IMG/VR virus record: IMGVR_UViG_3300036770_007495
Location: 124,001-188,000 of that record
DNA: 64,000 nucleotides
Strand: one strand, 5' to 3'
Shown: positions 1 through 64,000 of the stretch, piece by piece
How the letters are laid out: every line of letters starts with the position of its first letter
Position numbering within the stretch: position 1 is the first letter of the stretch
Notes under the pieces: model-generated
Told to the model about the DNA's origin: nothing
Database searches by the model: none
Seen by the model: the letters and a program-made list of their open reading frames with translations, nothing else
Program-made: the position numbers and the translations under genes

Positions 1-216
1 CATCATTGTGCCTTGAGAATGAGCACGATGTTGTTTGCCATTGCATACAAATGTTACAATGGCACCATCATCTTTGATGTCTGTTGCATGCAACACATTG
101 TGTCCATCATTGCCTGTATCAGCTTTGGCATCAAAAGCGCCAATGTTGTGAACTTCAATGCGCACTGTTGGTGGTATTGCGTGTTTTTCAAAAAAGAACT
201 GCTTGAATGTTTGCAC
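1..216 (-). CDS. Retropepsin-like/RimK-associated 'ATP-dependent zinc protease' family protein (partial, runs off the window edge)
   Basis: Not in the ORF track. Hand translation from GTG 216: MQTFKQFFFEKHAIPPTVRIEVHNIGAFDAKADTGNDGHNVLHATDIK; AK(A)DTG...LHA matches the family motif AKxDTG...LHA. TAAATA lies 5 nt upstream. Confidence 0.7.
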   Translation of the reverse strand, partial: MQTFKQFFFEKHAIPPTVRIEVHNIGAFDAKADTGNDGHNVLHATDIKDDGAIVTFVCNGKQHRAHSQGTMM

Positions 217-224
217 GCAGTTAT

Positions 225-1280
225 TTATTTTGCAAATTTGATTTTGTATCCACTAGAATCGTAGCATGCAGAGAAAGTTACATCACATGCTCGCAACTCT
301 TTGAACAATCTGATGCAGCTCCATGCATCATACTCTATGCATGCATTGTTGATGATGAATGCTGTACCAAATGGTGCTGTCTTTTTGCCTGGATGCTTAA
401 ACAATACAAACCAGTCATCTTTTTTGCTGCAAATGTATTCAAGAAGTTGAGCTGCTCCTAAAAAATGCATTGCATCTTCTTTGCATTTGATCAAATTCTC
501 GCAGCAAGCAGCACGAGCCATGCAACCAATGCTGTAAGGCAGCATTGAAAAATCATATGGCACTTCATAAATCTTTGATATTTCAGCAAACTGAAATTCA
601 AACTGCATGGCACTAACTACAGGGCGATCTTTTGCAAACTGATTGATGAATTTTTCAATGTTTGCACGATTGCCAATCCATTTGCTTGATTCTCCAATGC
701 GACCGCCATCGCCTTTCAACTCAATGAGGTTGTTGTTGATCATGATGTCGCCTTTGTCAGCTTTGTATCCACCAGCAAGCAACAACAAAGGCAACTCTGC
801 AGGACCAGAATAGCCACGAGTCTTGCCTTCATCAGAAATGGGACGCATTTTTGTCCACACTTCAGCAGTCAATGCACTTGCTTTAAAATCTGCTTTGTAA
901 TATTCACCCAAGAAATCAACAATGTTGGTTCTTTTGAATGCATTTTCTTGCAGATGCTTCAAGAATAATGGAGCAATTGCATCAGTTGATATCGTTTCCA
1001 ACATCTGCAACACACATTCATTGGATACATCACACAAGTAACCAAACAATTTGTTGAGTTCAGTCAATCTATCAATGACTCTGTTGGCAGCAATGAGCTT
1101 GTTGCTTCTTTTGATTAGATTGTCATTGATAACTTTGAAGCATTTGCCAATTTGTGCATGCTGCTTTTGCAGATCAATGTAATGAACAATTATTTCATCC
1201 CACAAACACCCATCAATAACGTATTCCTTTGCATCATCTGTTGCATCATTTGTTGCTACAACGTTGATCATGCAAATCAA
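225..1280 (-). CDS. Hypothetical protein with probable PD-(D/E)XK nuclease-like C-terminal domain
   Basis: 351-aa ORF; segment GPAE...KGDIMINNNLIELKGDGGR resembles an E...GD...ExK restriction-fold active site. Confidence 0.45.
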   Translation of the reverse strand: MICMINVVATNDATDDAKEYVIDGCLWDEIIVHYIDLQKQHAQIGKCFKVINDNLIKRSNKLIAANRVIDRLTELNKLFGYLCDVSNECVLQMLETISTDAIAPLFLKHLQENAFKRTNIVDFLGEYYKADFKASALTAEVWTKMRPISDEGKTRGYSGPAELPLLLLAGGYKADKGDIMINNNLIELKGDGGRIGESSKWIGNRANIEKFINQFAKDRPVVSAMQFEFQFAEISKIYEVPYDFSMLPYSIGCMARAACCENLIKCKEDAMHFLGAAQLLEYICSKKDDWFVLFKHPGKKTAPFGTAFIINNACIEYDAWSCIRLFKELRACDVTFSACYDSSGYKIKFAK

Positions 1281-1687
1281 GGTGCAGTTGACAAATCCTT
1301 GAGTACCGCACTTACTATCTGCTCAACTTGTGCAGGATCTGAGGTGGACAACTGAGAAATTGCAATGTTGATTTGTTTCTCAACATCAGCTGGAATGCTT
1401 GACCTTACTGCTTGAAGTCTGTCACTATCATTGCCTTCAATTGCACCTGCTGTTTGAGCAACAAGTCTAAGCAATTGAATAATGATGGTTCTGAATGTAT
1501 CATAACCGCTCTGAATTTGCTCAGTTGTTTTGTCTGGCTGTTGTGCCATTGCTGCATCAGGTTGAGCAGGAGCTGCTTGTTGATCTTGTGCTGGCGCTTG
1601 CTGCATAGCTACATCAGCAGCTTCATCTTGCTCCATCAAGTAAGTTGCACGAGCTTCTCTAATTACACTGTCAAATATACTTTGCAT
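1277..1687 (-). CDS. Late hypothetical protein, candidate internal head protein
   Basis: TAAATA 6 nt upstream; N-terminus MQSIFDSVIRE..YLME; Q/A/P-rich linker. Confidence 0.6.
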   Translation of the reverse strand: MQSIFDSVIREARATYLMEQDEAADVAMQQAPAQDQQAAPAQPDAAMAQQPDKTTEQIQSGYDTFRTIIIQLLRLVAQTAGAIEGNDSDRLQAVRSSIPADVEKQINIAISQLSTSDPAQVEQIVSAVLKDLSTAP

Positions 1688-1688
1688 T

Positions 1689-2207
1689 TCAGGTATTTAG
1701 GAGCATGCATTTGGTTTTCAAACAGTTGAAGTAGTTGTTGTTGAGAAAAACCAACTTGTATTTGTCAATGAATCTTGTAGCCTTGTCATAGCTATATTTT
1801 ATCTTGTCACCATTGCTGATTTGCATCAAAAATGATGTGCCTTGATTGTTGCTTATGAGTTTGTTGTAATATTCAATAGGTTTGCTGCTGCAATACCATG
1901 TCAAAGGAAGTTTTTTGGTTGCTTCCATGATGAGTTTGTGAATAAACTCCTTGATTTTACCATTTTCATCATCTGGCACCTGGATGCACTCAGAGCTGTA
2001 ATAGAATACTACTTTGCCTTGTGTTATCCCCATTGCAACATCACAACAATGCTTTATTATGCAATGTGTGAGAACCCTCTTAGCATTAGAATCAAACCGT
2101 TTTATATGATACTGTTGCACCAAATCATTGTATTCAATGAGAATGCATTGCAATAGCTCGCAAAAGTTGCAGATGGTTACATTGTAAAGAGGAAAAGAGT
2201 GCAACAT
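1689..2207 (-). CDS. Hypothetical protein
   Basis: 172-aa ORF tightly packed between its neighbours (1-nt gaps). Confidence 0.65.
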   Translation of the reverse strand: MLHSFPLYNVTICNFCELLQCILIEYNDLVQQYHIKRFDSNAKRVLTHCIIKHCCDVAMGITQGKVVFYYSSECIQVPDDENGKIKEFIHKLIMEATKKLPLTWYCSSKPIEYYNKLISNNQGTSFLMQISNGDKIKYSYDKATRFIDKYKLVFLNNNYFNCLKTKCMLLNT

Positions 2208-2208
2208 G

Positions 2209-2622
2209 TTAGCGGTGTTCTTTTAATTTACACAGCCTGCAGTTGATAATCCCGTTGTAATATTCCTTTTTTGTCAGAACCTCTCTTTTGATTTGTTCCT
2301 GAATTTCATAATAACCAAGTTCCCACTTGCTGTTGCAAAACTTTATGATTTCAAATTTAAAATTCTCTTTGCCAGAGTTTTTGATATCATCATTTAATTC
2401 ATTACAACTTCCAGTGTATGATTTCCAATCTGATTCTTTGATTACTGTTTCACGCTTTTTCTTTCCTTTGCGCAACGGCTTCTTTCTTTTAGATAAGCAC
2501 TGTTTTTTACCAATGTACTTTTTATCATTGAGTTTATTGGTTATACAATATACAAAACCATAGAATTCATCAGGTATTGTTATATTACATTCCCAGTGTC
2601 CTAAATTTTCACATTCATTCAT
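2209..2622 (-). CDS. denA: GIY-YIG endonuclease II (DenA-like)
   Basis: YGFVYCITN...KYIGKK, ESDWKSYTGS, FKFEII, YYE..Q...VL...YYNG pattern of T4-like EndoII; ATG 2622 preferred over TTG 2631. Confidence 0.8.
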   Translation of the reverse strand: MNECENLGHWECNITIPDEFYGFVYCITNKLNDKKYIGKKQCLSKRKKPLRKGKKKRETVIKESDWKSYTGSCNELNDDIKNSGKENFKFEIIKFCNSKWELGYYEIQEQIKREVLTKKEYYNGIINCRLCKLKEHR

Positions 2623-2662
2623 CTTATGCAATTAGTTATTCAATTGCAGAATCTAATGCAAC

Positions 2663-2905
2663 TCACTTTTTCTTACCTTTTTTAACTTTGCCAGTTAAAA
2701 ATACTGTTTCTGGAAAAGTTCTGCGGCCAATTTTCTTCTTTGCACCTAGAATTTTTGGCACTCTCATATCATTGGGCTGCGGAAAATCAGCATTTGGTTC
2801 ACCCATGTTGTTGTAATATTGAGCATTTGAACCAAAGGCAGCAGATGTATTGTCTTCTGCAATGAAATGTTTATAAAAAGTTGCAAAGTTAGTAGCCTTC
2901 TGCAT
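2663..2905 (-). CDS. Small basic late protein, candidate internal head protein
   Basis: Likely start ATG 2905 (MQKATNFATFYKHFIAE); Lys-rich C-terminus; TAAATA at 2917-2922. The longer 5' extension overlaps the uvsY-like gene and is rejected. Confidence 0.65.
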   Translation of the reverse strand: MQKATNFATFYKHFIAEDNTSAAFGSNAQYYNNMGEPNADFPQPNDMRVPKILGAKKKIGRRTFPETVFLTGKVKKGKKK

Positions 2906-2927
2906 AATATATCTTATATTTACGCCA

Positions 2928-3326
2928 ATGAACGAACTGCTCACCAAATACATTGAGCAAATCAAGGCGGATTTGGAAATTAACCAAATCAACATTGCAT
3001 CTGTTGCACGCAACTTGCCTGCACGCAGACACTTTTGGACTGCGCGTCTCATTGAGCACAAGATCAAAATTTCTGCACTTGAGAAACAAAAGCAAAAGAT
3101 TCTCAAAGATGTGTCACAAAAGCTTTCTGATGATTCTCCAGTAAAGATTGATGCAAAAAACATCAGCAGAGCTGCAGAGCAAAGCGATCAAATACAAAAA
3201 ATCAATGAAGAAATAACTGACAACAAAAACATTGTCGAATTTCTTGAGCAGGTGCAGAGAAACTTTTTTTCTGCAACCTATGACGTAAAAAACGTCATTG
3301 ACATCATGAAGCTTGAGCAGTCATGA
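2928..3326 (+). CDS. uvsY: UvsY-like recombination mediator
   Basis: 132-aa helical coiled-coil protein directly upstream of uvsW; size and pattern (I.ADL.I ... VKNVID..K) fit UvsY. Confidence 0.65.
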   Translation: MNELLTKYIEQIKADLEINQINIASVARNLPARRHFWTARLIEHKIKISALEKQKQKILKDVSQKLSDDSPVKIDAKNISRAAEQSDQIQKINEEITDNKNIVEFLEQVQRNFFSATYDVKNVIDIMKLEQS

Positions 3327-3341
3327 TGCAGCATGCATTAG

Positions 3342-4796
3342 ATGTTTGTAAAATTTGACATTGTAGATGATAAACCTTGCATCATTGCAGAGGATCATGT
3401 GTTGGAAGCAATCAGACATGAATTCAGCATTGAAAATGCAGCCAAGTCATTTACAACTGGGTACAAGAAAAAATTTATTCCCAGCAGGTTGTATGCAATT
3501 GCTGCAACAGGCAAGTTTGAAATTGGACTTACGCATGACATTCTGCGCACCATTGCTGCAAAACAATTGGCAAGCAATGTGGAGTTGACGGACAAGTTCA
3601 AAAGAAAGCTGCAACCCACCATTGATACATCAGTCTATGATGATTTGGCTCATGAATTGAGATACTATCAAAAAGAAGGTGTTGAAAAGGCTCTGCACAA
3701 TGGCAGAGGCATTTGTCAGCTTGCAACTGGCGCAGGCAAGACGCTCATCATTGCAAGCTTGGCTGCAAGTGCATATGCAAAATTTGAGAATTTTAGATGT
3801 CTCATTCTGGTACCAGATCCTGGACTTGCTCTGCAGACATTCAATGACTTCAAAAACTATCAAGTGCCATTCAAGACATGTTTGTGGACTGGTACAAATG
3901 AACTAGACTTGTCTGCAAATGTCATCATTGCCAATCAGCGCATTGTGCTCACAAGAGCAGAAGAAAATGAATGGATTGAATATGTTGATGTGTTGATTGT
4001 TGATGAAGTTCACACCATCAAAAAAGACAACAAGATCAACAAAATCATCAGCAAAATAAAAACCAATCATCGATTTGGTTTCACAGGCACTTTGCCTACT
4101 CATGCTGTTGATCGATGGAATGTGTTGGGTGCATTTGGCGACGTTGTCATCATCAAGTCAAGTGCAGAATTGCGCAGTGAAGGATTCTTGACCAATGTTG
4201 AAGCTAAAATTTTGAGCATTGCATACAAAAGCAAAGTTCAAAAGCCCATTGCCACACACAACGACAAAGGCAAAAAAATCTCAACAGCCAAGTACAAAGC
4301 AGAATTGGATTTCATTTATCACAATGAATATCGCAACAATATTCTGCAGCAACTGTGTTGCAACTTTAACAACAACATCTTGGTGCTCATCAATCATTTG
4401 GATCATGGGGAGACGCTGGTAAAGACATTGCAAGCTTGCACCACCAAGCAAGTGTTTTATGTGCACGGTGATGTTGAATTGCAAGACAGAGAAACCATCA
4501 AGCAAATGATGGAAAAACACAATGACGTCATTGTCATTGCCATGAGCAAAATTTTCTCAACAGGCATCAGCATCAACAACATTCACATGATTGTATTTGC
4601 TGCAGGTGGCAAGAGTTTTGTACGTGTGGTGCAGAGCATTGGACGTGGATTGCGATTGCATGAGAGCAAAGATCGTCTCATCATCATTGATGTGTTGGAT
4701 CAATTGCCATATGCTAGTGAACATGCTCAGCAAAGACAAACCATTTACAATTCTGAAAAAATCAAATATTCCATTGTTCCTTTTGTAGAAAAATAA
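3342..4796 (+). CDS. uvsW: UvsW SF2 DNA helicase
   Basis: LRYYQ Q-motif, ATGAGKT Walker A, DEVH, TGT, QSIGRGLR. Confidence 0.93.
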   Translation: MFVKFDIVDDKPCIIAEDHVLEAIRHEFSIENAAKSFTTGYKKKFIPSRLYAIAATGKFEIGLTHDILRTIAAKQLASNVELTDKFKRKLQPTIDTSVYDDLAHELRYYQKEGVEKALHNGRGICQLATGAGKTLIIASLAASAYAKFENFRCLILVPDPGLALQTFNDFKNYQVPFKTCLWTGTNELDLSANVIIANQRIVLTRAEENEWIEYVDVLIVDEVHTIKKDNKINKIISKIKTNHRFGFTGTLPTHAVDRWNVLGAFGDVVIIKSSAELRSEGFLTNVEAKILSIAYKSKVQKPIATHNDKGKKISTAKYKAELDFIYHNEYRNNILQQLCCNFNNNILVLINHLDHGETLVKTLQACTTKQVFYVHGDVELQDRETIKQMMEKHNDVIVIAMSKIFSTGISINNIHMIVFAAGGKSFVRVVQSIGRGLRLHESKDRLIIIDVLDQLPYASEHAQQRQTIYNSEKIKYSIVPFVEK

Positions 4797-4813
4797 CAAC
4801 CCCACACTATACT
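4786..4813 (+). promoter_or_regulatory. Sigma70-like promoter of gp55
   Basis: TAGAAA-N16-TATACT, 10 nt before ATG 4824. Confidence 0.55.
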
Positions 4814-4823
4814 AACAAACATT

Positions 4824-5306
4824 ATGTCTGTCAACGGAAAAAAACCAACAACAAAATTTAGCAAAGAGCAATTTTATGTAGATCCAGATGTGCTCAAACA
4901 ACAAATTACTGAGTTTTACCAAACAGAAGTTTGTACTACAGCACTTGGTGAAAGCATCAACAAAATTGCTCAGGGGCTAAGTTTCTCACCCAGCTTCATC
5001 AATTACACTTATCGTGATGAAATGATTGGTGATGCCATTGTAAAAATGTATAGTGCACTCAAGCACAAAAAGTACAATGTAAACACAGAAACAAATCCCT
5101 TCTCATACTTTACCACCATTGCATTCCATGCTTTCATCAATCGCATCAAGAAAGAAAAAAAGCATCATGAAGCTGTTGAGCAGTATCGTGCAAATGAATA
5201 CGAGAAGCTTCTGACTGCTGGAGAAATACATGACGAAAAATATCACATCTACACCAAACCCAACTGCGATGATTCAGACGACCAGCAAGATAGCGATCTT
5301 CAGTGA
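4824..5306 (+). CDS. 55: Late-transcription sigma factor gp55
   Basis: FINYTYRDEMIGDA and NPFSYFTTIAFHAFINRIKKEKK motifs; directly upstream of gp47/gp46. Confidence 0.93.
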   Translation: MSVNGKKPTTKFSKEQFYVDPDVLKQQITEFYQTEVCTTALGESINKIAQGLSFSPSFINYTYRDEMIGDAIVKMYSALKHKKYNVNTETNPFSYFTTIAFHAFINRIKKEKKHHEAVEQYRANEYEKLLTAGEIHDEKYHIYTKPNCDDSDDQQDSDLQ

Positions 5307-6315
5307 TTTGCATGTGGGTGTGCATTGCAACAGTGCAATGTGGCACGACATTGCCATCAAATGGGCAGAGTGGTTTGCACAAGATTTACGCAGCAAAAAC
5401 ATCACTGAGATAATTTTTTGTGGTGACTTTTTTCATGAGCGTGATGCTGTTGCAGTAAACACCATTCATGTTGCATGCAAGATTCTCAACATCTTGTCAG
5501 AGTTTAAGCTGCATGTGTTTCCTGGCAATCACGACTGCTTTTACAAAGAAAAGAGTGATGTGCATTCGCTTGCCATCATGCAAGGTCGCAGCAATGTGCA
5601 TGTGTATAGTGAGCCATGTGCAATAAAGATTGGCAACAATTGTGATGCATTTGTGTGTCCTTGGGGCACTTCATTGGAGCAAATTTCCAATTGTGATGTA
5701 GTGTTTGGCCATTTTGAAATTCAAACTTTCAAGATGAACACATTCAAAATGTGTGATCATGGTTTTAGCATCAGACCATTGCTTGAAAAAACACCGCTTG
5801 TCTTCTCTGGTCACTTTCATTTTAGAGATGAGAGATTGTTTGAGATTGGTAAAATTGTGTATGTTGGTAATCCATTTCAAATGGATTTGAATGATACCAA
5901 CAATGACAAAGGCTATTACATTTTTGATGGTGATTCCAAGCAGTATGAGTTTGTGCAGAATGAACACTCACCACTCATTTACAAATTCAAACTGTCCACC
6001 ATTGCAATGCAGCAAATGGACATTGAAGAATTGCATCACAAAGTTGCCAACAACATCATCACATTTATCATTGATGAGCATTTGCAAGATGATGATGTAA
6101 ATTTGATCAAAAATAAACTGCTTGCTTTCAAGCCATTGCAAATCAATTTTGAGAGTGAAATTACAACTGAAGCATCTGATGGTGAATCAAAAGACCACCA
6201 CTTTGATGGCATTGACACAGAGCAGGCCATCATTGAATTCATTGAACTAATGAACTACCCCAACAAAGCAGCATTGCAGAAATACGCTGTTGACATTTAT
6301 CGCAAATATTCATGA
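5269..6315 (+). CDS. 47: gp47 Mre11/SbcD-like recombination nuclease
   Basis: SDLH, GDFF, GNHD, GHF and SGHFH phosphoesterase motifs; start may be 5230 or 5269. Confidence 0.92.
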   Translation: MIQTTSKIAIFSDLHVGVHCNSAMWHDIAIKWAEWFAQDLRSKNITEIIFCGDFFHERDAVAVNTIHVACKILNILSEFKLHVFPGNHDCFYKEKSDVHSLAIMQGRSNVHVYSEPCAIKIGNNCDAFVCPWGTSLEQISNCDVVFGHFEIQTFKMNTFKMCDHGFSIRPLLEKTPLVFSGHFHFRDERLFEIGKIVYVGNPFQMDLNDTNNDKGYYIFDGDSKQYEFVQNEHSPLIYKFKLSTIAMQQMDIEELHHKVANNIITFIIDEHLQDDDVNLIKNKLLAFKPLQINFESEITTEASDGESKDHHFDGIDTEQAIIEFIELMNYPNKAALQKYAVDIYRKYS

Positions 6316-8105
6316 AGCACATCAACTTCAAAAAACTCTCCATTGTAAATTTCTTGTCAGTTGGCAAGGAGCCTGTCACAATTCATTTTGAGCAGGGCAT
6401 CAACATCATCACAGGCATCAACAAAGACATGGCTGACAGACGCAATGGTGTTGGCAAGTCCACCATTGCTGATGCATTATACTTTGCAATCTTTGGTACA
6501 ACCATTCGTGAACTCAAAAAAGACTTCATCAGCAACAGCATCACCAATGCTACTTGTGCTGTTGAATTGGAGTTTGATGTTGTTAGCTATGATGCAACCA
6601 AATGCTACAGAGTTGTGAGAACACTCAGCCCAAGCAAATGCTATTTGTTTGAAGATGATGTGGATGTAACTCGCGACTCAATTGCAAATACATCACAATA
6701 CATTTGTGACATTGTTGAAGCTTCTCCAAGCATTTTTCAAAATTGCGTCATCATGACACTCAATGGAACAATTCCATTCATGGCGCAAAGCAAAGTTGAC
6801 AAGCGCAAGTTCATTGAAAGCATTTTCAATTTGCAGGTGTTTAGCAAAATGCTCTCACATGTGAGAGATGATTACAATGACAACAAAAAATTGTATGATT
6901 TGGAGTTGTTTAAACTCAATGAAACGCAATCAAATCTCACCAAGTTTGAAAATCAGAAACAATCAATTCTTACTGACAGAGCATCCAAGCTTAGCAATCT
7001 GCAAGCATCCATTGATTCAAAGCAGAATGAAAAGCAACAATTGGAACAGCAACTGCAGGCAATTGTACCCATTGATGTTGATAAAATCAATGCAACCATT
7101 GAAGCACTCAACAAGGGATGTGACAAGTGTCAAGAAATCATTGATGAAATGATTCAAAAAACTGCTGTTGCAGAAATTCAAATCAAAAATTTAGCAGCCA
7201 AAAAAAATGCTATTGGCACAGATGAGGATGTGTGTCCCAAGTGTTTGAAACCACTTGAGTGCAATGATCATGAACATCTAGAAAAAGAAAAGCAATCTCT
7301 GCAAGAACAGATTGAAAGCTTGCAGCAACAGCTCAATGTTGACAAAAACAAATTGTCTGATGCAAAAAGCAAGAAGGAAGAAATCAAAAAGCTCATCACC
7401 AAAAACAATCAAAAGCTTACTCAGCATGAGCAAAATGAACGCAGCAAAAATGACATCAACAGAAAAATTGACGTCATTGATGAGCATTTGAAGACTGTTG
7501 ATGAATATGCAAATACACTCAAATGCACAACAACAGAAGTTGATGATGTAATTGTTGATAGCAAAGATAAGCTGCAAAAAATTGAAAAACAGGTTGCAGG
7601 TCAGCTTGAAAATGTAAACCTTCTCAACACAATGAAAGTCATTGTTTCAGAAGAAGGTGTAAAAGCATACATCATCAAGAAGATCTTGGCAATTCTCAAC
7701 AACAAGTTGCAACACTATTTGAATCGAATTGGCTTCAACTGCACATGCAAATTCAATGAATTGTTTGAAGAAGAGATTTACAATGACAAAGGCAAAGCAT
7801 GCAGCTATTTCAATTTCTCTGGTGCAGAGCGCAAGAGCATTGACTTGGCGTGCTTGTTTGCTTTCATTGACATTCGCAGAATGCAGGGCAATGTTGCATA
7901 CAATGTAGTATTTTATGATGAGCTTTTAGATACAAGTCTTGACGACAAAGGTGTTGAGCTCGTGCATGACATCATTGCTGATAGAGCCAAGAAGTTTAAT
8001 GAATGTGCGTACATCATCACACACCGCAAAGAAAGCGCATTCTTTGCAACAAGCAAAGTAATTCATCTGGAAAAGCATAATGGCATCACAAAGCGTGTTG
8101 AATGA
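6312..8105 (+). CDS. 46: gp46 Rad50/SbcC-like ATPase
   Basis: NFLSVG, NGVGKST Walker A, coiled coil with CPKC hook, FSGAE signature, YDELLD, ITH; ATGA overlap with gp47. Confidence 0.95.
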   Translation: MKHINFKKLSIVNFLSVGKEPVTIHFEQGINIITGINKDMADRRNGVGKSTIADALYFAIFGTTIRELKKDFISNSITNATCAVELEFDVVSYDATKCYRVVRTLSPSKCYLFEDDVDVTRDSIANTSQYICDIVEASPSIFQNCVIMTLNGTIPFMAQSKVDKRKFIESIFNLQVFSKMLSHVRDDYNDNKKLYDLELFKLNETQSNLTKFENQKQSILTDRASKLSNLQASIDSKQNEKQQLEQQLQAIVPIDVDKINATIEALNKGCDKCQEIIDEMIQKTAVAEIQIKNLAAKKNAIGTDEDVCPKCLKPLECNDHEHLEKEKQSLQEQIESLQQQLNVDKNKLSDAKSKKEEIKKLITKNNQKLTQHEQNERSKNDINRKIDVIDEHLKTVDEYANTLKCTTTEVDDVIVDSKDKLQKIEKQVAGQLENVNLLNTMKVIVSEEGVKAYIIKKILAILNNKLQHYLNRIGFNCTCKFNELFEEEIYNDKGKACSYFNFSGAERKSIDLACLFAFIDIRRMQGNVAYNVVFYDELLDTSLDDKGVELVHDIIADRAKKFNECAYIITHRKESAFFATSKVIHLEKHNGITKRVE

Positions 8106-8125
8106 TGCATAGACACGAATACATA
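8098..8125 (+). promoter_or_regulatory. Sigma70-like promoter
   Basis: TTGAAT-N16-TACATA, 7 nt before ATG 8133. Confidence 0.5.
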
Positions 8126-8132
8126 CAACATA

Positions 8133-9353
8133 ATGAATCATTCACCCTTTAGGCAACCTTTCAGAGCACCATTTGCGCCACCTGCCAGCATTGCGCCATT
8201 GGCTTCTGTGCCTGTTGCTGCACCAACAGTCAATACCCCTGAAGAAAATTTGCCTCGTGCATTGCAGTATGCTGCTGATACATCTGGGTGCGGTTTTTGG
8301 AGAATGATCTGGCCAGAGCATATTTTGAATGCCAATCAAAAAGCAATGATCACTACTACAACAGTGATGAATGCAAGTGAGAGCTTTTATGCACCTCTCA
8401 AAGCAATTCGCATTCAAAGACAAGCTACAGCACCTCAGCTTGAGTTTGTCAAATATTTGAAAGCTCTTCAGGGCAAATACGGTTTTCGCATCATTTACGA
8501 AATTGATGATGTTGTATTCCATGAAGATATTCCTGATTACAACAAATTTAAGTTTGCATTTGAATCACAGGAAATCAGAAACAACATCATGCAAATCATC
8601 AATTTGTGTGATGAGGTTACTGTGACCAACGAATTCATGCGCGATTATTTCCGCGAGAAAACAAACAAGCGCGAAATCTCTGTCATTCCAAACTTCCCAC
8701 CTGAATGGTGGATTGGTAGATACTATGATCCAAAGCGCAGCTACAATGCACTCTTGAAACACAAAAAGAAGCCACGCATTCTTTATGCTGGATCTGGTGC
8801 ACACTTTGATGTTGAAAACAAAGCTGGTCAGAAAGATGACTTTGAAGACATTGTAAAGCACATCATTGATACTCGGCACAAGTATACTTGGATTTTTATT
8901 GGTGCTGCTCCAATGCAGTTGATTCCATACATTCAGCGCAATGAGATTGAATTTCATCCATGGCAGCGCTTGTATGACTTTCCCAAGAAGATCTTTGAAT
9001 TGGAAGTGCAGATGCTCATTGCACCTTTGCAAGACAACAACTTCAACAGGTGCAAGAGTGACATCAAGTTCATTGAAGCATGCTGCATGGGATTGCCTGT
9101 TGCATGTCAGGACATGGTCACCTACAAAGATGCGCTCATCAAGTTTAAGACTGGTGAAGAAATGATGCACAAGATTGAAGAAACTCTCAAGCGTACCAAC
9201 AGGTATGTTGAAGATTCATATTCATTGCGCAAAATTGGTGAAAAGAGATTCTTGGAGCGTGATGAAAATCATGACTGCTACTTGGAATTGATTACAACAT
9301 CATATGGCAGCCCTGAGCGCAAAAATCTTTTGAGATACAATGATAGCATTTGA
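8133..9353 (+). CDS. GT-B fold glycosyltransferase
   Basis: SGCGFWRM..P, YEIDD, VIPN and IAPLQDNNFNRCKSDIKFIE..GLP donor-binding motif. Confidence 0.85.
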   Translation: MNHSPFRQPFRAPFAPPASIAPLASVPVAAPTVNTPEENLPRALQYAADTSGCGFWRMIWPEHILNANQKAMITTTTVMNASESFYAPLKAIRIQRQATAPQLEFVKYLKALQGKYGFRIIYEIDDVVFHEDIPDYNKFKFAFESQEIRNNIMQIINLCDEVTVTNEFMRDYFREKTNKREISVIPNFPPEWWIGRYYDPKRSYNALLKHKKKPRILYAGSGAHFDVENKAGQKDDFEDIVKHIIDTRHKYTWIFIGAAPMQLIPYIQRNEIEFHPWQRLYDFPKKIFELEVQMLIAPLQDNNFNRCKSDIKFIEACCMGLPVACQDMVTYKDALIKFKTGEEMMHKIEETLKRTNRYVEDSYSLRKIGEKRFLERDENHDCYLELITTSYGSPERKNLLRYNDSI

Positions 9354-9377
9354 TTTCCATTGATATGCACTTATAGT
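9350..9377 (+). promoter_or_regulatory. Sigma70-like promoter of gp43; -35 box contains the upstream TGA stop
   Basis: TTGATT-N16-TATAGT, 8 nt before ATG 9386. Confidence 0.6.
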
Positions 9378-9385
9378 GTATTCAT

Positions 9386-11935
9386 ATGATCGGCTATCGC
9401 AATGCAGTTTATCTGCCTCAAGAAGAATGCGTGAGAGTGTTCACATGGGATGAACATGGCAACAGAACTAAGTTTGATGCACATTACAGTCCGTATGTAA
9501 TGATTGAAGATCCTAACGGCAAAGAAGTTAGCATTTTCAATACCAAGTTGCGCACACGCAAGTTCAAAACTCAATACGATCGCAACAAGTTCATCAAAGA
9601 ATGTGGTACTCGTCGATTGTTTGAAAATCTCAATCCGGTGCAGCAATTCTTGGTTGATGCATATTGGAAGCATAATGCAGAAGCAGACTTTGGTAAATTT
9701 GCTGTGCGTGTCATCACCATTGACATTGAGGTGTATTCACCTTCAGAGTTTCCAACCGCAGAGCATGCTCGTCATCCCATCAACATCATTACGTTTCATG
9801 ACTCTCTTACCAACAGATTCTATTCATGGGGCACTAAAGAATATCATCATAATCGTGATGATTTAACTTATGTGTATTGCAAGACAGAGCGACAGCTGCT
9901 GCTTGACTTTATGGAGTTTTTTGGTACGCTTGAAGTGGATCTTCTCACAGGCTGGAACAGCGCAGGATTCGATATTCCGTACATCATCAATCGCATTGGT
10001 AATGTTCTTGGTGATGAATACTACCAGCAATTGTCTCCTGTGAAGCGTGTTTACAACAGAACACTCAATTCGGGTTTGTTTGGCAAGCAGCAAATTCGCT
10101 GGTACATTGATGGCATCTCTTGCGTAGATTACATTGACATCTACAAGCGCTTTAGTTTTGCCAACAGAGAAAGCTACAAGCTTGACTACATTGCAGAACT
10201 TGAATTGGGCGAGAAGAAGGTGGATTATGGTAATACAAATCTTGCAAGCTTAGCCAATGATGATTGGCAATTGTTTGTAGATTACAACTTGCAAGACGTT
10301 GCGTTGCTTGTGAAGATGGATCAGAAGCTGCAATACATTGAGTTGTTGAGAATGCTTGCATACATGGGTCTTACTACCATGGAAAATGCCATGAGCACCC
10401 TGTCAACCATCTCCGGAACTGCAGCCATCCGAGCCAGACAAAAAGGTCAGTTTTTGCCAACGTTTTTGCGTGGTGAAGATGATGGCAAGAATCCTGGTGC
10501 ATTTGTTGCAGAACCATTGGAAGGATTCCAGACTAGTGTTGTATCATTTGATGCAAACTCTCTGTATCCCAACATCATGATTAGTCTCAACATGTCACCT
10601 GAAACCAAGGTGGGTAAAATCATTGAGAGTGGCGATGAAGGTGTAGTGATTCAACACATCAATGGATCCACTTACAACTTATCACTTGCTAAATTTGCCA
10701 AGTTTGTCAAAGATGAGCAGATTGCCATTTCCAAAGCAAAGGTGTTGTTCAGTCAAAAGAACAAAGGCATCTTGCCTGAAATTGTGGATGAATACTACAA
10801 AGAGCGTGTTGCTGTTCGCAAAGAGATGATGAATCTTAAAAAGAGTGGCAACAAAAGCAAAGATGTACAAGACAAGATCACACAGCTCAATGCCAAGCAA
10901 TTGTGCATCAAGATTTTCATCAATAGCGTATATGGATACATGGGCAACAAAAATGCTCCATTGGGTGATGATGACATTGCTTCATCCATTACTCTGACTG
11001 GTCAGTTTGTAAACAAGTCGTCCAGATCATTGGCACGTGAGTATGTTGCAAGCATTGTAGGCAACAATGACTTTGAAGACATTGCTGTTGCTGGTGATAC
11101 TGACTCTGTCTACTTGTCCATTGCACCTTTGCTGAGACATCACAATGTGCCACTTGCAACTAATGGCAAGGTGACACCCAAGGTGTATGACATCATTGAT
11201 GGTCTCAACAATTACATCAATGAAAAGATCAACGAGAGAATGATCAATGAACTCAATTCAAAAGATCCTCGCATTTTCTTCAAACGAGAATCCATCATTG
11301 ATAAAGCATTGTTCTTGCAGAAAAAGCGGTATGTAGCTCACGTCATTGATGATGAAGGCATTGAGTGTGCCAAGTGGAAGTATGTGGGCGTTGAAGTGGT
11401 ACGAACTGCCATGCCCAAGGCTATCAAGCCCTATGTCAAGAAAATCATTGAGACAATGATTACTTCGCAGAATCGTGCTGATACCAACAAGGTATTGAAT
11501 GAAGCATATGAAGTACTCAAGACTCTCAAGCCAGAAGAAATTGCATATGTCATGGGTGTCAAAGATTATGACAAGTATGCATCTCAATGCAAAGAGTTTA
11601 CAACTGTCAAAGGTATGCCTGTGCATGTTAAATCTGCATATTACTACAACACTCTGCTCAACAAGTTGGAACTGTCGAGCAAATATGAAAAGCTGCAATC
11701 CGGAGACAAATTGAGATGGATGTATCTCAAGACACCCAACAAGTATGGGATGAAGACCATTGCATTCAAGTACTACTATCCAGAAGAATTTCACGCATTG
11801 TTTCAGATTGACTATGAAACAATGTTTGAGAAAATTGTATTCAGTGTTGTGGAGAGATTCTTTGCATGTGTCAAATGGCCTGCGCACAAGCCAAATGAGC
11901 AAATGAGCGCAGATTTATTTGATTTATTTGGTTGA
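9386..11935 (+). CDS. 43: Family B DNA polymerase gp43
   Basis: Exonuclease motifs DIE, GWNS.GFD.PY, YN.QD; polymerase motifs SFDANSLYP, K..INS.YG, GDTDS, KKRY. Confidence 0.97.
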   Translation: MIGYRNAVYLPQEECVRVFTWDEHGNRTKFDAHYSPYVMIEDPNGKEVSIFNTKLRTRKFKTQYDRNKFIKECGTRRLFENLNPVQQFLVDAYWKHNAEADFGKFAVRVITIDIEVYSPSEFPTAEHARHPINIITFHDSLTNRFYSWGTKEYHHNRDDLTYVYCKTERQLLLDFMEFFGTLEVDLLTGWNSAGFDIPYIINRIGNVLGDEYYQQLSPVKRVYNRTLNSGLFGKQQIRWYIDGISCVDYIDIYKRFSFANRESYKLDYIAELELGEKKVDYGNTNLASLANDDWQLFVDYNLQDVALLVKMDQKLQYIELLRMLAYMGLTTMENAMSTLSTISGTAAIRARQKGQFLPTFLRGEDDGKNPGAFVAEPLEGFQTSVVSFDANSLYPNIMISLNMSPETKVGKIIESGDEGVVIQHINGSTYNLSLAKFAKFVKDEQIAISKAKVLFSQKNKGILPEIVDEYYKERVAVRKEMMNLKKSGNKSKDVQDKITQLNAKQLCIKIFINSVYGYMGNKNAPLGDDDIASSITLTGQFVNKSSRSLAREYVASIVGNNDFEDIAVAGDTDSVYLSIAPLLRHHNVPLATNGKVTPKVYDIIDGLNNYINEKINERMINELNSKDPRIFFKRESIIDKALFLQKKRYVAHVIDDEGIECAKWKYVGVEVVRTAMPKAIKPYVKKIIETMITSQNRADTNKVLNEAYEVLKTLKPEEIAYVMGVKDYDKYASQCKEFTTVKGMPVHVKSAYYYNTLLNKLELSSKYEKLQSGDKLRWMYLKTPNKYGMKTIAFKYYYPEEFHALFQIDYETMFEKIVFSVVERFFACVKWPAHKPNEQMSADLFDLFG

Positions 11936-11959
11936 AAAACCAACAACAGAGGGTAAATT
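11932..11959 (+). promoter_or_regulatory. Sigma70-like promoter; -35 box contains the gp43 TGA stop
   Basis: TTGAAA-N16-TAAATT, 5 nt before ATG 11965. Confidence 0.55.
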
Positions 11960-11964
11960 ACTGC

Positions 11965-12315
11965 ATGAGTCAAAATCTTATCGCAATCAAGAGTCAAGGT
12001 GAAACAGTCATTGGTGAGCTCATCGAGCGCACCGAAACCAGTGTAAAGGTCAAGAATCCAGCAAGCTTGTATATTCAGCCAACGCAGAATGGTCAGCTTA
12101 CTGTGCAGTTGTTCCCAGTATTTTTTGGTGAGTTGCTTGATGCTGTAAAGCGCAGCGAAGGCACCGTCTGGACATACAATGTTGCAGGTGCAGGTGTTGG
12201 TGAAGACATTGCTTTTGATGAAAAGCTTGTTGCTCAATACACCAAGATTTTCAATCCTAGCCCCATCATCACCCCAGAAGGATCTGGCAAGGTTGTGAAG
12301 CTTTTCGATGATTGA
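11965..12315 (+). CDS. Small beta-rich hypothetical protein
   Basis: ATG 11965 follows the promoter; GETVIGEL...VKNPA pattern is typical of small SH3/Sm-like T4-type proteins. Confidence 0.7.
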   Translation: MSQNLIAIKSQGETVIGELIERTETSVKVKNPASLYIQPTQNGQLTVQLFPVFFGELLDAVKRSEGTVWTYNVAGAGVGEDIAFDEKLVAQYTKIFNPSPIITPEGSGKVVKLFDD

Positions 12316-12337
12316 GATCATTGAAAAACAATGAATT

Positions 12338-12365
12338 AGAGCCGCAGAAATGCGGCTCTTTTTTT
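12338..12365 (+). terminator. Intrinsic terminator
   Basis: AGAGCCGCA-GAAA-TGCGGCTCT followed by a T run. Confidence 0.9.
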
Positions 12366-12376
12366 GTGGTTTGATC

Positions 12377-12404
12377 TTGATTTTCACTGGTGTCGCCATA
12401 CATA
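12377..12404 (+). promoter_or_regulatory. Sigma70-like promoter of uvsX
   Basis: TTGATT-N16-TACATA, 5 nt before ATG 12410, just after the terminator. Confidence 0.6.
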
Positions 12405-12409
12405 TTAAC

Positions 12410-13522
12410 ATGGACAAAGACATCATTTCAGCACTTGATAGCATCAACGAAATCAACCCCTACGCAACTTATCTCAACAACAATACACTCAGCACAGTCA
12501 AAGAATGGATTGATACTGGTTCTTATGTCTTGAATTCAATCATTTCTGGTTCACGCAATGGAGGTATTCCCAAGGGAAGAGTAACAATGATTGCAGGTGA
12601 ATCCATGACTGGTAAGTCTCTTTTTGTGCAAAAAATTCTTGCAAATGCACAGAAGATGGGTTTATTTCCTGTGATCTTTGACACTGAATCTGCCATTGAT
12701 CCTGAAGGTGCAAGTAGATTGGGATTGGATATTAGCAAAGTAAAGTATGTCCCATGTGTTAGCATTGAACAAACTAGAAATGCAGTATATAAATTTTTAG
12801 AAAGCATCAAAGAAAAAGGACTTGAAGGCAAGTTCATCGTAGCCATTGATTCTCTTGGCAACTTACAATCAGAATTGGAGTTGAAGCGCATGGATAAAGA
12901 AAGCACCAGCGCAGACATGGGCACCAAAGCTCGTGCCATGAAGTCACTTTTGCAAACATGCACCAACCTCGGAGCCATTACTCAAACAACTTTCGTAATA
13001 ACTAATCACGTATATGATGATCCAGCAGCAATGTATCCTAGCATTGAGAAGAATATGCCTGGCGGTAAATCAGTGGTATATCTCCCATCTGTCACTATTC
13101 AATTGGCTCGCAAGCCTCTGAAAGATGATGGAGGCAAAACTGTATCCAACAGCGATCTTGCAGTTGGTCAGAAGAATTATGGTGGCATCATCATCAGAGC
13201 ACTCACTCGCAAAAATCGATTCATCAAGCAGTACTTGGAGGGTGAAATGTACCTTTCATTCTCAACTGGGTTGGATCGCTATTACGGACTGCTTGATCTT
13301 GCTGTAGGCATGGGCGTTGTTGTGCAGAATGGTGCAACATATGCACTTGCTGATGGCACCAAACTTGGTTATGCTAAGAATTGGCGCAATGATGTAAAGT
13401 TGTGGGAAGAAACAATTCTTCCACAGCTTGAAGAAAAAATGAAAATTGAATGGGCATACGGCAACAAAAACAGCGAAGAAATTCCAGAAGAAGGAGGCAT
13501 TGAAGATGAAACCCAAGATTGA
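12410..13522 (+). CDS. uvsX: UvsX RecA-like recombinase
   Basis: IDTGSY.LN, GESMTGKS, FDTE, IDSLGNL, ADMG, TNHVY, PGG; the true start is ATG 12410. Confidence 0.95.
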   Translation: MDKDIISALDSINEINPYATYLNNNTLSTVKEWIDTGSYVLNSIISGSRNGGIPKGRVTMIAGESMTGKSLFVQKILANAQKMGLFPVIFDTESAIDPEGASRLGLDISKVKYVPCVSIEQTRNAVYKFLESIKEKGLEGKFIVAIDSLGNLQSELELKRMDKESTSADMGTKARAMKSLLQTCTNLGAITQTTFVITNHVYDDPAAMYPSIEKNMPGGKSVVYLPSVTIQLARKPLKDDGGKTVSNSDLAVGQKNYGGIIIRALTRKNRFIKQYLEGEMYLSFSTGLDRYYGLLDLAVGMGVVVQNGATYALADGTKLGYAKNWRNDVKLWEETILPQLEEKMKIEWAYGNKNSEEIPEEGGIEDETQD

Positions 13523-13775
13523 AATTCTATATTTTAGTGCAACATGGTGCGGTCCATGCAAGATGTTCAAACCCATTTTTGATCAATTCATCAGTGAGCA
13601 TCCTGAAGTTGAATGCAAATTCATTGATGTTGAACAGAGTGAAGGGTATGAACATTTCAGAGTAATGGCTGTACCCACCATTATTTTTCTTAAGAATGGC
13701 ATTGAGTGTGAAAGACTCTCTGGTTCAAAAAGTAAAAAAGTGCTTGAACAGACATTAGAAGACATTACATTCTAA
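13506..13775 (+). CDS. Thioredoxin
   Basis: FSATWCGPCK active site and cis-Pro loop AVPT. Confidence 0.92.
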   Translation: MKPKIEILYFSATWCGPCKMFKPIFDQFISEHPEVECKFIDVEQSEGYEHFRVMAVPTIIFLKNGIECERLSGSKSKKVLEQTLEDITF

Positions 13776-13776
13776 C

Positions 13777-14511
13777 ATGAAGAAAATTGTTGTACCTCTT
13801 TCTGGTGGCATGGACTCTGCAGTGCTGCTTTACAAGGCAGTTGAAGAAGCAGATGAAGTGCATTGCATCACATTTGATTATAGTCAGAGGCACAACAGAG
13901 AGTTGCAGTGTGCAGGATGGTTGTATGCAGATGCAAAATACAAAAGCAAGAAGCCAGTATTCTTGAAAAATGTAGATGCATCTTTTATTCGCCATCTTGC
14001 ACCAACTTCTTCTCTCACCAATGATTATATTGAAACACCAGACATCAGAAAGATTGCTGGAGAAGCACAGCCCAAGAGCTATGTACCATTTCGCAATCTG
14101 ATGTTTTTGAGCATTGCATTGTCTCATGCTGAGGCAGTTGGTGCAACAGAGGTGTGGCATGGTGCAACATCAGTTGATTCTTTGGCAGGGTATTGGGATG
14201 CTTCTCCTGAGTTTCTCCCACAGTTAAATGCTGTTGCAGCTCTCAATAGAGAGCACAAGATTCAAGTTGTTGCTCCATTGATTGCTTGTGATAAAGCAGA
14301 CATTGTGAAGATGGGTGTACAGTTGCAAGTACCATTTGCCAAGACATACACTTGCTATTCAGGTGAAGAGCTTGCAGATGCAACAACTCCAAGCAGCAGT
14401 CTCAGAATTCAAGGATTCCTCAAAGCAGGATACAAAGATCCCATCAAATACAAACAGCAAGAACAGATTGACAAGCTGTACATTCAGCACAACTGCCAAG
14501 ACATTGCTTAA
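13777..14511 (+). CDS. queC: QueC-family PP-loop ATPase, atypical (Zn-binding cysteines absent)
   Basis: LSGGMDS PP-loop, FDYSQRH..E, YVPFRNL.FLSIA, APL...KA.IV, TYTCY; YPDC is replaced by YWDA and CGxCxxC by ADATTPSS. Confidence 0.85.
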   Translation: MKKIVVPLSGGMDSAVLLYKAVEEADEVHCITFDYSQRHNRELQCAGWLYADAKYKSKKPVFLKNVDASFIRHLAPTSSLTNDYIETPDIRKIAGEAQPKSYVPFRNLMFLSIALSHAEAVGATEVWHGATSVDSLAGYWDASPEFLPQLNAVAALNREHKIQVVAPLIACDKADIVKMGVQLQVPFAKTYTCYSGEELADATTPSSSLRIQGFLKAGYKDPIKYKQQEQIDKLYIQHNCQDIA

Positions 14512-15518
14512 TAATAGCGATAGCGCTCTTCAATGCGCTGCATGTGCTGCTTGCGAGCAATTCTCATTTGTTCAGCAAGAATAGTTTGCTGTTTAGAATT
14601 GAGTTTGACGCTCTCTTCCAAATCCAATTGAATAGGACGTGCTTCACGAGCTTCTGGTTCTGGAGCAGGAGCAGCAGCTGCTGGAGCAGCAACTTGACCA
14701 AGCTTGTATTTTTCTGATCTATCACCACGCTCCAGCTCAATTTCTGTGACGTGAGATGCAAGAAGTTCATTGCTGACAATGTCACCAACCTTCTTAACAG
14801 CCTTGAGTGCAGAACTGTATTGAGGAGTTCTTGGTACATCCTTCAAACGCACATAGGTAAGCTTGTCACCATCCTGACCCATGAATGAAATGGATGCAAA
14901 TGTTCTCTGATCTTCAGAACGAATTGCTCCCTGTGGCTTGATGTCATTGTTGGTGATGCGCTGCATCAATTCTGCAGGCATTTCTTCTAAATCACCTGCT
15001 GGTGCAGCAGCTGCTGGTTCAGCTTCAACATCACCTTCTTCTGGAACTTCATCTTCAATTTCTTGAGCAATGTCTTGAACAGCAGCACGAACTTGACGTT
15101 CTCTTTGATTGGCAACATTGGCGAGATCCATGCCAAATGTTTCTTGAGCATATTCAATCCAACCTTGAATCCATTCATCTACTGAATTGTATCCTTTTTC
15201 TTGCAATTTTTCAGCAGTCAATTCTCGAAGAATTTCTTTGACCTCTTTGGTAGCAATGACGTTTTCAGCAATTTCAAGTGATTCTGCACAATATCTTGCA
15301 AAAGCAAGTTCTGCTTCACGATAAGATGTGCCTGCAACTTTGCGCAATCTACCATATCGACCTGTAGGAACTTCTTCGCCAATCTTGCCTGCAAAGAATT
15401 TTTTTGCTTCTTTGCCAGGGCCCCATCCAGGAATAGTCTTTTCAACATCTCCAATTTTGACCTTTTCATTCAAAATGTTGTGAGATGCCCAGCCTGGTCT
15501 TTTCAAAATATTGCTCAT
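14508..15518 (-). CDS. Late hypothetical protein, candidate internal head protein
   Basis: TAAATA 5 nt upstream; acidic with A/P-rich linkers; N-terminal segment ends ..ILNE. Confidence 0.75.
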   Translation of the reverse strand: MSNILKRPGWASHNILNEKVKIGDVEKTIPGWGPGKEAKKFFAGKIGEEVPTGRYGRLRKVAGTSYREAELAFARYCAESLEIAENVIATKEVKEILRELTAEKLQEKGYNSVDEWIQGWIEYAQETFGMDLANVANQRERQVRAAVQDIAQEIEDEVPEEGDVEAEPAAAAPAGDLEEMPAELMQRITNNDIKPQGAIRSEDQRTFASISFMGQDGDKLTYVRLKDVPRTPQYSSALKAVKKVGDIVSNELLASHVTEIELERGDRSEKYKLGQVAAPAAAAPAPEPEAREARPIQLDLEESVKLNSKQQTILAEQMRIARKQHMQRIEERYRYY

Positions 15519-15549
15519 GTTTTTATTTATTTATCTCACAACATAATTG

Positions 15550-15577
15550 TTGAAAAATGAATGGCTTAATGTATATT
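15550..15577 (+). promoter_or_regulatory. Sigma70-like promoter of the GATase gene
   Basis: TTGAAA-N16-TATATT, 7 nt before ATG 15585. Confidence 0.6.
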
Positions 15578-15584
15578 GTTGAAT

Positions 15585-16286
15585 ATGTGTGCCATTTTTG
15601 GATCATTTGACCGCAGCATGTACGATGTTTTGTTTGAATCAAACAATGCAAGAGGCAATTTTGCTTACAGTCATTGTTTTCTCAACTCAAAAAGTGCTGC
15701 ACCTTTTCACATCAAAAAGTTCAATAAAATTCCAAAAATCAATGATATTACAGATGTGAGTTCAAATGTGTATCATTTTGGTCATTTTCAAGCACCCACC
15801 AGTTCAGTAAGAACATGGAAAGAAGAAACAAGTCACCCATTTGAGCATGGTGATTGGATTGTTGCTCACAATGGCGTTCTCACCAACTTTAAAGAGCTTG
15901 CTGATGAATATGCGCCCATGCTCAACATCAAAGTTGATAGTGCAATCATTCCAATGATGCTTGCAAATCATACATTTGAAATTGATGCCAAGCAAAAAGA
16001 TGCAGCAATGATTGAAAATGCTGTAAAAACTGTTTTGGAAAAACTCAAAGGCACATTTGCATTGTGGATCATCAATCGCAAGCACAAACGAGCTTTTGTT
16101 GCGCGTCAAGGCAGCACTCTTTTTGCAAATGCTAGCACCGGGAGCTTTTGTTCTGTTGAATGCAAAAGTGAAGGGTGGAGTGAACTATCAGAAGGTTACA
16201 TCTACGAAGTGCTCTTCAAAGCAAAGTGCCTTGCTCCATTTGCTAAGTTTAGCATTGACTCTCCATTCTTGTTTATTCAAGAGTAA
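15585..16286 (+). CDS. Stand-alone class II (Ntn) glutamine amidotransferase
   Basis: Starts M-C-A-I-F-G (catalytic Cys1); RG, GHFQAPT, HPF, VAHNG.LTN..EL, VDS, LKGTFA, AR motifs. Confidence 0.88.
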   Translation: MCAIFGSFDRSMYDVLFESNNARGNFAYSHCFLNSKSAAPFHIKKFNKIPKINDITDVSSNVYHFGHFQAPTSSVRTWKEETSHPFEHGDWIVAHNGVLTNFKELADEYAPMLNIKVDSAIIPMMLANHTFEIDAKQKDAAMIENAVKTVLEKLKGTFALWIINRKHKRAFVARQGSTLFANASTGSFCSVECKSEGWSELSEGYIYEVLFKAKCLAPFAKFSIDSPFLFIQE

Positions 16287-16629
16287 GGAGATATCTGAGA
16301 TGATTCATTGCTCCAATCATCTCATCTCTAATGTTGAGCAAATCAGAATGAGATTGAATGTCTTCAACTTCATTGGTGAGCATTGAAATTGCATTGGTGA
16401 GAATCTTTTCAAGGTCAGTGGTTTCATCCAAATTTCTCAAATCCAGGCTCTGTGCAAATGCAACGCGGCCATAAATGCCCTGATAAGTTTCAACAAATGT
16501 ATCCAACAAATCGCCCAAAGAATCATAGAATTTGCCAAAAGCTTTGTGACGAGCATATGATTTGGTTTGCCAATGATAAATTCTAATCTGAAGTTGCAGA
16601 TAAATGAGCTGAGCAATAATTCTTGACAT
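16273..16629 (-). CDS. Ferritin/Dps-like four-helix protein (DUF5856-like)
   Basis: IYHWQTKSYARHKA..FY..L..LLDTFVE.YQG.YGR ... NIRDEM...YLLTL; TAAATA 5 nt before ATG 16629. Confidence 0.8.
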   Translation of the reverse strand: MSRIIAQLIYLQLQIRIYHWQTKSYARHKAFGKFYDSLGDLLDTFVETYQGIYGRVAFAQSLDLRNLDETTDLEKILTNAISMLTNEVEDIQSHSDLLNIRDEMIGAMNHLRYLLTLE

Positions 16630-16639
16630 ACATGTATTT

Positions 16640-16954
16640 ATGAGCGAAATAAGAAAATTTGAAACTGGTGCACACAGAAATGATGATGCTAACAAACCCA
16701 AAATGTCATTGATTCCGCATGCTGAATTGATGCGAGTGCTTGCACGATATCGAGCAGGTGCTGATAAATTTGGAGCACACAATTGGAAAAATGGCATGCA
16801 ATTGTCTGAATTGTATGATAGTGCTCAGCGACATTTGACCAGCTGGTACATGAAAGATCAGAGTGAGGATCATGCTGCAGCTGCAGTTTGGAATATTCTT
16901 TGTGCCATGTGGATGGAACAAAACAAACCTCAAATGGATGACAGAATTTTATGA
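16640..16954 (+). CDS. DUF5664-like (dATP/dGTP diphosphohydrolase N-terminal domain) protein
   Basis: FETGA.R....KP..SLIP, GA.K.G..NW..G, SA.RHL..W, EDH.AA..WN. Confidence 0.8.
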   Translation: MSEIRKFETGAHRNDDANKPKMSLIPHAELMRVLARYRAGADKFGAHNWKNGMQLSELYDSAQRHLTSWYMKDQSEDHAAAAVWNILCAMWMEQNKPQMDDRIL

Positions 16955-17628
16955 AAACAACGTTGTATGTGAGTTGCACACAAAAAAGCAATGAAGAGGA
17001 TACTTTGATTAATCAGAGTGCGTACAATACAGGCTTCTTGGGTGAAGATGATACACTGCACATTGTTACCAACAATCGCAGAGGTCTCAGCAAAGTTTAC
17101 AATGAGTTCATCAATGAAAAAATTGCCAAAGAGCATGACCGCATCGTTTTCGTTCATGATGATGTCTACATTGATGATGTCATGATCAATGTGAAGCTCA
17201 ATGAAGCAATGTATGGTGAATCAAAGTTTGACATTGTGGGTCTTGCTGGAACACGCAACCCACAAATTAAACACCCTGCATTGTGGCACATCATGGGCAA
17301 GCGCGAAGATCATCGCGGATATGCTGGTCACATTTTTGGCAAACACAAAGTCATGACTGGGTTTGGACCCACTCCAGATCGTGTTGCCATCATTGATGGT
17401 TTGTTTGTTGCAGTCAATGTTGCTCGTGCACTTGAAACTGGATGGAGGTGGAATGAAAACTTTGATTTTCATCATTATGACATTGCAAGCTGCATTGATG
17501 CAAATGCCAAAGGCATGCGCATTGGAGTATGGCCCATCAATGTGTTTCATGCATCTCCTGGACTTGCAAGCCTAGAAGATGTTGCATGGAGCAAGAGCAA
17601 TGAAAAATTCTTACAGTTGTATTCCTGA
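16951..17628 (+). CDS. GT-A fold glycosyltransferase
   Basis: GLSKVYN, FVHDDV (DxD-like), GLAG, IDGLF, FHHYD; ATGA overlap with the DUF5664-like gene. Confidence 0.85.
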   Translation: MKTTLYVSCTQKSNEEDTLINQSAYNTGFLGEDDTLHIVTNNRRGLSKVYNEFINEKIAKEHDRIVFVHDDVYIDDVMINVKLNEAMYGESKFDIVGLAGTRNPQIKHPALWHIMGKREDHRGYAGHIFGKHKVMTGFGPTPDRVAIIDGLFVAVNVARALETGWRWNENFDFHHYDIASCIDANAKGMRIGVWPINVFHASPGLASLEDVAWSKSNEKFLQLYS

Positions 17629-17651
17629 TTTTTGACATATCTTACTAACAC

Positions 17652-18974
17652 ATGAATTTAGACTTGGATTGGATGGAAAAAGTAGTGACATACAAGTCAC
17701 TGGTGGATGAAGAATATTTGCTAACAATCATTGATCATGTAAAGCCAGAGTATTTCACAGACAAGAATCTGCAGGTTGTGTTTGATGTAGTATGCAATTT
17801 CTACAACAAACGCAAAGCATTGCCTACCAACTCTGAAATCAGAGCATATCTTGATACAGATGAAAAACGAGAGAGCTTCAAGAAAGCACTCAACATCATT
17901 TCAACTGTTGACAAGAATCTCAACAGAGATGAATTGTATGACAATACAGAGCGCTTTTTAAAAGAACGCGGCATTTATCAGACCATGATGTCTGTTGCCA
18001 AAGATGTTGGCAGTGGCAACATTGATACCAGTAAAATTCTGGATCAGTTTGAAAAATCATGCACTGTTACTTTGGTGCATGACATTGGATTGGATCTGCT
18101 CACAAATTTTGATCGAGTAGTTCAAGATCTCAAGCGAGTTGATCCTACAATTTCAACTGGATACAAATGGCTTGATGAAAAGCTTGGTGGGGGTTTCATG
18201 CAAGATGGAAGAGCCATGTATGTGTTTGCTGGTGAGACCAACATTGGCAAAAGCATCATTCTAGGCAATTTTGCAGTCAACATTGCCAAGCAAAAGAAAA
18301 CTGTGCTGGTAATTTCTCTTGAAATGTCAGAGATGGTTTATGCTAAACGTCTAACAGCTCAAATTGCAAAAACACCAACTGGCAAACTTGCCGATGATGT
18401 TGAAGTTGTTGAAGCAAAAATGCACAACTTCAAAGATGCGACTGGCGGCAGAATCATCATCAAAGAGTTTCCGCCAAGCTGCATGTCTCCAAGAGACATT
18501 CAAGGTTACATCACCAAAGTTATCAAGAAAGGTATTCACATTGATGCAATTGTTCTAGACTACATCAACTTGCTTACAACCACACGAGGCAAAGATTCAT
18601 ATGAACGCATCAAATACATCAGTGAAGAAACTCGTGCACTGACATACATCTTCAAATGCCCCATCATCACTGTTACTCAGCTCAACAGAACAGGTTACTC
18701 TGTGAGTGAACCAGGACTGACATCATTGAGTGAGAGTTATGCTCTTGGTGCAACTGCTGACTTCATTGCCAGTGCATGGCAAGGTGAAGGTGACAATGAA
18801 GCAGGCATTTTGAGACAATCCATTCTTAAAAATCGCTTTGGTCGTAATCTCGGAACCAATGCATTCAAGATTGATTATTCAACACTCACCATCTCTGAAG
18901 ATCAAGCGCTCAACAACATGACTCAAGATTCTGAAGATGTAGCCAAGGCACTCAGCATCTTAACACAAGGTTGA
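17652..18974 (+). CDS. 41: gp41 DnaB-family replicative helicase
   Basis: GETNIGKS, SLEMSE, IIKEFP, LDYINL, TQLNR, KNRFG. Confidence 0.95.
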   Translation: MNLDLDWMEKVVTYKSLVDEEYLLTIIDHVKPEYFTDKNLQVVFDVVCNFYNKRKALPTNSEIRAYLDTDEKRESFKKALNIISTVDKNLNRDELYDNTERFLKERGIYQTMMSVAKDVGSGNIDTSKILDQFEKSCTVTLVHDIGLDLLTNFDRVVQDLKRVDPTISTGYKWLDEKLGGGFMQDGRAMYVFAGETNIGKSIILGNFAVNIAKQKKTVLVISLEMSEMVYAKRLTAQIAKTPTGKLADDVEVVEAKMHNFKDATGGRIIIKEFPPSCMSPRDIQGYITKVIKKGIHIDAIVLDYINLLTTTRGKDSYERIKYISEETRALTYIFKCPIITVTQLNRTGYSVSEPGLTSLSESYALGATADFIASAWQGEGDNEAGILRQSILKNRFGRNLGTNAFKIDYSTLTISEDQALNNMTQDSEDVAKALSILTQG

Positions 18975-19002
18975 TTTTTATCAAAATCATGTAAATACCC
19001 AG

Positions 19003-19896
19003 ATGTCAAAGCAAAAAATAGTTGTTTGGTCTGATGTAGATCTTGATGGCGCCATGTGCCAGCTCATGTTGCGATGGCTGCATGGAGCGGAAAACATTGA
19101 GATGCGCATTTGCAATGTGGCGCGTCTGCGTGAGGAGTTGCTCAAATGGTTGATGACTCACAAATTCGCTGATTACAATCAAGTAGTTTTTGCTGATCTT
19201 GATACCACACATGTGGCAGATTTGATTGATGTAGCAAATGTTACCATTTACGATCACCACAGTTCACATGCAGCAAACATCTATACCAAAGCCAAGACCA
19301 ACATCATTGCATGCAAATCTGCTGCAGAAGTAATTTACAGATGCAACAAAGAAGCATTCAGCAAATGCTTGACAGCAGAGAAGATGAAACTGCTGTTGCT
19401 AGTGAGCGATTTTGATAGTTACACTCTTGAACTCAAAGACTCTAAAAATTTGAGCATTGTATTTTGGAGTCAAACAGGCAACAGAGTGGAGCAGTTCTGC
19501 AAAGACTTTGCCAATGGTTTCAAAGGTTTTACACAGCTGCAGCACAATGCCATTGTTTTGTATGGCAAAAAACTGCAAGACATTTTGAGCAACTTGCAGC
19601 TGTTTGTAGGAAGCATCAAAGAAAACAAAGTCATTAGCTGTTTTTGTGATACCGCCCACAATGATGTTGCAACTCACATCATTAATACTCACAAAGCTGA
19701 TGTTGTGATGCTTGTGAATCCCAAAACTCAAACTGTATCTTTTCGCAAACATGATGATTGCAAAATTAATCTTGCAGAATTAGCTGCCAAACTTTGTGAA
19801 AATGGCGGTGGTCATGAAGATGCTGCTGGTGGCAAAATTTCCGAAAATTTCCTTCTGTTTACCAAAACTTTGACACCATATGAACTTAGCGAGTGA
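19003..19896 (+). CDS. DHH/DHHA1 phosphoesterase
   Basis: DxDLDG, DHH, SFR and GGGH..AAG motifs; TTGATT-N15-TAAATA upstream. Confidence 0.88.
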   Translation: MSKQKIVVWSDVDLDGAMCQLMLRWLHGAENIEMRICNVARLREELLKWLMTHKFADYNQVVFADLDTTHVADLIDVANVTIYDHHSSHAANIYTKAKTNIIACKSAAEVIYRCNKEAFSKCLTAEKMKLLLLVSDFDSYTLELKDSKNLSIVFWSQTGNRVEQFCKDFANGFKGFTQLQHNAIVLYGKKLQDILSNLQLFVGSIKENKVISCFCDTAHNDVATHIINTHKADVVMLVNPKTQTVSFRKHDDCKINLAELAAKLCENGGGHEDAAGGKISENFLLFTKTLTPYELSE

Positions 19897-20146
19897 ATTT
19901 GAACAAGAGTATAACATGCTCGCATTTTGTAGCTTTCTTACCATCATTCATGGCAAGAAACTCAATCTGCCCAACATCTTTTTGTTGTTGCTGAAGAACA
20001 AAAAATACAGAGAACTGTTCAAAACCATGCTTGATTTGGAATGCGATTACCAAATATTCAAGATGTTCATTGATTACGATCCTACACTTTACAAAAGCAA
20101 ATACATTTCAAAATACCTCAACAAAACCAAAGATGCACTTAAGTGA
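19880..20146 (+). CDS. Hypothetical protein (sits where T4 has gp33)
   Basis: 88-aa ORF overlapping both neighbours; the gp33 link is positional only. Confidence 0.55.
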   Translation: MNLASEFEQEYNMLAFCSFLTIIHGKKLNLPNIFLLLLKNKKYRELFKTMLDLECDYQIFKMFIDYDPTLYKSKYISKYLNKTKDALK

Positions 20147-20783
20147 GTTTGAGAAACGCATTTACAACGAATATCTAAAAGCACTTCGCAGAGGCAAGCC
20201 ATACAGCACAAGAAAAAATTTCGACAAGGTAGATGATGAGACGTTTGTTTGCTTGAAGCAACTGTCGCAGTTTTTTCTTTCTTTTCCGCACATCAGAATA
20301 GATGCTTTTTTTGATGCAGGATTCAAAGATGCAGAATATCAGCCCTTGTCTTTTTTCAAGAGCATGCGAGCCATCAAACTGTATAATGTTTACATGAATG
20401 ATAAGCTCAACAAAGCAGATGATGAATGGGTGCTGAGTTTTGTCAAAGAGTCTTTGCAATTTGTGTATAAATTCTGCAAAGACAACAACATCAACATAGA
20501 TGAATACATTGACAGTGAATCACCTAGCGGTGTACCTTGGTATGCAATTCATCTGAAAGAATTTAAGGTATGCATATATTTGTTACTTGCATTTCCAATG
20601 TTTGAGAATAAATTAATGCAGCATAGTGATGAGATTGAATTGATTCTTGGTAAAGAATTTATCCAGAATTTTGCCCGTCACAGAACTATGTTTGTCACGT
20701 CCAACAAATGCAAAAAAATTGCACGAGCTGGCCTTGACATCTTAAAAACAGAAACCAAACTAAAACAAACCAAACCTAACTAA
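20133..20783 (+). CDS. Hypothetical protein, candidate gp59 helicase loader
   Basis: 216 aa, helical and basic, directly upstream of gp32 as gene 59 is in T4; no diagnostic motif recognised. Confidence 0.5.
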   Translation: MHLSEFEKRIYNEYLKALRRGKPYSTRKNFDKVDDETFVCLKQLSQFFLSFPHIRIDAFFDAGFKDAEYQPLSFFKSMRAIKLYNVYMNDKLNKADDEWVLSFVKESLQFVYKFCKDNNINIDEYIDSESPSGVPWYAIHLKEFKVCIYLLLAFPMFENKLMQHSDEIELILGKEFIQNFARHRTMFVTSNKCKKIARAGLDILKTETKLKQTKPN

Positions 20784-20791
20784 ACTAACCA
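20752..20791 (+). promoter_or_regulatory. G-free A/C-rich leader of gp32, candidate translational autoregulation operator
   Basis: 40 nt without G, built from AAAC/TAAC units, ending at the gp32 ATG. Confidence 0.55.
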
Positions 20792-21646
20792 ATGAAATAC
20801 AGCACCAACATGTTTGATAGCATCAGAGATGCTCTCAACAACCAACAACAGAAACAAAACACTGGCACACGTGACATTCTTACTCTTGAAAAGGGTAATA
20901 CTTATGTGGTGCGCCTTCTGCCTAACATCAAGGATCCAGACAAGACCTGGTTCAAGTATTCCACCTTTGGATGGAACAGCTTTGCAACTGGTGCATATGT
21001 CAGCGCCATTTCTCCAACCAGTTGGAATGAGCGTGATCCCATTGCTGAAGAACGCGTTCGCATCTACCGCAATGGATCTGAGGCAGACAAGGAGAAGATC
21101 AAGAACATTCGCCGCAGTGATCGTTGGATCATGAATGCTTATGTTGTCTCTGATCCAACCAACCCAGACAACAATGGCAAGGTGAAGCTCATTCGCTTTG
21201 GCAAGCAGCTCTTCAACATCATCAACAACGCAATCAGCGGTGAAGATGCAGATGAGTTTGGTGCCAAGATCTTTGACCTCACTTCTGCAGGTGTCAACCT
21301 CAAGATCAAGGTTGATGATCAGGGCGGTTTTGCAAACTACACTGCAAGCCGTTTCACCAGCCCAGCTGATTTGAAGCTCACCGAAGATCAGATTGAAAGC
21401 ATCTACAATTCCGTCAAGGAACTTGACAAGGTGTTCACAATTCGCTCTTATGATGATCTCAAAAAGCTGTTGGATGATCATTACCACTGTCAGGCTTCTG
21501 CTCCTGCTGCAGCTCATGTGCCTGCCAAGGCACCAATCAGCCATGCAGAGCAGTTCACACCAAGTGAAACTACTTCTGAAACCTCTTATGTTGATGAAGA
21601 GGATGACGAAGAAAAAATGCGTAAACTCATCAACGACCTCGGCTAA
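20792..21646 (+). CDS. 32: gp32 single-stranded DNA-binding protein
   Basis: VRLLP, N.YVVSDP.NPDNNGKVK..RFGK.L, FD...G.NLKIK, ANY..SRF; acidic C-terminal tail. Confidence 0.9.
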   Translation: MKYSTNMFDSIRDALNNQQQKQNTGTRDILTLEKGNTYVVRLLPNIKDPDKTWFKYSTFGWNSFATGAYVSAISPTSWNERDPIAEERVRIYRNGSEADKEKIKNIRRSDRWIMNAYVVSDPTNPDNNGKVKLIRFGKQLFNIINNAISGEDADEFGAKIFDLTSAGVNLKIKVDDQGGFANYTASRFTSPADLKLTEDQIESIYNSVKELDKVFTIRSYDDLKKLLDDHYHCQASAPAAAHVPAKAPISHAEQFTPSETTSETSYVDEEDDEEKMRKLINDLG

Positions 21647-21648
21647 TT

Positions 21649-22245
21649 ATGGACGACAGATCTGCAATTCTCAATTTCGTAGGCCAAATGTATGGCCAAA
21701 TGAAGGAAATCGATTCTAACATTGCTGCTGCTGGCAGTAATGCAAAATTCGGTGGACGAAGTGCAGAAATCAAAAAGGTGTTTGAGGAGGTTGCAGTAAA
21801 TCTGCAACCTCCCGCACCAACTACTGTTGCACCACAAATGATGCAGCAGCCTGTGTTTATACCTGCTCCAATGCCTGCACCTGCTTTGATGCCGGTGCCG
21901 CAACCAGCAGCTGCACAGGAGACACAAGAAGAGCAATTGGAGCTCAAATTTTCATCTTCAGACAAAGATGTTCTCAACAGCATTTACAATGTGCTGTTTG
22001 ACATCAAGAAGCTCTTGTCTGAAGCCATTGATTTGCAAAAGCAGCAACTACAAATGCCTGCAGTTAAGAAGGAAAAGAAAGCATCAACATTAGCTTCATG
22101 CTGTCTATGCGGTGGAGCAGCCAAAGGCAAGAAAGTGAATGAAAAGCTCTACACTGTAACTTGTGAAAGCTGCAAAAATTCAGAAGATGGCGTCAATGAA
22201 TCTGTTGCAAAAGTAGCCTGGAATAACAAAAACAAGCAATTATAG
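21649..22245 (+). CDS. Hypothetical protein with Pro-rich linker and C-terminal Lar-like Zn ribbon
   Basis: CCLCGG...VTCESC...A..AWN. Confidence 0.65.
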   Translation: MDDRSAILNFVGQMYGQMKEIDSNIAAAGSNAKFGGRSAEIKKVFEEVAVNLQPPAPTTVAPQMMQQPVFIPAPMPAPALMPVPQPAAAQETQEEQLELKFSSSDKDVLNSIYNVLFDIKKLLSEAIDLQKQQLQMPAVKKEKKASTLASCCLCGGAAKGKKVNEKLYTVTCESCKNSEDGVNESVAKVAWNNKNKQL

Positions 22246-22251
22246 TTCTAA

Positions 22252-22968
22252 ATGAACCAAATTTGTGTAGATAAGAAAGACTTCTCATCTTTTGTCAAAA
22301 GTCTCGTTAAAATCAACGACTCAGCAATTTTTGCAGTCAGAGAAAATCAAATCACGTGCCTCATTGGATCACCAGACAATGTAACCATTGCATACGGAAC
22401 CTTCAAGTGTGGTACTTCATATGAAGGATGCATCAACATTTCAAGCTTGGTGAAGTTGGGCAAAGCCATTGACCAGATTGGTGAAAATACACCACAACTC
22501 ACTGTCAATGCAAACAATCTTGAATACAAGTCACCTTCTTTGCGATTCAAGTATCATTTGTTGGATCATGGCATCATCAATCAGCCAGCCATCAATGTAA
22601 AGAAAATCAATGAATTTATATTCAACATTGAATTTAGACTTGCTTCTAGCAAGCTCATTGATTTGAGCAAATTCAGTGCATTCAGCACTGACAGCAACAA
22701 AGTGTATTTGTCTTGTGATGGGGAGTCAGTGTTTGCTAACCTGACAGATAGAGCACGCTCCAATGTGGATAACATTGAGTTTGAATTTGCAAAATGTTCA
22801 ACTCCTTTTGATGCTATGCCATTCAATTTGGACTTTTTCCGCAGTCTCAGCTACACAAATGAGAGCAACATCAATGTCAGCATCAATTCTACAAAGCCAG
22901 TTATTGCCATTGATATAGAAAATGAGCGGTATAAATTAAAGTACATCACATCAGCATTTACGTCATGA
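22252..22968 (+). CDS. 45: Sliding clamp gp45-like
   Basis: 238 aa with two alpha/beta repeats, L.KIN near the N-terminus, FKY..LD..I..P interdomain segment; replication context. Confidence 0.65.
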   Translation: MNQICVDKKDFSSFVKSLVKINDSAIFAVRENQITCLIGSPDNVTIAYGTFKCGTSYEGCINISSLVKLGKAIDQIGENTPQLTVNANNLEYKSPSLRFKYHLLDHGIINQPAINVKKINEFIFNIEFRLASSKLIDLSKFSAFSTDSNKVYLSCDGESVFANLTDRARSNVDNIEFEFAKCSTPFDAMPFNLDFFRSLSYTNESNINVSINSTKPVIAIDIENERYKLKYITSAFTS

Positions 22969-23312
22969 GAAAACAACGCAACAAAATTAGTACACCGAGC
23001 TACTTCATCAAGAGACTCAAAGACAACAAGTTCGTTACTTTTAGGATCTTCAATGATTATGCTCCAAGTGATCCACGTCGTTGGACCATTTTGGTAGAGC
23101 CAGGAATTTACAGCGTCTTCATTACGTGTTATGAGAACAAAGAGTTTGCCAATGACATCATGTTTGAATTCAATGATGGCGGCCTTTTGTTTCCTAAAAA
23201 TTTCAGCCTCAAAACTGATTCAATTGAAGTGGTGATCACACATCTCATTAGCAAAGGTGTTAACCCTAGTGCATCAACTTCCATCCATGAAAAAAGACAA
23301 CAACAGCAGTGA
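22965..23312 (+). CDS. Hypothetical protein
   Basis: ATGA overlap with the clamp-like gene; 115 aa. Confidence 0.7.
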   Translation: MRKQRNKISTPSYFIKRLKDNKFVTFRIFNDYAPSDPRRWTILVEPGIYSVFITCYENKEFANDIMFEFNDGGLLFPKNFSLKTDSIEVVITHLISKGVNPSASTSIHEKRQQQQ

Positions 23313-23652
23313 GTTTGTAAATCTTTCTGGTAATTCAGACAACAAAAAGCCTCGCAAAAAGCAGATCAAAGTAACATCTGGTGAGCAGAAGCTTTTGAAT
23401 GCACTCATCAAAGATGCTCTGTTGCAAAATGTAACTGTCAACAAAGAGCGCATGTACAAGGAACAATGTGCTCAAGCAGTCATTGCTGTGCTGAGTGAGT
23501 TCTTGGCAAGTTACATGGTCATTGGTTATGACTTTGAAGGCACCCCCATTCGCATTGTATCAGCCAAAACAGGCATGGATGCTGATGCACTTGCTCAAGC
23601 AATTCAACGATACATAATGACGTCTCATTTAGGCAATGATTTCAATTCTTGA
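23287..23652 (+). CDS. Hypothetical protein
   Basis: ATG 23287; overlaps both neighbours in the operon. Confidence 0.65.
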   Translation: MKKDNNSSEFVNLSGNSDNKKPRKKQIKVTSGEQKLLNALIKDALLQNVTVNKERMYKEQCAQAVIAVLSEFLASYMVIGYDFEGTPIRIVSAKTGMDADALAQAIQRYIMTSHLGNDFNS

Positions 23653-23914
23653 AAAATGGCTAAAACATGAACATCACAGAAAAATTTTTGCTGTTACCAA
23701 AGGCACGTTTTTAGGTGAAATGTTGGTGTTCATAAAAGAGGAGGGAAGCAATTTTTGCTTCCTTTCTCTCCCTTCTTGTACAAACAGAAAAATACCCAAA
23801 GAAAAATTTGACTTTGGAATAGAAAATGGTATATTGGACTTTGTTGAGAAATCTCCAAGAGATGTCTACAAAGTAACAGTCAAACAATACCAAAAAAATG
23901 AATCTAATCATTGA
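23636..23914 (+). CDS. Hypothetical protein
   Basis: 92-aa ORF filling the gap before rnh. Confidence 0.6.
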   Translation: MISILEKWLKHEHHRKIFAVTKGTFLGEMLVFIKEEGSNFCFLSLPSCTNRKIPKEKFDFGIENGILDFVEKSPRDVYKVTVKQYQKNESNH

Positions 23915-24776
23915 CGCAAGCAACATCATCCACCGCTCTTTTTGGATGGCCAACAAGAATGCAGGTGATGAGCAAAACAATGGAAGCTTGCATGCATACA
24001 TCTTTTTGCGCTCTCTAAAAAGTTATTGCGACAAGTTCAAGCCAGACAATGTATATTGCGTCTGGGATAAGAAGCTTGAACCCAAAGTGCCAAGCTTTCG
24101 CAAAGTCATTGCTGCAGAGACGTATAAAACCAATCGAGATGCAGAAAAGACCAAAAGTGTCTACACAGACTTTGACATCATTGAGCAATTCGTTAGTGCT
24201 CTTGGGTGCTTTAATGTCTACCCCTTTGCACTTGAGGGGGACGATGTTATTGCATATCTCACTAGAAAGATCAAAGAACCCAAGCTAATCATTAGTGCAG
24301 ATCGTGATTTGCTGCAGCTCATTGATGCAACAACGAGCTATTATGATGTAAACAAAAAAGCCATCATCAATTTGAGCAACTTTGAATCCACTTTTGACAT
24401 TGCATTCAATGACTTTGTCAAATACAAATGCCTCATTGGTGATGCTGCTGACAACATTGCCAAAGTGCTCACACCTGCCAAAGCCAAAAAGGTCATCAAA
24501 GGTGATATGCAACTCACCGAAGAACAACAACAGCAGTTTGAGTTCAATTTTAAGCTGACTGATTTGCACAATTCATATGAACACCAGCCCGGTGAACTGG
24601 AAAAAATGGATGAACAATTTGAGCATATGACTCACAATGGCAGCTTCAAGCTGTTTCAAACCATGTGCAGGCAGCATCAAATGAATGACATCATTGCCAA
24701 AGATCAAGATTGGCAGCAAACTTTCTTCGGGCGCAAAAGCCTATTTAACATTGTAAATATGTTCAAAGACGCCTAA
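23898..24776 (+). CDS. rnh: T4 RNase H-like 5'-3' exonuclease
   Basis: IIDASN, WD, FRK....YK.NR, EGDD, SADRDL.QL, GD.ADNI. Confidence 0.92.
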   Translation: MNLIIDASNIIHRSFWMANKNAGDEQNNGSLHAYIFLRSLKSYCDKFKPDNVYCVWDKKLEPKVPSFRKVIAAETYKTNRDAEKTKSVYTDFDIIEQFVSALGCFNVYPFALEGDDVIAYLTRKIKEPKLIISADRDLLQLIDATTSYYDVNKKAIINLSNFESTFDIAFNDFVKYKCLIGDAADNIAKVLTPAKAKKVIKGDMQLTEEQQQQFEFNFKLTDLHNSYEHQPGELEKMDEQFEHMTHNGSFKLFQTMCRQHQMNDIIAKDQDWQQTFFGRKSLFNIVNMFKDA

Positions 24777-24786
24777 ATACATTCAT

Positions 24787-24975
24787 ATGAACTTTGTACG
24801 TCCAGTCAGAATGGTATCTCCATCAGGAGCAATGACCAATCCACGCATTGTAGAGCAGCGCGTGGGAGATAAAATCTATGTTGAAGCACATTGGTATGAT
24901 CCCAACAATGGCACCTTTTTTCACAAAGGTACTGTTGAGATCAAGGATGCCAATCCAGATGCTAACAAACATTAA
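24787..24975 (+). CDS. Small late hypothetical protein
   Basis: TAAATA (built on the rnh TAA stop) 7 nt upstream; 62 aa. Confidence 0.7.
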   Translation: MNFVRPVRMVSPSGAMTNPRIVEQRVGDKIYVEAHWYDPNNGTFFHKGTVEIKDANPDANKH

Positions 24976-24989
24976 ATCTGATATATCAG

Positions 24990-25018
24990 TTGATAAAAGG
25001 TAAAAGAGACATTACATT
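24990..25018 (+). promoter_or_regulatory. Sigma70-like promoter of primase
   Basis: TTGATA-N17-TACATT, 5 nt before ATG 25024. Confidence 0.65.
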
Positions 25019-25023
25019 TGGTA

Positions 25024-26094
25024 ATGCAATTGCCTGAAGCATATGTAGTCAACAAATTCTACCAATTTGCTGGTGCACCAAAATACAACAGGTACACCAA
25101 GACATATCAAGCATCTTGCCCCATTTGCAGAGAAGGCAAAAGTTGGCTCAAAAAGCGCAGATGCTACTACATTCCAAATCGCAACAATGTGTTTTGTCAC
25201 AACTGCGGTTGGAATGGTACAGCATACAAATGGGTCAAAGAAGTAACTGGATTGAGTTACAATGAAATTATGCTGGATAGTCTCAACTATGAGACTTTTG
25301 ATTGCAACAAATCAAACGCAGAAGAGACTGCAGCATTTGAGGTAGCACCAACACTGCCAGGAGATTGCATCAATTTGTTTGATGAGCAGCAAGTCAAGTT
25401 TTACAAAGACAATGACATTGTTGCAAAAGCAGTGCAATACATTGAGCATCGCAAATTGCATCAAGCCATCAACAAGCCAGATGCATTGTATTTGTGCTTT
25501 GATAGAGAACAGAAAACTGGCCACGACAAGCGCATTGTGATTCCATTTGTTGATTGCAACGGCAAAATCATCTTTTATCAATCACGCAGCTTCTTGCAAA
25601 ATCCTGATGATGTGTTGCCAAAATACCTCTCCAAAGCAGGTGGAGACCGATCATTGTTTAACATCAACAAGCTTGATGCTTCTGCTACAACAATGTTTGT
25701 ATTTGAAGGTCCGTTCAATGCATTCTTCTGCAAAAACTCTGTTGCTGTAGGCGGCATTCAAGAACGAAGCATGATGCTGTTCTCCAACAAACAACAAGAA
25801 CAGATTGATGTTTATTGCAAATTCTATGATGTTGTGTGGGTGCTTGATTCACAATGGATTGACAATGCAAGCTACCTCAAAACACAAAAGCTCATTGAAA
25901 TGAAGCAAAAGGTGTTCATTTGGCCCAAATTGATTGGAATGAAATGCAAAGACTTCAATGATGTTTGCATGGCATTAAATGCCAAAGAAATACCCCCTCA
26001 TTTTATTCTCAAGAACACTTATGAGGGGGTACAGGCTCAACTGATGCTGTCAAGCATGCGTCAAAACAACAGCATGCCAATCAGTGCAGCTTAA
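25024..26094 (+). CDS. 61: gp61 DNA primase
   Basis: CPIC...CHNC Zn ribbon, RIVIPF, Q.R, KY, TOPRIM EGP, KD.ND. Confidence 0.92.
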   Translation: MQLPEAYVVNKFYQFAGAPKYNRYTKTYQASCPICREGKSWLKKRRCYYIPNRNNVFCHNCGWNGTAYKWVKEVTGLSYNEIMLDSLNYETFDCNKSNAEETAAFEVAPTLPGDCINLFDEQQVKFYKDNDIVAKAVQYIEHRKLHQAINKPDALYLCFDREQKTGHDKRIVIPFVDCNGKIIFYQSRSFLQNPDDVLPKYLSKAGGDRSLFNINKLDASATTMFVFEGPFNAFFCKNSVAVGGIQERSMMLFSNKQQEQIDVYCKFYDVVWVLDSQWIDNASYLKTQKLIEMKQKVFIWPKLIGMKCKDFNDVCMALNAKEIPPHFILKNTYEGVQAQLMLSSMRQNNSMPISAA

Positions 26095-26546
26095 ACAAAG
26101 CGATATTTTGGCTCATTGCTGGTTGCAAGATAACCCTTGAAGGTTTCTGCAAGAGCAGAGATTTCTTTGGCAACACGAGCAATCTTCTTGGCTTCAGCAG
26201 TGCGCATCTTGTCAAAAATGGTGTCAGGTACAGCTTTCTTGAGCTGCATCTGAATGGAATTGCCATCAGTTCCGTTGAGATAATCAACCATGCCATCCAA
26301 CTGCTCAATCCATCCTTGCAAATTCTTGATCATTTGCATTTCACGCTGAGCGGCATGCTGCAAAATCTGACGATCTTCTGGGCTGATGTCTGAAGCACCG
26401 AGATCAGCAGCATTGCTACCCTCATCTCCTGCTCTAAAATCAGGTTGTGCGGGTGCTGCATTGTCGCTAGCCTGCGCAGGTGTTGGAAGACCTTCATCTT
26501 GCTCCAACAGAGTTGAGAAAACATTGCTGAAAATATTTTGTGACAT
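26091..26546 (-). CDS. Late hypothetical protein, candidate internal head protein
   Basis: TAAATA 5 nt upstream; N-terminus MSQNIFSNVFSTLLE. Confidence 0.75.
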   Translation of the reverse strand: MSQNIFSNVFSTLLEQDEGLPTPAQASDNAAPAQPDFRAGDEGSNAADLGASDISPEDRQILQHAAQREMQMIKNLQGWIEQLDGMVDYLNGTDGNSIQMQLKKAVPDTIFDKMRTAEAKKIARVAKEISALAETFKGYLATSNEPKYRFV

Positions 26547-26551
26547 GTAGT

Positions 26552-26574
26552 TATTTATTGTCTTGCTCTAAATA
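26552..26574. promoter_or_regulatory. Back-to-back divergent late promoters
   Basis: TATTTA 26552-26557 (-) and TAAATA 26569-26574 (+). Confidence 0.75.
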
Positions 26575-26580
26575 TTCACG

Positions 26581-26985
26581 ATGGATAATAACTTTATGAG
26601 CAATCAGCAACGCAGCTTTGGTCCAGGAGCTGCAAACACAACTGGCCCAGGCAAGGGCCGATCAGGTGCTGATGGTGAGGGCAAAATGGAACCATTGATG
26701 AAAGTTGCTCCAGTCAATGGACCAACTGTGCAGAATAAACCAGTTGCAGAGCAATTGCTTCCACATGAACTCAATCAAATGGTTCAAAAGTTTGGATCTC
26801 TCATTTACACCATCAGCAACATTACAGAAGATCTGCGCAAGTCTCTTGACAACCCAAGCTTGAAAGATCACCAGAAAGTTATCATCATTGCTGTGATTAG
26901 AATTCTCAGACCACTTGGCAAAAAGATATTCAATGCAGGCATGAAGCTGCAAGATGCACTCTTGCCATTTGAGAAAAACAAGTAA
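26581..26985 (+). CDS. Late hypothetical protein
   Basis: TAAATA 6 nt upstream; 134 aa. Confidence 0.7.
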   Translation: MDNNFMSNQQRSFGPGAANTTGPGKGRSGADGEGKMEPLMKVAPVNGPTVQNKPVAEQLLPHELNQMVQKFGSLIYTISNITEDLRKSLDNPSLKDHQKVIIIAVIRILRPLGKKIFNAGMKLQDALLPFEKNK

Positions 26986-26993
26986 ATTACTGC

Positions 26994-27437
26994 ATGGAAC
27001 GTCCATGGATCCCCATCGTAATTGCATTGGTTGTTAGCACCATTGGCGGCTTTGTTTTGCAAAACATTTTAGGTTTTTGGCCTGGTTTTGGAGCTGTTAC
27101 ATTGCTGCAAATCATCATTGGAAGTGCAACCAACCAAATGGCAAGAGTCAAGACTTCTCTTGAAATGGAGAATCAGCTCACACAGCGCATCAAAGATGCA
27201 GCCAAGCAGACTCTGAAGCTCAAATGTCCTTGCACCAACATGGTTGAGCAAATTGTACCAATTCGATTGGATGAACCCAATTTTTACAAATGCCTCAATT
27301 GCGAAAAGAACATCAGTGTCAATTTGCAAGCATCCACTGCTCTCATGACTGACATCATCAACATTGATGCAACTCACAGTCAAGTGGTAAAAACCATGGA
27401 AGAAGTTTCAAAAGAAGAAAAGTATGATGACCAGTGA
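26994..27437 (+). CDS. Membrane protein with two N-terminal TM segments and a CxC...CxxC motif
   Basis: Hydrophobic residues ~5-42; CPC...CLNC. Confidence 0.7.
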   Translation: MERPWIPIVIALVVSTIGGFVLQNILGFWPGFGAVTLLQIIIGSATNQMARVKTSLEMENQLTQRIKDAAKQTLKLKCPCTNMVEQIVPIRLDEPNFYKCLNCEKNISVNLQASTALMTDIINIDATHSQVVKTMEEVSKEEKYDDQ

Positions 27438-27822
27438 ACGATTCATTGAAAGCTTGCCTGAAGTAGCTGCATCAATTACACAACCACTCAAGCCTGAAGT
27501 ACCAGATGTTGAGCAAGTTGTAAAGCTATTTGATCAAATTGTCGCAGATGTTGCAAAAGCAGGAGACTATGTTGCAATCATGAACATTTACAATGCTGCG
27601 CAACTGTATGGTAAAAATGGTTCCTTGGAACACTTCATTCAAGCTCTCACAGAAATGTTCAAGAAGAGCGCCAAACAAGAGCATTTGCACACCATTGATT
27701 TGCTTTGCAAAAACATCAAGAACACCACTACATGCATCAATGCATTTTCTGATTACAAAAAAGAGATGCTCATGGTTGCATTTTTAGGATTTACAGGATC
27801 CATTTTGACACAAAACAGTTGA
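27424..27822 (+). CDS. Hypothetical protein
   Basis: 132-aa ORF overlapping the previous gene. Confidence 0.65.
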   Translation: MMTSERFIESLPEVAASITQPLKPEVPDVEQVVKLFDQIVADVAKAGDYVAIMNIYNAAQLYGKNGSLEHFIQALTEMFKKSAKQEHLHTIDLLCKNIKNTTTCINAFSDYKKEMLMVAFLGFTGSILTQNS

Positions 27823-27852
27823 TCAAAATTGGAAACGCATTTACATTGTGGA

Positions 27853-28119
27853 ATGAATACCACTGATATCCAAAATGCTCCCTCCAAGACAATGTCTCTT
27901 GATGAAATCGTTCGCTGGAACTGTTTGATTGAAGCCATCAAAGTTGCAGACATTCAAATGAAACATCTAGGCATTGATCCAGAAAAGTACGATTGGGTCA
28001 AGCCTGTTGCCATTGAAAAATACATTGATGAGCGATTTCATTCCATGAAACACGACATTGTGTATGAGATCAAAAATGGTGTGGAGGTGGAAAAAGAAGA
28101 AGATCTGTTTTTCAAATGA
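27853..28119 (+). CDS. Hypothetical protein
   Basis: ATG 27853 lies 5 nt after TTGATC-N17-TACATT (27819-27847). Confidence 0.7.
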   Translation: MNTTDIQNAPSKTMSLDEIVRWNCLIEAIKVADIQMKHLGIDPEKYDWVKPVAIEKYIDERFHSMKHDIVYEIKNGVEVEKEEDLFFK

Positions 28120-29093
28120 TATACGTTGTAAGCTCAACAAACAAAACAGGAATTAGCATGTCGGCGCAGGGTTACCTGCGCCCTCTGCGTGTTGCCGGCA
28201 TTGATCATGAGTTTGTTGATTACAGAGATTTTTTGAAAGATGTTGCTGCTTATCAAAACAAGAAGTGTTTGATTGTGCCAGTTCCATCTGCATGGAGATT
28301 CACCTTAAAAGATCAAGTGCCTTTCATCAATGCATTTGTTTGTGAGTCCAACGTAATACCAGAATCTGATGCAAAGAAATTGAGATACATTGAACAAATC
28401 TGGACACCCAGCAGATTTTGTCAAAAGGTGCTTTTCAACAATCATTTTGCAAGCAAGTATGTTCCATACAGCATGGAAATGCCTTTGAGAGAATGCACCA
28501 AAAATCAAAAGGTGTATACATTTCTTTGTTCCTTTGACGGCAAGTTTACCATTCATCGCAAAGGTATTATTCATGCCATCACTGCATTCAAAAGAGCATT
28601 TGAAGATATTGAGAATGTTGCAATGGTGATCAAAACATTTGACCTCAAGCCAGCAAGTGAAAAGCTTTTGAATGAATGCATCAATGGTGACAAAAGAATA
28701 ACAATCAAAACCAATTTTGTCGAGACAGTTGATGAAATCTATGATGATGTAGACTGCTATGTTTCATTGCATGCATCAGAAGGTTTTGGACGACACATTG
28801 CAGAAGCAATGCTTCGCAAAATAACTGTCATTTGCACCAACTATGGAGGCAATACTGATTTTTGCACACCTGAAACAGCCAAACTTGTAGACGGTGAATT
28901 TATTAACCACAAACATGATGCACAATATCATTGGAATGGGCTCTGGATTTATCCCAACATTCTTCACGCACAATTGCACATGCGCCGATTGTATGAAGGA
29001 TGGGTGCATACAGATGTTGAAAAAGCTTATAAACAAGTTAAATCTATGTATAGTGATGAAGCTGTAGCAAACATCATTAAGAAAATTTTATGA
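28116..29093 (+). CDS. GT4-family glycosyltransferase
   Basis: IWTPS.F, RKG, DCYVSLHASEGFG..IAEAM...VI.TNYGGN. Confidence 0.9.
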   Translation: MIYVVSSTNKTGISMSAQGYLRPLRVAGIDHEFVDYRDFLKDVAAYQNKKCLIVPVPSAWRFTLKDQVPFINAFVCESNVIPESDAKKLRYIEQIWTPSRFCQKVLFNNHFASKYVPYSMEMPLRECTKNQKVYTFLCSFDGKFTIHRKGIIHAITAFKRAFEDIENVAMVIKTFDLKPASEKLLNECINGDKRITIKTNFVETVDEIYDDVDCYVSLHASEGFGRHIAEAMLRKITVICTNYGGNTDFCTPETAKLVDGEFINHKHDAQYHWNGLWIYPNILHAQLHMRRLYEGWVHTDVEKAYKQVKSMYSDEAVANIIKKIL

Positions 29094-29827
29094 ATATACT
29101 ATTTTTTCATATTCCTAAAACAGCAGGAACTTTTTTTGCTAATCAACTAAAACACACACTCAAGCTTAATCTGTATAGATATTTTACACAGAGCAAAATA
29201 CTCGAAGCATTGAACTGTAATACAATGCCTGAAAACTCTCTAGAGGCTCTCAAGAATGTAAGATGCATCAAGACCTCACAATATGAACCTTGTATAAATG
29301 CAGATACTATTTTTGATAATGATGATATAGCTTTATATGCACATGAATTTGATGAATCAATACAAAAATTTTTTAATTCAGATAAATGGATAAAGACAAC
29401 CATTGTGCGTGATCCTACAGAGAGATTATTTTCTGCATACGCGCAGCGCCAGCGCAATAATGATTTAAATGAGTTTGCGCATTGTGTAGACTTATATCAG
29501 TTTTATTTTGTCTATCATTCACTTACACGTGATGAGCATAAGATGGAATTAAATGATGATACTGCCCCCATTATTCTAGAGCAGTCAATTAAAATTATGA
29601 AAGATAAATTTAATACTATCTTTCATCAAACTCATTTAACTCAGCAATTTACAAGAGTTTTCTCACATGTAAATAGTTTAAATGTAATAAGTGAAAGAAG
29701 TTGCAATATTACAGACGATCATGAGATACTAACAATAGATTATTCAACAGCAAAAAAACTCTGCAAATTTATTAACTATGATTATGAGTTTGTAAGAATT
29801 TTTAATGAAAGTCTACTTTACGCATGA
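29090..29827 (+). CDS. Sulfotransferase (family 2-like)
   Basis: FFHIPKTAGT (5'-PSB) and RDP.ERL.SAY (3'-PB) motifs. Confidence 0.85.
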   Translation: MNILFFHIPKTAGTFFANQLKHTLKLNLYRYFTQSKILEALNCNTMPENSLEALKNVRCIKTSQYEPCINADTIFDNDDIALYAHEFDESIQKFFNSDKWIKTTIVRDPTERLFSAYAQRQRNNDLNEFAHCVDLYQFYFVYHSLTRDEHKMELNDDTAPIILEQSIKIMKDKFNTIFHQTHLTQQFTRVFSHVNSLNVISERSCNITDDHEILTIDYSTAKKLCKFINYDYEFVRIFNESLLYA

Positions 29828-31089
29828 AAAAACAATTAGTAGTTGCAAGATACAAAGAGAATTTAGATTGGGTTAAAGACATTGCGTGTGTAGACAATAT
29901 AGTAATTTACAACAAAGGTGATGAAATTGTTGATTGTGATTTAAAAAGACACACAATAATACAATTATCAAATGTTGGCAGAGAAGCTCATACATATCTA
30001 TTTCATATTATAGAAAATTATTATAATTTAGAAGACATAATAATTTTTTCACAGGGTGATCCTTTCCCACACATACATACTCATAAAATAAACAAAGGAA
30101 CAACACTCAACGAGCACCTGTCAGCTGTTAATTTTAACACACTTGACTGCAATTCGTTGTTTGGTAAAGATTATGATGAGAGTGTAGGTCTTTTTGCAAA
30201 AAGTCTCTTTGAATACTGTTTCAAAAATGAGCTACCACCCGCGGTAAATTTTTCACCAGGTGCACAATATATAGTACCAAAATCTTGCATACTCACTAAA
30301 TCTCTTAATTTTTACAAAGACTTATATGAGAGTTTATGCATACATAGAACTGGTGTAAAAGACGGAATTTGCAATGCATGGACTGTAGAAAGAATATGGA
30401 CGTACATTTTCAATAATAAATACAAAGAAAGAGATGTATTTGCAAACTCCTCAGTAGCTACAATGTATAGTACAAAATACAATATTGAACACCTGACTCA
30501 AAAAGAAGATCAAGCAGTTATTGGTCCGCTGCAGGATGATGAAGCGCTTCTGTTGTATGCTATGATACGAGTTACAAGAATAAAGAATATCATTGAAGTC
30601 GGATTTGGACAAGGTCACTCAGCTCGCAATTTCTTAAAGGCTGTTGGCTTAGACGGAAAAGTCGTAAGTATAGACAGTAGTACAGCTCATCAACTTTCAC
30701 CCAATCATACGCCAATTTTGCAGAATGCAGAAAACATTAAAGCATCAGATATCCCATTTACAAAAGCAGATTTAGTTTTTTATGATTGTCATCACTACGA
30801 TGCACAAATGTCGCTGCATAAAAAATTGCTTGAGAGTAATATTATTACAGATGATACTATTTTGGCGTTGCATGATACAGGTCTTCATCCATACAAGGTA
30901 GTAAATTGGTCATATGAAATAGATGGTGGATGGGTACATCAAGCTGTAGAGAGAAGAATGGTTAACACTCTCAAGAGTCAGGGGTGGGATGCAATGTGCT
31001 TGGATACAAAAAAAGAAGATTATGATTGTGGGCTACTTTATAGACATGGTATTACAATTATGAAAAAATTTAAGCAGCTTATCACATGA
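29824..31089 (+). CDS. DUF3431-like domain fused to class I SAM methyltransferase (Methyltransf_24-like)
   Basis: N-terminal VVARYKE.LDW, NVGREAHTYL.HI..NY, F.QG.PF.H, GAQY.V; C-terminal IIEVG..G.S, D..H.Y, LHDT. Confidence 0.85.
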   Translation: MKKQLVVARYKENLDWVKDIACVDNIVIYNKGDEIVDCDLKRHTIIQLSNVGREAHTYLFHIIENYYNLEDIIIFSQGDPFPHIHTHKINKGTTLNEHLSAVNFNTLDCNSLFGKDYDESVGLFAKSLFEYCFKNELPPAVNFSPGAQYIVPKSCILTKSLNFYKDLYESLCIHRTGVKDGICNAWTVERIWTYIFNNKYKERDVFANSSVATMYSTKYNIEHLTQKEDQAVIGPLQDDEALLLYAMIRVTRIKNIIEVGFGQGHSARNFLKAVGLDGKVVSIDSSTAHQLSPNHTPILQNAENIKASDIPFTKADLVFYDCHHYDAQMSLHKKLLESNIITDDTILALHDTGLHPYKVVNWSYEIDGGWVHQAVERRMVNTLKSQGWDAMCLDTKKEDYDCGLLYRHGITIMKKFKQLIT

Positions 31090-32072
31090 AGATTGTAATA
31101 GTAGGTGCAGGATTGTCTGGTGCTGTAGCAGGTCGGCTACTAGTAGAAAAAGGACATTCTGTGACTATTTTTGAAACACGGAGCCACATAGCAGGTAATT
31201 GCTACGACTCAAATGTATGTGGCACAATGGTACACAACTACGGACCGCACATCTTTCACACAGATGATGAAGAGGTCTTTGCATTTTTATCTCAATTTAC
31301 TGAATGGGTGCCTTTTGAGTATAAGCCAAAAGGTATAACACGGCTTGGTGTTATTTCTTTACCATACAGCAAAAAAACACAGAATGAACTCAAAAGAGAA
31401 CTTTCACAGGAAGAAATTATTGATGTAATATTCAAAGACTATTCAGAAAAACAATGGGGCACATCATTTGATCAAATTCCTAAATCTATTACTAATAGAA
31501 TTCCCAAGACAAAGGATTGTGAAGATCCAACATGGTATGAAGGACAAAAATACCAATGTATCCCTAAAGATGGGTATACAAAAATGTTTGAAAAAATGCT
31601 GCAGGGAATTGATGTAAAACTAAATTGTTCCAGTAATGATTGGAGAGAGGAGTTTGCGGACCTTGTAATTTTTACAGGCAAAATAGATGAGTATTTTGAT
31701 TACTGTTTCGGACATCTTCCATATCGATCTCTTTGGTTTAAACACATCACATCTGAAAATAAATTTGATGTTGTTGCCTACAACCAGAATACAAAAATGG
31801 TTGATTTTACTAGAACGTATGATCATAGTTTTTTTACACCCAATCACAAAGGCACCACTATAATTACAGAAGAATATCCAGAGCCATACAATGGCAAAAA
31901 TACTCCTTTTTACCCAATTCCATGGGGTGAGGGATTACAGATGTATGCAAAATATAAAGAACTTGCTGATAAAGAGCAAAACACTATTTTTATAGGTAGA
32001 CTCGCAACATATACTTATCTCGATATGTGGATGGCAGTCAAGCAAGCATTTTTAAAGCTCAAAAACATATAG
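31086..32072 (+). CDS. glf: UDP-galactopyranose mutase
   Basis: GAGLSG, GNCYD, HNYGPHIFHT, YQ.IP.DGYT, LPYRSL, PFYP, GRLATY.Y.DM. Confidence 0.95.
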   Translation: MKIVIVGAGLSGAVAGRLLVEKGHSVTIFETRSHIAGNCYDSNVCGTMVHNYGPHIFHTDDEEVFAFLSQFTEWVPFEYKPKGITRLGVISLPYSKKTQNELKRELSQEEIIDVIFKDYSEKQWGTSFDQIPKSITNRIPKTKDCEDPTWYEGQKYQCIPKDGYTKMFEKMLQGIDVKLNCSSNDWREEFADLVIFTGKIDEYFDYCFGHLPYRSLWFKHITSENKFDVVAYNQNTKMVDFTRTYDHSFFTPNHKGTTIITEEYPEPYNGKNTPFYPIPWGEGLQMYAKYKELADKEQNTIFIGRLATYTYLDMWMAVKQAFLKLKNI

Positions 32073-32101
32073 AAAAATCAAAATTTATGCATATGATATC
32101 A

Positions 32102-33121
32102 CTAAAAATGAAAGTTAATTGACGCAAAAGAATCTTTTACTATTTTCCAAACATGATCCTGATATGTATTATCAGGCAGTAGTTCAAAATATTCCTGATA
32201 TGTTTCATATGATTTCTGTGCCCGTATTATAGACTCATCTACCTTTTTAATTGAATCTGTAAGTACTAGCTCAAAGTTTGACAGATCGTTTTTTAAAAAA
32301 TAAAAGCTATTATTAAACATATTTTGAAATAACCATTCACCGGAGTCACTTGATAATTCAAAAGAAATTATTGTATTCCTACACACTAAAGAGTGCAAAT
32401 GACGATACCCCCATGCAGTATTGCCAGGCAAACACAAAGAAATTTGATATTTTTTGAGTTCTGAATAATACTCAGCTAATGATAAAAGCTTATCTTTAGC
32501 TCCTACAACTGACAAGTAATAATCTTTACCTCTCAATCTTTCAGGCAATACTCTATCATCAGGATGCAGCCAGCCATAAAAATTATCCTTTAGAAATGAA
32601 TTATTTAATATCTTATTAAATGCTTCAATTCTCCAATTCTTGTTGTTAAAAAAATCACTACCAGTTATCTTTCCAACAAAGAAAATTTTATTTTCCCTTG
32701 CGAGATCATTAGAGTGCGGTGTGAAGTCAATCGTAAATCTAGGTATTAAGATAGTTTTTTTGGATATGCCTCTGCTATGTGGGCTGCTTTCTTCAAACTT
32801 GTTGAGAACAATTACACCATTAATTCTTTCAATTAAGTCGCTATTCAATTTAGCAGTGAGGGTAGGACATGAGTCACCTACATTCAGAAGAAATACCCCG
32901 CCTTTAAATTTCAATATTTGTGGAAGCAAAGAGTTAAATCTATCTATATTATCTTGTGCGTAATTTGAAGTATAGACATAGTCAATTATCCATATATCTG
33001 ATTGTGGAATTTTTGCTATGTCTATGTGTTCTACAATTTCATGCTTATCTCTTTTTAATGTATTTAAAAAATGCTTATAGCGTAATTGTAGTGTATTTGA
33101 AGAAGTAACAGCTATGCGCAT
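32102..33121 (-). CDS. Glycosyltransferase, GT90/CAP10- or GT47-like
   Basis: FFVG..TG...R and Y...LKKY.I.L.LPGN.AW.YR...SL; TAAATA 5 nt before ATG 33121. Confidence 0.6.
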   Translation of the reverse strand: MRIAVTSSNTLQLRYKHFLNTLKRDKHEIVEHIDIAKIPQSDIWIIDYVYTSNYAQDNIDRFNSLLPQILKFKGGVFLLNVGDSCPTLTAKLNSDLIERINGVIVLNKFEESSPHSRGISKKTILIPRFTIDFTPHSNDLARENKIFFVGKITGSDFFNNKNWRIEAFNKILNNSFLKDNFYGWLHPDDRVLPERLRGKDYYLSVVGAKDKLLSLAEYYSELKKYQISLCLPGNTAWGYRHLHSLVCRNTIISFELSSDSGEWLFQNMFNNSFYFLKNDLSNFELVLTDSIKKVDESIIRAQKSYETYQEYFELLPDNTYQDHVWKIVKDSFASINFHF

Positions 33122-33129
33122 ACTGCTAT

Positions 33130-34860
33130 TTACGCACCATAGCACTTGATGGCAAACTGCCATTCTGCATCATCAAATGGTGTCTCAACAACAATTTTGA
33201 GGCTGCTTGGTGTTGCATTGCCCTTGGTCATTGCAAGAGTACCAGTCAGTGCAGTTGTTGTAATTGCCGCATAACCCAAAGCTGTCAATGCAGCATTGTA
33301 TGTCTGACTGCCAATGAAGCAAGAGCTGCTGATGTTGGGTCCCCAAATGACGCTAAAGCGTGCAGGAGCCGCAGATGCAGCGCTGTATGTAACACTATAT
33401 GGTCCAGTCTGTGAACCAGCATCAAATGCAAAGTTGTATGTGCCTCTTGCACCAGCACCACGTACAGGAGTATCGCAATATACAAATGGCAATGCAGGGC
33501 AGCTTGGGAAGTAATCGTACTTGACAACAGGTGACTCTGTGATGTAATCAGAATATTTTGTATTCTCATCTGTAACAGAGCTTCCAATGTTCATCCATGC
33601 TGCATCTGCATAATCATTGAGCATTTGATTAACTGTGAATGCACCATATGTGTTGTTAGCAAAATCAGCTGTATCTGTTATGAAATACACATACTTTTTG
33701 TACGTGGTATTATAATCACGCAAGATGGTTGCAGCAAGATACAATGCATCAATGCCGTTTTCTGGTGCTTCTGCACCACCTGCATCACAATAGAAAGCAT
33801 TGCCACCTTTTGCGGCTTCAAGCAAAAATTGCTGTGCATCACTCACTGAATCATTAAATGTAATGACTTGCGGACAAACAATATTTCCAAAAGAGATGAT
33901 GGAAACTTTCTTGACAGCATTGGTGTGTTCTGCAAGCACTTGCAATGCAAATTGTGCGCTTCGTGTTCCCATGCTTGCGGTTTGATCCAAAACAAACACC
34001 AACACAAATGGATCCAAGCAAAGATTTGGGCATGCAACTGCTTCAGGAACTGGTGGCTCAATTGCAGCATATGCACCACCAAGCATGGTTGTTGGCAATG
34101 GCTTCAGCGGAATGGATTGTGGTGATTCAATGGAGAGGTTTTGAATCACTGGAAACTGATAAACAAAAGGAGCAGCAGGAACAGATACAACTGGTACTGC
34201 ATCAAATCCTTCAACATGAAAGTTTTTGATGGCAAATTTTGCTGCTGGTGCATTGCCGCACAATGGTGCAGCATATGAAACACCCACTTTGTAAAAAGAT
34301 GATGTTGCAACATTAAGTGATACTGGATAATCAAGCAGCACTTTGTATGCATCACCATCAAAGCGCGCTATTTCTATGAACGAGCCTGCACTATGAAGAC
34401 GAAACCTAAGAGTCTCATATGCAAGTGCAGAGCTCATGAGAGCATAGGAGGAATCCAGTGCAGACAATGCAATGGTGGTAAGATATACAAAGGTGGATCC
34501 TGTTCTGATGGTTAGTGAAGCAACATTGTTGGCTGCAACACCTGTATCCTTGCCATTACCTGATGCTGCAAACAACCCATGTGTATCAAATCCAATGCCC
34601 AAGACACCACCACTCAATCCAGAGATGGAAGCAAATGCATTGTATCCAGAACTTGGCGCATATCCAAGTGATGCGCCAATTCCGCCTCCTGTTAGTGTCG
34701 CAACAGCTGCATCATACAAGAACGTGCAAAAGCCGCCTTGTGCATTGTTGGCACCGCACAAAGCATACTGCAATGACCAAACAATGTCTTGATATGCATT
34801 GAAAGGTTCATCATGAGCAATGCTTGCTGCAAAAGCAGAGTTGGATATTTGTGTTGGCAT
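33130..34860 (-). CDS. Virion protein with legume-lectin/ConA-like and vWA domains
   Basis: GGFC.FL...LGY...LGIGFDT (L-lectin-like); FVLDQTASM...GG..PEN..DAL...FITD (vWA MIDAS). Confidence 0.75.
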   Translation of the reverse strand: MPTQISNSAFAASIAHDEPFNAYQDIVWSLQYALCGANNAQGGFCTFLYDAAVATLTGGGIGASLGYAPSSGYNAFASISGLSGGVLGIGFDTHGLFAASGNGKDTGVAANNVASLTIRTGSTFVYLTTIALSALDSSYALMSSALAYETLRFRLHSAGSFIEIARFDGDAYKVLLDYPVSLNVATSSFYKVGVSYAAPLCGNAPAAKFAIKNFHVEGFDAVPVVSVPAAPFVYQFPVIQNLSIESPQSIPLKPLPTTMLGGAYAAIEPPVPEAVACPNLCLDPFVLVFVLDQTASMGTRSAQFALQVLAEHTNAVKKVSIISFGNIVCPQVITFNDSVSDAQQFLLEAAKGGNAFYCDAGGAEAPENGIDALYLAATILRDYNTTYKKYVYFITDTADFANNTYGAFTVNQMLNDYADAAWMNIGSSVTDENTKYSDYITESPVVKYDYFPSCPALPFVYCDTPVRGAGARGTYNFAFDAGSQTGPYSVTYSAASAAPARFSVIWGPNISSSCFIGSQTYNAALTALGYAAITTTALTGTLAMTKGNATPSSLKIVVETPFDDAEWQFAIKCYGA

Positions 34861-34863
34861 TGA

Positions 34864-37440
34864 TTAGAGCTGTACAAGTGTAGGTACGAGAACGTTTGCA
34901 ATGGATGTCGGCAAACCACATTGTCCATTTGTATTTTTCCCCCATGCATACAAGTCTTTCTGTATTACACTGTCAGTGATTGCATAAACTGTTTTGTTTG
35001 ATGCATAACCAATTACAATGAAATCATCAAACTTGTTGCGCTGAATTTTTACTGCTTTGGTTTTTGTTGTTGTAGCAGCAGTTGTTGTACCATCGCCTGC
35101 AGCACCATCTGTATTAACACCACCAACACTGTACAATTCACCTGCTGTGGTGAGCATAAACAGTGTATCTGTGTGGTATTGAATTTTTTTGATGCCAGTA
35201 AATGGTGCAAGTGGCACTTTAGGAATAGTTCTATCAGTTGTTGTACCGTCTCCCAACTGATAAGCTCCGTTTTCACCCCATGTAACAATGTTGTTGCCAG
35301 TTAGTCGTGCAGCTATGCTTAGCAAGTTAGTACTGTCAGCATTGATTGTGAGAGCTACAACACCTGACAATTGAAAAGCACCAGATACACTTGAAACAGG
35401 CTTGAATACGGTTTGATCTGCTACAGCATTGTTGCCAAGAGCACCACTATTAAAGCTGCCTACGCTCCACAAATAATTTTTATCATCTGTAGTGACATAT
35501 GCATTAGAATTAGTCGTATACCCGCCAGCATATACATTGTTTACAGTTGATATGTTTGCTGATACCTTGTAGAAGATAGTTCTATTTGACTTGTTGGTCA
35601 AGCCAAGATTACCATTTTGATTGTTGCCTGCAGCATGCAATTCATCATTTTCATCAATTACAAATGCAAATTGAGTTGCTGCAGAGTTGCTAGTTGTTAC
35701 CTTTTTAACTTTGAGTGCACTCAAGCTTGAATAGTTTCCATCTTGAATGTAAATTGTTTCATTTATTTTTACTGGGGTTGTTTGATCTGTAGTTGAGCCA
35801 ATTCCAAGACACCCACTAGAGCCTTCACCCCAACCGTACAAATTGCCTGCATCAGTAATTGCAAACATACATACTTCTGGTACTGCATCTGAAGCATTTG
35901 TATATGATCCTGCAATTTGTGTTACCTTCTCATAATTAAAATACAGAGGATTAATTTGTTTGAAAGTGTTGTTAACAGTTGTTGCACCTGCACCTAGCAG
36001 ACCTACGGAACTTTTACCAGCTGTATATACATTACCTTCACTTGTTAAAAGTGCAGAGAAATTACCAATGGAGTATGCACTAATTGCATATTCATTAGCA
36101 CTAAATCCAACAGCAATGGAGAAGAAAAATGGTACATCCACATTGTTGCTGCCATAGCCAATTGCTGATCCATATGTTGCAGTGTCTGAATTACCTGCGC
36201 CTCTAACATTGTTTGCAGCATCCAAAACAAATCCATGTTTGTAACACACCATGGTTGTACCTGTATTTAGAGTAGGAATAATGATGCGGCTTGCAAATCT
36301 TGGATTTTGTGACTGTAGTACATCTACTGTTGCACTCAAGCTGCTGATTTGAGAATCAACAGCTGTTTTGCTGATGTAATCATTGATGCCCAATTGATAT
36401 TGAATTCCTTGATTTGGGAAAACTAAATTTGTAGTTGATGTATCAGTTGTTACATTGTATGCTGTAAGGGCAACATTGTCTACAGTTACAGTTGAAGGTT
36501 CAAAAATTACATCTTGCAGATACTTGATGATGTAAACAAAATTTGATGCAGTGAGCAAAGGAACATTGAAGTTTGTTCCTGTGCCACCATAATACTGGCC
36601 AATGGCTGCACACAGTGCTGAATAAACTGTACCATCTTTTGTAGAACCATCACACAAGAAATAGCCATGAGGTACTGTGGTTGAAGTTGCATTGAAATTG
36701 CCGCCTGATCCATATGGCACAATGCTGCCCACTGGAACCTGATTGCTGCTCAACACCATGTATTGAGTTTGATAAGTTCCAGGAGTTGCAAACACAAGAT
36801 TGCCAAAGCTGTCAGTTGTCAAGACAGATCCTGCAGCACCATCAAATGCGGGCATGTTGAATACTGCTGCACCACCAGCTGCACCAAACTGAATTGCTTG
36901 TGACAATTGCAAAAATGCATTGTTGCGAGGTGTAATTTGATCAAACTGTTGATTTGCAGTTGTTTGAAGCTCACGCGCACCAACAAATTCTAATCCTAAT
37001 CCTGCAAGTTCAGTGTCAAGTTGCGCTGCACTCACAGTCTTGACACTCATGACACCAGTTGTTGCATTCAACTGCAATGTCTCATCATCAACTCTGTTGG
37101 CAAGAGGTCCAGAGAAAAGTGTCCAATTGCCAGCGGTGCTGTATGGCTTTGCTGCAAGGCGATAAATGCCACCAGCAATGCTGTCATATGCTACATCACC
37201 TGCTTCTGCTTCTGCAGCCCATGTGCTTGGATGCCCTGTTCCAAAATAAAGAAACAAAGATGTTGGAAGTGCACCAGTTGTTACACCATCACCAACAAAA
37301 AGTCTGCGAGTATCAACAGTGTAGCCCAGTTCTCCTTCAGAGAGTACAACATTTGTACGTTCAGTATTAGAGCCGCGACGAATAAGCAGCTTTAAAAGTG
37401 TATTTTCTGTGATTTCAATTCTACCAGCACTATTGCTCAT
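34864..37440 (-). CDS. Tail fibre: Mtd_N-like + tail collar + RCC1-like beta-propeller
   Basis: IRRG....L.EGELGY..DT.RLFVGDG; PVGSI.PY...P.GYFLCDG...Y.AL...IG; repeated G.LY.WG.N..G.LG.G. Confidence 0.85.
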   Translation of the reverse strand: MSNSAGRIEITENTLLKLLIRRGSNTERTNVVLSEGELGYTVDTRRLFVGDGVTTGALPTSLFLYFGTGHPSTWAAEAEAGDVAYDSIAGGIYRLAAKPYSTAGNWTLFSGPLANRVDDETLQLNATTGVMSVKTVSAAQLDTELAGLGLEFVGARELQTTANQQFDQITPRNNAFLQLSQAIQFGAAGGAAVFNMPAFDGAAGSVLTTDSFGNLVFATPGTYQTQYMVLSSNQVPVGSIVPYGSGGNFNATSTTVPHGYFLCDGSTKDGTVYSALCAAIGQYYGGTGTNFNVPLLTASNFVYIIKYLQDVIFEPSTVTVDNVALTAYNVTTDTSTTNLVFPNQGIQYQLGINDYISKTAVDSQISSLSATVDVLQSQNPRFASRIIIPTLNTGTTMVCYKHGFVLDAANNVRGAGNSDTATYGSAIGYGSNNVDVPFFFSIAVGFSANEYAISAYSIGNFSALLTSEGNVYTAGKSSVGLLGAGATTVNNTFKQINPLYFNYEKVTQIAGSYTNASDAVPEVCMFAITDAGNLYGWGEGSSGCLGIGSTTDQTTPVKINETIYIQDGNYSSLSALKVKKVTTSNSAATQFAFVIDENDELHAAGNNQNGNLGLTNKSNRTIFYKVSANISTVNNVYAGGYTTNSNAYVTTDDKNYLWSVGSFNSGALGNNAVADQTVFKPVSSVSGAFQLSGVVALTINADSTNLLSIAARLTGNNIVTWGENGAYQLGDGTTTDRTIPKVPLAPFTGIKKIQYHTDTLFMLTTAGELYSVGGVNTDGAAGDGTTTAATTTKTKAVKIQRNKFDDFIVIGYASNKTVYAITDSVIQKDLYAWGKNTNGQCGLPTSIANVLVPTLVQL

Positions 37441-37448
37441 GCTTATAT

Positions 37449-38288
37449 TTAGCTAAGAGCCATCAATTCGCTAGGAATATCAAACACAGGAATTGCTTTT
37501 TTACCATATGGTGCGCCCATGTCAACAACAATGAATCCTGCTGATGACAGAGTGTATGTTGCAGAACCTGTTCCAGTGGATGCAAGATACTGAGTTGTGC
37601 CTTCTTTTGAACCCAACGGAAACTGGTTGTAGAACCCTCCAAATGCACCATATGAGCTCAAAGGCAAACGTGATGCATTGTAGAGTGATGACAATGCAAT
37701 GGCATTGCTCTTGATCTGAAGAGATTGTTCATCAATTGCTGCACACAAAGTCATTGAAGCTGTTGAGCCAATGCCCTGACCCAGCAAAGTTGAAACATTG
37801 ATGTTTGCATTTGTGATTGTACCAACACGCAATTGATTGCTGCTAATGATGATGGTGGAATTATCCACTCTTGCACTCAATCCTTGTGTTGTTGCTGCAA
37901 TTGCACCAGACAAGAATACAAGTGAAGAACTTGCAGTATTGATGGTGAGTTGATTGGATCCATTAAATTTGATGGAAGTACCATCAACTTGTGCACCAAT
38001 ATACTTCCATGCTGATGTTTGCGTTGCATCAGTACCAGTCAATTGGTACAGCAAACTGTTTTCAACAACCAAGTCACCTTGATATGCTGCAAGAGATGTC
38101 TTGTTTGCAGCAATGGGTGTAAATGATTTAGACCCCACAACCAATCCGCCCATTGTTGCACCATCACCAACAAAAACTCTTTTGGAGTCAATGGTGTAAC
38201 CCAATTCACCTTGATCAAGAGTAATCAGCAGTCTTTGTGATTCAAGACCGCGGCGCAATTTGAGTTTAATGATTTTTATGTCAGGCAT
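37449..38288 (-). CDS. Tail fibre-associated protein with Mtd_N-like N-terminus
   Basis: LRRG....LDQGELGY..D.KRVFVGDG; VD..SI/TI repeats; start ATG 38288. Confidence 0.8.
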   Translation of the reverse strand: MPDIKIIKLKLRRGLESQRLLITLDQGELGYTIDSKRVFVGDGATMGGLVVGSKSFTPIAANKTSLAAYQGDLVVENSLLYQLTGTDATQTSAWKYIGAQVDGTSIKFNGSNQLTINTASSSLVFLSGAIAATTQGLSARVDNSTIIISSNQLRVGTITNANINVSTLLGQGIGSTASMTLCAAIDEQSLQIKSNAIALSSLYNASRLPLSSYGAFGGFYNQFPLGSKEGTTQYLASTGTGSATYTLSSAGFIVVDMGAPYGKKAIPVFDIPSELMALS

Positions 38289-38293
38289 ATTGT

Positions 38294-39895
38294 TTAGGGA
38301 ATATAAAATTCTTTGACGTACTTCCACACACCAATGCCGCCATCACATTCACCGCTGTGTGCAGCTCTGAAGCTTGTAGAGATAGTAGCGGATTTGATGC
38401 GAATAAAACCAGTTGCAACTGCAGGCTGCAATCCATACTTTGTCAAATAATCAGTGATGTATGAAGTTGTAGTTCCTGTGCCAGATCTATTCTTGTAACA
38501 GAAAGCAATGTTGCGCTTGTCAATGTTGGGTGCATTGTTTGCGTCTGTTGTCTTGATGTCTACAGCAGAAGAAGTTGTTACATTTGTGACACTTGCATAG
38601 AAATTCTTGTAATACAATTGATTGTCAAGATAAATGATGAGAGTTGTTACTCTATCAATAACTTTTGGTCTGCTGCTTGTGCCTGTTGATCTTGTGAAAG
38701 AAGAATTGTAAACATTGTCGCTGATGTCTGTTACAGAATTGTTGACAGTGAATGTGTAAAAACCGTCTCTGCACTTGTCATATGCGCGTGTAACAATTTC
38801 TACAGCAATGAGTTTATTCTGCGCCATGTATTCAGGTGTTATTGTGTAAGTTTGAACACCAGTATTAATTGAGCAGCTGCCTTTCTCACCCTTTTCAGCA
38901 AGATAGTAGTAATCTTTGTATCTGAAATTTGTGTAGAACATTTGAGGTTCATCAATTGCATAAAAGAGCGTATTGCCAATTGTGAGAACATTCATGTTGG
39001 TGCTGTCACCATTTTGACTGTACACACTAACTGATGATACTCCTTGTGAAAGTACAATTGCCCATCCATTGTCACCTGTTGCAGGAGTTGCAGGATTTGC
39101 TGCAGGGTTCACATGAGATCCTTTGGATACCTGAGTCATGTACATGTTGTTGTTGTACTGCTCATTGAACCAAACGGTGTATCTTCCTGCACCGCTGCGA
39201 GATACACTTGCAACATTGTATGCAGAACGAATAGTGGTGCTAACGCCCAGTGTGCCGGGTGCTGCAGTAACATTTTGTGGCAGCGGAAATGTAAAGTTGT
39301 TTGTATCAGTTCTTGTAACTGGGTATGAACCATTAAGTGTTGCATCAGAAGCAGTGAGGCTAATGATTTGTCCTGTAGCAAGACCATGATTAGCTTTGGT
39401 GCACTGTACAATGCCACCGCTTGAACCTGTATCAACTGTATATGAAATTCCTGTGATGGGCTTGCCATCAAAATTTACCCAGCATTGACGAATGGGGCTA
39501 AGAAAAATTTGCTCAACAAGTCCTTTGCTGTTGACGTTGATGGTATCAATTTGAGAATATGATCCTTCAGGATTTGGATCCAAGTCAGGCAATGCTTCCA
39601 AAACAACTTGACCAAAATCTACATGTCCATTGCCATCTGTCACAAGTGGAAACCCTTCACCAGAAACAGAATCAGTGTTAGTGTATTCCAACTCACCAGC
39701 AGAAAGTTTGCCAGAAATTGTGACGCTGCCACTCACCTGAATGCCATTGCCAGATACACCCAAAGCAAGTGCAGAAGCTTGACCACTACCATCATACATG
39801 GTTTGCAATCCCTGTGTAGGAAGTGCTGCACCTTCAGCATGCAATACACCCTCGTAGGTAGATTCAACTGTTTGATCGAGTAAACTGGTAGGCAT
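38294..39895 (-). CDS. Tail fibre-like structural protein
   Basis: INVNSKG.V, WVNFDG, HGL.TG, IRSAYNVASV.R.G.G.Y.V.F; TAAATA 7 nt upstream. Confidence 0.75.
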   Translation of the reverse strand: MPTSLLDQTVESTYEGVLHAEGAALPTQGLQTMYDGSGQASALALGVSGNGIQVSGSVTISGKLSAGELEYTNTDSVSGEGFPLVTDGNGHVDFGQVVLEALPDLDPNPEGSYSQIDTINVNSKGLVEQIFLSPIRQCWVNFDGKPITGISYTVDTGSSGGIVQCTKANHGLATGQIISLTASDATLNGSYPVTRTDTNNFTFPLPQNVTAAPGTLGVSTTIRSAYNVASVSRSGAGRYTVWFNEQYNNNMYMTQVSKGSHVNPAANPATPATGDNGWAIVLSQGVSSVSVYSQNGDSTNMNVLTIGNTLFYAIDEPQMFYTNFRYKDYYYLAEKGEKGSCSINTGVQTYTITPEYMAQNKLIAVEIVTRAYDKCRDGFYTFTVNNSVTDISDNVYNSSFTRSTGTSSRPKVIDRVTTLIIYLDNQLYYKNFYASVTNVTTSSAVDIKTTDANNAPNIDKRNIAFCYKNRSGTGTTTSYITDYLTKYGLQPAVATGFIRIKSATISTSFRAAHSGECDGGIGVWKYVKEFYIP

Positions 39896-39918
39896 TTGCT
39901 TTTATTTATCGCAATCGG

Positions 39919-41802
39919 TTAGTTTAACAATACTGTTTTAGAGCCTGATACAGAAGGTACAAAATTATTGATGCGTGTTTTTGTAATTTGAAGCACATCA
40001 TTTTGCAAATCCCATATTTGCTTCAAAACTCTGTTGAGTGTACCTGGACTTGATGCAATTTCATTGTCATGCACATAGAAGTTGTTGGCATTGTCAATGG
40101 TAATGCTGTTGAATTCATCATTTGTCAAAGCAACAATGCCTTGATTTACAAGATTGCCGATGTAGTCATAACTTGCTGCATATCTACCAGCAAGATAATT
40201 CTTTATGTACATTGTATTGGAGATGATTTTGTGCAATTCTTTGTTGAGAACAAATGCTTGAATCATTTCTGAATCATTAACTCTCAAGTTGTTGATTGCA
40301 TAAATGGTGAAGTCAGTTGATCCGAGCACACTTGTGTAGAGTGTTGGTTCTGTGTAATGTAAAATTCTGTTGAATGACTCACTCAAATATCCTGCAAAAA
40401 CAAAAATCTCATCAGCATCCAAGTTGCTAGGCAAGAGTGACATGCTGCTTACTGCAATGCCTTTTCTCACAATGGCTCTTCCATCATTCCAGCGCCATTT
40501 TGCGCGATTGTAACGAGAAAACTCATTGTTCCAAATGTGGTCATTTGTAAATCCGCTTTTGTAAAATAGCCATTTGCCAATGCTTACATCTGGTCTGTTG
40601 ACAAACTTTTTGAACACGTTTACATTGGTAAACATGTACATGATGTTGCTGTCATTGTATGAAAACTGCAATCCCTTGAAATATTCACCATCAATCAATT
40701 CATCCTGCAAAATGTATTCTTGCTCAATGTTGAGATCCACATCACAAATTTGCAGAGTATTTGTTTTGGTTGTTAAATTGCTCACAATTACATAGACCTT
40801 GTCAAAAACATCATTGTATTGAAAAGCACGTGCAACTGTTGATGTGCCAATGGTGAATGCTCTGGTTGTTATGTATGATAGATTAGAATCATACACTTTG
40901 ATGCATCTGTTGCCCTTGTCATGCACATACACACGATCAATGGAATCATTTGCATAAATTAAATCAGGGCCATTGAATTTTGTCTTGGCAAGAGCATTAC
41001 CCTCACCACCAATTGATGCAACTAAAAATCTCTTGTTGGTAAGAGGTACATCATTGTTGTAAAAGCCACCAACATCATATTTGTAGACATTGTTTTGCTT
41101 AACATCACAAACATACATGAAATTGTTAGTGATGCTGAAGCTGCTGAGTTGCAAAAATGTTAAATCGCTGTTGGTATCAACATTTGCATTGTCATGAGTC
41201 ACTTGCAATGATGTTAAATCAGGATTGCTACTCAACGCAATGATGGATGTAGGCGAAATGCCCAAGAAAGCATAGCCTACTTCATCTTGAATTTTTACAG
41301 CTTGCAGCTGAATTGCATTACCAATTGCACCAAGACCAACACCAGAAAAAGGTGTAAAAGTTGTAGCATCAGTTGGATCCTGTGCAATCCATGCTGGCAA
41401 TGCACTTAAACAACCTGCTGCACGATCAAAATTGTGTGGAATATCATTGCTTGCAATGAAGCATTTGGAATACAGATACAAAGAGTTGTTGTAGAGCTTA
41501 TACAGTCGGTCATTCAAAACTCTACCATTGAATGTCTCATTTGCTGCAATTTGTACATCAACATTGAAGTCATATGGCAGAGACAATTCATCTTTCAGAA
41601 TTCTATCTCTAAAAAACTTTGAAGTCACCACATCTGCTGCATACGTATTTTTATCTGCAAGTTCTGCTGCATTATCAGCAATGTCTCTAGAAGCATAGAT
41701 GTTTCCATCAACTACATGGTAGTATCCAACGTAGTCATTTCCGGTCAATGCAAAGTCTTTGCCGTTGGTGTATCCAACTTTGATGGAGGAGTAATCAATC
41801 AC
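39919..41802 (-). CDS. Virion structural protein with NHL-like beta-propeller
   Basis: YV.D..N.V.KY, KFNGP..I, VYV.D.GN..IKVYD repeats; GTG start 5 nt after TAAATA. Confidence 0.7.
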   Translation of the reverse strand: MIDYSSIKVGYTNGKDFALTGNDYVGYYHVVDGNIYASRDIADNAAELADKNTYAADVVTSKFFRDRILKDELSLPYDFNVDVQIAANETFNGRVLNDRLYKLYNNSLYLYSKCFIASNDIPHNFDRAAGCLSALPAWIAQDPTDATTFTPFSGVGLGAIGNAIQLQAVKIQDEVGYAFLGISPTSIIALSSNPDLTSLQVTHDNANVDTNSDLTFLQLSSFSITNNFMYVCDVKQNNVYKYDVGGFYNNDVPLTNKRFLVASIGGEGNALAKTKFNGPDLIYANDSIDRVYVHDKGNRCIKVYDSNLSYITTRAFTIGTSTVARAFQYNDVFDKVYVIVSNLTTKTNTLQICDVDLNIEQEYILQDELIDGEYFKGLQFSYNDSNIMYMFTNVNVFKKFVNRPDVSIGKWLFYKSGFTNDHIWNNEFSRYNRAKWRWNDGRAIVRKGIAVSSMSLLPSNLDADEIFVFAGYLSESFNRILHYTEPTLYTSVLGSTDFTIYAINNLRVNDSEMIQAFVLNKELHKIISNTMYIKNYLAGRYAASYDYIGNLVNQGIVALTNDEFNSITIDNANNFYVHDNEIASSPGTLNRVLKQIWDLQNDVLQITKTRINNFVPSVSGSKTVLLN

Positions 41803-41810
41803 ATGAATAT

Positions 41811-44800
41811 TTACTCATAGTCAACAAATTCAACACCCAAGATGTTGATTGTTGCTGGCAGAGATTGTGAAACTTGGCTCAAGACTTGTTGTTTGAGTGA
41901 TGTCTTGAGTGATTCATTTGCAATGCCAGAGTTTTTGATGATGATGGATACATTGTTGCTCTTCATGCCTGGTGCTCCAAATGCAAACATGCGCTTGATG
42001 ACATCAATGTTGTTGCGCATGCCACAAGGCAAATGGAATGTTAAGTCAGATACATTGTAATCCTGCATTGTGATGAATCTTACATCATTTTCTGAAAGAG
42101 CTTTAGCATAAATTTTCGGATACAGCAGTGTTGCATTGCTTGCAAAGTATGCTTGCGGCTGTTTCAAGAATTGAGCAAGTGTTGCACCATTGACAAATTG
42201 TGTAGTTCCAAATGCAATTGCATTTGAAATCAATGGCTGCTGCACAGCATATTTTGCTGCACCAAAATTAACTACATCTGCTGTCTTGCCATCAATGAAT
42301 ATGGTTGCATTGCCCTGAATGCCATCAAGTCTCAAAGCAAAATGCTTGGTTCCTGGCAAGATGTTGTCAAGATCCACAGTTGTTGTGACTGTTTTGATGT
42401 CTCTATTGTTGTATTTGTTAGCAAGCTTCACCACAAAATCAAGCTTGTTGCCGCGATTCTTGTATTTTTGCTGCAAATATTGTGAATTTGTGAGATTGAG
42501 CGTTGCATTTTCAGAGTAAAGCACATCAGTTGCAACAGATGCAATGATGTTGCCTTGTGTATCCAGCTTTGCAAGATGTATTTTGTTGTTTGCATCTTTG
42601 GATGCAACAATGGTTGTATGAACCAATGCACTGCCAATGTATTCATAGCAGTTGGTGATTGCAAAATTGATGGTGCTCAATGCATTGAGTGTACTGACAT
42701 TGTATTGCAACACACGCTCACTATTGTATTTTACAACCTTGAAGTCGCCATTGAGGATGTAAATGTTTTGATCCTTATCAACATCAAAATCTCTGATGTA
42801 GTTGATAACTTGAGCAGAGGAAAGTGACTTGAATGCTACATATTGCTCATTGGTTGCATAGTTGTAATTGACAATTTGATTGTTGTTATACAGATACAAG
42901 GCAGCATTGGTGCCATAAGGTATTGCTTTTGTGCCTAGAGTACCTACAATGCCACGATCACCATACAAAATACTCTTGGATGCAGGTGCTACTTCAAATG
43001 TTGACAGAGTCTCTGTAGCAAAATTGAAGCGAGATACAGTCGTCTCATCAGCATGAAGAATATACACATCATCATTGTTTTGAACAACATCAATCCAGTT
43101 GAAAGTTGATGGAGCATTTGACAAAAGGCCAATGTCGTTGAGTGTTCGTACAATTAAATCAGCATAAAAGCTTGGTGTACTTGCTGCCAACACATTGTAA
43201 GAATAGCTGATGTTGTTAAAATCAGACAATCCATTGGCGCCTGCATATGCACCATATCCATTTTGCACAGCTTCTAAAAATTGTCTAAAGCCTGTGTAAA
43301 GATTTGGACCAGTATTGACTTGAAATACAACTGCACTATAAGCATATGGTGAAGTTGTTAGCAAATCACGCGCAGTAACAATATCATTGTTGTAAGTTGC
43401 AGTAGAAGCATTGATGTTGAATGTTGTGGAATCAGCACCATAAGGAGATGATTCATCTTGAAACACCAAATTAACAACTCTGGTTATTGTTGATGTTGTT
43501 CTTGGTGCAGAGACAACAATCATTGTGCGTTCTGTAGCACCATATTCACTAAAGAGCCTCACATTGACACGTTCATCATACAATGCTTCATCATTATTGA
43601 AGTAAGGAAGCAGTGTTTGCTTGAGAATTGTATCACGCATTTGAATCAAAGGCTCAAGAGTTGAGTTCATGGACCCTGAATCATCAAACCAAATGTTGAG
43701 CTCTGTGTTTACATCAATGAGACCTGCATCAGCAAGATTGTATTTGTCATACAGAGTGCCATCAGCATGCATTTTGTACAATGCATAGTTGGAGATGGCA
43801 CCAAAGTCATCAATGGCATCAAAGCGTGGCACAAAAAGAGTTGGTTCAGGCAACAAAGTCTGTGTGATGCGATTGAAATCACTGTTGTAAATGTTGAGAG
43901 CAGATGTGCTCTGCAACATGATGAGTGGTGTTACAACAGGATCTTTGATGAGAGCAAATCCAGTATCAGTCAAATTGCCAAGAACTTGATAAGCATTGAG
44001 ATTTTTCCAATCATCACACTTGAGCCAGAAGGAAATGGTGAATGCATAATTTGCATTAATTGCATCATAGTTCTGAACTACATCATATGAATTGCCATTG
44101 AGTTCATATGCTTTGTTTGCAATGTAGGCATCTGAATACAGTTGATTGTTGCTTGTCTTCCACTGCAAACTATCAATGATGAGTGCATTGTCATGAGTTG
44201 CAAGATGTTCATTGATGCGTTTGTTGCCAATTCTGTAGTAGAAGTATTCTTGATTGGGTTCAAAAACTACATCACTCTTCTTATCAAAGAAATCATATGC
44301 AAATGATTGCTGTTGCAAGTATGCAGATACAAAATCCTCATATGTTCCATATGTTACATTAACAGCTTTAGCTGCATCCAATGGTGACATCTTGTTGGAA
44401 TTGTAGTATCTATCCACCCATTCAGCAGATGAATTATTTGGACCAGCAGATAGCCAGGTGCAAAGATATTGACCATCTTCACCTTGTGCAGCATTCTTGA
44501 GAGCAAGGATTTGATCAGCTGTGTAAGGTGAATCACCAGCATAAGCACCATCTGTTCTCAATGAAGCATCATTTACATTGAGTTGCTCATACGGATACAG
44601 AGATGCAGATGTTTTGAATGATGAATATGCATCAGACTTAGCAACAAAGTCATTGGAAAACATTGTGAAGTTGATGGTGATGTTTTCATCACCCTTTTCT
44701 TGACTGTTGCCTGCAAAAATGTTGGTGTAATCTCTGTTGATGGGACCAGCATTGTTGTTTCTTTGGTTGGTGTAACTTGCTTTGTCAAGAGTACCAAGTT

Positions 44801-45740
44801 GAGTTGACTGATTCTTGAGAACAATGGGTCTTGCTGGCACTTGCAGTGGAGTTGCATCTGCATATTGAGTAGCAACAAGCAAATTGCTTGGCAAATCATT
44901 GAGCAAAGTTGCATCATTGATGTTTAGCTTGTTGACATCATCAGTTGTGTATGAAGCCCATGAAGCATTCAATTTGCTACCCACTTGCAGTTCATTGGAC
45001 CTCACCAAAAAGTTAAAATTGTTGAACAGCAAGTAGTTGCTTGCATTGTATGCACTCAGCAATTGCAATTTGTTGCTATCAAAACCAGATACACCCAAAA
45101 ATTTGGTGCGATTGCCTGAGAGAGGCTTTCTTAAGAACAAAGACTCACCAGATGAATCAAAAATGTATTCAAAAATTGTTTCGTCAATGTAATTGAAGTT
45201 GAGATCATCGTAATCTGTGTATCCAGTAGCAAAAACTACATCTTCATTGCTGTTGATGGCAAGATAAAACTTCTCATGCTTGTATTTGTAGCAAATGCGT
45301 GCATACTTCTCATCAAGCATTTCAAAATTGAAGAATGACTGATCAGGCACAGGCATGGAATCAAGTGCAAGCAATCTATGTGAAGTTGCTGCATTGAAAT
45401 CAAATGTGAATGTCTCTCTTTGACCATCAAAATACAAATACTTGGTAGCAGCATTTTGAGTAGCATCAATTGATAGACCCAGCTGTGTGGTTATGATTGA
45501 GCCCGGTTTCTTTTGCAGAGGTCTTAACTCAAAAACATCATCAAGACTCAATTCATTGGACAGCACCAGCGCGCTGTAATTGTTCATGGCAACATCTCTT
45601 GCGCTCAACATGAAATTGTGCAAGAAAATGTTGATGCCTTGCTGATTGTTGCTTGTGTTGCCTTTGAATTTAAAATCAACATCATCATGATAAGTGCAGC
45701 TTGCACTAGTCATGTGTGTCGAATAATTGAATACCTGCAT
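41811..45740 (-). CDS. Large virion/baseplate protein with LamG-like and inserted vWA-like domain
   Basis: FTISFW.K...H.AL...IFIDG...IY.KALS (LamG-like halves); IWFDDSGSM (MIDAS-like). Confidence 0.7.
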   Translation of the reverse strand: MQVFNYSTHMTSASCTYHDDVDFKFKGNTSNNQQGINIFLHNFMLSARDVAMNNYSALVLSNELSLDDVFELRPLQKKPGSIITTQLGLSIDATQNAATKYLYFDGQRETFTFDFNAATSHRLLALDSMPVPDQSFFNFEMLDEKYARICYKYKHEKFYLAINSNEDVVFATGYTDYDDLNFNYIDETIFEYIFDSSGESLFLRKPLSGNRTKFLGVSGFDSNKLQLLSAYNASNYLLFNNFNFLVRSNELQVGSKLNASWASYTTDDVNKLNINDATLLNDLPSNLLVATQYADATPLQVPARPIVLKNQSTQLGTLDKASYTNQRNNNAGPINRDYTNIFAGNSQEKGDENITINFTMFSNDFVAKSDAYSSFKTSASLYPYEQLNVNDASLRTDGAYAGDSPYTADQILALKNAAQGEDGQYLCTWLSAGPNNSSAEWVDRYYNSNKMSPLDAAKAVNVTYGTYEDFVSAYLQQQSFAYDFFDKKSDVVFEPNQEYFYYRIGNKRINEHLATHDNALIIDSLQWKTSNNQLYSDAYIANKAYELNGNSYDVVQNYDAINANYAFTISFWLKCDDWKNLNAYQVLGNLTDTGFALIKDPVVTPLIMLQSTSALNIYNSDFNRITQTLLPEPTLFVPRFDAIDDFGAISNYALYKMHADGTLYDKYNLADAGLIDVNTELNIWFDDSGSMNSTLEPLIQMRDTILKQTLLPYFNNDEALYDERVNVRLFSEYGATERTMIVVSAPRTTSTITRVVNLVFQDESSPYGADSTTFNINASTATYNNDIVTARDLLTTSPYAYSAVVFQVNTGPNLYTGFRQFLEAVQNGYGAYAGANGLSDFNNISYSYNVLAASTPSFYADLIVRTLNDIGLLSNAPSTFNWIDVVQNNDDVYILHADETTVSRFNFATETLSTFEVAPASKSILYGDRGIVGTLGTKAIPYGTNAALYLYNNNQIVNYNYATNEQYVAFKSLSSAQVINYIRDFDVDKDQNIYILNGDFKVVKYNSERVLQYNVSTLNALSTINFAITNCYEYIGSALVHTTIVASKDANNKIHLAKLDTQGNIIASVATDVLYSENATLNLTNSQYLQQKYKNRGNKLDFVVKLANKYNNRDIKTVTTTVDLDNILPGTKHFALRLDGIQGNATIFIDGKTADVVNFGAAKYAVQQPLISNAIAFGTTQFVNGATLAQFLKQPQAYFASNATLLYPKIYAKALSENDVRFITMQDYNVSDLTFHLPCGMRNNIDVIKRMFAFGAPGMKSNNVSIIIKNSGIANESLKTSLKQQVLSQVSQSLPATINILGVEFVDYE

Positions 45741-45761
45741 ATGAGTATTTAACTCATTGCA

Positions 45762-46718
45762 TTAGTATTTGATGCAAGGAAGTAATGCAATGTTGCGTGG
45801 TCTGGTTTCTATACCCTGCAACTGAACATTGCTATTTTCAACTCTTGCTAGAGTATTTGATGGCGGGCTATTTACAAAAGAATCTGTAAATGCATTTGGA
45901 GAAGACTTAACAAATCCTGCTGCAAGAGCAGACTCAGATGTAAGATATCTAGCAGAAAATTCTGAACCTACATCTACTACGCGTGTCAGGAGATTGTGCT
46001 CACCAACTTGATGAGATTGATTGCTGCCAAAGGTTCTGCCTACATCAACATCAGCACGCTGATCACCGCCTGCTCGACTCCAGCCGCGAATAAATTCACC
46101 ACGCAAATCTGGTAGTTCACCGCCACTGCCATATGTAGCACCAAGAATAGCGTAAAGATTAGAGAAATCAGCAGCAATTCCTTGTGCTATACCATTGCCA
46201 TTCGGCACTTGACCACCACTGCAGATGAGATATCCAGTTGGCGCAGTTTGACCAGCAAACCAAAATACTGCGCCTGTTGGAACAGCAAATGCACCAGCAC
46301 CAACTGCTGCATCAACATATTGCTTGGTAACTGCATCCAGCAATTGAGTAGGATTTCCTGTGAGCGTCAAGTGTCCAGTCATGGTACCACCCGACAAAGC
46401 CAAAAATCCGGATTTTACATTGGCTAGAACTTGCGCGTCTTGTGTATCAACGTAGCCTTTGTTTGCTGCATCAAGAGTTTTAAATGGGCTGCCAGTAAGA
46501 GCCAAATAACCAGTCATTGCATCACCTGTTTTGCTCACTTTGTTGGTATAGATATCAGGTAGAATGATGCTGCTGATGGATTTGTAAAGTGTTGCAAAGC
46601 TTACTTTTTTGGTGTATCCATCACCACCAATTTGATCAACAACAAAAACATCGCCATTGTAAAGCAATGAAGCTGGTGGGAGTTGAGAAATGTTGACTTG
46701 TTGTGCTTGCTGGGCCAT
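45762..46718 (-). CDS. Tail collar domain fibre protein
   Basis: GD.MTG.L.L / DA.NK.YVD repeats, PTGAV..F..P.GYL.C.G, LPDLRGEFIRGW, ETRPRNIALLPCIKY. Confidence 0.92.
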   Translation of the reverse strand: MAQQAQQVNISQLPPASLLYNGDVFVVDQIGGDGYTKKVSFATLYKSISSIILPDIYTNKVSKTGDAMTGYLALTGSPFKTLDAANKGYVDTQDAQVLANVKSGFLALSGGTMTGHLTLTGNPTQLLDAVTKQYVDAAVGAGAFAVPTGAVFWFAGQTAPTGYLICSGGQVPNGNGIAQGIAADFSNLYAILGATYGSGGELPDLRGEFIRGWSRAGGDQRADVDVGRTFGSNQSHQVGEHNLLTRVVDVGSEFSARYLTSESALAAGFVKSSPNAFTDSFVNSPPSNTLARVENSNVQLQGIETRPRNIALLPCIKY

Positions 46719-46733
46719 ATGTGTATTTATGCG

Positions 46734-47381
46734 TCAAGAGGTGAGACGTGGAACGATGGAATACTGGAAAAAGCGTGTGGTGAGAGGCAACCCACTGCGA
46801 GTAGCAAGTTCTGCACCCACAACCTTGAGATTATCATCTTCTGCAACAATGGGCAGCTCGTTTTTGCTCAAATACAAATTGAAAGCATTGCCTTGAGCAT
46901 CACTTGCAACAGCAAAAACATCATGTGATGTAACAGGCATCAACTGTGTTGACATGATGTTGATCTCTTTTACAGTGTTGTAATAAGAATCTTTTGCCAA
47001 CTCAAACAACACCTTGTGAGTGCCTGTGTAGCTGGATGCATACTGCAAAACAAACAAAGCAGTTAATGTTGTGACAAATGAGGATGTCTGTTTGACATAA
47101 GTATGATTTATGTTTTGAGTGATGCTCATTATTTTGCCTGATTCAGCAATTTCAATGGCACCTGCAGATGCAATGGTGTTGTGCAAATCCAATGCATCTT
47201 CATATGTTGTTCCATCACCAAAATCCGCTACAATGTGCAGCACAGGATCTGTCTCTTCTTGAATTTGATACAAGTTGAAGTTGATGGGTGCAATGCCCTT
47301 GATGAAATAAGGTCCATACACACTCACATAATCAGCAACAGGCTGTGTAGCAGATAGGTTGATGTTTAAAGTTGCATTCAT
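46734..47381 (-). CDS. Structural protein with PKD-like Ig domain
   Basis: DFGDG...HTY motif; located in the tail block. Confidence 0.6.
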   Translation of the reverse strand: MNATLNINLSATQPVADYVSVYGPYFIKGIAPINFNLYQIQEETDPVLHIVADFGDGTTYEDALDLHNTIASAGAIEIAESGKIMSITQNINHTYVKQTSSFVTTLTALFVLQYASSYTGTHKVLFELAKDSYYNTVKEINIMSTQLMPVTSHDVFAVASDAQGNAFNLYLSKNELPIVAEDDNLKVVGAELATRSGLPLTTRFFQYSIVPRLTS

Positions 47382-50353
47382 TAGTTGAAGAAGAGAGCAC
47401 CATTTTGTGCATTGAAAGATGCATTGGCTGTTGACAACACATCAATGGTGGAGAATGTTGACAAAGCATTTACAAAGTTGTAAGTGAATGGCAAATCATC
47501 AGGAGCAAACACACCTGTCAAGTTGTCATCAAACACAATGGCATCACCAACCAAATTAAACCATGCGGCAAAAACATATGACATGTTGTTGAGGTCATAA
47601 CCTGTCCATGACAATGCATATTTGTCATTCTGCTGTGCATATGAAACATTTGCATTTCCATAACGAACAATGTTGACGCTGCTCAATGGATTTGCAAACA
47701 TTGAAGATAATGTTGATACATCTGCATTTGTTGGGAATTTCTTTTCAAATGCATTTGTTTTGACATTGTATCTGTAGATGGTTGGGTAAATGCATTTTGC
47801 ATTGGTTGCACTCAAAGCATCTTCAAGCAATGTTGTTTTGAATGTCCAGACATCATTTGTATGTTCCACAAAGAAGCTGTTGGAGCATTGCTCATTTGCA
47901 TTGATAGTGATGGTGCTGTTGAATGTGCCAGTTTTGATGAAGTTGCCTACATCATCCATTTCAATTTTATCAAACACAACATAGTGAGGTGTTTTGATGA
48001 TGATGGTGTTGTAAATGAGATTGAAATTCTCAACACTTGTTGAGTAAATTTCATTTTTAACTGCAGCAGGATACTTGAAGAAGGTTGCAGACAATGCTGA
48101 TGAGAGCGGCATCACCTGATTCTGAATGATGTTTTTCACAAGAATGCTACCAATCTTAGCTTTGATTTGCTCAAGTGTTTCATTGCTAATTTGTGCACTT
48201 GCTGCAACAATGGTAGTACATTCAGGATTTACTACTCCAATGTAATTGTCTAGTGATTCAGAATAATCATAATCAGCAATGGTGTAGCATTCATTGTTGA
48301 AGTAGTTGCTGTCAAACACCTGATAGATGTTGCTAGAGAGTGCTGGTGCTACAACAGTTGCTGTCAAAGCAGCCATGTTTCTACCAGGCACAAGCACATT
48401 GGTAGCGCTCAAACCTGCATCACACAAAATTGCATAATACACTTTGGAGTTGGCATTCCATGCAACAGAATCTGATGATACATCTGGTAAGATTGAATTG
48501 TCAGGTGCAGCAAAAAAGCCACCATCTCTGATGGAGCAAATGTAATTTGGATTGATGCTTGCGCATGCAAAGTATGGTGAGTATTCTCTAAAGTAAAGAG
48601 TGTATTTGCTGCCTGTGAGTGTAAACATTCCTGCACTTGCAAATGTGTATCCAGTGGAGAAGGTTCCACCTCCAGGAGGCAATGCATCAATGGTCTTTGC
48701 AGTCAATCCTGTTCTGATGGATCCAAAATAATCATCATCTACAATTGCATAGTCGAAACCAAATCCTTGTTCAACATCATTGAATACATGTCCATCAATG
48801 GTGATGCATTTGGAGTTGATGTTGTTGATGTTGTTGATGTTTTGATTGTAACGCTTGACATCTTTGAGCAAGCCAAATTCATTGCCATACACATCCTGCT
48901 TGTATTGTGTAAAGATGCCTTCATCAAAAACGCGCTGCAAATGCACATCAAATGCAGATGCATTGTGTGTGTCAGCATTGATGTACAGAGGTTCAGAAAA
49001 GTATGCAAAGAAGTTTTGCAAATACTCACTGCTCTTGATGTATCCATAAGCAAGACCTGCATCAAGCTTTTTGACATTGCCAGAATAGTCTATTGCAAAC
49101 TGCAAAGGATATGGCAAATTGCTGAAGTAAAAATTGGTTACATTGCCATAAATGTTTGGATCAGGAAATACGTAAACATGGTTGGGCTTCAAGCTGCCCT
49201 GATTTACATAATATGACTTGCTGGGAGCAGCAAATTGCAACACACCCATTTTGTCTGGGCGGAAAAACAATCCCAGCTGCTGGGCAGTTTTGAGTTGATC
49301 TTCTGGAACAGTTGCTGTGGTAACAAATCGTTTGTTGACAAGATTGCCACATGCATTTTCAGCCTTGAAAAGTGTGCCTGAAACAAACTGACTTTGCGAG
49401 TTGGTGGACAGGTAATAGAAGTCTGTACCAATGTATTTTTGCACCAATTTGCGCTTGAGTGCATATGTGGAAGACAATGCTTGTGTATCTGCATTGAGCA
49501 ACTCAGCAATGGGATTGATTTCGCAATTGAAATCAAACAAAGTTTTCTCAATGAAGCGCTGCGGATTAATGACCAAGCCTGCACCAATTTCTTTGAGATA
49601 AAAAGGTGTTGCAAAGATGTCTGCAAGAACAGCATTGCTAAATCCAAGAAACAATTGCGCAGAAATTGTATTCACATTGCTTGTGAAGTACTTGCGACGC
49701 AATTCATTTGTTATCTGCAAATCATCAGGTGTTGCAGATGGATCCAAATCAAAATAATTGCTGTATGTATCAAAGTAGTCAACTACATCAATTTGCAAAG
49801 TCTGCGCAATCTGCTGCAAATCAATGTTGATTGCGCCTTCATCTTCTGCTGCATACAAATAGTCAATGATGTTTTGAAATACTGTTTTCTCAATGGATGT
49901 TGTTGATCCTTTGATGCGTACTTCTTGAGATCTGGACTTTATTGCTTCACGCTTTTTAGCATAAAACAAGCAGATGTCTTTGAGCTTTTGAGCATAAAAT
50001 GGAATTGCAATGGCAAGATCTGATGCATCATCATAATCAAGATTGCTGAGAAATCGCTTCTCATCAATGGTAGTAAAATTGATGGCAATGTCTCTGAGCA
50101 GATCCACATAACGCTGCCTGATTTCATTGGTTTGAACTGCAGGTGTTTCATTGGTCTGCAAATACCATTGCTGCAAATAATCATTGTAGCCTTGAGTAAA
50201 TTGCTCTGGCGTAGCCACCTGCTTGGAATACTTGAGATATTCAAAGAAGGAGAATGGCTGAAAATTGTCCAAAGTGTCGGCGGTGCCAACGTTTGCATTG
50301 GTTATTGAGTAGTCAACTGTTGCAGACCCAAAGTTGAAGTTGTTAGATGCCAT
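47381..50353 (-). CDS. Large virion structural protein
   Basis: ~990 aa, first gene of the tail block; TAAATA 6 nt before ATG 50353. Confidence 0.7.
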   Translation of the reverse strand: MASNNFNFGSATVDYSITNANVGTADTLDNFQPFSFFEYLKYSKQVATPEQFTQGYNDYLQQWYLQTNETPAVQTNEIRQRYVDLLRDIAINFTTIDEKRFLSNLDYDDASDLAIAIPFYAQKLKDICLFYAKKREAIKSRSQEVRIKGSTTSIEKTVFQNIIDYLYAAEDEGAINIDLQQIAQTLQIDVVDYFDTYSNYFDLDPSATPDDLQITNELRRKYFTSNVNTISAQLFLGFSNAVLADIFATPFYLKEIGAGLVINPQRFIEKTLFDFNCEINPIAELLNADTQALSSTYALKRKLVQKYIGTDFYYLSTNSQSQFVSGTLFKAENACGNLVNKRFVTTATVPEDQLKTAQQLGLFFRPDKMGVLQFAAPSKSYYVNQGSLKPNHVYVFPDPNIYGNVTNFYFSNLPYPLQFAIDYSGNVKKLDAGLAYGYIKSSEYLQNFFAYFSEPLYINADTHNASAFDVHLQRVFDEGIFTQYKQDVYGNEFGLLKDVKRYNQNINNINNINSKCITIDGHVFNDVEQGFGFDYAIVDDDYFGSIRTGLTAKTIDALPPGGGTFSTGYTFASAGMFTLTGSKYTLYFREYSPYFACASINPNYICSIRDGGFFAAPDNSILPDVSSDSVAWNANSKVYYAILCDAGLSATNVLVPGRNMAALTATVVAPALSSNIYQVFDSNYFNNECYTIADYDYSESLDNYIGVVNPECTTIVAASAQISNETLEQIKAKIGSILVKNIIQNQVMPLSSALSATFFKYPAAVKNEIYSTSVENFNLIYNTIIIKTPHYVVFDKIEMDDVGNFIKTGTFNSTITINANEQCSNSFFVEHTNDVWTFKTTLLEDALSATNAKCIYPTIYRYNVKTNAFEKKFPTNADVSTLSSMFANPLSSVNIVRYGNANVSYAQQNDKYALSWTGYDLNNMSYVFAAWFNLVGDAIVFDDNLTGVFAPDDLPFTYNFVNALSTFSTIDVLSTANASFNAQNGALFFN
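48815..48841. repeat. Short tandem 9-mer repeat encoding NINNINNIN
   Basis: (GTTGATGTT)x3 on + strand; coordinates approximate. Confidence 0.6.
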
Positions 50354-50396
50354 CACAGTTATTTAAACGCATGGCGCAGAAATGTAAATCATTTTA

Positions 50397-50855
50397 TCAA
50401 CGGTACCAGGAATCATTACGCTCAAAAGCATCTTGAAGAGTTGATTCAGCAATTTCCATTTCTTCAAAAGTTACATCCTCAGTAACATCTACAGCATCTT
50501 TGTGTTCATCACCAACTTCAAAAATGCCTGTTACTTCCAAATCTTCAATTTCAGGCCAACGACTTCCAATGTATCCATTTGATGCATTTGGACGCTCTTC
50601 TTCTATGGTGTATGTAACTTCTCCTTCAAGCACATAATCACCTGGTCTGTTTGGAAATTTCACAGTAATGTCATCACCCTTCCATGTCTGCTGAACGAAT
50701 CTAAAATCATCATCAAGATCACCATCATAGTCACGTTCTTCTTCCTGCTCCGCAGCAGAAGCAGAATGATCGTACTGCTCAACGTTTTCTTCACGCTTCT
50801 GCTTTTCTTTGGTTTCATTGTATACAACTCGATTGTAGAGTCTGTTAAAATTCAT
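50397..50855 (-). CDS. Acidic late protein, candidate internal head protein
   Basis: TAAATA 5 nt upstream; N-terminus MNFNRLYNRVVYNE. Confidence 0.75.
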   Translation of the reverse strand: MNFNRLYNRVVYNETKEKQKREENVEQYDHSASAAEQEEERDYDGDLDDDFRFVQQTWKGDDITVKFPNRPGDYVLEGEVTYTIEEERPNASNGYIGSRWPEIEDLEVTGIFEVGDEHKDAVDVTEDVTFEEMEIAESTLQDAFERNDSWYR

Positions 50856-50863
50856 AATGCTAT

Positions 50864-51328
50864 TTAATACTCGCCAATTGTTATTTTTGACATGGTTTTG
50901 TACAGCTGCAGCACATATTTGAACTGTTTTTCATGCTTGCGGCACATTTTTTCTGCAGGTGAGCTAAAGTATTTGGACTCTGGCACAATTTGCTTTTCAT
51001 GCCACTTCATCACATTGAATTGATGCCAATGCATCATCTCATGCATGATGCTGATGAACAATTGTTTTTGTAGTTTTTTTGCATCAGTGCATTCAATTAT
51101 TCTGTTGCACAAAAAAACTTCATCCTCAAATGCATAATATCCATAATTTACATCATCTCTCTTGTCTACTCTCAATGCAATGTAATGATGCTTTACTGGT
51201 GTTGAATCACAGTCAAAATGAACATTGTAGAATGCTGTATATGCAGCACCAAAAGTGACGCAATCAAAATTACACTCATCAAGAATTTTCTTGGCTATGC
51301 CTGATGGATAAAAATGAAATACTTTCAT
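50864..51328 (-). CDS. Zincin-like metallopeptidase (HExxH)
   Basis: SIMHEMMHWHQ...Y..SP.E; likely start MKVFHF at 51328. Confidence 0.7.
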   Translation of the reverse strand: MKVFHFYPSGIAKKILDECNFDCVTFGAAYTAFYNVHFDCDSTPVKHHYIALRVDKRDDVNYGYYAFEDEVFLCNRIIECTDAKKLQKQLFISIMHEMMHWHQFNVMKWHEKQIVPESKYFSSPAEKMCRKHEKQFKYVLQLYKTMSKITIGEY

Positions 51329-51373
51329 AGCTTTTGCAAATGGGCATAAATAAACTTGTCCATTGTATTTACT

Positions 51374-51784
51374 ATGAGCTTTCCAACATTCAAAACATTT
51401 TTTGAAACTACTGCAACTGATCCGACTGTTAATAAAGCTGTCAATGGATATGGTGATGGAAATGCTGCAGGCAAAATGAGAACCAGCCGCATAACTGGCA
51501 CCAGCAAAAACCCAAATTTGCTTGCTCAAAGCTCCATCAACACTCAAACTGCAACTAAAAACAACAAGATTGACAAAGTTGCAAATAATCCTGCAGCACA
51601 AGAAGTTTTGAATGATCTTGATTTGCAAGAAATTCAAAACACTCACGGCATTGATTTGAATCAAATGCAAAATGATCAGCCCAAGCAAGTCAATGCAAAA
51701 ATTAATGCAGCAGTTGTAAAGTCTGTTGATGCAACAGGCAAGCCAATTTACAGATTGATTCACTACAAGCCAATTCAGCAATGA
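51374..51784 (+). CDS. Hypothetical protein, candidate internal head protein
   Basis: N-terminus MSFPTFKTFFE; ATGA overlap with gp14. Confidence 0.7.
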   Translation: MSFPTFKTFFETTATDPTVNKAVNGYGDGNAAGKMRTSRITGTSKNPNLLAQSSINTQTATKNNKIDKVANNPAAQEVLNDLDLQEIQNTHGIDLNQMQNDQPKQVNAKINAAVVKSVDATGKPIYRLIHYKPIQQ

Positions 51785-52575
51785 GTTACTACTCCGGAGC
51801 ATATCAAGCACCAACATGCGGCGTGTTTTACACTGGCGCTAACAATGGAAACTTTGATTGTCAAGTCAATGTCAACAACTTGAACAACAATGCTTCTGAA
51901 CGTGAAACCATCTCCAATTCCATTCAAGAAGCCATCAATCGATTTGGATCCACTGTAGCATACTATGTGAATACATACAATGTATCTGCTGCAAACAACA
52001 TTTATGGTGAAGATCCAACCAGCACATTCTTTGGTCCAACCAATGTGGTGATGTACATCAAATTGTCTGAAAATTCAGTTACATTGCGCAGATTTGGCTT
52101 TGATAGTGGTGATGACATTACAGCATATGTGCACATCAGTTCATATTATGCAACATTTGCACCATTGAGTGTGTATCCTGCATTGCAGCAAGCCATTGAA
52201 CCCAAAGCAGGTGATGTATTCCAGATGATTCAGTATGGTGCAACCAGACCAGGTGATCGCAATGGCAAATTCTTCGAAATCACTGAAAGAGTTGATCAAG
52301 AAATGGATGATCCAAGCATGAATCCATTGGGTGGACACTACATGTGGAAATTGCGTGCTCGCCGTCTTGACTTTAGCTTTGAGCCTGGATTGTCTGGTGA
52401 AAGAGGTGCTGCACAGGTGTTTGACAATGCTCTCAATGGCATCATGCCTGGCGGTACACAACAACCTTCACCTGACAAGACATATCCCGGCAGCGCAGAT
52501 GCAGAAAGCCTCAACATTTTTGATCAAAGTGTAAACAACACAAGTGTTTATGGAGAATATGGTTACAACCCTTGA
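51781..52575 (+). CDS. 14: gp14-like neck protein
   Basis: E.I..FG..V.Y...IYGED....F...MY...FG...D...PK.GD....FFEIT. Confidence 0.8.
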   Translation: MSYYSGAYQAPTCGVFYTGANNGNFDCQVNVNNLNNNASERETISNSIQEAINRFGSTVAYYVNTYNVSAANNIYGEDPTSTFFGPTNVVMYIKLSENSVTLRRFGFDSGDDITAYVHISSYYATFAPLSVYPALQQAIEPKAGDVFQMIQYGATRPGDRNGKFFEITERVDQEMDDPSMNPLGGHYMWKLRARRLDFSFEPGLSGERGAAQVFDNALNGIMPGGTQQPSPDKTYPGSADAESLNIFDQSVNNTSVYGEYGYNP

Positions 52576-52599
52576 TTTTTCATTGCATGGTGTTATTAT
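52572..52599 (+). promoter_or_regulatory. Sigma70-like promoter; -35 box contains the gp14 TGA stop
   Basis: TTGATT-N13-TGT-TATTAT (extended -10), 7 nt before ATG 52607. Confidence 0.65.
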
Positions 52600-52606
52600 T
52601 TGATAG

Positions 52607-53323
52607 ATGATCACATTTGATGAAGCAAATCACAAGTATTACAATGAGTTTGGCACTGAATACATTAGTGTAACAACTTTTTTGAATACATTAAAGAAGC
52701 CTTTTGATACTGAAAAGCACGCTGCACGTGTTGCTGAAAAGAACAATACTACACCTGATGCAATCAAAGCAACATGGAAAGCATTGACTGTTGAAGCTCA
52801 AGAAAAGGGCAAGGCTTTTCACAAAGCCATGGAAGATTACATCAAATATGGAGAGATTGATGCTCAATATTCAGATCTCATCAAAAGTCTCAACAAGGCC
52901 AGTGAAGGCTTCAAGGCCAACAAGAAGACAGCAGAAGGTTTGCTGTGGAATGATGAATCACAAATTGCAGGAACAGCGGATTTGGTGTTGGAAAATGATG
53001 ATGATTTCTTCATCTTGGACTTCAAAACCAACAAAAAGTTCACTTTTATGAATGCTTTTGGTGAAAAATTACTTGCACCTCTCGACTTCTTAGATTATTG
53101 TGAGTTTACAATTTACTCTTTGCAATTGTCCTTGTATGCTTACATGAAGCAAAAGCTCACTGGAAAGCACTGCAAGGGGTTGAAAGTGCTTTACTTGACT
53201 GTAAATACATTCAACAACACAAGATATTGGAGAGAAATTCCCATCATCTATTGCAAAGACACCATTGAAAAACTAATACAACATCGCAAAGCATCTCTAT
53301 CTACACAGCATGCAAATACATGA
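52607..53323 (+). CDS. PD-(D/E)XK exonuclease
   Basis: H.Y...SVTT, G..FH..ME, AGTADL, DFKT, Y.LQLS.YA. Confidence 0.88.
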   Translation: MITFDEANHKYYNEFGTEYISVTTFLNTLKKPFDTEKHAARVAEKNNTTPDAIKATWKALTVEAQEKGKAFHKAMEDYIKYGEIDAQYSDLIKSLNKASEGFKANKKTAEGLLWNDESQIAGTADLVLENDDDFFILDFKTNKKFTFMNAFGEKLLAPLDFLDYCEFTIYSLQLSLYAYMKQKLTGKHCKGLKVLYLTVNTFNNTRYWREIPIIYCKDTIEKLIQHRKASLSTQHANT

Positions 53324-53723
53324 TACTGCAAATAGTCGGTTCTCCAAATCCAAAGTTGAAGAGTTTTGGAGAATGGTTGAAGGGGTAAAATGGGAAGAAG
53401 GCCGTAGTGCTGAAACCATTAAATTGGATCTGATGAAAATCATGACTCCCTCTTGTGCTGAAACCAACAAGCGCATTGCTTATTTCTATGCTCTGCATTT
53501 GGTTGATGCTTTCAAAAAGTGGCAGCATACAGCAGGTGATGAAGAGAAGTATGACATGATTGATCTTGAATTTGCTGCAAGCAATGCAGTTGGTGGTGGT
53601 AAATTCAATTATGATCAGTTTGTTGCTGCACCGCAGTATCTTGCAGCAGAAGCTAATAATGTGTCTATTGAAGACAACTTCATGAAATGCTTGCCAACTG
53701 ATGATGATTACTACTATCAATAA
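53310..53723 (+). CDS. Hypothetical protein
   Basis: 137-aa ORF ending before the bidirectional terminator. Confidence 0.65.
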   Translation: MQIHDTANSRFSKSKVEEFWRMVEGVKWEEGRSAETIKLDLMKIMTPSCAETNKRIAYFYALHLVDAFKKWQHTAGDEEKYDMIDLEFAASNAVGGGKFNYDQFVAAPQYLAAEANNVSIEDNFMKCLPTDDDYYYQ

Positions 53724-53743
53724 TTAAAACAACAATCAACAAC

Positions 53744-53777
53744 AAAAAAAAAGAGCGGCATTTCTGCCGCTCTTTTT
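53744..53777. terminator. Bidirectional intrinsic terminator
   Basis: A-run + GAGCGGCA-TTTC-TGCCGCTC + T-run between convergent genes (GAAA loop on the - strand). Confidence 0.92.
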
Positions 53778-53800
53778 GTTTTCAATGTTCTCTTTTACTC

Positions 53801-54607
53801 TCAGTCAAAGATTGATTTGCCAGGAGTGAGCTTGCTGTTGACTTTCATGCTGCCTTTGCTCATGAGAGTCTTGCCCTTGTCACCAAGTGCCTTTGGTTCT
53901 GCTTCAAGATCAACGTTAACAGAGGCATCAGCCTTGCCGCCAGTCTTGCCTGTTACAGTACCGCCCACTTTCATCTTGCCCTTGCCCATGAGATCATGGC
54001 CTTTGTTGCCAATTGGCTTTGGAGAAGGCTCAACTACAACGCTTTCTGGAAATGCTCCTTCATCTTCGTCTTCATCATCCATCATCTCATCACCGAGATC
54101 AGCGCCAAGATCTTCTGCGCCCAATTCTTCATCGGTCATTTCATCTTCCATGCCGCCTTCAAGCTGGCCCATGAGTGCATCATGAAGCTTCTGTGCAAGT
54201 TCACGTGGAAGAGAAATTGTGATTTCTGTTTCATCACCCATGTCATCAGAAACATCAACATCAAGAGCTTCAAGGTCTTGGTTTTCAGTATCCATGTCAG
54301 ATGGGTTGTCCATCACTTCTTCGTAGAGAGTATCAAAAAGAGATTTTTGTGTCATACCGGTATTTAGGGCCACTGCCTGTGCTTTTTCAACTCCTAAAGA
54401 AAATTTTTGAGGCTCAAACAAATTATTTTTCTTGCCCTTCTTGGAGTCCAGTGCTGGTACAAAGCCTGAAGCATTGGCAGGGCCACCTTTTTTGTCCATG
54501 TCCATGATTTCAGCGCCCATGGTTGGCTTTTTAATTTTCATTGTTGGCAGTGGCTTGCCGCCTTTGCCGCCTTTGAGTTTGATTTTGACTGTAGATTTGC
54601 GTTGCAT
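53801..54607 (-). CDS. Late low-complexity protein (basic N-terminus, acidic core, two C-terminal repeats); possible prohead core/internal protein with an internal isoform from 54355
   Basis: TAAATA 5 nt before ATG 54607 and again 5 nt before in-frame ATG 54355. Confidence 0.75.
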   Translation of the reverse strand: MQRKSTVKIKLKGGKGGKPLPTMKIKKPTMGAEIMDMDKKGGPANASGFVPALDSKKGKKNNLFEPQKFSLGVEKAQAVALNTGMTQKSLFDTLYEEVMDNPSDMDTENQDLEALDVDVSDDMGDETEITISLPRELAQKLHDALMGQLEGGMEDEMTDEELGAEDLGADLGDEMMDDEDEDEGAFPESVVVEPSPKPIGNKGHDLMGKGKMKVGGTVTGKTGGKADASVNVDLEAEPKALGDKGKTLMSKGSMKVNSKLTPGKSIFD

Positions 54608-54612
54608 AGCAT

Positions 54613-54633
54613 TATTTAGGGCTGCAATAAATA
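54613..54633. promoter_or_regulatory. Back-to-back divergent late promoters
   Basis: TATTTA 54613-54618 (-) and TAAATA 54628-54633 (+). Confidence 0.75.
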
Positions 54634-54641
54634 AAAGCACT

Positions 54642-56360
54642 ATGGCAAATAAAAAAGGTGACTATTATCTCAACAATCCTGCGCTGCCTACCAGCAGGGC
54701 AGAGTTTGAGTATACACCAGAAATGTTGAAGGACATCAAAAAATGCGAGCAGAACTTGCTATTTTTTGCTGAAAACTATTTTTACATCATTGATCCAGAT
54801 GAGGGCAGAACCATCATCAAGCTCTACAAGTATCAAAAAGATGCTTTGAGAATGCTGCGAGACAACAGATACAATTTGTTGCTTGCAAGTCGACAAATTG
54901 GTAAAACCACATTGCTGACCATTTATGCACTGTGGATTGCATGTTTCAATGAAGATCAAAACATCATGATTGTGGCTAACAAAGAGAGCACAGCCATTGA
55001 AATCTTCCGAAGAGTGCGTCTAGCATATGAGCAATTGCCCAACTGGCTCAAGCCTGGTGTTGATGAATATGGCAAGACTAGTATGACGCTCAACAATGGT
55101 TCCAGAATTGGTATTTCCACAACAACAGGCAGTGCTGCTCGTGGTACTTCCTTGAATGTATTGATTCTTGATGAGTTGGCTTTCATTGATCCACCTTCCA
55201 TCATGGAAGATTTCTGGCGTTCTGTGTGGCCTACCATTTCTCGCTCTAAAAAATCCAAAGTTCTCATTGCATCCACTCCCAAAGGCACAGACAACTTGTT
55301 TTATCAATTGTATGATGGCTCAGTAAAAGGTGAAAATGGCTTTGCCAGCATGACCATCAAATGGGATGCTGTGCCAGGGCGTGATGAAAAGTGGAAAAAA
55401 GAACAAATCAAGCAAATTGGCAGCGTTGAATCATTCCTCCAAGAATATGAATGTGAATTTTTGCAGAGCGGTGAATCTTCCATTGACGTAGAAACATTTG
55501 AACGCCTCAAGCAAAATTGTTCCATTGCACCCTATTCTTTGGATGATGGCAAGTATATGATTTGGCAGCAGCCCAAAGCAGATAGATTATACATTGTGGG
55601 TGTTGACGTTGCTGAAGGTGTGGGTCAGAACTATTCTGTTGCACAAATTCTCGACATAACTGATTTGACCAACATTGAACAAGTTGCTGTGTATCGAGAC
55701 AATGTAATTGCACCTGCTCAATTCACAACAAAACTGTTTGAGATATTGCAGCAGTGGGGTAATCCATTGGTGCTCATTGAAAGAAACAATTGCGGTGCTC
55801 AAGTTGTTGACAATTTGCGCAACATTCATCAGTATGAGAACATTGTGAGCTATGGTGCTGAACTAGCAGGTCGCAAAAAAGACTTTTTGGGTGTTGTTGC
55901 TCATACCAACACCAAGCAGCGAGGTGTTCTCAACATGAGATATTGGGTGAATGTGCTCAATTGTGTTCGTTTCAATCACATGCAGACCATCATCGAGCTC
56001 AAAGACTTTGTGCGCAAAGCCAATGGCACATGGAGTGCACGAGGCAATGGCACAGATGACTGCGTCATGAGCCTCATTTGGGCACTTGTTGTTTTGGACA
56101 ATGATCCACAGTTTGGCATTTGCAGCCAATATTTTGAAGTTGTTGACTTGGATGAAAACAGCAAACCAAGAAGCATCAAGCCCATGGATTATGGCCTCAA
56201 ATATTTTACAGCCAACAACAAAAAATTTGATATGTTTGGCAACATGCTAGAGGCATCTAAATATGAAGATGCAGCTACTTTGCCAATTCTGTTTGGTTCT
56301 GCTGGTCAACAAAATGAAGATTTAGCTGACTTAGAATTGCAAGGCTGGAAAATTTTATGA
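54642..56360 (+). CDS. 17: Terminase large subunit gp17
   Basis: YL.NP.L, LY.YQ, SRQIGKTT, ANK, LP.WL, LDE.AFI, ASTP.G, QEYEC.F, GVDVAEG, DD.VM. Confidence 0.96.
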   Translation: MANKKGDYYLNNPALPTSRAEFEYTPEMLKDIKKCEQNLLFFAENYFYIIDPDEGRTIIKLYKYQKDALRMLRDNRYNLLLASRQIGKTTLLTIYALWIACFNEDQNIMIVANKESTAIEIFRRVRLAYEQLPNWLKPGVDEYGKTSMTLNNGSRIGISTTTGSAARGTSLNVLILDELAFIDPPSIMEDFWRSVWPTISRSKKSKVLIASTPKGTDNLFYQLYDGSVKGENGFASMTIKWDAVPGRDEKWKKEQIKQIGSVESFLQEYECEFLQSGESSIDVETFERLKQNCSIAPYSLDDGKYMIWQQPKADRLYIVGVDVAEGVGQNYSVAQILDITDLTNIEQVAVYRDNVIAPAQFTTKLFEILQQWGNPLVLIERNNCGAQVVDNLRNIHQYENIVSYGAELAGRKKDFLGVVAHTNTKQRGVLNMRYWVNVLNCVRFNHMQTIIELKDFVRKANGTWSARGNGTDDCVMSLIWALVVLDNDPQFGICSQYFEVVDLDENSKPRSIKPMDYGLKYFTANNKKFDMFGNMLEASKYEDAATLPILFGSAGQQNEDLADLELQGWKIL

Positions 56361-56935
56361 GCGACATTAGACAGGCACCATTCAACAAAGCACGCGTTGA
56401 CAAGTTTACACTGGTTGTAAATTTGCCGCCTGCTTTGAAAGGCATCAACAGCAAATTTGAACGCAACAACAAAACAGTGAATTTGGATGCATTGCAATTT
56501 TCTGTGTATGGAACCATCATTCCTGACATTGTTGTACCAGCCATTGAAACACGTTTTGGAGGCAGCACCATTTATGTATCATCTCACAACAGACCATCAT
56601 TTCCTGCTGTGAGCATCAATTTCACCATTGACAATGAGTTCAACAATTACTGGTACATCTATCAGTGGCTCAACTTGATGCGTGATGAAAAGGAAGGTGT
56701 ATTTGGCATTGTAAATGGCCGCGGCCTTGCTGAATCCAATGCTGCTCTCAAGCAATATTCCACCACTTTCACCTTGTATGGGCGTGATGAATTCAACAAC
56801 AATGTCATCAAATTTGACTATTTTAATGCTTTTCCTACAAAATTAGGCAGCATCACCTGGAATTATCAAGACAGCAAGGAAATAACATGCTCCTTTGATT
56901 TTGTGTTTTCCAACATTACTTCTGCCTTGCTTTAA
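56357..56935 (+). CDS. 3: gp3-like tail terminator/completion protein
   Basis: Tail-tube-like fold: IP.I..P, F.ID....NY..IY.W, F...FPT.LG. Confidence 0.6.
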   Translation: MSDIRQAPFNKARVDKFTLVVNLPPALKGINSKFERNNKTVNLDALQFSVYGTIIPDIVVPAIETRFGGSTIYVSSHNRPSFPAVSINFTIDNEFNNYWYIYQWLNLMRDEKEGVFGIVNGRGLAESNAALKQYSTTFTLYGRDEFNNNVIKFDYFNAFPTKLGSITWNYQDSKEITCSFDFVFSNITSALL

Positions 56936-56954
56936 ATTTGTGCCTGGATTTTCA

Positions 56955-56960
56955 TAAATA
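56955..56960 (+). promoter_or_regulatory. T4-type late promoter TAAATA (representative of 24 copies listed in findings)
   Basis: cATAAATA-tctac-ATG of gp18; gp55 is encoded in the window. Confidence 0.85.
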
Positions 56961-56965
56961 TCTAC

Positions 56966-59608
56966 ATGGCATCAAGAATTATCAACTCTCCAGGGGTTCA
57001 AATCAATGAAATCGATGAATCAGCAATTCAGGCAAATGTTTTTGGTACTGATGTATTGATCACTGGTTTCGCAAGCAAAGGCCCAACAGATGAAGTCATC
57101 AGTGTTTCTTCACTTTCTGAATTTGAACAGATTTTCGGCACACCAACCAATGCTGCAGAGCGTTATTTCTACTACTCTGTAAAGCCTCTGTTTGGAACAG
57201 GTGCTAATTTGCTGCTCAGCCGCTTGCCATATGGCGGCGGAAATGGTGATGGCTTTGGTTCACAATACAGCGCAGTAGTTTACCCTGTTGTTGCTGTATC
57301 TGGTAACCCAATTGATTTTAATCTTGCTGATGCTACTGCAACAGCTACAGCAGACATTAATCTTGCAACAGGTGCAGTATCATCTGTAGCAGTAGTACTG
57401 TCTGGTCAATATTATGCTGTTGCTCCAACAATCACAGTATCTGCTCCTCAGACACCTGGTACAACTGCAACATTTACAGCAAACATTACCCTTGCAGGCG
57501 CTGTATCTTCTCTTACTACTACTCAAGCAGGATCTGGATATACTTCTGCACCAACCATAACAATTGCTGCACCAAGCTACAACAACATTGGTGGTATTCT
57601 GCCAACACTTGATAGTGCAAGTGTTGATGCATATGTTCTTGGCAAGCCTCTTCACTTTACTCTTACCAAGGCTCAATATTTGTCATGCATCAATGGTGAA
57701 GCATTTGTGTGGAACAAAACTCCAACAACAGCAGGTGTTGTACAAAACATTGCAAGCATCAGCGATTTCGGCAAAGCTGGCGTTGTAATCTTCAACAAAG
57801 CACAAACAACCATCAATGACAAGTATGAAGGTTATTACATTGGCATGGTTGACAACACCAATGCAAATCCTGCAACTCAGTTTGATGGCATTGTTACAGC
57901 AACAACAGTTAACGTTGCTGCTCCAAACGTTGGCAGCAAGGATACAACAACACCTGTTCCTGCAACTCGCCTCAACTTTGCATTGTCGGGTAGCAATGCA
58001 TCCAATGGCACAATGTCGCAGGCATTTGAAAATGCTGCTTCATTCAACATTGGCACAAATCAATTCAACGATTACCTCACACTTGGAGTTGTGAAGCTTC
58101 GTCAGAGCATCTTCTCACCAGACACAATCAAGCTTGATTATGTTCTTGAAGAGAAGTTTGTTGCAAGCCTTGACTTCTACCGTCAGCGCACACCAGAAAA
58201 TGGTGGTCCAATCACTTCTGCATACATTGGCAATGAAGTTGATAATGGCTCACGCAACATCACCATCATGGTCAACGACTTTGTGTCAAATCGCAATGGC
58301 GCAACCTGGATTGGTCTTGATGGCTTGCCAAGCAAGAGTGTTAGAATGCTCAGCCGCGAGCTTGAAGGCTTGCTTACTGATGCAACAACATTTGCAAGTG
58401 TCTCTGGCACAATCGGCATTACACCTGGTGCATTCAATGCTGCAAAAACATCATTTGCAACTAATCTCAATGGTTATGCTGACGACTTGCTTGCACTTGG
58501 TGCATATGTAAATCCAGCACCTGCTGATAAGACCATTGGTAGCTTGCCAAACAAGATTGATCGCATCCTTCAGTTGGTTGAAAATGATGAATTGTTTGAC
58601 ATTGACATCTCTGTTGAAGCTGGTCTTGGTACCATCTATGCAACAACTTGCGCAGCACGCACAAGTTACTATGATGACACCTTGATGAATTCAACATTGC
58701 AGCAAGCTCTTGGTTACTTGCAGACAACTCTCAATTACACCGCACCATCTGATGATACATTGGACTTGAGAGGCAACTACAACACCATCTTCAGCAAGTT
58801 TGCTGACTTTGCACGTGACAGACTGGATCACATCTTCATTGCTGATCCAATTCGTCACATCTTGGTGCAGGGCAACAATTCCAAGACACTCAATGACAAT
58901 TCCAAGAGCTGGTCACAGCATGTGTTCTCACCATTGCGTCACCAGTTTGAGCTTGCCAACACCAGCTATGCAGCAGCATATGCAAACTGGGCACGAGTCA
59001 ATGATGGCTTCTCTCAGACAAATGTGTGGGTGCCATTCTCTGGCACAGTTGCATCAGACTTTGCTCGTTCCGACAGAGACTTTGCATACTGGGCAGCACC
59101 AGCAGGCTTCCGCCGCGGTTTGGTGAGCGAAGTGGATGACATTGCAATTGCTCCTAACCAGAAGCAGCGCGATGACTTGTACAAGTTCAACCTCAATCCA
59201 ATCACACAGTTTGTGCGCGAAGGCATTGTAATCTTTGGTCAGAAGACTCTCAACCGCATTCCAAGTGCATTTGACCGAGTCAACGTCCGCCGCTTGTTCA
59301 TCTTGCTTGAGAAGCAGACCAAGGCAATTGCTCGCTACTATGTGTTTGAGCCAAACACCTTGTACACTCGCACACGTCTTGTGGATGACTTGACACCAAA
59401 CTTTGAAGCTGCTAAAACAGCAACAATCAATCAGGGCATCTACGACTACATCATTGTTTGCGATGACAGAAACAACCCACCATCTGTCATTGATGCAAAC
59501 GAGCTTGTGGTTGACATTTACATCAAGCCAGTTCGCACTGCAGAGTTCATCTTGGTGAACTTCCATGCAACAAGAACAAGTGCCAACTTCCAAGAAATCT
59601 TGAGATAA
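56966..59608 (+). CDS. 18: Tail sheath protein gp18
   Basis: SPGVQINEID, G.A.KGP, F..IFG.P, WAAPAG..RG, NPI, GQKT, SAFDRVNVRRLF, FEPN, IKP.R.AEFI. Confidence 0.97.
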   Translation: MASRIINSPGVQINEIDESAIQANVFGTDVLITGFASKGPTDEVISVSSLSEFEQIFGTPTNAAERYFYYSVKPLFGTGANLLLSRLPYGGGNGDGFGSQYSAVVYPVVAVSGNPIDFNLADATATATADINLATGAVSSVAVVLSGQYYAVAPTITVSAPQTPGTTATFTANITLAGAVSSLTTTQAGSGYTSAPTITIAAPSYNNIGGILPTLDSASVDAYVLGKPLHFTLTKAQYLSCINGEAFVWNKTPTTAGVVQNIASISDFGKAGVVIFNKAQTTINDKYEGYYIGMVDNTNANPATQFDGIVTATTVNVAAPNVGSKDTTTPVPATRLNFALSGSNASNGTMSQAFENAASFNIGTNQFNDYLTLGVVKLRQSIFSPDTIKLDYVLEEKFVASLDFYRQRTPENGGPITSAYIGNEVDNGSRNITIMVNDFVSNRNGATWIGLDGLPSKSVRMLSRELEGLLTDATTFASVSGTIGITPGAFNAAKTSFATNLNGYADDLLALGAYVNPAPADKTIGSLPNKIDRILQLVENDELFDIDISVEAGLGTIYATTCAARTSYYDDTLMNSTLQQALGYLQTTLNYTAPSDDTLDLRGNYNTIFSKFADFARDRLDHIFIADPIRHILVQGNNSKTLNDNSKSWSQHVFSPLRHQFELANTSYAAAYANWARVNDGFSQTNVWVPFSGTVASDFARSDRDFAYWAAPAGFRRGLVSEVDDIAIAPNQKQRDDLYKFNLNPITQFVREGIVIFGQKTLNRIPSAFDRVNVRRLFILLEKQTKAIARYYVFEPNTLYTRTRLVDDLTPNFEAAKTATINQGIYDYIIVCDDRNNPPSVIDANELVVDIYIKPVRTAEFILVNFHATRTSANFQEILR

Positions 59609-59625
59609 GACACAAAAACAAAGAG

Positions 59626-59654
59626 GAGTGCAGCGCAAGCTGCACTCTTTTTTT
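59626..59654 (+). terminator. Intrinsic terminator after gp18
   Basis: GAGTGCAGC-GCAA-GCTGCACTC-TTTTTTT. Confidence 0.92.
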
Positions 59655-59675
59655 GTTTAAACCATAAATACTAAC

Positions 59676-60170
59676 ATGAACGAAGACCTAAAAGAGCTGC
59701 AAAACATCTATGAAAGTGCTGTCAATGAAGGCATTTTGAATAGAATTGGTGCCAACATTGCAGGTGCAGTTGGGACTGCAGGTGGTGCACTCAAGGGAGC
59801 ATATTATGGTGCAACAGGCAATGTGCAAGGTGCAGCTGATGCAGCATTAAAAGCAAAAAATGCTAAATTTGATTCATACAAAAAAGCTGCTGATGCAAAG
59901 TTAGAAAAAGTTTTTAACGAAGTGGTGACCGATCTTACAAAGCTCAATTTGGTAGATCAAGCAAGAATGAAGCCATACATTGATGGATTCAAACAAAACC
60001 TTGCAACTTCTTTTACTCAATTTTTGCAGGGATTGACTGCTACAGTTGCACAAGCTCCAGCAGCCCCCACTCAAACCACACAGCAAACTACTCAAACCAT
60101 CCCACCATCTCCACCAGCAAGTACTACTGCTACGCCTCCTGCTGCATCACAGCCGGTTGGTCCTATGTAA
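59676..60170 (+). CDS. Late protein with Gly/Ala-rich segment, candidate internal head protein
   Basis: TAAATA 5 nt upstream; MNEDLKELQNIYESAVNE followed by GILNRIGANIAGAVGTAGG; P/T-rich tail. Confidence 0.75.
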   Translation: MNEDLKELQNIYESAVNEGILNRIGANIAGAVGTAGGALKGAYYGATGNVQGAADAALKAKNAKFDSYKKAADAKLEKVFNEVVTDLTKLNLVDQARMKPYIDGFKQNLATSFTQFLQGLTATVAQAPAAPTQTTQQTTQTIPPSPPASTTATPPAASQPVGPM

Positions 60171-60186
60171 TGCATTTGCATAATTT

Positions 60187-60627
60187 ATGGCTCACAAAGA
60201 GTTTAAACAAGGCGTTTACAAGCCCATCAACAGGCAGAAATACATTGGTGATAAACTGCCTTTTTATAGATCAGGTTATGAGCTAAAATTCATGCGATGG
60301 GCTGATGCTAACCCCAATGTTTTGAAGTGGGGAAGTGAAAGCATCATTGTCCCTTACAAGAGCCCCATTGATGGTAAAATGCATCGCTATTTTGTAGATA
60401 ATGTGGTCATCATCAAAGAAGGAGAAAACATCAAAAAATATCTCATTGAGATCAAACCACACAAACAAACACAGCCGCCAACTGCTCATGGCAACAAAAA
60501 ACAGACCACCATTTTGTATGAGCAAGCTACATATGTCATCAATCAAGCCAAATGGGAAGCAGCAAAGAAGTGGTGCAAAGATCATGAATGGGAGTTTCTC
60601 ATCTTAACAGAGAAGCATTTGCCATAA
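60187..60627 (+). CDS. 4: gp4 head completion nuclease (TnsA-like)
   Basis: G.YKP.N..KY.GD, YRS.YE..FM.W.D.NP.V..W.SE, HRYF.D, EIKP..QT, NQAKW.AA, ILTE. Confidence 0.92.
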   Translation: MAHKEFKQGVYKPINRQKYIGDKLPFYRSGYELKFMRWADANPNVLKWGSESIIVPYKSPIDGKMHRYFVDNVVIIKEGENIKKYLIEIKPHKQTQPPTAHGNKKQTTILYEQATYVINQAKWEAAKKWCKDHEWEFLILTEKHLP

Positions 60628-60635
60628 ATACTATG

Positions 60636-61523
60636 ATGCAAGATTTTAAAACATTTTACAGACAGCACTTAATTGAAGAATCATTCAAACAAGATCTTGC
60701 AATGATGGCACTTGCTGTATCACTTGCACTCACAACTGGCATTGGGCTGCATAAAATTGGTTTCATACAAGACAGGGACAGCGTTGAATATGCATTGAGA
60801 AATGCACAAGACATGGGATACAATGTTCAGGAGATTGTACAGCAATCTAAACAGCCAGAGATTCAACAAAAAGCAAAAGAAATTCTGCAACAAAAACAAG
60901 ATGACAAGGCTGAACAGATGTACAAAAAAGCTGTTGAGCCGCCTGCTCAGCCTCTACAACCTTCTGTTTTGAAGCCTGCTAAAGAGACTGAACAAGAATT
61001 TCTCAGAGCAGCCATGGAATACATCAAAGAAAATGAGCTTGGTCAAGCAGGCATAGAATATCATAAACCATACCGAGATCACAAAGGCAAACCCACCATT
61101 GGCATTGGTCATTTGATTACACCCAAAGAGCAAAGCAAGGGCATTTTTAAGAAAGGCATTTCTGAAGATCAGGTTTATGAGTTGTTTACCAAAGATATTC
61201 AAACCAAGCTGCAAACAGCACGCAGAATATTTCCCAAGTATGATGAATTTCCGCTTGATTTGAAAATCAAGTTGTTGGATGGAATTTTCCGTGGTGATGT
61301 ATCAGGATCACCCACCACCATCAAGCTCATCAATGCAGGCAAATGGGAAAAAGCGGCAAATGAGTTTCTTGACAACAAAGAATACAAAGAAGCAGTTAAA
61401 AAAGGATATGGTACTGGGCCACGCATGAAGAAAATTGCAGATGCAATCAAAGCAATGGGTAATAAACAGCAGCCAGAAGCAACAAAACCTAAATTGCAAC
61501 CAGAAACAACGCCGTTTTATTAA
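60636..61523 (+). CDS. GH24-like lysozyme with N-terminal leader and hydrophobic anchor
   Basis: E...PY.D..G.PTIG.GHL, TI.LIN.G.W..AA.EF, GPR; TAAATA 5 nt before ATG 60636. Confidence 0.85.
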   Translation: MQDFKTFYRQHLIEESFKQDLAMMALAVSLALTTGIGLHKIGFIQDRDSVEYALRNAQDMGYNVQEIVQQSKQPEIQQKAKEILQQKQDDKAEQMYKKAVEPPAQPLQPSVLKPAKETEQEFLRAAMEYIKENELGQAGIEYHKPYRDHKGKPTIGIGHLITPKEQSKGIFKKGISEDQVYELFTKDIQTKLQTARRIFPKYDEFPLDLKIKLLDGIFRGDVSGSPTTIKLINAGKWEKAANEFLDNKEYKEAVKKGYGTGPRMKKIADAIKAMGNKQQPEATKPKLQPETTPFY

Positions 61524-61544
61524 CGGTGAACAATAAATACTCAT

Positions 61545-62093
61545 ATGGCACAGACAAATCAAACCATTGGAAACTTTTATGACCGCGCAGTAGCTCGTGA
61601 ATTCTCACGCGACTTCTTGTTTCGAGTTCTGAACATCACTTTTGCAGGCGGTGCTGTCTTCAATGAAGATGAGCTTGTTTATGCAAAAACAGCAAAACTA
61701 CCTGCTCGTCAAATTACCAACGTGCAGAGCAAGTACATGGGTCTCAACTTCAACTTAGCTGGCACAGCTGTATATCCAGGCAGCGACAGCTATGCAATTT
61801 CTTTTTATTGTGATGCCAATTCTTTGCTGAGAAACAAATTTTTGCAGGAATCTCGTCGTGTGTTCGATGATGCAACCAGCACAGGTGATTACAACATTGC
61901 TGGTCGTGCAAGTTCCATCACTTTGTTGCAGCTTGACAAGGCATTGGAACCAGTTTCCACATTCCGTCTTGTGGGTGCCAACATCAAAAACGTGGGTGAA
62001 ATTCAATACAACATGGCAGATGGCACTGGTCAGCCTGTTAATTTTGATGCTACCATCTCTTATCACTTCTTTGAAGAGAACGCACCAGCCTAA
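61545..62093 (+). CDS. 19: Tail tube protein gp19-like
   Basis: R.F.F.V, A.LP.R.I....YMG....AG...Y, L.QLD, VGEI.Y, F..TI.Y..F. Confidence 0.75.
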   Translation: MAQTNQTIGNFYDRAVAREFSRDFLFRVLNITFAGGAVFNEDELVYAKTAKLPARQITNVQSKYMGLNFNLAGTAVYPGSDSYAISFYCDANSLLRNKFLQESRRVFDDATSTGDYNIAGRASSITLLQLDKALEPVSTFRLVGANIKNVGEIQYNMADGTGQPVNFDATISYHFFEENAPA

Positions 62094-62104
62094 TAAATAG
62101 TTAG

Positions 62105-62812
62105 GTGCCACAGTCACCACGAGAAACCTATTTAGCACTCCTAGACAGATGGGAGTATAATCTTGCACTCAATTCTCAGTGGGTGCTCATCATTCACGAT
62201 TTGCCCCGCATTCAAGGCATTGTGAGAAAAGTACAGCCTCTAGAAGCATGGACACCCAACTCAGATTGGAACATCAATGAAGTCATCTACGAAAAACTCA
62301 CCAACGAGCAGGTGCAAACAACAGAAGCCATGGGATGCTTCTTTGTCAACAATGTTGTTGTGCCTGGTGAAGCATACAATCAAGAAGAAGCTACCATTTC
62401 CAACAGTGGTGGTTACATCAATGTGGGTGTAGCAGGCAAGAGAACATCTTTTTCTGGCAAACGAGTAGCAACATCATTCAGAGAAACCAATTTAGACTTT
62501 GTTGAGACAGTGCTGCGCCCATGGGTCATTGCATGTTCACACATTGGCTTCTTTGCTTTTCAGTCAGCTGCAGACAATGTTAAGATTCCTAGAATGCAGC
62601 TCATCAATTTTTCACGCCTCAAGCATACTCCTGTGTCACCTTATGATTCTGAAACATTCAGACCCATCAGAAAAATCTACAACTTCTACAATGTAGCACC
62701 CATTGAGATTGATACCAAGACATACGATTACACTGAAGACCAAGGAACACCGCAAATGAGACAAGTGGGCTGGATTTTTGACAATTACAGCATACAATAC
62801 TCTAGACAATGA
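62105..62812 (+). CDS. Baseplate tail-tube initiator (gp54/gp48-like)
   Basis: Tube-fold pattern V..PG, F.ET, W, Y.FYN..P; GTG start 5 nt after TAAATA. Confidence 0.6.
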   Translation: MPQSPRETYLALLDRWEYNLALNSQWVLIIHDLPRIQGIVRKVQPLEAWTPNSDWNINEVIYEKLTNEQVQTTEAMGCFFVNNVVVPGEAYNQEEATISNSGGYINVGVAGKRTSFSGKRVATSFRETNLDFVETVLRPWVIACSHIGFFAFQSAADNVKIPRMQLINFSRLKHTPVSPYDSETFRPIRKIYNFYNVAPIEIDTKTYDYTEDQGTPQMRQVGWIFDNYSIQYSRQ

Positions 62813-63669
62813 TGCAACATGCATTTTATTCAGAGCTAGACTTGCCTTGTGCTAAACAAAAAATGTTGGTGAGTCAAATGAGCAGCAGCATGTTTATGCA
62901 GCTGCAAAAGTATTTGTTGGAAAACAATGATGATCTCATTGAACAATATTTCAATTACATCATTACAAATTGCAACAAACATGCAATGGATGCAAAAAAG
63001 CTCAACTGCATTGATAAGCTTGCATGCTTGATGAAGATTCGAAGCATCAGTTGTGGAGATGCAGTCATTTTCACCAATCAACAAAACGTTCAAGCAAGCA
63101 TGAGCATGAACAGCATCATCAACTCATTGTTGTGCTGCAAAGAACATGTATTCAATGTTTCCAAAGATGTTCAAATAACCATTGGACTACCAAACAGCAT
63201 AAATTTGCATGAAGCATCCAGAGTAATTGAGCAATGCATCAAAAGCATCACTGCAAATGGTGCTTGCTTTGATGCAAATGACTTGACTGAACAACAGATG
63301 CAGCAATTCATGCAAAATTTGAATGCATCTGCTGTTGCACACATCAACAGATTCATTTCAATGCATGCAGATTTGAAAATCATTGCATTTCAAGGCAATC
63401 AACACCTGCAACTTGATGACATCATCTTGAGCCCATTCAATGACTCCATCATTGAATTTTGCAAGTTCATTTTCAAAGATGATTTGATGAATCAATACAA
63501 GAATATTCACACTCTGTGCAGCAAATCTCATCTGACACCTGACTTTTTGCTGAGCATTGCACCCATTGAGCAGCAATTGTATATCAAACTGTTGGCTGAA
63601 GAGATTGAAGCAACCAATGAGCAGTTGAAACAACAGGATAAATCAGTAAATATGCCAAATTATGGATAA
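62809..63669 (+). CDS. Baseplate hub gp26-like with gp51-like C-terminus
   Basis: LP, L...D....LMKIR..S.GD; C-terminal HL....L.I.P.E..LYI.LL.EE. Confidence 0.6.
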   Translation: MMQHAFYSELDLPCAKQKMLVSQMSSSMFMQLQKYLLENNDDLIEQYFNYIITNCNKHAMDAKKLNCIDKLACLMKIRSISCGDAVIFTNQQNVQASMSMNSIINSLLCCKEHVFNVSKDVQITIGLPNSINLHEASRVIEQCIKSITANGACFDANDLTEQQMQQFMQNLNASAVAHINRFISMHADLKIIAFQGNQHLQLDDIILSPFNDSIIEFCKFIFKDDLMNQYKNIHTLCSKSHLTPDFLLSIAPIEQQLYIKLLAEEIEATNEQLKQQDKSVNMPNYG

Positions 63670-64000
63670 CTTCTCAAATGTACTGACTCAACTCAAGAAA
63701 ATCAATGAAGAGTCAATCATTGACTGCTTTGTACCTTCTGCCAACAAGCAAGTCAAGTTCAAACCCATGACTGTTGCACAACAACAGCAAATCATCAAGA
63801 ATCTTGCCAATGGTGCATCTGACAACCTCAAAATCATCAACAGCATCAATGACATCATCATTGCCAACAGCATTGATTGCAATGATTTGAAAATCATTGA
63901 CAGAGAAGTTGTGTTGCTGCAATACAGACTGCATGATGCAACCATTGATGAACAAGATCAAACAAAAATCAAAGATGCAATCAAGAGCATCAAAAAAGAA
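63662..64000 (+). CDS. Second gp26-like baseplate hub protein (partial)
   Basis: Not in the ORF track; MDNFSNVLTQLKKINEESIIDCFVPSANKQVKFKPMTVAQQQQII...L.IIDR...LLQ.R. Confidence 0.65.
   Translation, partial: MDNFSNVLTQLKKINEESIIDCFVPSANKQVKFKPMTVAQQQQIIKNLANGASDNLKIINSINDIIIANSIDCNDLKIIDREVVLLQYRLHDATIDEQDQTKIKDAIKSIKKE

What the first reader, a model, noticed from the sequence alone, without database searches (positions are those of the whole stretch)
13777..17628. Candidate undescribed amidation/hypermodification pathway: Zn-less QueC + stand-alone GATase + DUF5664-like + GT-A, inside the replication module
Seen: the + strand order uvsX-trx-queC*-(late gene, -)-GATase-(ferritin, -)-DUF5664-GT-A-gp41, with a GT-B between gp46 and gp43. 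Known: fused GAT-QueC occurs in archaeosine synthesis and phage 7-deazaguanine DNA modification; an Ntn-GAT plus PP-loop ATPase is the asparagine synthetase B architecture for amidating carboxylates; nucleotide diphosphohydrolases deplete canonical dNTPs in base-substituting phages. No folE, queD, queE or dpdA/tgt is recognisable in this window, and the QueC has altered substrate/Zn motifs. Inference: a split GAT/QueC amidates a substrate other than CDG (a carboxylated base or a nucleotide-sugar acid), possibly coupled to glycosylation and dNTP-pool editing. The DenA-like nuclease would fit selective destruction of unmodified host DNA.
Basis: partly seen in the sequence, partly recalled or inferred. 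Interest (0 to 1): 0.85.

Follow-up and report, generated by a model that had tools for sequence, protein, structure and literature searches.

The report
Split preQ0 synthase of deazaguanine-DNA phage
The zinc-less QueC and the separate glutamine amidotransferase are most likely one step of an already described phage pathway that replaces guanine in DNA with a 7-deazaguanine derivative, the rest of which lies just outside the window; only the split, zinc-free form and a conserved neighbouring glycosyltransferase are new.

Summary

I walked the whole 224.7-kb source contig.
- FolE, QueD and QueE lie 0.2-4.2 kb left of the window.
- About 46 kb from QueC sits a block DpdA3, DpdN-like formyltransferase, AAA_28 kinase-like protein, QueF.
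[quoted passage not shown] All G in that phage's DNA was measured as fdPreQ1.
- The zinc-less QueC is the only QueC in the genome. It keeps the four residues shown essential in E. coli QueC and passes NCBI's QueC equivalog cut-off.
- Immuto's own QueC also lacks the zinc cysteines.

The GAT keeps every class-II catalytic residue and directly follows QueC in most relatives. It is homologous to the Gat half of phage Gat-QueC fusions and to an unannotated GAT next to QueC in KVP40-like phages.

Best reading: a glutamine-fed, two-subunit preQ0 synthase. The role of the conserved GT-A is open. This is a new variant of a known system, of moderate interest.

The parts
13777..14511 (+). QueC, zinc-less variant (244 aa). 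It is the only QueC-family gene in the 224.7-kb genome and the inferred ATP-dependent CDG to ADG to preQ0 synthase subunit.
   Evidence: PF06508 E 7e-51. TIGR00364 155.2 bits against a cut-off of 150.3. PDB QueC 2pg3 E 1e-27. Motifs read. Single copy in the genome.
15585..16286 (+). Stand-alone class-II (Ntn) glutamine amidotransferase, 233 aa, starting MCAIFG. It is the inferred ammonia-donating subunit for QueC.
   Evidence: PF13522 E 4.5e-9 and PHROG 10428. C2, R23-G24, H95-N96-G97 and D118 are invariant, also in the KVP40 and phi-Grn1 GATs and the JenP2 Gat domain. It starts right after the QueC stop in most relatives. Present in all 39 related loci with enough sequence to judge.
16951..17628 (+). 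GT-A fold glycosyltransferase (Glyco_tranf_2_5), 225 aa. It is a conserved neighbour of QueC and GAT; its acceptor is unknown and its membership in the pathway is not shown.
   Evidence: PF13712 E 1.2e-8. AF2 model pLDDT 92.9; best PDB match is majastridin with UDP (2qgi), TM 0.72. Present in 35 of 37 related loci, and QueC, GT-A, GAT are contiguous in the distant locus L039. No homologue in cultured phages.
16640..16954 (+). MazZ-like (dATP/dGTP diphosphohydrolase N-terminal domain, DUF5664) protein, 104 aa. It is an accessory gene with only a loose link to the pathway.
   Evidence: PF18909 E 2e-20. Among the QueC loci it occurs only in the two closest relatives. A 53-59% identical gene sits between DpdN and the kinase-like gene in 4 of 80 DpdA3 loci. 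The family is widespread in unrelated phages.

Best explanation
The QueC (13777-14511) and the class-II GAT (15585-16286) together form a two-subunit, glutamine-dependent preQ0 synthase. It serves a complete phage pathway for 7-deazaguanine DNA modification.

The pathway as encoded on the same 224.7-kb T4-like genome:
1. FolE, QueD and QueE convert GTP to CDG.
2. QueC adenylates the CDG carboxylate. Ammonia released from glutamine by the Ntn-cysteine of the GAT converts it to the amide ADG. A second ATP-dependent dehydration gives the nitrile preQ0.
3. QueF reduces preQ0 to preQ1.
4. DpdA3 exchanges the base for guanine in DNA.
5. The DpdN-like formyltransferase makes 7-(formylamino)methyl-7-deazaguanine (fdPreQ1), as measured in Flavobacterium phage immuto_2-6A.

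Shown here: presence, homology, gene order, single-copy status and intact catalytic motifs of all these genes.

Inferred: that the GAT docks on QueC, that the zinc-less QueC still reaches the nitrile, and that the final base is fdPreQ1.

The zinc site is taken to be structural and dispensable. The GT-A is a conserved neighbour of unknown acceptor. The MazZ-like gene, DUF5856 and the 336-aa ORF are not core parts.
For: - Same contig: FolE (phrog_2197, 8e-62), QueD (phrog_2389, 2.5e-34) and QueE (phrog_2076, 5.6e-36) lie 0.2-4.2 kb left of the window.
- DpdA3 is 50.8% identical (E 5e-74) to the immuto_2-6A DNA guanine transglycosylase and about 45% to the CP220 and CPt10 homologues.
- The formyltransferase is 44.5% identical to DpdN YP_010114479.1 (PMC10516641).
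- QueF is 46% identical (E 9e-88), with the catalytic Cys and the QueF motif.
- The order DpdA3, DpdN, kinase-like, QueF is the same as in immuto and holds in 70-79 of 80 environmental loci.
- The whole contig was tiled with 0 mismatches and holds exactly one QueC.
- QueC keeps Y35, R106, Y139 and Y194, the counterparts of the residues essential in E. coli QueC (PMC13329287). It passes TIGR00364.
- Immuto's QueC also lacks the zinc cysteines, and its DNA is fully fdPreQ1 (PMC10516641, Table 1).
- GAT catalytic residues are invariant, and the GAT aligns with the Gat domain of JenP2 Gat-QueC. tblastn of the GAT finds Gat-QueC genes of 9g-like phages.
- KVP40 and phi-Grn1 carry QueC followed by a homologous stand-alone GAT. 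phi-Grn1 DNA contains dPreQ1 and mdPreQ1 and no dG+ (PMC10516641), so such a pair is compatible with release of preQ0.
Against: - There is no biochemical or DNA-composition data for this phage; it is uncultured.
- The fused Gat-QueC of phage 9g gives G+ and does not complement a queC deletion (PMC6884629), so a GAT partner could push the product to the amidine instead of preQ0.
- The Cys of the YPDC motif is lost (YWDA), and its role in nitrile formation is unknown.
- The host's own QueC could be what feeds QueF.
- In the window the two genes are separated by a 1-kb opposite-strand ORF.
- The GT-A's tight linkage is unexplained by this model.
- QueF scores below the NCBIfam equivalog cut-off (262 against 293 bits).
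Confidence: 0.7

Rival explanations
1. QueC plus GAT works as a split archaeosine-type synthase, or as an ADG synthase of the QueC* kind. It would convert CDG to the amidine G+ or stop at the amide ADG without releasing preQ0. The DNA would then carry dG+ or dADG, alone or alongside a preQ1 derivative made from host preQ0.
For: The GAT's closest cultured-phage relatives are the Gat domains of the Gat-QueC fusions of 9g-like phages, which yield dG+ (PMC6884629). DpdA3 phages of the CP220 type carry dADG (PMC10516641). The YPDC cysteine and the zinc site are lost. Vibrio phage nt-1, a relative of KVP40, shows traces of dG+ and dADG (PMC6884629).
Against: The genome encodes an intact bimodular QueF and a DpdN-like formyltransferase in the conserved block with DpdA3. 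These need preQ0 or preQ1, and this is the only QueC in the genome. phi-Grn1, with the same split arrangement, has dPreQ1 and mdPreQ1 and no dG+ (PMC10516641). The CP220-type QueC* is only 27% identical and keeps its zinc motif.
Confidence: 0.15
2. The zinc-less QueC and the GAT amidate a substrate other than deazaguanine, such as a carboxylated base or a nucleotide-sugar uronic acid, and the GT-A then transfers it. That would be an AsnB- or WbpG-like sugar amidation module.
For: QueC, GT-A and GAT are contiguous in L039, and the GT-A is kept next to the pair in 35 of 37 loci. The genome is very rich in glycan genes. PP-loop sugar amidotransferases exist within the QueC superfamily (PMC13329287).
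Against: QueC scores above the QueC equivalog cut-off, and its best solved relatives are true QueCs. The CDG-site motifs are kept. The Asn_synthase hit is below cut-off (18.4 against 21 bits). WbpG-type motifs are absent. A complete CDG-producing and preQ0-consuming gene set in the same genome would otherwise lack its QueC step. L035 and L036 keep QueC and GAT without the GT-A.
Confidence: 0.05
3. The GAT is not a partner of QueC. It serves another enzyme, such as the GT-A or an aminosugar step, and its adjacency to QueC only reflects the conserved gene order of T4-like replication modules. QueC would use free ammonium, as bacterial QueC does.
For: Most of the 40 loci belong to one phage clade with inherited synteny, so they are not independent observations. 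In the window the genes are not adjacent. Immuto_2-6A showed no GAT homologue by tblastn.
Against: Natural Gat-QueC fusions exist, and both proteins match the fusion's profile. The pairing recurs in three separate contexts: this clade, L039 with a different gene order, and KVP40-like phages with QueC immediately followed by GAT. The QueC stop abuts the GAT start in most relatives.
Confidence: 0.1

Closest known systems
[quoted passage not shown] 2023, PMC10516641)
   Same: All seven genes have homologues in this genome. The block DpdA3, DpdN, kinase-like, QueF is in the same order at 51/44/32/46% identity. A small phosphoribosyltransferase is also shared (32%). Both QueCs lack the zinc cysteines.
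   Different: This is a T4-like myovirus with a family-B polymerase, not an Immutovirus. Its genes are scattered over three sites 14-49 kb apart. It has a stand-alone GAT and a GT-A beside QueC, for which no homologue was detected in immuto. The DNA composition is not measured here.
Gat-QueC fusion (archaeosine-type synthase) of phage 9g, JenP2 and Crenarchaeota (PMC6884629)
   Same: It has a class-II Ntn GAT plus a QueC PP-loop domain. Both window proteins hit the fusion's PHROG profile at complementary positions. The GAT catalytic residues are shared.
   Different: Here the two are separate genes. The QueC half is closer to stand-alone QueCs (36-40%) than to the fusion's QueC domain (about 28%). 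The fusion keeps the zinc motif. The fusion's product is G+ and comes with DpdA1 and no QueF; here QueF, DpdN and DpdA3 are present.
QueC plus adjacent unannotated class-II GAT of KVP40-like Vibrio phages (KVP40.0124/0125; phi-Grn1 0236/0237)
   Same: They are T4-like phages with a stand-alone QueC immediately followed by a roughly 200-aa GAT homologous to the window's. QueF is encoded in the same cluster. dPreQ1 derivatives were measured in phi-Grn1 DNA (PMC10516641).
   Different: The KVP40-type QueC keeps the zinc motif and YWDC. These phages use DpdA2 and DpdM, with low modification levels. They have no GT-A neighbour. The GAT is listed only as hypothetical and is not discussed in the papers read.
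QueC* / DpdA3 dADG system of Campylobacter phage CP220
   Same: It is a T4-like myovirus with a DpdA3 homologue (45%), and its QueC homologue sits in the replication module next to the DNA polymerase.
   Different: The CP220-type QueC* is only 27% identical and keeps its zinc motif. No GAT homologue was found there. The dADG end product implies no nitrile reduction, whereas this genome has QueF and DpdN.

Membership tests
Canonical QueC (7-cyano-7-deazaguanine synthase; PF06508 cluster 1, TIGR00364) | PP-loop SGGxDS | tested here: met
   SGGMDS at residues 9-14; invariant in alignments A1 and A2.
Canonical QueC (7-cyano-7-deazaguanine synthase; PF06508 cluster 1, TIGR00364) | YxQxHxxE and VPxRN motifs, K165, and the Tyr after the first Cys. 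In E. coli, Y35, R99 and Y189 are essential (PMC13329287). | tested here: met
   YSQRHNRE at 35-42, VPFRN at 103-107, K173, C193-Y194.
Canonical QueC (7-cyano-7-deazaguanine synthase; PF06508 cluster 1, TIGR00364) | YPDC substrate motif | tested here: inconclusive
   The motif reads YWDA. The essential Tyr and the Asp are kept; Pro is replaced by Trp (as in KVP40) and Cys by Ala. Within the clade the last position is A, G, S or C.
Canonical QueC (7-cyano-7-deazaguanine synthase; PF06508 cluster 1, TIGR00364) | C(x)8CxxCxxC zinc site | tested here: not met
   Only the first Cys remains. The other three positions are D, T and S. None of the 120 best homologues has CxxCxxC.
Canonical QueC (7-cyano-7-deazaguanine synthase; PF06508 cluster 1, TIGR00364) | Score above the curated equivalog cut-off | tested here: met
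   TIGR00364 gives 155.2 bits against a cut-off of 150.3. The match ends before the zinc region.
Canonical QueC (7-cyano-7-deazaguanine synthase; PF06508 cluster 1, TIGR00364) | Co-encoded with queD and queE | tested here: met
   QueD and QueE are on the same contig, about 16-18 kb from QueC.
Canonical QueC (7-cyano-7-deazaguanine synthase; PF06508 cluster 1, TIGR00364) | Converts CDG to preQ0 with two ATP and ammonia | not testable with these tools
   This needs an enzyme assay or complementation of a queC deletion.
Gat-QueC fusion (archaeosine-type synthase) | Class-II GAT domain fused N-terminally to QueC in one polypeptide | tested here: not met
   They are two genes: 1 kb apart in the window, and abutting but separate in relatives.
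Gat-QueC fusion (archaeosine-type synthase) | Catalytically competent Ntn GAT (Cys1, Arg-Gly, His-Asn-Gly, Asp) | tested here: met
   C2, R23-G24, H95-N96-G97 and D118 are invariant across 11 sequences, including the JenP2 Gat domain.
Gat-QueC fusion (archaeosine-type synthase) | Product is G+ and free preQ0 is not released | not testable with these tools
   The presence of QueF and DpdN argues indirectly against it.
DpdA3-type 7-deazaguanine DNA modification system, fdPreQ1 subtype | DpdA3 transglycosylase | tested here: met
   L051:13733-14530 is 50.8% identical over 97% of its length (E 5e-74) to immuto gp206, and 45% to the CP220 homologue.
DpdA3-type 7-deazaguanine DNA modification system, fdPreQ1 subtype | DpdN formyltransferase next to DpdA3 | tested here: met
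   44.5% identical (E 8e-36) to YP_010114479.1. PF00551. NxHP and DxG motifs are present. It is adjacent to DpdA3.
DpdA3-type 7-deazaguanine DNA modification system, fdPreQ1 subtype | [quoted passage not shown] | tested here: met
   QueD has CxxxHGY, as immuto's QueD does, and not the DpdL motif.
DpdA3-type 7-deazaguanine DNA modification system, fdPreQ1 subtype | Virion DNA with G replaced by fdPreQ1 | not testable with these tools
   The phage is uncultured. All public runs holding it are kept as contigs only.
QueC* (proposed ADG synthase of CP220-type phages) | QueC homologue in a pathway that ends at the amide, with no nitrile-consuming enzyme | tested here: not met
   QueF and DpdN are present in this genome. 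Identity to the CP220-type QueC* is only 27%.
   PF00733 scores 18.4 bits, below the cut-off of 21, and only over the PP-loop. No WbpG-type motifs are in the sequence.
MazZ of Z-genome phages (dATP/dGTP diphosphohydrolase) | N-terminal domain PF18909 | tested here: met
   E 2e-20, covering residues 11-102.
MazZ of Z-genome phages (dATP/dGTP diphosphohydrolase) | Works alongside PurZ and DatZ | tested here: not met
   No adenylosuccinate-synthetase-like or DatZ-like family turned up in the Pfam annotation available for the contig. ORFs below the size cut-offs and a few large window ORFs were not scanned.

The most novel reading that the evidence does not exclude
DpdA3-type modules may not act purely after replication. 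They may work at least partly at the nucleotide level.

The observations behind this:
- An AAA_28 kinase-like gene is a fixed member of the DpdA3, DpdN, QueF block (72 of 80 loci).
- A MazZ-like NTP diphosphohydrolase, 53-59% identical to the window's, is inserted into that block in 4 of 80 loci, and in the window it sits beside the GAT.
- A small phosphoribosyltransferase is shared with immuto.
- NUDIX and a second AAA_28 gene follow QueE.

Together these could make a modified (d)NTP and deplete dGTP, which would explain complete G replacement. A second variant of the same idea: the conserved GT-A adds a sugar to the deazaguanine side chain, giving a base not yet described.
Probability: 0.1. 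Interest if true: 0.85.

Novelty: new variant of a known kind. Interest (0 to 1): 0.38.

Why it matters
The finding extends the fdPreQ1 / DpdA3 guanine-replacement system from one cultured Flavobacterium phage and a few uncultured sequences to a large clade of T4-like phages. Runs holding the stretch come from freshwater, lake, estuary, soil and subsurface metagenomes. There are hundreds of DpdA3 loci in IMG/VR and more than 1400 QueC homologues in the protein database.

It also points to three things not discussed in the papers I read. QueC can do without its zinc site. QueC can have a separate glutamine amidotransferase subunit, also present but unannotated in KVP40-like phages since 2003. 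A GT-A travels with the pair.

These are directly testable with recombinant proteins. Such tests could also clarify how fused Gat-QueC enzymes choose between nitrile and amidine products. It does not open a new class of biology.

Tried and rejected
- Megablast of 8 kb against cultured phages found nothing. The polymerase is at most 32% identical to any cultured phage.
- I searched for DpdA1, DpdA2, ArcS-like and other neighbours from KVP40, JenP2 and the Campylobacter phage WX1 by tblastn and phmmer. There were no hits apart from FolE, QueE and QueF.
- The 336-aa ORF between FolE and QueD was tested as a DpdA candidate. It is low-complexity, with no PDB or KVP40 similarity, so I rejected it.
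- The 336-aa opposite-strand ORF between QueC and GAT has no Pfam or PHROG hit, an Atlas model pLDDT of 0.49, and no homology to the 282-aa ORF at the equivalent place in L010. I treat it as an unrelated insertion.
- DUF5856 against the Dps-like protein next to FolE in the CP220-like phage showed no detectable similarity.
- The GT-A has no homologue in cultured phages. Foldseek gives only generic GT-A matches.
- A QueC tree, built to decide whether zinc loss in immuto and in this clade is shared or independent, was unresolved because of long branches.
- A read-level modification signal was not possible. All 24 runs are stored as contigs.
- A hydroxymethyl-pyrimidine route for the glycosyltransferases was looked for. 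Among the ORFs with Pfam annotation only ThyX was found, and no ThyA or hydroxymethylase family.

Full report
**1. Observation**

- uvsX: 12350-13522.
- Thioredoxin: ends at 13775.
- QueC: 13777-14511, PF06508, E 7e-51.
- A 336-aa ORF with no family hit on the minus strand: 14508-15518.
- Class-II glutamine amidotransferase (GAT): PF13522, E 4.5e-9.
- DUF5856 on the minus strand.
- dGTP_diPhyd_N (the former DUF5664): 16640-16954, E 2e-20.
- GT-A of family Glyco_tranf_2_5: 16951-17628.
- gp41: 17652-18974.
- A GT-B-like protein at 8133-9353, between gp46 and gp43.

Two coordinates need correcting. The GAT starts at ATG 15585, which gives the N-terminus MCAIFG with the nucleophile Cys right after Met. 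DUF5856 is 16273-16629 in JGI's gene call, so it does not overlap the next gene.

The QueC C-terminus reads TCYSGEELADATTPSSSLRIQGF. Only the first Cys of C(x)8CxxCxxC survives; the other three positions are D, T and S. All 120 best database homologues, down to 56% identity, also lack CxxCxxC. The trait is therefore fixed in a large environmental clade and is not an error.

None of the window ORFs scanned hits FolE, QueD, QueE, TGT or QueF families. The scans covered nearly all called ORFs of about 110 aa or more, but not several large minus-strand ORFs between 34.8 and 51.8 kb that look structural. The same arrangement appears in independent assemblies of other samples.

**2. Where the window comes from**

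QueC is 100% identical to a gene on IMG/VR contig UViG_3300036770_007495, which is JGI Ga0310126_0000060 (224,703 bp). The window is contig positions 124,001-188,000. The phage is a very divergent T4-like myovirus. Its gp43 is at most 32% identical to any cultured phage, and megablast finds nothing.

I walked the whole contig using the gene look-up and the viral-contig scans. Sixteen pieces tile positions 1-215,904 with 0 mismatches. The last 8.8 kb are covered by a near-identical Logan contig, which also shows that the genome is circularly permuted.

**3. What lies outside the window**

Immediately left of the window lie three genes of the CDG pathway:

| Gene | Contig position | Evidence |
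|---|---|---|
| FolE | 123,175-123,822 | PF01227; phrog_2197, 8e-62 |
| QueD | 121,462-122,088 | PF01242; phrog_2389, 2.5e-34 |
| QueE-like radical-SAM | 119,790-120,662 | phrog_2076, 5.6e-36 |

QueD carries CxxxHGY, like the QueD of phage immuto, and not the DpdL motif.

At 88.5-91.4 kb lies a block of four genes:
- a 265-aa protein;
- Formyl_trans_N (172 aa);
- an AAA_28 kinase-like protein (181 aa);
- a bimodular QueF (309 aa).

- The 265-aa protein is 50.8% identical over 97% of its length (E 5e-74) to that phage's 'DNA guanine transglycosylase'. It is about 45% identical to hypothetical proteins of Campylobacter phages CP220 and CPt10. This is the DpdA3 family.
- The formyltransferase is 44.5% identical (E 8e-36) to YP_010114479.1, the protein named DpdN (PMC10516641).
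- QueF is 46% identical (E 9e-88) and has the catalytic Cys and the QueF motif.
- The kinase-like protein and a small phosphoribosyltransferase are each 32% identical to immuto genes.

Immuto has the same order: DpdA3, DpdN, 'thymidylate kinase', QueF. So do 70-79 of 80 environmental DpdA3 loci. Immuto DNA was measured as fully substituted by fdPreQ1, at 345,000 per million nucleotides (PMC10516641, Table 1).

An HMM and phmmer scan of all six frames of the genome finds exactly one each of QueC, GAT, this GT-A, DpdA3, QueF, FolE, QueD and QueE. The rest of the genome, as far as it is annotated, has ThyX. No ThyA or hydroxymethylase, TGT, ArcS or PurZ family was found in it.

**4. QueC itself**

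The 2026 survey of the QueC family (PMC13329287) defines canonical QueC by these motifs: SGGxDS, YxQxHxxE, VPxRN, YPDC, K165 and the zinc motif. It shows that Y35, R99, Y131 and Y189 are essential.

The window protein has:
- SGGMDS;
- YSQRHNRE at positions 35-42;
- VPFRN;
- Y139 within YWDA;
- K173;
- C193-Y194.

It scores 155.2 bits on the QueC equivalog model TIGR00364, whose cut-off is 150.3. Its best solved relatives are QueC 2pg3 and 3bl5. The Asn_synthase hit is below its cut-off and covers only the PP-loop. The substrate pocket therefore looks like a CDG pocket.

Zinc loss is not tied to a new function, for two reasons. Immuto's QueC (gp028) also lacks all the zinc cysteines (TSY ... 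KSASSVER). A 40% identical QueC in locus L039 keeps the zinc site while having the same GT-A and GAT neighbours. The CP220-type QueC* keeps its zinc motif and is only 27% identical. A tree could not resolve whether the two zinc losses are shared or independent.

**5. The GAT**

Eleven sequences were aligned: clade members, L039, KVP40.0125, phi-Grn1 0237 and the Gat domain of the JenP2 Gat-QueC. C2, R23-G24, H95-N96-G97 and D118 are invariant. This is the full set needed for glutamine hydrolysis by an Ntn amidotransferase.

Several lines link the GAT to QueC.
- Both window proteins match the fusion family PHROG 10428 at complementary positions: GAT at profile 89-187, QueC at 345-475.
- tblastn of the GAT finds the Gat-QueC genes of 9g-like and Vibrio siphophages.
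- In the related loci the GAT start abuts the QueC stop, for example 10720/10721 in L010.
- All 39 loci with enough sequence to judge have both genes.
- In KVP40 and phi-Grn1, QueC is followed directly by a homologous 202-aa GAT. It is annotated only as a PF00310 match or as hypothetical.
- phi-Grn1 DNA carries dPreQ1 and mdPreQ1 and no dG+ (PMC10516641). A split QueC/GAT pair is therefore compatible with release of preQ0 to QueF.

**6. The other genes in the interval**

GT-A.
- It is present in 35 of the 37 related loci where it could be judged, and absent from L035 and L036.
- In L039, a more distant T4-like phage with a different local order, the genes QueC, GT-A and GAT are contiguous.
- The AF2 model is confident (pLDDT 92.9). 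It matches the UDP-binding GT-A majastridin at TM 0.72, and beyond that only generic GT-A enzymes.
- No cultured phage has a homologue.
- Its acceptor cannot be inferred. The genome holds at least a dozen other glycosyltransferases, so a role in a glycan rather than in DNA is equally possible.

MazZ-like gene.
- Among the QueC loci it occurs only in the two closest relatives, and the family is common in unrelated phages.
- A 53-59% identical copy is inserted between DpdN and the kinase-like gene in 4 of 80 DpdA3 loci. That is a weak but real link.

DUF5856 is restricted to the nearest relatives and is not detectably related to the Dps-like gene next to FolE in CP220-like phages. The 336-aa ORF is acidic, low-complexity and poorly folded, and I treat it as an unrelated insertion.

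**7. Mechanism**

The best-supported reading is a pathway of six steps.
1. GTP is converted to CDG by FolE, QueD and QueE.
2. CDG is adenylated on QueC.
3. Ammonia from glutamine, delivered by the GAT, gives the amide ADG.
4. A second ATP-dependent dehydration gives preQ0.
5. QueF reduces preQ0 to preQ1.
6. DpdA3 inserts the base into DNA, and DpdN formylates it to fdPreQ1.

Shown: gene content, homology, order, single-copy status and motif integrity.

Inferred: the QueC-GAT contact, the nitrile end point of the zinc-less QueC, and the final base.

The main rival is that the pair behaves like fused Gat-QueC, which gives G+, or like QueC*, which gives ADG.

**8. Comparison and novelty**

The system is a member of the published DpdA3/DpdN (fdPreQ1) type of 7-deazaguanine DNA modification. 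Three features are new relative to the papers I read:
- a separate GAT subunit for QueC;
- zinc-less QueC as a widespread form;
- a GT-A that travels with the pair.

A full-text search found no paper after 2023 that mentions DpdA3 or DpdN. I file this as a new variant of a known kind, of moderate interest.

**9. Limits**

There is no DNA-composition or enzymatic evidence. The public runs that hold the stretch come from freshwater, lake, estuary, soil and subsurface metagenomes and are stored only as contigs. Co-occurrence of the QueC/GAT/GT-A set and the DpdA3 block on one contig was shown for this genome and for one relative, contig 3300010334_006426 (loci L010 and L117), because the search returns only the best 80 loci.

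Noticed in passing
window 28116-32072 (+), and source-contig loci L046, L049, L050, L052: There is a low-GC (0.34-0.36) sugar cluster in the window: GT1, sulfotransferase, DUF3431+methyltransferase and UDP-galactopyranose mutase. The whole genome carries at least 12 glycosyltransferases (GT7C, GT8, GT10, GT11, GT17, DUF5672 and others). It also has 2 sulfotransferases, an APS kinase, an NDP-sugar pyrophosphorylase and about 5 epimerases/dehydratases. That is unusually rich for a T4-like phage.
   Followed up: partly
L051:15084-15629 (contig 89,468-90,013); L043:15479-16903: An AAA_28 kinase-like gene is a fixed member of the DpdA3, DpdN, QueF block (72 of 80 environmental loci, and also in immuto). 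A NUDIX gene and a second AAA_28 gene follow QueE. No role in deazaguanine modification is mentioned in the papers read. This hints at a nucleotide-level step.
   Followed up: partly
L051:4099-4566 (contig about 100.5 kb); L169:14692-17076: A small phosphoribosyltransferase is 32% identical to the one between QueE and FolE in immuto_2-6A. Elsewhere in the genome are PRPP synthetase and NAMPT, the NAD salvage pair known from KVP40.
   Followed up: partly
L138:1-2413 (contig about 75.4-77.9 kb): A PSCyt2/PSD1 (DUF1549/DUF1553) protein and a DUF1501 protein form a pair typical of Planctomycetes-like bacteria. Here they are encoded next to gp15 and the portal gene. Related viral contigs keep them at 72-98% identity. 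This may be a clue to the host.
   Followed up: no
window 14508-15518 (-); L043:12143-13153; L010:11392-12240 (-): Acidic or Ala/Gly/Pro-rich low-complexity ORFs, two of them on the strand opposite to their neighbours, interrupt runs of early genes: between QueC and GAT, between FolE and QueD, and between GAT and GT-A in relatives. They are not detectably homologous to each other.
   Followed up: partly
window 60187-60627 (+): A TnsA-like endonuclease N-terminal domain protein (PF08722, E 2.4e-21) lies between the tail sheath region and a lysozyme-domain protein.
   Followed up: no
Nothing ties it to the modification genes beyond being in the same genome.
   Followed up: no
L039:7682-8269; L049:9402-10004: A DUF366 protein lies two genes downstream of QueC, GT-A, GAT in L039. 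In the source genome it sits at the end of the sugar cluster. Its function is unknown.
   Followed up: no
window 13446-13775 (+): The start of the thioredoxin gene is ambiguous. The Pfam match needs the TTG start at 13446, which overlaps the uvsX end by 77 nt, while JGI calls a 70-aa product from 13563.
   Followed up: no
L042:9714-10322 (KVP40.0125); L134:5714-6322 (phi-Grn1 0237): KVP40-like Vibrio phages encode an unnamed class-II GAT directly after QueC, inside their deazaguanine cluster. It appears as 'hypothetical' in the records and is not discussed in the deazaguanine papers read.
   Followed up: yes

What the first reader, a model, noticed from the sequence alone, without database searches (positions are those of the whole stretch)
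28116..33121. Glycan-tailoring island (GT4, sulfotransferase, DUF3431-MTase, Glf, GT90-like) abutting the tail-fibre block
Seen: four genes coupled by ATGA overlaps plus a convergent GT. Together they could build a galactofuranose-containing, sulfated and methylated glycan (inference from family functions). The GT90-like gene has a late promoter made from the stop of the last tail gene, so it is co-timed with the Ser/Thr-rich fibres. Known: GT90 includes protein O-glycosyltransferases. Inference: virion glycosylation, or host-surface conversion for superinfection exclusion.
Basis: partly seen in the sequence, partly recalled or inferred. Interest (0 to 1): 0.65.

Follow-up and report, generated by a model that had tools for sequence, protein, structure and literature searches.

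The report
Phage glycan-tailoring gene island beside tail fibres
An uncultivated 225-kb T4-like water phage carries five intact sugar-modifying enzyme genes next to its tail-fibre genes, apparently to build a methylated, sulfated, galactofuranose-bearing glycan late in infection, but whether that glycan goes on the virion or on the host surface cannot be told from sequence.

Summary
Five intact genes lie at window 28116-33121. Four overlap by ATGA on the plus strand; the fifth converges on them and ends the tail-fibre operon. Four family calls are confirmed: a GT4 glycosyltransferase with an intact EX7E motif, a Sulfotransfer_2 enzyme with both PAPS-binding motifs, a DUF3431 domain fused to an O-methyltransferase, and UDP-galactopyranose mutase (Glf). 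The "GT90-like" call is not confirmed. That protein is a GT-B glycosyltransferase of a small orphan family nearest Pfam PF13524 (CgeB-like).

In relatives, the GT4 and the orphan GT-B gene stay fixed at the replication/tail-fibre junction, while the genes between them are swapped. Both transcription units start at a genome-wide TAAATA-N5/6-ATG motif. Fibre genes share it and seven replication genes lack it.

All five enzymes are predicted soluble. The complete genome has no hydroxymethyl-pyrimidine route, so DNA glycosylation is unlikely. It also holds a second, 14-gene glycan operon like the "LPS clusters" of large cyanophages.

The acceptor is unresolved: virion proteins about 0.45, host envelope glycan about 0.35. 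This is a new variant of a known kind, of moderate interest.

The parts
26569..26574 (+). TAAATA motif 6 nt before the ATG of the first gene of the plus-strand unit (putative late-type promoter or start signal)
   Evidence: Sequence. The motif is conserved before the orthologous gene in all six relatives examined. Genome-wide enrichment.
26581..28119 (+). Four small conserved ORFs of unknown function (134, 147, 132 and 96 aa; the 147-aa one has an N-terminal TM helix), upstream of and coupled to the GT4 gene
   Evidence: Orthologues occur in the same order in all relatives.
28116..29093 (+). g1: GT4-type (Glycos_transf_1) glycosyltransferase, conserved across the clade
   Evidence: PF00534 3.5e-10 and PF13692 7.3e-9. 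EX7E motif E222...E230 is invariant in 7 orthologues of 52-87% identity. No TM helix.
29090..29827 (+). g2: PAPS-dependent carbohydrate sulfotransferase (Sulfotransfer_2)
   Evidence: PF03567 25.6 bits, above the cut-off of 22. 5'-PSB motif HIPKTAGT (residues 7-14) and 3'-PB motif VRDPTERLFSAY are present and conserved in orthologues.
29824..31089 (+). g3: DUF3431 domain (residues 1 to about 205; probably glycosyltransferase-like, unproven) fused to a class-I SAM O-methyltransferase (residues about 215-421)
   Evidence: PF11913 2.5e-16. AF2 model pLDDT 81.7. The C-terminal domain matches COMT/CCoAOMT-type O-methyltransferases at Z 16.6-14, and sugar O-methyltransferases SpnH, MeT1 and CalS11 at Z 14.6-12.4. 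Elsewhere DUF3431 is fused to GT2, Nucleotid_trans and HtrL_YibB.
31086..32072 (+). g4: UDP-galactopyranose mutase (Glf), a short form
   Evidence: PF03275 2.1e-54 and NAD_binding_8 6.5e-20. 1.6e-61 to D. radiodurans UGM 3HDQ and 3.2e-61 to E. coli 1I8T, with conserved motifs aligned and about 35 residues missing between query residues 103 and 110. Present only in this phage and its near-identical relatives; absent from L009 and the other relatives.
32102..33121 (-). g5: orphan GT-B glycosyltransferase (nearest Pfam family PF13524, CgeB-like; not a demonstrable GT90), last gene of the tail-fibre operon
   Evidence: No Pfam or PDB sequence hit. AF2 pLDDT 82.2. GT-B fold matches. Atlas feature score 0.96 to viral PF13524 clusters. 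Only 61 relatives among 1.84e9 representatives. Distant members hit PF13524 above threshold.
33127..33132 (-). TAAATA motif 5 nt before the g5 ATG; its TAA is the stop codon of the 576-aa fibre-block gene
   Evidence: The motif is also present before g5 in L009, L011 and L002, and absent in L003, L005, L006 and L010, where g5 abuts the preceding gene.
33130..51817 (-). Tail-fibre block (11 ORFs: 576 aa with VWA_2; 858 aa with Mtd_N, Collar and RCC1; then 292, 533, 627, 1309, 318, 215, 991, 152 and 317 aa), mostly preceded by the TAAATA motif

Best explanation
The island is a working, phage-encoded, cytoplasmic module that builds and tailors a glycan. A retaining GT4 enzyme (g1) and an orphan CgeB-like GT-B enzyme (g5) form a conserved pair. 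They sit at the boundary between the replication module and the tail-fibre operon in a clade of uncultivated 200-225-kb T4-like aquatic phages. Between them lies a swappable cassette of decorating enzymes. In this phage the cassette holds a PAPS sulfotransferase, a DUF3431 domain (possibly a third transferase) fused to a SAM O-methyltransferase, and Glf, which converts host UDP-galactopyranose into UDP-galactofuranose. The expected product is a short glycan with O-methyl and O-sulfate groups that, in this phage only, contains galactofuranose. Both transcription units begin at the TAAATA-N5/6-ATG motif that precedes the fibre genes, so the enzymes are probably made late, together with virion proteins. 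My preferred acceptor is the phage's own structural proteins, most likely the tail fibres, glycosylated in the cytoplasm before or during assembly as in chloroviruses and mycobacteriophages. On that reading the variable cassette gives related phages different virion glycotypes. Shown: gene integrity, family and fold assignments, catalytic motifs, synteny, cassette variation, motif statistics, and the absence of membrane, lipid-carrier and hydroxymethyl-pyrimidine genes. Inferred: promoter function and timing, the glycan's composition, and above all the acceptor.
For: Family and motif evidence.

Conserved frame with a variable interior:
- window: GT4 | ST | DUF3431-MT | Glf, then convergent g5
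- L009: the same without Glf
- L011: GT4 | ST1-type | MT24, then g5
- L003 and L005: GT4 | ST2 | MT24, then an MT-like ORF and g5
- L002 and L010: GT4 | unknown 337-339 aa, then g5, with an MT24-like or DUF7796-like gene inserted between the last fibre gene and g5

A non-orthologous sulfotransferase occupies the same slot in L011, which argues that sulfation itself is under selection.

Timing: the motif is enriched 5-fold and sits on start codons. In the window it precedes 7 of 11 fibre-block genes, g5 and the first gene of the GT4 unit, and none of 7 identified replication genes (helicase, gp46/47-like, UvsX, gp32, RNase H, primase). It is conserved in relatives.

Location of the chemistry: no TM helix in g1-g5. 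No Bac_transf initiating transferase in the genome.

DNA acceptor disfavoured: no thymidylate-synthase-family hydroxymethylase, no TET/JBP, no C5 DNA methylase and no DpdA/TGT in the complete genome.

The arrangement is stable in natural populations.

Precedents: soluble virus-encoded GTs, including the GT-GT-methyltransferase fusion A064R, glycosylate the chlorovirus capsid protein in the cytoplasm (PMC7019647). Mycobacteriophage capsid and tail-tube glycans are cited in PMC12619734.
Against: There is no direct evidence for any acceptor. GT4, GT2, GT10 and GT11 enzymes and Glf are typical of O-antigen and capsule synthesis, where they also look soluble by sequence and act on undecaprenyl-linked intermediates supplied by the host. 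The genome's second, 14-gene glycan operon lies next to phoH and resembles the cyanophage 'LPS clusters', which are usually read as host-surface modification. A more distant g5-family gene lies beside DNA polymerase, not beside fibres, so adjacency to fibres is not a family-wide trait. The fibres lack dense Ser/Thr tracts. Promoter function of the motif is untested, and it could instead be a translation signal in a genome without Shine-Dalgarno sites. No RNA data exist.
Confidence: 0.45

Rival explanations
1. Host envelope remodelling. The enzymes act on the host's undecaprenyl-linked O-antigen, capsule or S-layer-glycan intermediates at the inner face of the membrane. They add Galf, methyl and sulfate groups, which mask or terminate the receptor glycan. 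The effect would be superinfection exclusion, or keeping progeny from sticking to infected cells and debris. The cassette would vary because host glycans vary.
For: The enzyme families are typical of bacterial surface-polysaccharide loci. The second glycan operon lies beside phoH, like the LPS clusters of S-SSM7, P-SSM2 and S-SCSM2R. The nearest Glf homologues are chromosomal genes of Verrucomicrobiota, two of them next to a DUF3431 gene. The island lies next to the receptor-binding genes, with which a receptor-masking function would co-evolve.
Against: The genome has no initiating phosphoglycosyltransferase. Neither glycan locus encodes a TM protein, flippase, polymerase or Gtr-type component. 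Late expression in a lytic phage leaves little time to renew the cell surface. Known seroconversion systems belong to temperate phages and use membrane proteins.
Confidence: 0.35
2. DNA hypermodification. One or both glycosyltransferases glycosylate modified bases in phage DNA to evade restriction, as T4 alpha- and beta-glucosyltransferases do.
For: The best Foldseek match of g5 is T4 alpha-glucosyltransferase (1y6f, E 1.2e-9, TM 0.54-0.59). A distant g5-family member sits beside DNA polymerase and the clamp loader. The phage is T4-like.
Against: The AGT match ties with many GT4 enzymes. The complete genome lacks a thymidylate-synthase-family hydroxymethylase, TET/JBP, a C5 DNA methylase and DpdA. 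As far as I know, sulfation, O-methylation and Galf are not known on DNA glycans. The TET/JBP control search found nothing in any of the 14 control genomes either, so that one absence is weak.
Confidence: 0.05
3. Other or no function. The genes might be recently acquired cargo ('stuffer') with no role in infection, or might act on a small molecule, a glycolipid or host cytoplasmic proteins.
For: The island has low GC (0.30-0.35), and Sullivan et al. raised the stuffer idea for cyanophage LPS clusters. No acceptor is identified.
Against: All five reading frames are intact and their catalytic motifs are conserved. GT4 and g5 are kept at 44-87% identity across diverged relatives, with low GC in those relatives too, so the low GC is not a mark of recent transfer. 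A sulfotransferase is replaced by a non-orthologous one in the same slot. The arrangement is stable across several independent metagenomes.
Confidence: 0.12

Closest known systems
'LPS' or cell-wall-modification gene clusters of large T4-like cyanophages (S-SSM7, P-SSM2, S-SCSM2R)
   Same: These are large T4-like aquatic myoviruses of 225-250 kb with clusters of soluble GT1/2/10/11 enzymes and NDP-sugar epimerases, one near phoH, and their function is unknown (PMC3037559; PMC12801897). This genome's second operon (genome 106589-117540) matches that description.
   Different: The island studied here sits at the tail-fibre boundary. It has a conserved two-GT frame with a swappable cassette and carries a sulfotransferase, a DUF3431-methyltransferase fusion and Glf. 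None of g2, g3 or g5 has a tblastn homologue in 50,697 deposited phage records. The phage is only about 33% identical to cyanophages in gp32.
Chlorovirus PBCV-1 capsid glycosylation machinery (A064R and others)
   Same: Soluble, virus-encoded glycosyltransferases without signal peptides act in the cytoplasm on a virion protein. A064R fuses transferase domains to a sugar O-methyltransferase that caps the glycan (PMC7019647). This is analogous to g3 (DUF3431 plus O-methyltransferase) and to the g5-like plus MT24 fusions P0123 and P0160.
   Different: It is a eukaryotic virus. No sequence relationship was shown. No sulfation or Galf is reported there. The acceptor here is unknown.
Mycobacteriophage virion O-glycosylation (Freeman et al. 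2023, cited in PMC12619734)
   Same: Phage-encoded glycosyltransferases decorate capsid and tail-tube subunits. It is the only well-documented case known to me of a tailed phage glycosylating its own virion.
   Different: Those are siphoviruses of Actinobacteria, and I could not read the primary paper. No homology was tested. The candidate acceptors here would be tail fibres of a T4-like myovirus.
Bacterial galactofuranose O-antigen loci (glf plus a Galf-transferase, e.g. Klebsiella WbbM GT111/DUF4422, Kingella pamABC)
   Same: Glf is paired with dedicated transferases (PMC12269835). The nearest non-DUF3431 clusters to the g3 N-domain in the ESM Atlas are DUF4422 and RgpF (score 0.87-0.89, a lead only). 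DUF3431 ORFs lie next to glf in two Verrucomicrobiales loci.
   Different: No HMM-level link between DUF3431 and DUF4422 was found. The L009 relative keeps the DUF3431-methyltransferase gene without glf. No lipid-carrier or export genes are present.
T4 alpha- and beta-glucosyltransferases (DNA glucosylation)
   Same: A T4-like phage; g5 has a GT-B fold with T4 AGT as its top Foldseek hit.
   Different: No hydroxymethylcytosine or hydroxymethyluracil pathway is present. There is no sequence similarity.

Membership tests
GT4 / Pfam Glycos_transf_1 (g1) | HMM match above the curated threshold | tested here: met
   PF00534 40.1 bits against 26.4; PF13692 36.5 against 27.
GT4 / Pfam Glycos_transf_1 (g1) | EX7E catalytic/donor-binding motif in the C-terminal Rossmann domain | tested here: met
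   E222-x7-E230 (SLHAsEGFGrHIAEAM) is invariant in 7 orthologues.
Sulfotransfer_2 PAPS-dependent sulfotransferase (g2) | HMM match above the curated threshold | tested here: met
   PF03567 25.6 bits against 22; only the N-terminal 158 residues align.
Sulfotransfer_2 PAPS-dependent sulfotransferase (g2) | 5'-phosphosulfate-binding loop (PKxGT/S) and 3'-phosphate-binding RxxxS motif | tested here: met
   HIPKTAGT and VRDPTERLFSAY were read from the translation and are conserved in L009, L003 and L005. The motif definitions come from my own knowledge of the family.
Class I SAM-dependent O-methyltransferase, COMT/CCoAOMT-like (g3 C-terminal domain) | HMM match above the curated threshold | tested here: inconclusive
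   Methyltransf_24 22.5 bits (below 26.3) and Methyltransf_3 19.8 bits (below 22). However, the domain is about 50% identical to many stand-alone MT24 proteins.
Class I SAM-dependent O-methyltransferase, COMT/CCoAOMT-like (g3 C-terminal domain) | Rossmann-like methyltransferase fold | tested here: met
   VIA Z 16.6-14 over residues about 215-418 with rmsd 3.4-3.5 A, to COMT, CCoAOMT, TrmR and SpnH.
DUF3431 (g3 N-terminal domain) | HMM match above the curated threshold | tested here: met
   PF11913 60.5-63.8 bits against 25. The family's function is unknown. A glycosyltransferase role is a lead only, from domain fusions, the glf neighbourhood and Atlas features.
UDP-galactopyranose mutase (g4) | GLF domain plus N-terminal FAD-binding Rossmann motif; conserved substrate-binding Arg and Tyr residues | tested here: met
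   PF03275 184.8 bits and NAD_binding_8 71.6 bits. In the alignment to 3HDQ the motifs GPHIFHT, KQWG, the R of the mobile loop, LPYRSL, YPxP and GRLATY are kept. About 35 residues of the helical domain are absent.
GT90 / Pfam Glyco_transf_90 (g5) | HMM match to PF05686 | tested here: not met
   No Pfam hit for g5 at E<=10. Two distant family members reach only 20.4-21.4 bits, below the cut-off of 24.
GT90 / Pfam Glyco_transf_90 (g5) | Fold closer to GT90 structures than to other GT-B families | tested here: inconclusive
   POGLUT2 Z 15.6 and POGLUT1 Z 14.0 (244 residues aligned) tie with GT4 enzymes at Z 16.0-15 and with AGT at Z 15.2.
Pfam Glyco_trans_1_2 (PF13524, CgeB/YkvP-like GT-B) (g5) | HMM match, direct or through family members | tested here: inconclusive
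   g5 itself has no hit. Distant members of its family reach 30.9 and 36.6 bits against a cut-off of 25. Atlas feature score is 0.96 to viral PF13524 clusters. The best BFVD matches are CgeB-like proteins.
T4-type late promoter | TATAAATA -10 element upstream of late genes, recognised by a gp55-type sigma factor | tested here: inconclusive
   Only the TAAATA core is conserved, and it lies 5-6 nt from the ATG. It is enriched and associated with fibre genes. A gp55 homologue was not searched for, and no transcript data exist.
Phage seroconversion systems (GtrABC or O-antigen modification) | Membrane flippase, bactoprenol-linked transferase and serotype-specific membrane GT | tested here: not met
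   No TM helices in g1-g5 or in the 14 proteins of the second operon. No Bac_transf in the genome.
Phage DNA glycosylation systems | A route to 5-hydroxymethyl-pyrimidine (TS-family hydroxymethylase, or C5-methylase plus TET/JBP) | tested here: not met
   PF00303, PF12851 and PF00145 are all absent from the complete genome. The PF12851 control search found nothing in any control genome, so that absence is weak.
Virion protein glycosylation systems (chlorovirus or mycobacteriophage type) | Glycan covalently attached to virion proteins | not testable with these tools
   This needs purified virions and mass spectrometry. The phage is uncultivated.

The most novel reading that the evidence does not exclude
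A clade of T4-like aquatic phages runs a modular, cytoplasmic protein-glycosylation system of its own. Two conserved glycosyltransferases, one of them from a previously unrecognised GT-B family, lay down a core sugar on tail-fibre proteins. A hot-swappable cassette (sulfotransferase, O-methyltransferase, Glf, possibly a DUF3431 Galf-transferase) then sets a strain-specific, sulfated and methylated virion 'glycotype'. This would be a phage equivalent of O-antigen serotype variation, and it could tune adsorption, stability or evasion of host or grazer recognition.
Probability: 0.35. Interest if true: 0.75.

Novelty: new variant of a known kind. Interest (0 to 1): 0.5.

Why it matters
Glycan gene clusters in large aquatic T4-like phages have been known since 2010, and nobody knows what they do. 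This locus offers a sharper handle than most:
- a conserved two-transferase frame at the tail-fibre boundary;
- late-type start motifs on both transcription units;
- an interior cassette that is exchanged between close relatives, including non-orthologous replacement of the sulfotransferase.

That pattern points to diversifying selection on a glycan structure. If the acceptor is the virion, this would extend phage self-glycosylation from mycobacteriophages to T4-like myoviruses and add sulfation and methylation to the known chemistry. If the acceptor is the host envelope, it would be a lytic-phage form of receptor masking.

The work also defines a small orphan GT-B family (61 representatives among 1.84 billion) that repeatedly partners with MT24 methyltransferases. 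And it gives DUF3431 a testable role next to Glf.

Tried and rejected
- **GT90 membership of g5.** Rejected at sequence level and unresolved at fold level.
- **Sequence link of g5 to any solved structure.** None found.
- **Paralogy between g5 and GT4, or between g5 and the 339-aa cargo gene of L002.** None found by hhalign.
- **DNA modification.** There is no TS-family hydroxymethylase, TET/JBP, C5-methylase or DpdA. FolE and QueD are present, but without DpdA they do not indicate 7-deazaguanine DNA.
- **A phage-encoded PAPS supply.** A 150-aa P-loop kinase has APS_kinase as its best Pfam hit (32 bits), but it also matches many generic P-loop families, so this is inconclusive.
- **DUF3431 = GT111/DUF4422.** There is no HMM link.
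- **Homologues in deposited phages.** There are none for g2, g3 or g5, and one weak hit for g1. DNA-level search also found none.
- **IMG/VR scan for g5 relatives.** It found only one other contig.
- **Expression data.** No RNA runs hold the locus.
- **Complex prediction.** Not used. An enzyme-substrate contact is transient, and a negative result would say nothing.
- **Aeromonas T4-like phage Glf genes.** They sit in an early region near motA with no annotated GT, so they are not a useful model.
- **Other.** Only genetic code 11 was used.

Full report
**Setting.** The window is bases 124001-188000 of a 224,703-bp IMG/VR virus record with terminal repeats, rated complete. It is a distant T4-like myovirus. 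It encodes gp32, primase, RNase H, UvsX and gp46/47-like proteins. Its gp32 is only 31-34% identical to those of Pelagibacter, Methylophilales and cyanobacterial T4-like phages. The DNA has no near match among 50,697 deposited phage records. Only genetic code 11 was used.

**Observation.**
- g1, 28116-29093 (+)
- g2, 29090-29827 (+)
- g3, 29824-31089 (+)
- g4, 31086-32072 (+)
- g5, 32102-33121 (-)

The three internal junctions, and the junction with the upstream 96-aa ORF, are ATGA overlaps. g5 is the last gene of a minus-strand block of tail-fibre-like genes with Mtd_N, Collar, RCC1 and VWA domains. The island has low GC, 0.30-0.38 per gene against 0.41 for the genome. Contigs from three other studies carry the same arrangement at about 94-98% identity; one 6,551-bp contig spans 28728-33792. 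The only structural difference is a 16-nt indel at 32095, in the spacer between the convergent genes. The locus is therefore real and circulating, not an assembly artefact.

**What each gene is.**
- **g1** is a GT4-type glycosyltransferase (PF00534, 3.5e-10). Its EX7E motif is invariant across seven orthologues.
- **g2** passes the Sulfotransfer_2 threshold. It has both PAPS-binding motifs, HIPKTAGT and VRDPTERLFSAY, and orthologues conserve them.
- **g3** has a DUF3431 domain (2.5e-16) followed by a class-I O-methyltransferase. The AF2 model has pLDDT 81.7. The C-terminal domain matches COMT/CCoAOMT-type enzymes at Z 16.6-14, and the sugar O-methyltransferases SpnH, MeT1 and CalS11 at Z 14.6-12.4.
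- **g4** is UDP-galactopyranose mutase (PF03275, 2.1e-54; 1.6e-61 to the D. radiodurans enzyme). The conserved motifs are present, and about 35 residues of the helical domain are missing.
- **g5** has no Pfam hit even at E<=10 and no sequence match to any solved structure. Its AF2 model (pLDDT 82.2) has a GT-B fold. T4 alpha-glucosyltransferase, BshA and other GT4 enzymes, POGLUT1/2 (GT90), a chlorovirus GT and exostosins all score within a narrow band: Foldseek E 1e-9 to 1e-6, VIA Z 16.0-13.

**Family of g5.** A profile search of 1.84 billion cluster representatives was justified because the family was still open after Pfam and the word search. It found only 61 relatives, 29 of them at E<=1e-30. 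Distant members reach Pfam threshold for PF13524 (Glyco_trans_1_2, CgeB-like; 30.9 and 36.6 bits). For PF05686 (GT90) they reach only sub-threshold scores of 20-21 bits against a cut-off of 24. The ESM Atlas (score 0.96 to viral PF13524 clusters) and BFVD (CgeB-like viral proteins) agree. So "GT90-like" should read "orphan GT-B transferase nearest PF13524". The step from GT90 to protein O-glycosylation has no basis.

**Comparative anatomy.** Twelve close homologues of g5 exist. Every contig long enough to judge shows the same layout:
- the fibre block, then g5;
- a convergent cassette;
- the GT4 gene, four small conserved ORFs, and the replication genes.

GT4 (52-87% identity) and g5 (44-76%) are fixed. 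The interior varies:

| Contig | Between GT4 and g5 |
|---|---|
| window | ST / DUF3431-MT / Glf |
| L009 | ST / DUF3431-MT, no Glf |
| L011 | a different, Sulfotransfer_1-type enzyme / MT24 |
| L003, L005 | ST2 / MT24, plus an MT-like ORF |
| L002, L010 | one unknown 337-339-aa protein; an MT24-like or DUF7796-like gene is inserted inside the fibre operon just before g5 |

 Sulfation and methylation thus recur through non-orthologous genes, which argues for selection on the product. Glf is a recent addition in this phage. Low GC is shared by the orthologues in relatives, so it does not mark a recent transfer.

Further afield, a g5-family gene sits in a glycan cluster with two MT24 genes beside DNA polymerase. 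Two family members are fused to MT24 domains. The most constant partner of this GT family is therefore an O-methyltransferase. Adjacency to fibres is specific to this clade.

**Timing signal.**
- Genome-wide, TAAATA-N5-(A/G)TG occurs 45 times against 8.5 (maximum 16) in shuffles. Twenty-eight of the 45 sit exactly on called starts, and the N6 spacing adds 12 more.
- In the window it precedes 7 of 11 fibre-block genes. It precedes none of seven recognised replication genes.
- It also precedes the first gene of the plus-strand unit that runs from 26581 through g4. That copy is conserved in all relatives, while the one before g5 is present in four of eight.
- The genome has essentially no Shine-Dalgarno sites: 15 of 324 genes, against 6% at random positions.

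The motif may be a T4-type late promoter giving leaderless mRNAs, or it may be a translation signal. In either case the island shares its start signal with the fibre genes. No RNA runs exist to test this.

**Which acceptor?**

*DNA is unlikely.* The complete genome has no thymidylate-synthase-family hydroxymethylase, TET/JBP, C5-methylase or DpdA. FolE and QueD are present.

*No membrane machinery.* All five enzymes, and all 14 proteins of a second glycan operon, lack TM helices. No initiating phosphoglycosyltransferase is encoded.

*The second operon.* It lies at genome 106589-117540, outside the window. It encodes GT11-, GT17-, GT10-, GT7C/GT2- and GT2-like enzymes, two NDP-sugar epimerase/dehydratases, a sugar C-methyltransferase, further methyltransferases and DUF5672. 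It lies near phoH, and a 204-kb relative conserves at least its GT17-like gene. It closely resembles the "LPS clusters" of S-SSM7, P-SSM2 and S-SCSM2R, whose function is unknown (PMC3037559, PMC12801897).

*Weighing.* The evidence fits two readings.
- The first is cytoplasmic glycosylation of virion proteins, as in chloroviruses. There, soluble viral GTs, including the GT-GT-methyltransferase fusion A064R, build the capsid glycan (PMC7019647). Mycobacteriophages are a second precedent (cited in PMC12619734).
- The second is decoration of host lipid-linked envelope glycans.

I favour the first at about 0.45, because of the late-type signals, the insertion of tailoring genes inside the fibre operon in relatives, and the absence of any membrane component. 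The second stands at about 0.35.

**A lead on DUF3431.**
- The nearest bacterial Glf homologues (44-52% identity, similarly short) are in Verrucomicrobiales and Opitutales MAGs.
- Two of those loci carry a DUF3431 ORF directly beside glf; none of the other 78 loci does.
- Atlas features place the g3 N-domain nearest DUF4422 (score 0.89, a lead only). DUF4422 is the GT111 Galf-transferase domain of WbbM (PMC12269835).
- No HMM link was found, and L009 keeps the fusion without Glf.

The idea that DUF3431 is a (Galf-)transferase remains a hypothesis.

**Verdict.** The GT90 label is corrected. The locus is a new variant of a known kind: a phage glycan gene cluster with a conserved frame, a swappable tailoring cassette and an orphan GT-B family. 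The acceptor needs experiments.

Noticed in passing
whole genome; e.g. window 37441-37451, 41803-41813, 45741-45751 (minus strand), 56955-56965 (plus strand): TAAATA-N5/6-ATG sits directly on many start codons (45 N5 sites against 8.5 expected). Shine-Dalgarno sites are essentially absent (15 of 324 genes). This suggests leaderless or near-leaderless late mRNAs from a T4-like late promoter, or a non-SD translation signal, and a host that does not use SD.
   Followed up: partly
genome 106589-117540, outside the window (L016 590-11541, minus strand): A second, 14-gene glycan operon of soluble enzymes: GT11-, GT17-, GT10-, GT7C/GT2- and GT2-like transferases, two NDP-sugar epimerase/dehydratases, a sugar C-methyltransferase, MT23- and MT24-like methyltransferases and DUF5672. 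It resembles cyanophage LPS clusters and lies near phoH. Its GT17-like gene is conserved at 60% identity in the 204-kb relative.
   Followed up: partly
genome 121462-122088 (-) and 123175-123822 (+), just before the window (L016 15463-16089 and 17176-17823): QueD/PTPS and GTP cyclohydrolase I genes are present, but the genome has no DpdA/TGT. The pterin or preQ0 branch therefore probably does not feed DNA modification.
   Followed up: partly
genome 68385-68837 (L013 1465-1917, +): A 150-aa P-loop kinase whose best Pfam hit is APS_kinase (32 bits, above cut-off), though it also matches many generic P-loop families. It could supply PAPS for the sulfotransferase; this is unresolved.
   Followed up: partly
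L022 7091-7947 and L024 4662-6110 (Verrucomicrobiales MAG contigs): The closest bacterial Glf homologues (44-52% identity) are in Verrucomicrobiota. In two of these loci a DUF3431 ORF lies directly beside glf, which hints at a functional link and possibly at the gene's source or the host lineage.
   Followed up: partly
window 26581-28119: Four small ORFs (134, 147, 132 and 96 aa) are conserved in order in all relatives and coupled to the GT4 gene. None has a family assignment. The 147-aa protein has an N-terminal TM helix.
   Followed up: partly
P0123 (L018 1251-2864) and P0160: Members of the g5 GT-B family occur as fusions with MT3/MT24 O-methyltransferase domains. A more distant member lies in a glycan cluster next to DNA polymerase B and the clamp loader.
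   Followed up: partly
window 32095: Population variants in three other metagenomes carry a 16-nt insertion in the 29-nt spacer between the convergent stop codons of glf and g5.
   Followed up: no
window 2209-2631 (-): A SegE-type GIY-YIG homing endonuclease gene (PF19835, 4.3e-34).
   Followed up: no
window 33130-34860 (-): The last fibre-block protein (576 aa) has a weak von Willebrand A domain match (25.5 bits against a cut-off of 27). In relatives L003 and L005 the protein at this position instead carries Ig-like (HYDIN/ASH) domains.
   Followed up: no

What the first reader, a model, noticed from the sequence alone, without database searches (positions are those of the whole stretch)
53801..54618. 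One gene, two late promoters: nested in-frame isoforms
TAAATA-N5-ATG occurs at 54607 and again inside the coding sequence (codons L-N-T-G-M) at 54355. The long form (268 aa) adds an 84-aa Lys/Gly-rich basic arm. The short form (184 aa) begins with a capsid-leader-like MTQKSLFDTLYEE, has a very acidic core, and ends in two repeats (EPSPKPIGNKGHDLMGKGKMKV / EAEPKALGDKGKTLMSKGSMKV). The gene is divergent from terminase. Inference: a scaffold/core protein made in two charge variants.
Basis: partly seen in the sequence, partly recalled or inferred. Interest (0 to 1): 0.6.

Follow-up and report, generated by a model that had tools for sequence, protein, structure and literature searches.

The report
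Two-promoter phage gene, nested isoforms
A late gene beside the terminase of an uncultured T4-like phage has a second late promoter written into its own codons, so it most likely makes both a full-length and a shortened protein; the arrangement is kept letter for letter across a large phage clade.

Summary
The gene at 53801-54607 (- strand, 268 aa) has TAAATA-N5-ATG at its start and again in frame at M85.

The window lies in a 224.7-kb T4-like myovirus that encodes a gp55-type late sigma factor. In this genome TAAATA-N5/6-ATG marks about 60 gene starts. With T4 late-promoter geometry (-13 to -6), the A of ATG falls at +1. Position -1 is never A (34 of 39 sites a pyrimidine). Late mRNAs therefore look leaderless.

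The internal site is present in 58 of 59 related loci (31-96% protein identity). It is invariant at synonymous positions. Leu becomes Ile only through CTA to ATA, which keeps the motif. Some lineages carry only the short gene, starting at this Met. The N-arm is under purifying selection but varies in length and is sometimes absent. A conserved terminator follows the stop, so the internal promoter can only express codons 85-268.

Function is open. The protein is mostly disordered and has no known family. The short form begins with a roughly 12-aa leader ending in the only conserved L-x-E site, like a T4 capsid-targeting leader. That reading is inferred. No RNA or protein data could be obtained.

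The parts
53801..54607 (-). Long-form CDS, 268 aa plus stop (P0001)
   Evidence: Full-length homologues. The N-arm has dN/dS of about 0.05-0.4 in most of 13 pairs (one 0.68).
54613..54618 (-). Upstream TAAATA (late-promoter -10 element) for the long form, 5 nt before ATG 54607
   Evidence: Homologues have TAAATA N4-N13 before an ATG or GTG start.
54361..54366 (-). Internal TAAATA embedded in codons L81-N82-T83, 5 nt before ATG of M85
   Evidence: Invariant in 45 unique homologous genes as xTA-AAT-Axx.
54353..54355 (-). ATG of M85, proposed +1 and start codon of the short form
   Evidence: M85 is invariant. The base at -1 is a pyrimidine in 45/45 homologues. Short-only genes start here.
53801..54355 (-). 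Short-form CDS, 184 aa plus stop
   Evidence: Natural short-only homologues L152-L154.
54356..54607 (-). N-terminal basic arm, residues 1-84 (pI 10.3), present only in the long form
   Evidence: Conserved motifs. Length varies from 74 to about 300 aa, or the arm is absent, in relatives.
54320..54355 (-). Leader of the short form, residues 85-96, ending in L94-Y95-E96 (candidate prohead-protease site)
   Evidence: This is the only L/I-x-E site conserved in the family, in 49 of 50 sequences. F91 and E96 are invariant. M-to-E distance is 10-13 aa in most family members.
54032..54319 (-). Acidic core, residues 97-192 (36 D+E, 2 K+R), containing the conserved strand-helix segment 128-151
   Evidence: AF2 helix at 135-151. 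R135, A138 and L141 are invariant.
53966..54031 (-). C-terminal basic repeat 1, residues 193-214
53840..53905 (-). C-terminal basic repeat 2, residues 235-256, 13/22 identical to repeat 1
53748..53777 (.). Bidirectional intrinsic terminator (13-bp stem, T-runs on both strands) ending both transcripts
   Evidence: A hairpin plus T-run follows the stop in at least 37 of 45 homologues, with different stem sequences.
54628..54633 (+). TAAATA of the divergent large-terminase gene (ATG 54642, N8), back to back with the long-form promoter

Best explanation
The gene is a stand-alone late transcription unit of a T4-like phage with two gp55-type late promoters and one terminator.

- **Long form.** The upstream TAAATA starts an mRNA at or next to ATG 54607, which gives the 268-aa protein.
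- **Short form.** A second TAAATA is written into codons 81-83. It starts an mRNA whose first base is the A of the M85 codon. This leaderless mRNA is translated into the 184-aa short form.
- **What differs.** The two proteins share the acidic core and the basic C-terminal repeats. They differ only by the 84-aa basic arm. Their ratio would be set by the two promoters.

The shared element is shown by sequence comparison. The transcription start, the leaderless translation and the existence of both proteins are inferred.

For function, my best guess (about 0.35) is a disordered head-internal or assembly protein. In the short form the leader of about 12 aa is at the free N-terminus. It would act like a T4 capsid-targeting sequence and be removed by the prohead protease after L94-Y95-E96. 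In the long form the same peptide is buried behind the basic arm.
For: 1. **Phage type.** The record is a complete 224.7-kb virus with T4-type terminase, portal, prohead protease and capsid genes. It also has a gp55-like late sigma factor at window 4824-5306.
2. **Gene-start motif.** TAAATA-N5/6-ATG marks about 60 gene starts. The logo over 39 sites is [C/A]A-TAAATA-N4-Y-ATG, with -1 never A. The T4 late consensus lies at -13 to -6, and phage Aeh1 uses CTAAATA from -12 (PMC1524935). This puts +1 on the A of ATG.
3. **Conservation of the internal site.** It is present with exact N5 in 58 of 59 IMG/VR loci at 31-96% protein identity. The 59th keeps TAAATA with a 15-nt insertion.
4. **Selection acts on the nucleotides.**
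   - In 45 unique genes the codons are ATA or CTA, then AAT, then Axx, then NNY, then ATG.
   - Only 5 of 205 codon columns have an invariant third base. Three of them are these (xTA, AAT, ATG), one is the start codon and one is a Lys column.
   - Elsewhere in the same genes ATA is 22.5% of Ile codons, CTA 15% of Leu and AAT 65% of Asn, and pairwise dS is 0.5-3.
   - The Leu-to-Ile replacement keeps TAAATA.
   - A rough probability over 11 clusters sharing under 60% identity is about 2e-9.
5. **Short-only genes exist.** In L152-L154 the gene starts at this Met behind TAAATA-N5, with a stop 5 codons upstream and only 84 nt to the terminase start.
6. **The N-arm is translated.** Its dN/dS is below 1.
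7. **The internal promoter has only one possible product.** A terminator directly follows the stop and is conserved. The next gene is convergent.
8. **T4 precedents.** In-frame products from internal starts are annotated for T4 genes 17 and 21 (PMC9026906).
9. **Leader hypothesis.**
   - L94-x-E96 is the only conserved L/I-x-E site.
   - The capsid and protease N-termini of this phage carry L-x-E sites at T4-like positions.
   - A 93-aa protein encoded after the capsid gene has a similar leader.
Against: - **No direct data.** There is no RNA or protein evidence.
- **One exception.** A 5x-coverage contig (L151) has TAAACA at the internal site together with a stop codon in the N-arm.
- **GTG starts.** Some relatives start the long form with GTG behind TAAATA-N4/5. 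This would be unusual for leaderless translation in E. coli-like hosts.
- **Variable spacing.** Spacing at other genes ranges from N4 to N13, so the motif does not always fix +1 on the start codon.
- **Clamp not found.** A search with T4 gp45 found no homologue.
- **Function is weakly grounded.** There are no hits in Pfam, PHROGs, PDB or cultured phages. There is no similarity to T4 gp16, gp22, gp67 or gp68. The AF2 model is low-confidence (pLDDT 54). The gene lies next to the terminase, not in the head module.
Confidence: 0.7

Rival explanations
1. TAAATA-N5 is a Shine-Dalgarno-independent translation-initiation signal rather than a promoter, or as well as one. The short form would then arise by internal initiation on the full-length mRNA. 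There would still be two isoforms but only one transcript.
For: There is no room for a Shine-Dalgarno sequence before any of these starts. Contiguous late genes each carry the motif, which would also suit translation of polycistronic RNA. T4 gene 21 makes its short form by internal translation initiation (PMC9026906).
Against: The motif equals the T4-family late -10 element, and the phage encodes the matching sigma factor (PMC1524935). The pyrimidine at -1 followed by A fits a transcription start. I know of no translation signal that needs six invariant bases at a fixed distance.
Confidence: 0.15
2. The conserved L/I-N-x-x-M is a protein-level motif, for example a processing or binding site. 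The TAAATA-ATG match is a by-product, and only the long protein is made.
For: N82 and M85 are invariant residues next to a conserved peptide.
Against: Codon choice is fixed: ATA or CTA only, AAT only, AGA for Arg. Other invariant residues vary synonymously. Leu and Ile are exchanged only through codons that keep TAAATA. Residue 83 varies (T/N/R/K) but always starts with A. Short-only genes begin at this Met.
Confidence: 0.03
3. Only the short protein matters. The N-arm is a dispensable, lineage-specific extension, and the upstream promoter merely adds expression.
For: Short-only lineages exist. One contig has a stop codon in the arm. The arm varies from 74 to about 300 aa.
Against: Arm dN/dS is below 1 in all 13 pairs tested. 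The motifs G-P-x-N and K-F-S-x-x-x-E-K are conserved across the 50-sequence alignment. The arm frame is open in all but one locus where it is present.
Confidence: 0.1
4. A rival reading of the function only: the protein is the missing small terminase or another DNA-packaging partner of the large terminase, not a head-internal protein.
For: The gene is adjacent to and divergent from the large terminase in every locus with enough flank (56 of 59). No T4 gp16-type small terminase was found in the genome. It has basic arms and a strand-helix segment (128-151) that resembles half a ribbon-helix-helix; this last point is my reading of the sequence.
Against: There is no similarity to T4 gp16 or PF11053. 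The model is mostly disordered, with no long oligomerisation helices. The net charge is strongly acidic.
Confidence: 0.15

Closest known systems
T4 gene 17 (gp17', gp17'') and gene 21 (gp21s): in-frame shorter products from internal starts
   Same: A late morphogenesis or packaging gene gives nested in-frame proteins that share a C-terminus. For gene 17 the T4 record states internal transcription plus in-frame translation. gp21s starts at Met45 and is reported as essential for head assembly (PMC9026906).
   Different: Here the internal promoter abuts the start codon, so the mRNA would have no leader and no ribosome-binding site. The promoter is coded within three sense codons and is conserved across a deep clade. 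The proteins are unrelated to gp17 and gp21.
T4-family late promoters (TATAAATA; CTAAATA in Aeromonas phage Aeh1), read by gp55
   Same: The same core, TAAATA. A gp55 homologue is present. The motif sits in front of structural genes (PMC1524935).
   Different: The first two T4 positions are not kept; the consensus here is [C/A]A. In about 60 genes the element sits at a fixed 5-6 nt from ATG, which implies leaderless or 1-nt-leader mRNAs. I found no description of this for T4-like phages in the paper library.
T4 internal proteins IPI-III with their capsid-targeting sequence, and core proteins cut at L/I-X-E
   Same: A short N-terminal leader (10 aa in IPIII; 10-13 aa here) ends in L/I-x-E. The phage has a gp21-type protease (PMC9026906).
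   Different: There is no sequence homology. The mature part is acidic and disordered rather than a small folded basic protein. Packaging and cleavage are untested. The gene lies by the terminase.
Other nested phage genes (lambda C/Nu3, lambda S105/S107, phiX174 A/A*), recalled from general knowledge and not tested here
   Same: Two in-frame products come from one ORF, with different roles or ratios.
   Different: In those cases the short product comes from internal translation starts on one mRNA, not from a promoter embedded in the codons.

Membership tests
T4-type (gp55-dependent) late promoter | A -10-type element TATAAATA/TAAATA at -13..-6, with no -35 element | tested here: met
   TAAATA is exact at both sites. 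The genome logo shows no upstream element. Geometry is taken from PMC1524935.
T4-type (gp55-dependent) late promoter | The phage encodes a gp55-like late sigma factor | tested here: met
   Window 4824-5306: T4 gp55 match at E 5e-9 and phrog_234 'late sigma transcription factor' at 1e-25.
T4-type (gp55-dependent) late promoter | Sliding clamp gp45 and co-activator gp33 are present | tested here: inconclusive
   A T4 gp45 query found nothing, but a divergent clamp could be missed. gp33 was not searched.
T4-type (gp55-dependent) late promoter | Transcription starts about 6 nt downstream, late in infection | not testable with these tools
The phage is uncultured.
Leaderless mRNA | The 5' end lies at the A of the start codon | not testable with these tools
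   Only the geometry is available: TAAATA-N5-ATG, with a pyrimidine at -1 in 34 of 39 genome sites and 45 of 45 homologues.
Leaderless mRNA | No Shine-Dalgarno sequence or leader is possible | tested here: met
   Only 5 nt separate the promoter element from ATG.
Nested in-frame isoforms from an internal start | An in-frame internal start codon with its own expression signal, conserved in relatives | tested here: met
   Short-only genes.
Nested in-frame isoforms from an internal start | Two protein products detected | not testable with these tools
   No proteomic data were available.
T4 prohead scaffold/core proteins gp22, gp67, gp68 | Sequence or profile similarity | tested here: not met
   hhalign probability is below 1% for all three.
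T4 prohead scaffold/core proteins gp22, gp67, gp68 | Encoded in the portal-protease-capsid module | tested here: not met
   The head module is at genome 79-86 kb and has its own 293-aa ORF between protease and capsid gene. This gene is at genome position 177.8-178.6 kb.
T4 capsid-targeted internal proteins (CTS type) | An N-terminal leader of about 10 aa ending in L/I-x-E | tested here: met
   For the short form only: 12 aa ending in L-Y-E, conserved in 49 of 50 sequences.
T4 capsid-targeted internal proteins (CTS type) | Packaged in the head and cleaved by the prohead protease | not testable with these tools
   The complex prediction with the protease gave no answer.
Small terminase (T4 gp16, PF11053) | Family match | tested here: not met
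   PF11053 was not found in the genome. hhalign against T4 gp16 gave probability 0.4%.
Small terminase (T4 gp16, PF11053) | Adjacent to the large terminase | tested here: met
   Adjacent in every locus with enough flank, but divergent rather than co-directional.
Small terminase (T4 gp16, PF11053) | Folded helical oligomerisation domain | tested here: inconclusive
   The AF2 model shows only three short helices, with pLDDT 54.

The most novel reading that the evidence does not exclude
This uncultured clade of large T4-like phages runs its late programme on leaderless mRNAs: the gp55-type -10 element sits a fixed 5 nt from the start codon of most late genes. The clade has used this compact signal to plant a promoter-plus-start inside a coding sequence. 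One gene then yields a protein with a free N-terminal capsid-targeting leader, which is packaged and cleaved, and an arm-bearing form in which that leader is masked. The second form would be kept outside the head or act with the neighbouring terminase. Promoter choice would in this way decide where the protein goes.
Probability: 0.25. Interest if true: 0.75.

Novelty: new variant of a known kind. Interest (0 to 1): 0.55.

Why it matters
Nested isoforms are known in phages. Here the signal for the second isoform is a complete promoter-plus-start unit of 14 nt hidden in sense codons, and it can be recognised from sequence alone.

- **Annotation.** Gene callers miss such internal products. They also mis-place starts in this clade: the window's own database entry uses a GTG 11 codons upstream, and another ORF is called 56 codons too long.
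- **A clean example of selection.** The site shows selection on synonymous positions and on the choice among similar amino acids (Leu/Ile restricted to xTA codons).
- **A simple expression system.** If the leaderless reading is right, this clade is a natural system in which gp55-type transcription and 70S-type leaderless translation are coupled at nearly every late gene. That would be a new expression strategy for T4-like phages and a very simple design for a synthetic late-expression cassette.
- **A protein worth testing.** The protein is a widespread family with no known function (over 400 clusters at 50% identity) and is always paired with the large terminase. It is worth testing for a role in head assembly or packaging.

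Tried and rejected
- **Function by homology.** All of the following were empty: Pfam and PHROGs on the protein and on 50 family members; a PDB profile search; tblastn of the protein and of two divergent relatives against 50,697 cultured-phage records; DNA search against phages. The ESM Atlas feature search gave only unnamed viral clusters scoring below 0.9.
- **Profile comparison.** hhalign against T4 gp22, gp16, gp68 and gp67 gave probabilities below 1%.
- **Structure.** AlphaFold2 with a 50-sequence alignment gave pLDDT 54 and a mostly disordered model. No fold search was run because it would be meaningless.
- **Complex prediction.** Complex prediction of the prohead protease with residues 85-130 gave no answer, score 0.00 (after two busy refusals). 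This is evidence neither for nor against binding.
- **Neighbourhoods of annotated relatives.** phiM9 and Cr30 show no counterpart next to their terminases.
- **A second nested gene.** Window 16273-16797 (-) is not one. Its family match begins at the TAAATA-linked Met, so the upstream 56 codons are probably not coding.
- **Upstream promoter element.** An invariant AAA Lys codon lies 30 nt upstream of M85, but the genome logo shows nothing at that position.
- **Shine-Dalgarno survey.** A crude survey of genes without TAAATA was too noisy to use.
- **Literature.** A search for leaderless late mRNAs in T4-like phages found nothing relevant.

Full report
**1. What the window is**

The window is bases 124001-188000 of a 224,703-bp IMG/VR virus record with terminal repeats, estimated complete. 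The record encodes:
- a T4-type large terminase (54642-56360 +), tail tube and tail sheath;
- a T4-type portal, prohead protease and major capsid protein at genome 79-86 kb;
- a gp55-like late sigma factor at window 4824-5306 (T4 gp55 match at E 5e-9; phrog_234 at 1e-25).

The terminase is at most 38% identical to any cultured phage. The nearest are Pseudoalteromonas, Sinorhizobium phiM9, Caulobacter Cr30 and cyanophages. No DNA match exists in the phage collection. This is an uncultured, distant T4-like myovirus.

**2. The observation**

- On the - strand, TAAATA (54618-54613) is followed after 5 nt by ATG 54607. This opens a 268-aa frame ending at 53801.
- A second TAAATA (54366-54361) is formed by codons CTA AAT ACC. 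It is followed after 5 nt by the in-frame ATG of M85 (54355).
- Residues 1-84 are basic (pI 10.3). Residues 97-192 are very acidic (36 D+E against 2 K+R).
- Two basic C-terminal repeats (193-214 and 235-256) are 13/22 identical.
- The terminase gene is divergent, and its own TAAATA lies 9 bp from the long-form one.
- A 13-bp-stem bidirectional terminator (53748-53777) follows the stop. The next gene is convergent.

**3. What TAAATA-N5-ATG is in this genome**

- The genome has 132 TAAATA. Of these, 42 have ATG exactly 5 nt downstream and 18 have it 6 nt downstream.
- 63 TAAATA-N4-7-ATG sites open ORFs of at least 40 aa, almost always at the first ATG after a stop.
- The logo of 39 N5 sites is [C/A]A-TAAATA-N4-Y-ATG. 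There is no upstream element, and -1 is never A (C 20, T 14, G 5).
- The T4 late consensus TATAAATA lies at -13 to -6 from the start site, and phage Aeh1 uses CTAAATA from -12 (PMC1524935).
- With that geometry, N5 puts +1 on the A of ATG. Pyrimidine at -1 with purine at +1 is the usual start-site preference of bacterial RNA polymerase (general knowledge).
- There is no room for a Shine-Dalgarno sequence.

I infer that most late genes of this phage are transcribed as leaderless mRNAs, or with a 1-3-nt leader. This is not shown.

**4. Is the internal site more than chance?**

In one genome it is not clearly so. I estimate about one chance N5-ATG among the TAAATA sites that are not at gene starts. 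The decisive evidence is comparative.

- **Size of the family.** The word-indexed search found 42 homologues. The exhaustive profile search found 418 representative clusters at E up to 1e-3. A scan of IMG/VR gave 59 loci with DNA, at 31-96% protein identity.
- **Presence of the motif.** 58 of the 59 loci carry an in-frame TAAATA-N5-ATG at the aligned position. The 59th (L060) keeps TAAATA but has 15 extra nt before the ATG.
- **Codon pattern.** In 45 unique complete genes the codons are ATA (36) or CTA (9), then AAT (45), then Axx (45; N/T/R/K, with Arg only as AGA), then NNY (T 41, C 4), then ATG (45).
- **Third positions.** Only 5 of 205 well-occupied codon columns have an invariant third base. 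These are the start codon, one Lys column, and xTA, AAT and ATG.
- **Background codon usage.** Elsewhere in the same genes ATA is 22.5% of Ile codons, CTA 15% of Leu and AAT 65% of Asn. Other invariant residues vary freely at synonymous sites. Pairwise dS is 0.5-3.
- **Leu to Ile.** The amino acid changes but the hexamer does not.
- **Rough probability.** Treating 11 clusters with under 60% identity as independent draws gives about 2e-9.
- **Protein-level survey.** Of 159 family proteins with a recognisable core, 135 have [L/I]-N-[residue with an A-initial codon]-x-M. Most of the rest are shifted by one codon.

Selection acts on the nucleotides.

**5. Are both forms real?**

*Long form.*
- The arm has dN/dS of about 0.05-0.4 in most of 13 pairs.
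- It carries conserved motifs.
- It is preceded by TAAATA at N4-N13 with an ATG or GTG start.

*Short form.*
- Besides the conserved promoter-plus-start, nature supplies the experiment. In L152-L154 (5 contigs from several samples) the gene is 207 aa.
- There it begins at this Met behind TAAATA-N5, has an in-frame TGA 5 codons upstream, and lies 84 nt from the terminase start.

*Variation in the arm.*
- In other lineages the arm is expanded to about 300 aa (P0077 and P0153).
- One 5x-coverage contig (L151) has an in-frame TAA in the arm and TAAACA at the internal site. It is the only exception seen.

*Only one possible product.*
- A hairpin plus T-run terminator follows the stop in at least 37 of 45 homologues, with differing stem sequences.
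- The internal promoter can therefore only express codons 85-268.

**6. What the protein is**

There are no hits in Pfam, PHROGs, PDB or cultured phages. There is no profile similarity to T4 gp16, gp22, gp67 or gp68. AlphaFold2 with 50 sequences gives pLDDT 54, with helices only at 90-100, 105-114 and 135-151. The protein is largely disordered.

Two facts constrain its function.

(a) *Link to the terminase.* The gene is adjacent to and divergent from the large terminase in every locus with enough flank (56 of 59).

(b) *A leader at the start of the short form.* The most conserved peptide starts at M85 (F91 and E96 invariant).
- It ends in L94-Y95-E96, the only L/I-x-E site conserved in the family (49 of 50 sequences).
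- The M-to-E distance is 10-13 aa in most members.
- The T4 prohead protease cuts after L/I-X-E. The 10-aa capsid-targeting sequence of IPIII has its processing determinants at residues 8 and 10 (PMC9026906).
- This phage has a gp21-type protease. Its capsid protein and protease carry L-x-E at T4-like positions.
- A conserved 93-aa protein encoded just after the capsid gene has a variable N-terminal leader of the same style, ending in L-x-E before a conserved mature part.

From this I propose that the short form exposes a capsid-targeting-type leader at its N-terminus, while the long form masks it. Confidence is about 0.35.

A packaging role, such as a small-terminase substitute, remains possible at about 0.15. 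No gp16-type gene was found. A complex prediction of protease with residues 85-130 gave no answer.

**7. Comparison with known systems**

- In-frame nested products from internal starts are annotated for T4 gene 17 ('internal transcription and in-frame translation') and gene 21 (PMC9026906).
- The difference here is that the promoter is fused to the start codon and coded within three sense codons. The short mRNA would therefore be leaderless. The arrangement is preserved across a deep clade.
- I found no paper describing leaderless late mRNAs in T4-like phages.
- I rate this as a new variant of a known kind.

**8. Limits**

The start-site position rests on T4 geometry. GTG starts in some relatives and variable spacing at other genes show that the motif does not always define a leaderless AUG. 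Function is inferred from short motifs and synteny only.

Noticed in passing
whole genome G000; in the window e.g. 19003, 26581, 37440, 39895, 45740, 46718, 50855, 56966, 59676, 61545: About 60 genes start with [C/A]A-TAAATA-N5/6-ATG, with -1 never A and no Shine-Dalgarno sequence. By T4 late-promoter geometry the start codon is at +1, so the late programme looks leaderless. Contiguous tail genes each carry their own copy.
   Followed up: partly
window 4824-5306 (+): A gp55-like late sigma factor (phrog_234 at 1e-25; 39% identity to T4 gp55 over 78 aa). A search with T4 gp45 found no clamp.
   Followed up: partly
L152:1501-2124, also L153 and L154: Natural short-only versions of the gene (207 aa) start at the Met that is internal here. 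They have TAAATA-N5, a stop 5 codons upstream, and lie 84 nt from the divergent terminase.
   Followed up: yes
L151:651-1610: A 5x-coverage contig has an in-frame TAA in the N-arm and TAAACA instead of TAAATA at the internal site. It is the only exception to the rule. It may be a defective variant or an assembly error.
   Followed up: partly
L005:206-2965 (-), likewise L006; L018, L022 and L037 by HSP offset only: The large terminase of several relatives is a single 919-aa ORF with an in-frame insertion of about 350 aa that carries LAGLIDADG homing-endonuclease domains. This looks like an intein after about residue 75-90 of the terminase. The window's own terminase (572 aa) lacks it.
   Followed up: partly
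genome 85461-85742 (+) = L061:2756-3037, outside the window: A 93-aa protein encoded just after the capsid gene is very widespread (168 IMG/VR hits). It has a variable N-terminal leader (M-x-F-D-x-L...L-x-E) before a conserved mature part, and looks like a cleavable capsid-targeted small protein.
   Followed up: partly
window 16273-16797 (-): The 174-aa ORF is probably called too long. The PHROG 858 match begins at residue 56, at the Met behind TAAATA-N5 (16629), which gives a 118-aa protein.
   Followed up: partly
genome 59068, 64889, 71680 (outside the window): TAAATA-N5-ATG gene starts directly abut sequences that look like tRNA 3' ends (GGTTCGA...CCA). The promoter's -13/-12 'CA' would then overlap the end of the tRNA. 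I did not run a tRNA finder on these.
   Followed up: no
window 53748-53777: A 13-bp-stem hairpin with T-runs on both strands acts as a bidirectional terminator between the convergent genes 53310-53723 (+) and 53801-54607 (-).
   Followed up: yes
window 53801-54640 (-): The database copy of this protein (P0002, 279 aa) uses the GTG at 54640, which overlaps the terminase start region. Homologues and the promoter motif point to ATG 54607 (268 aa).
   Followed up: yes
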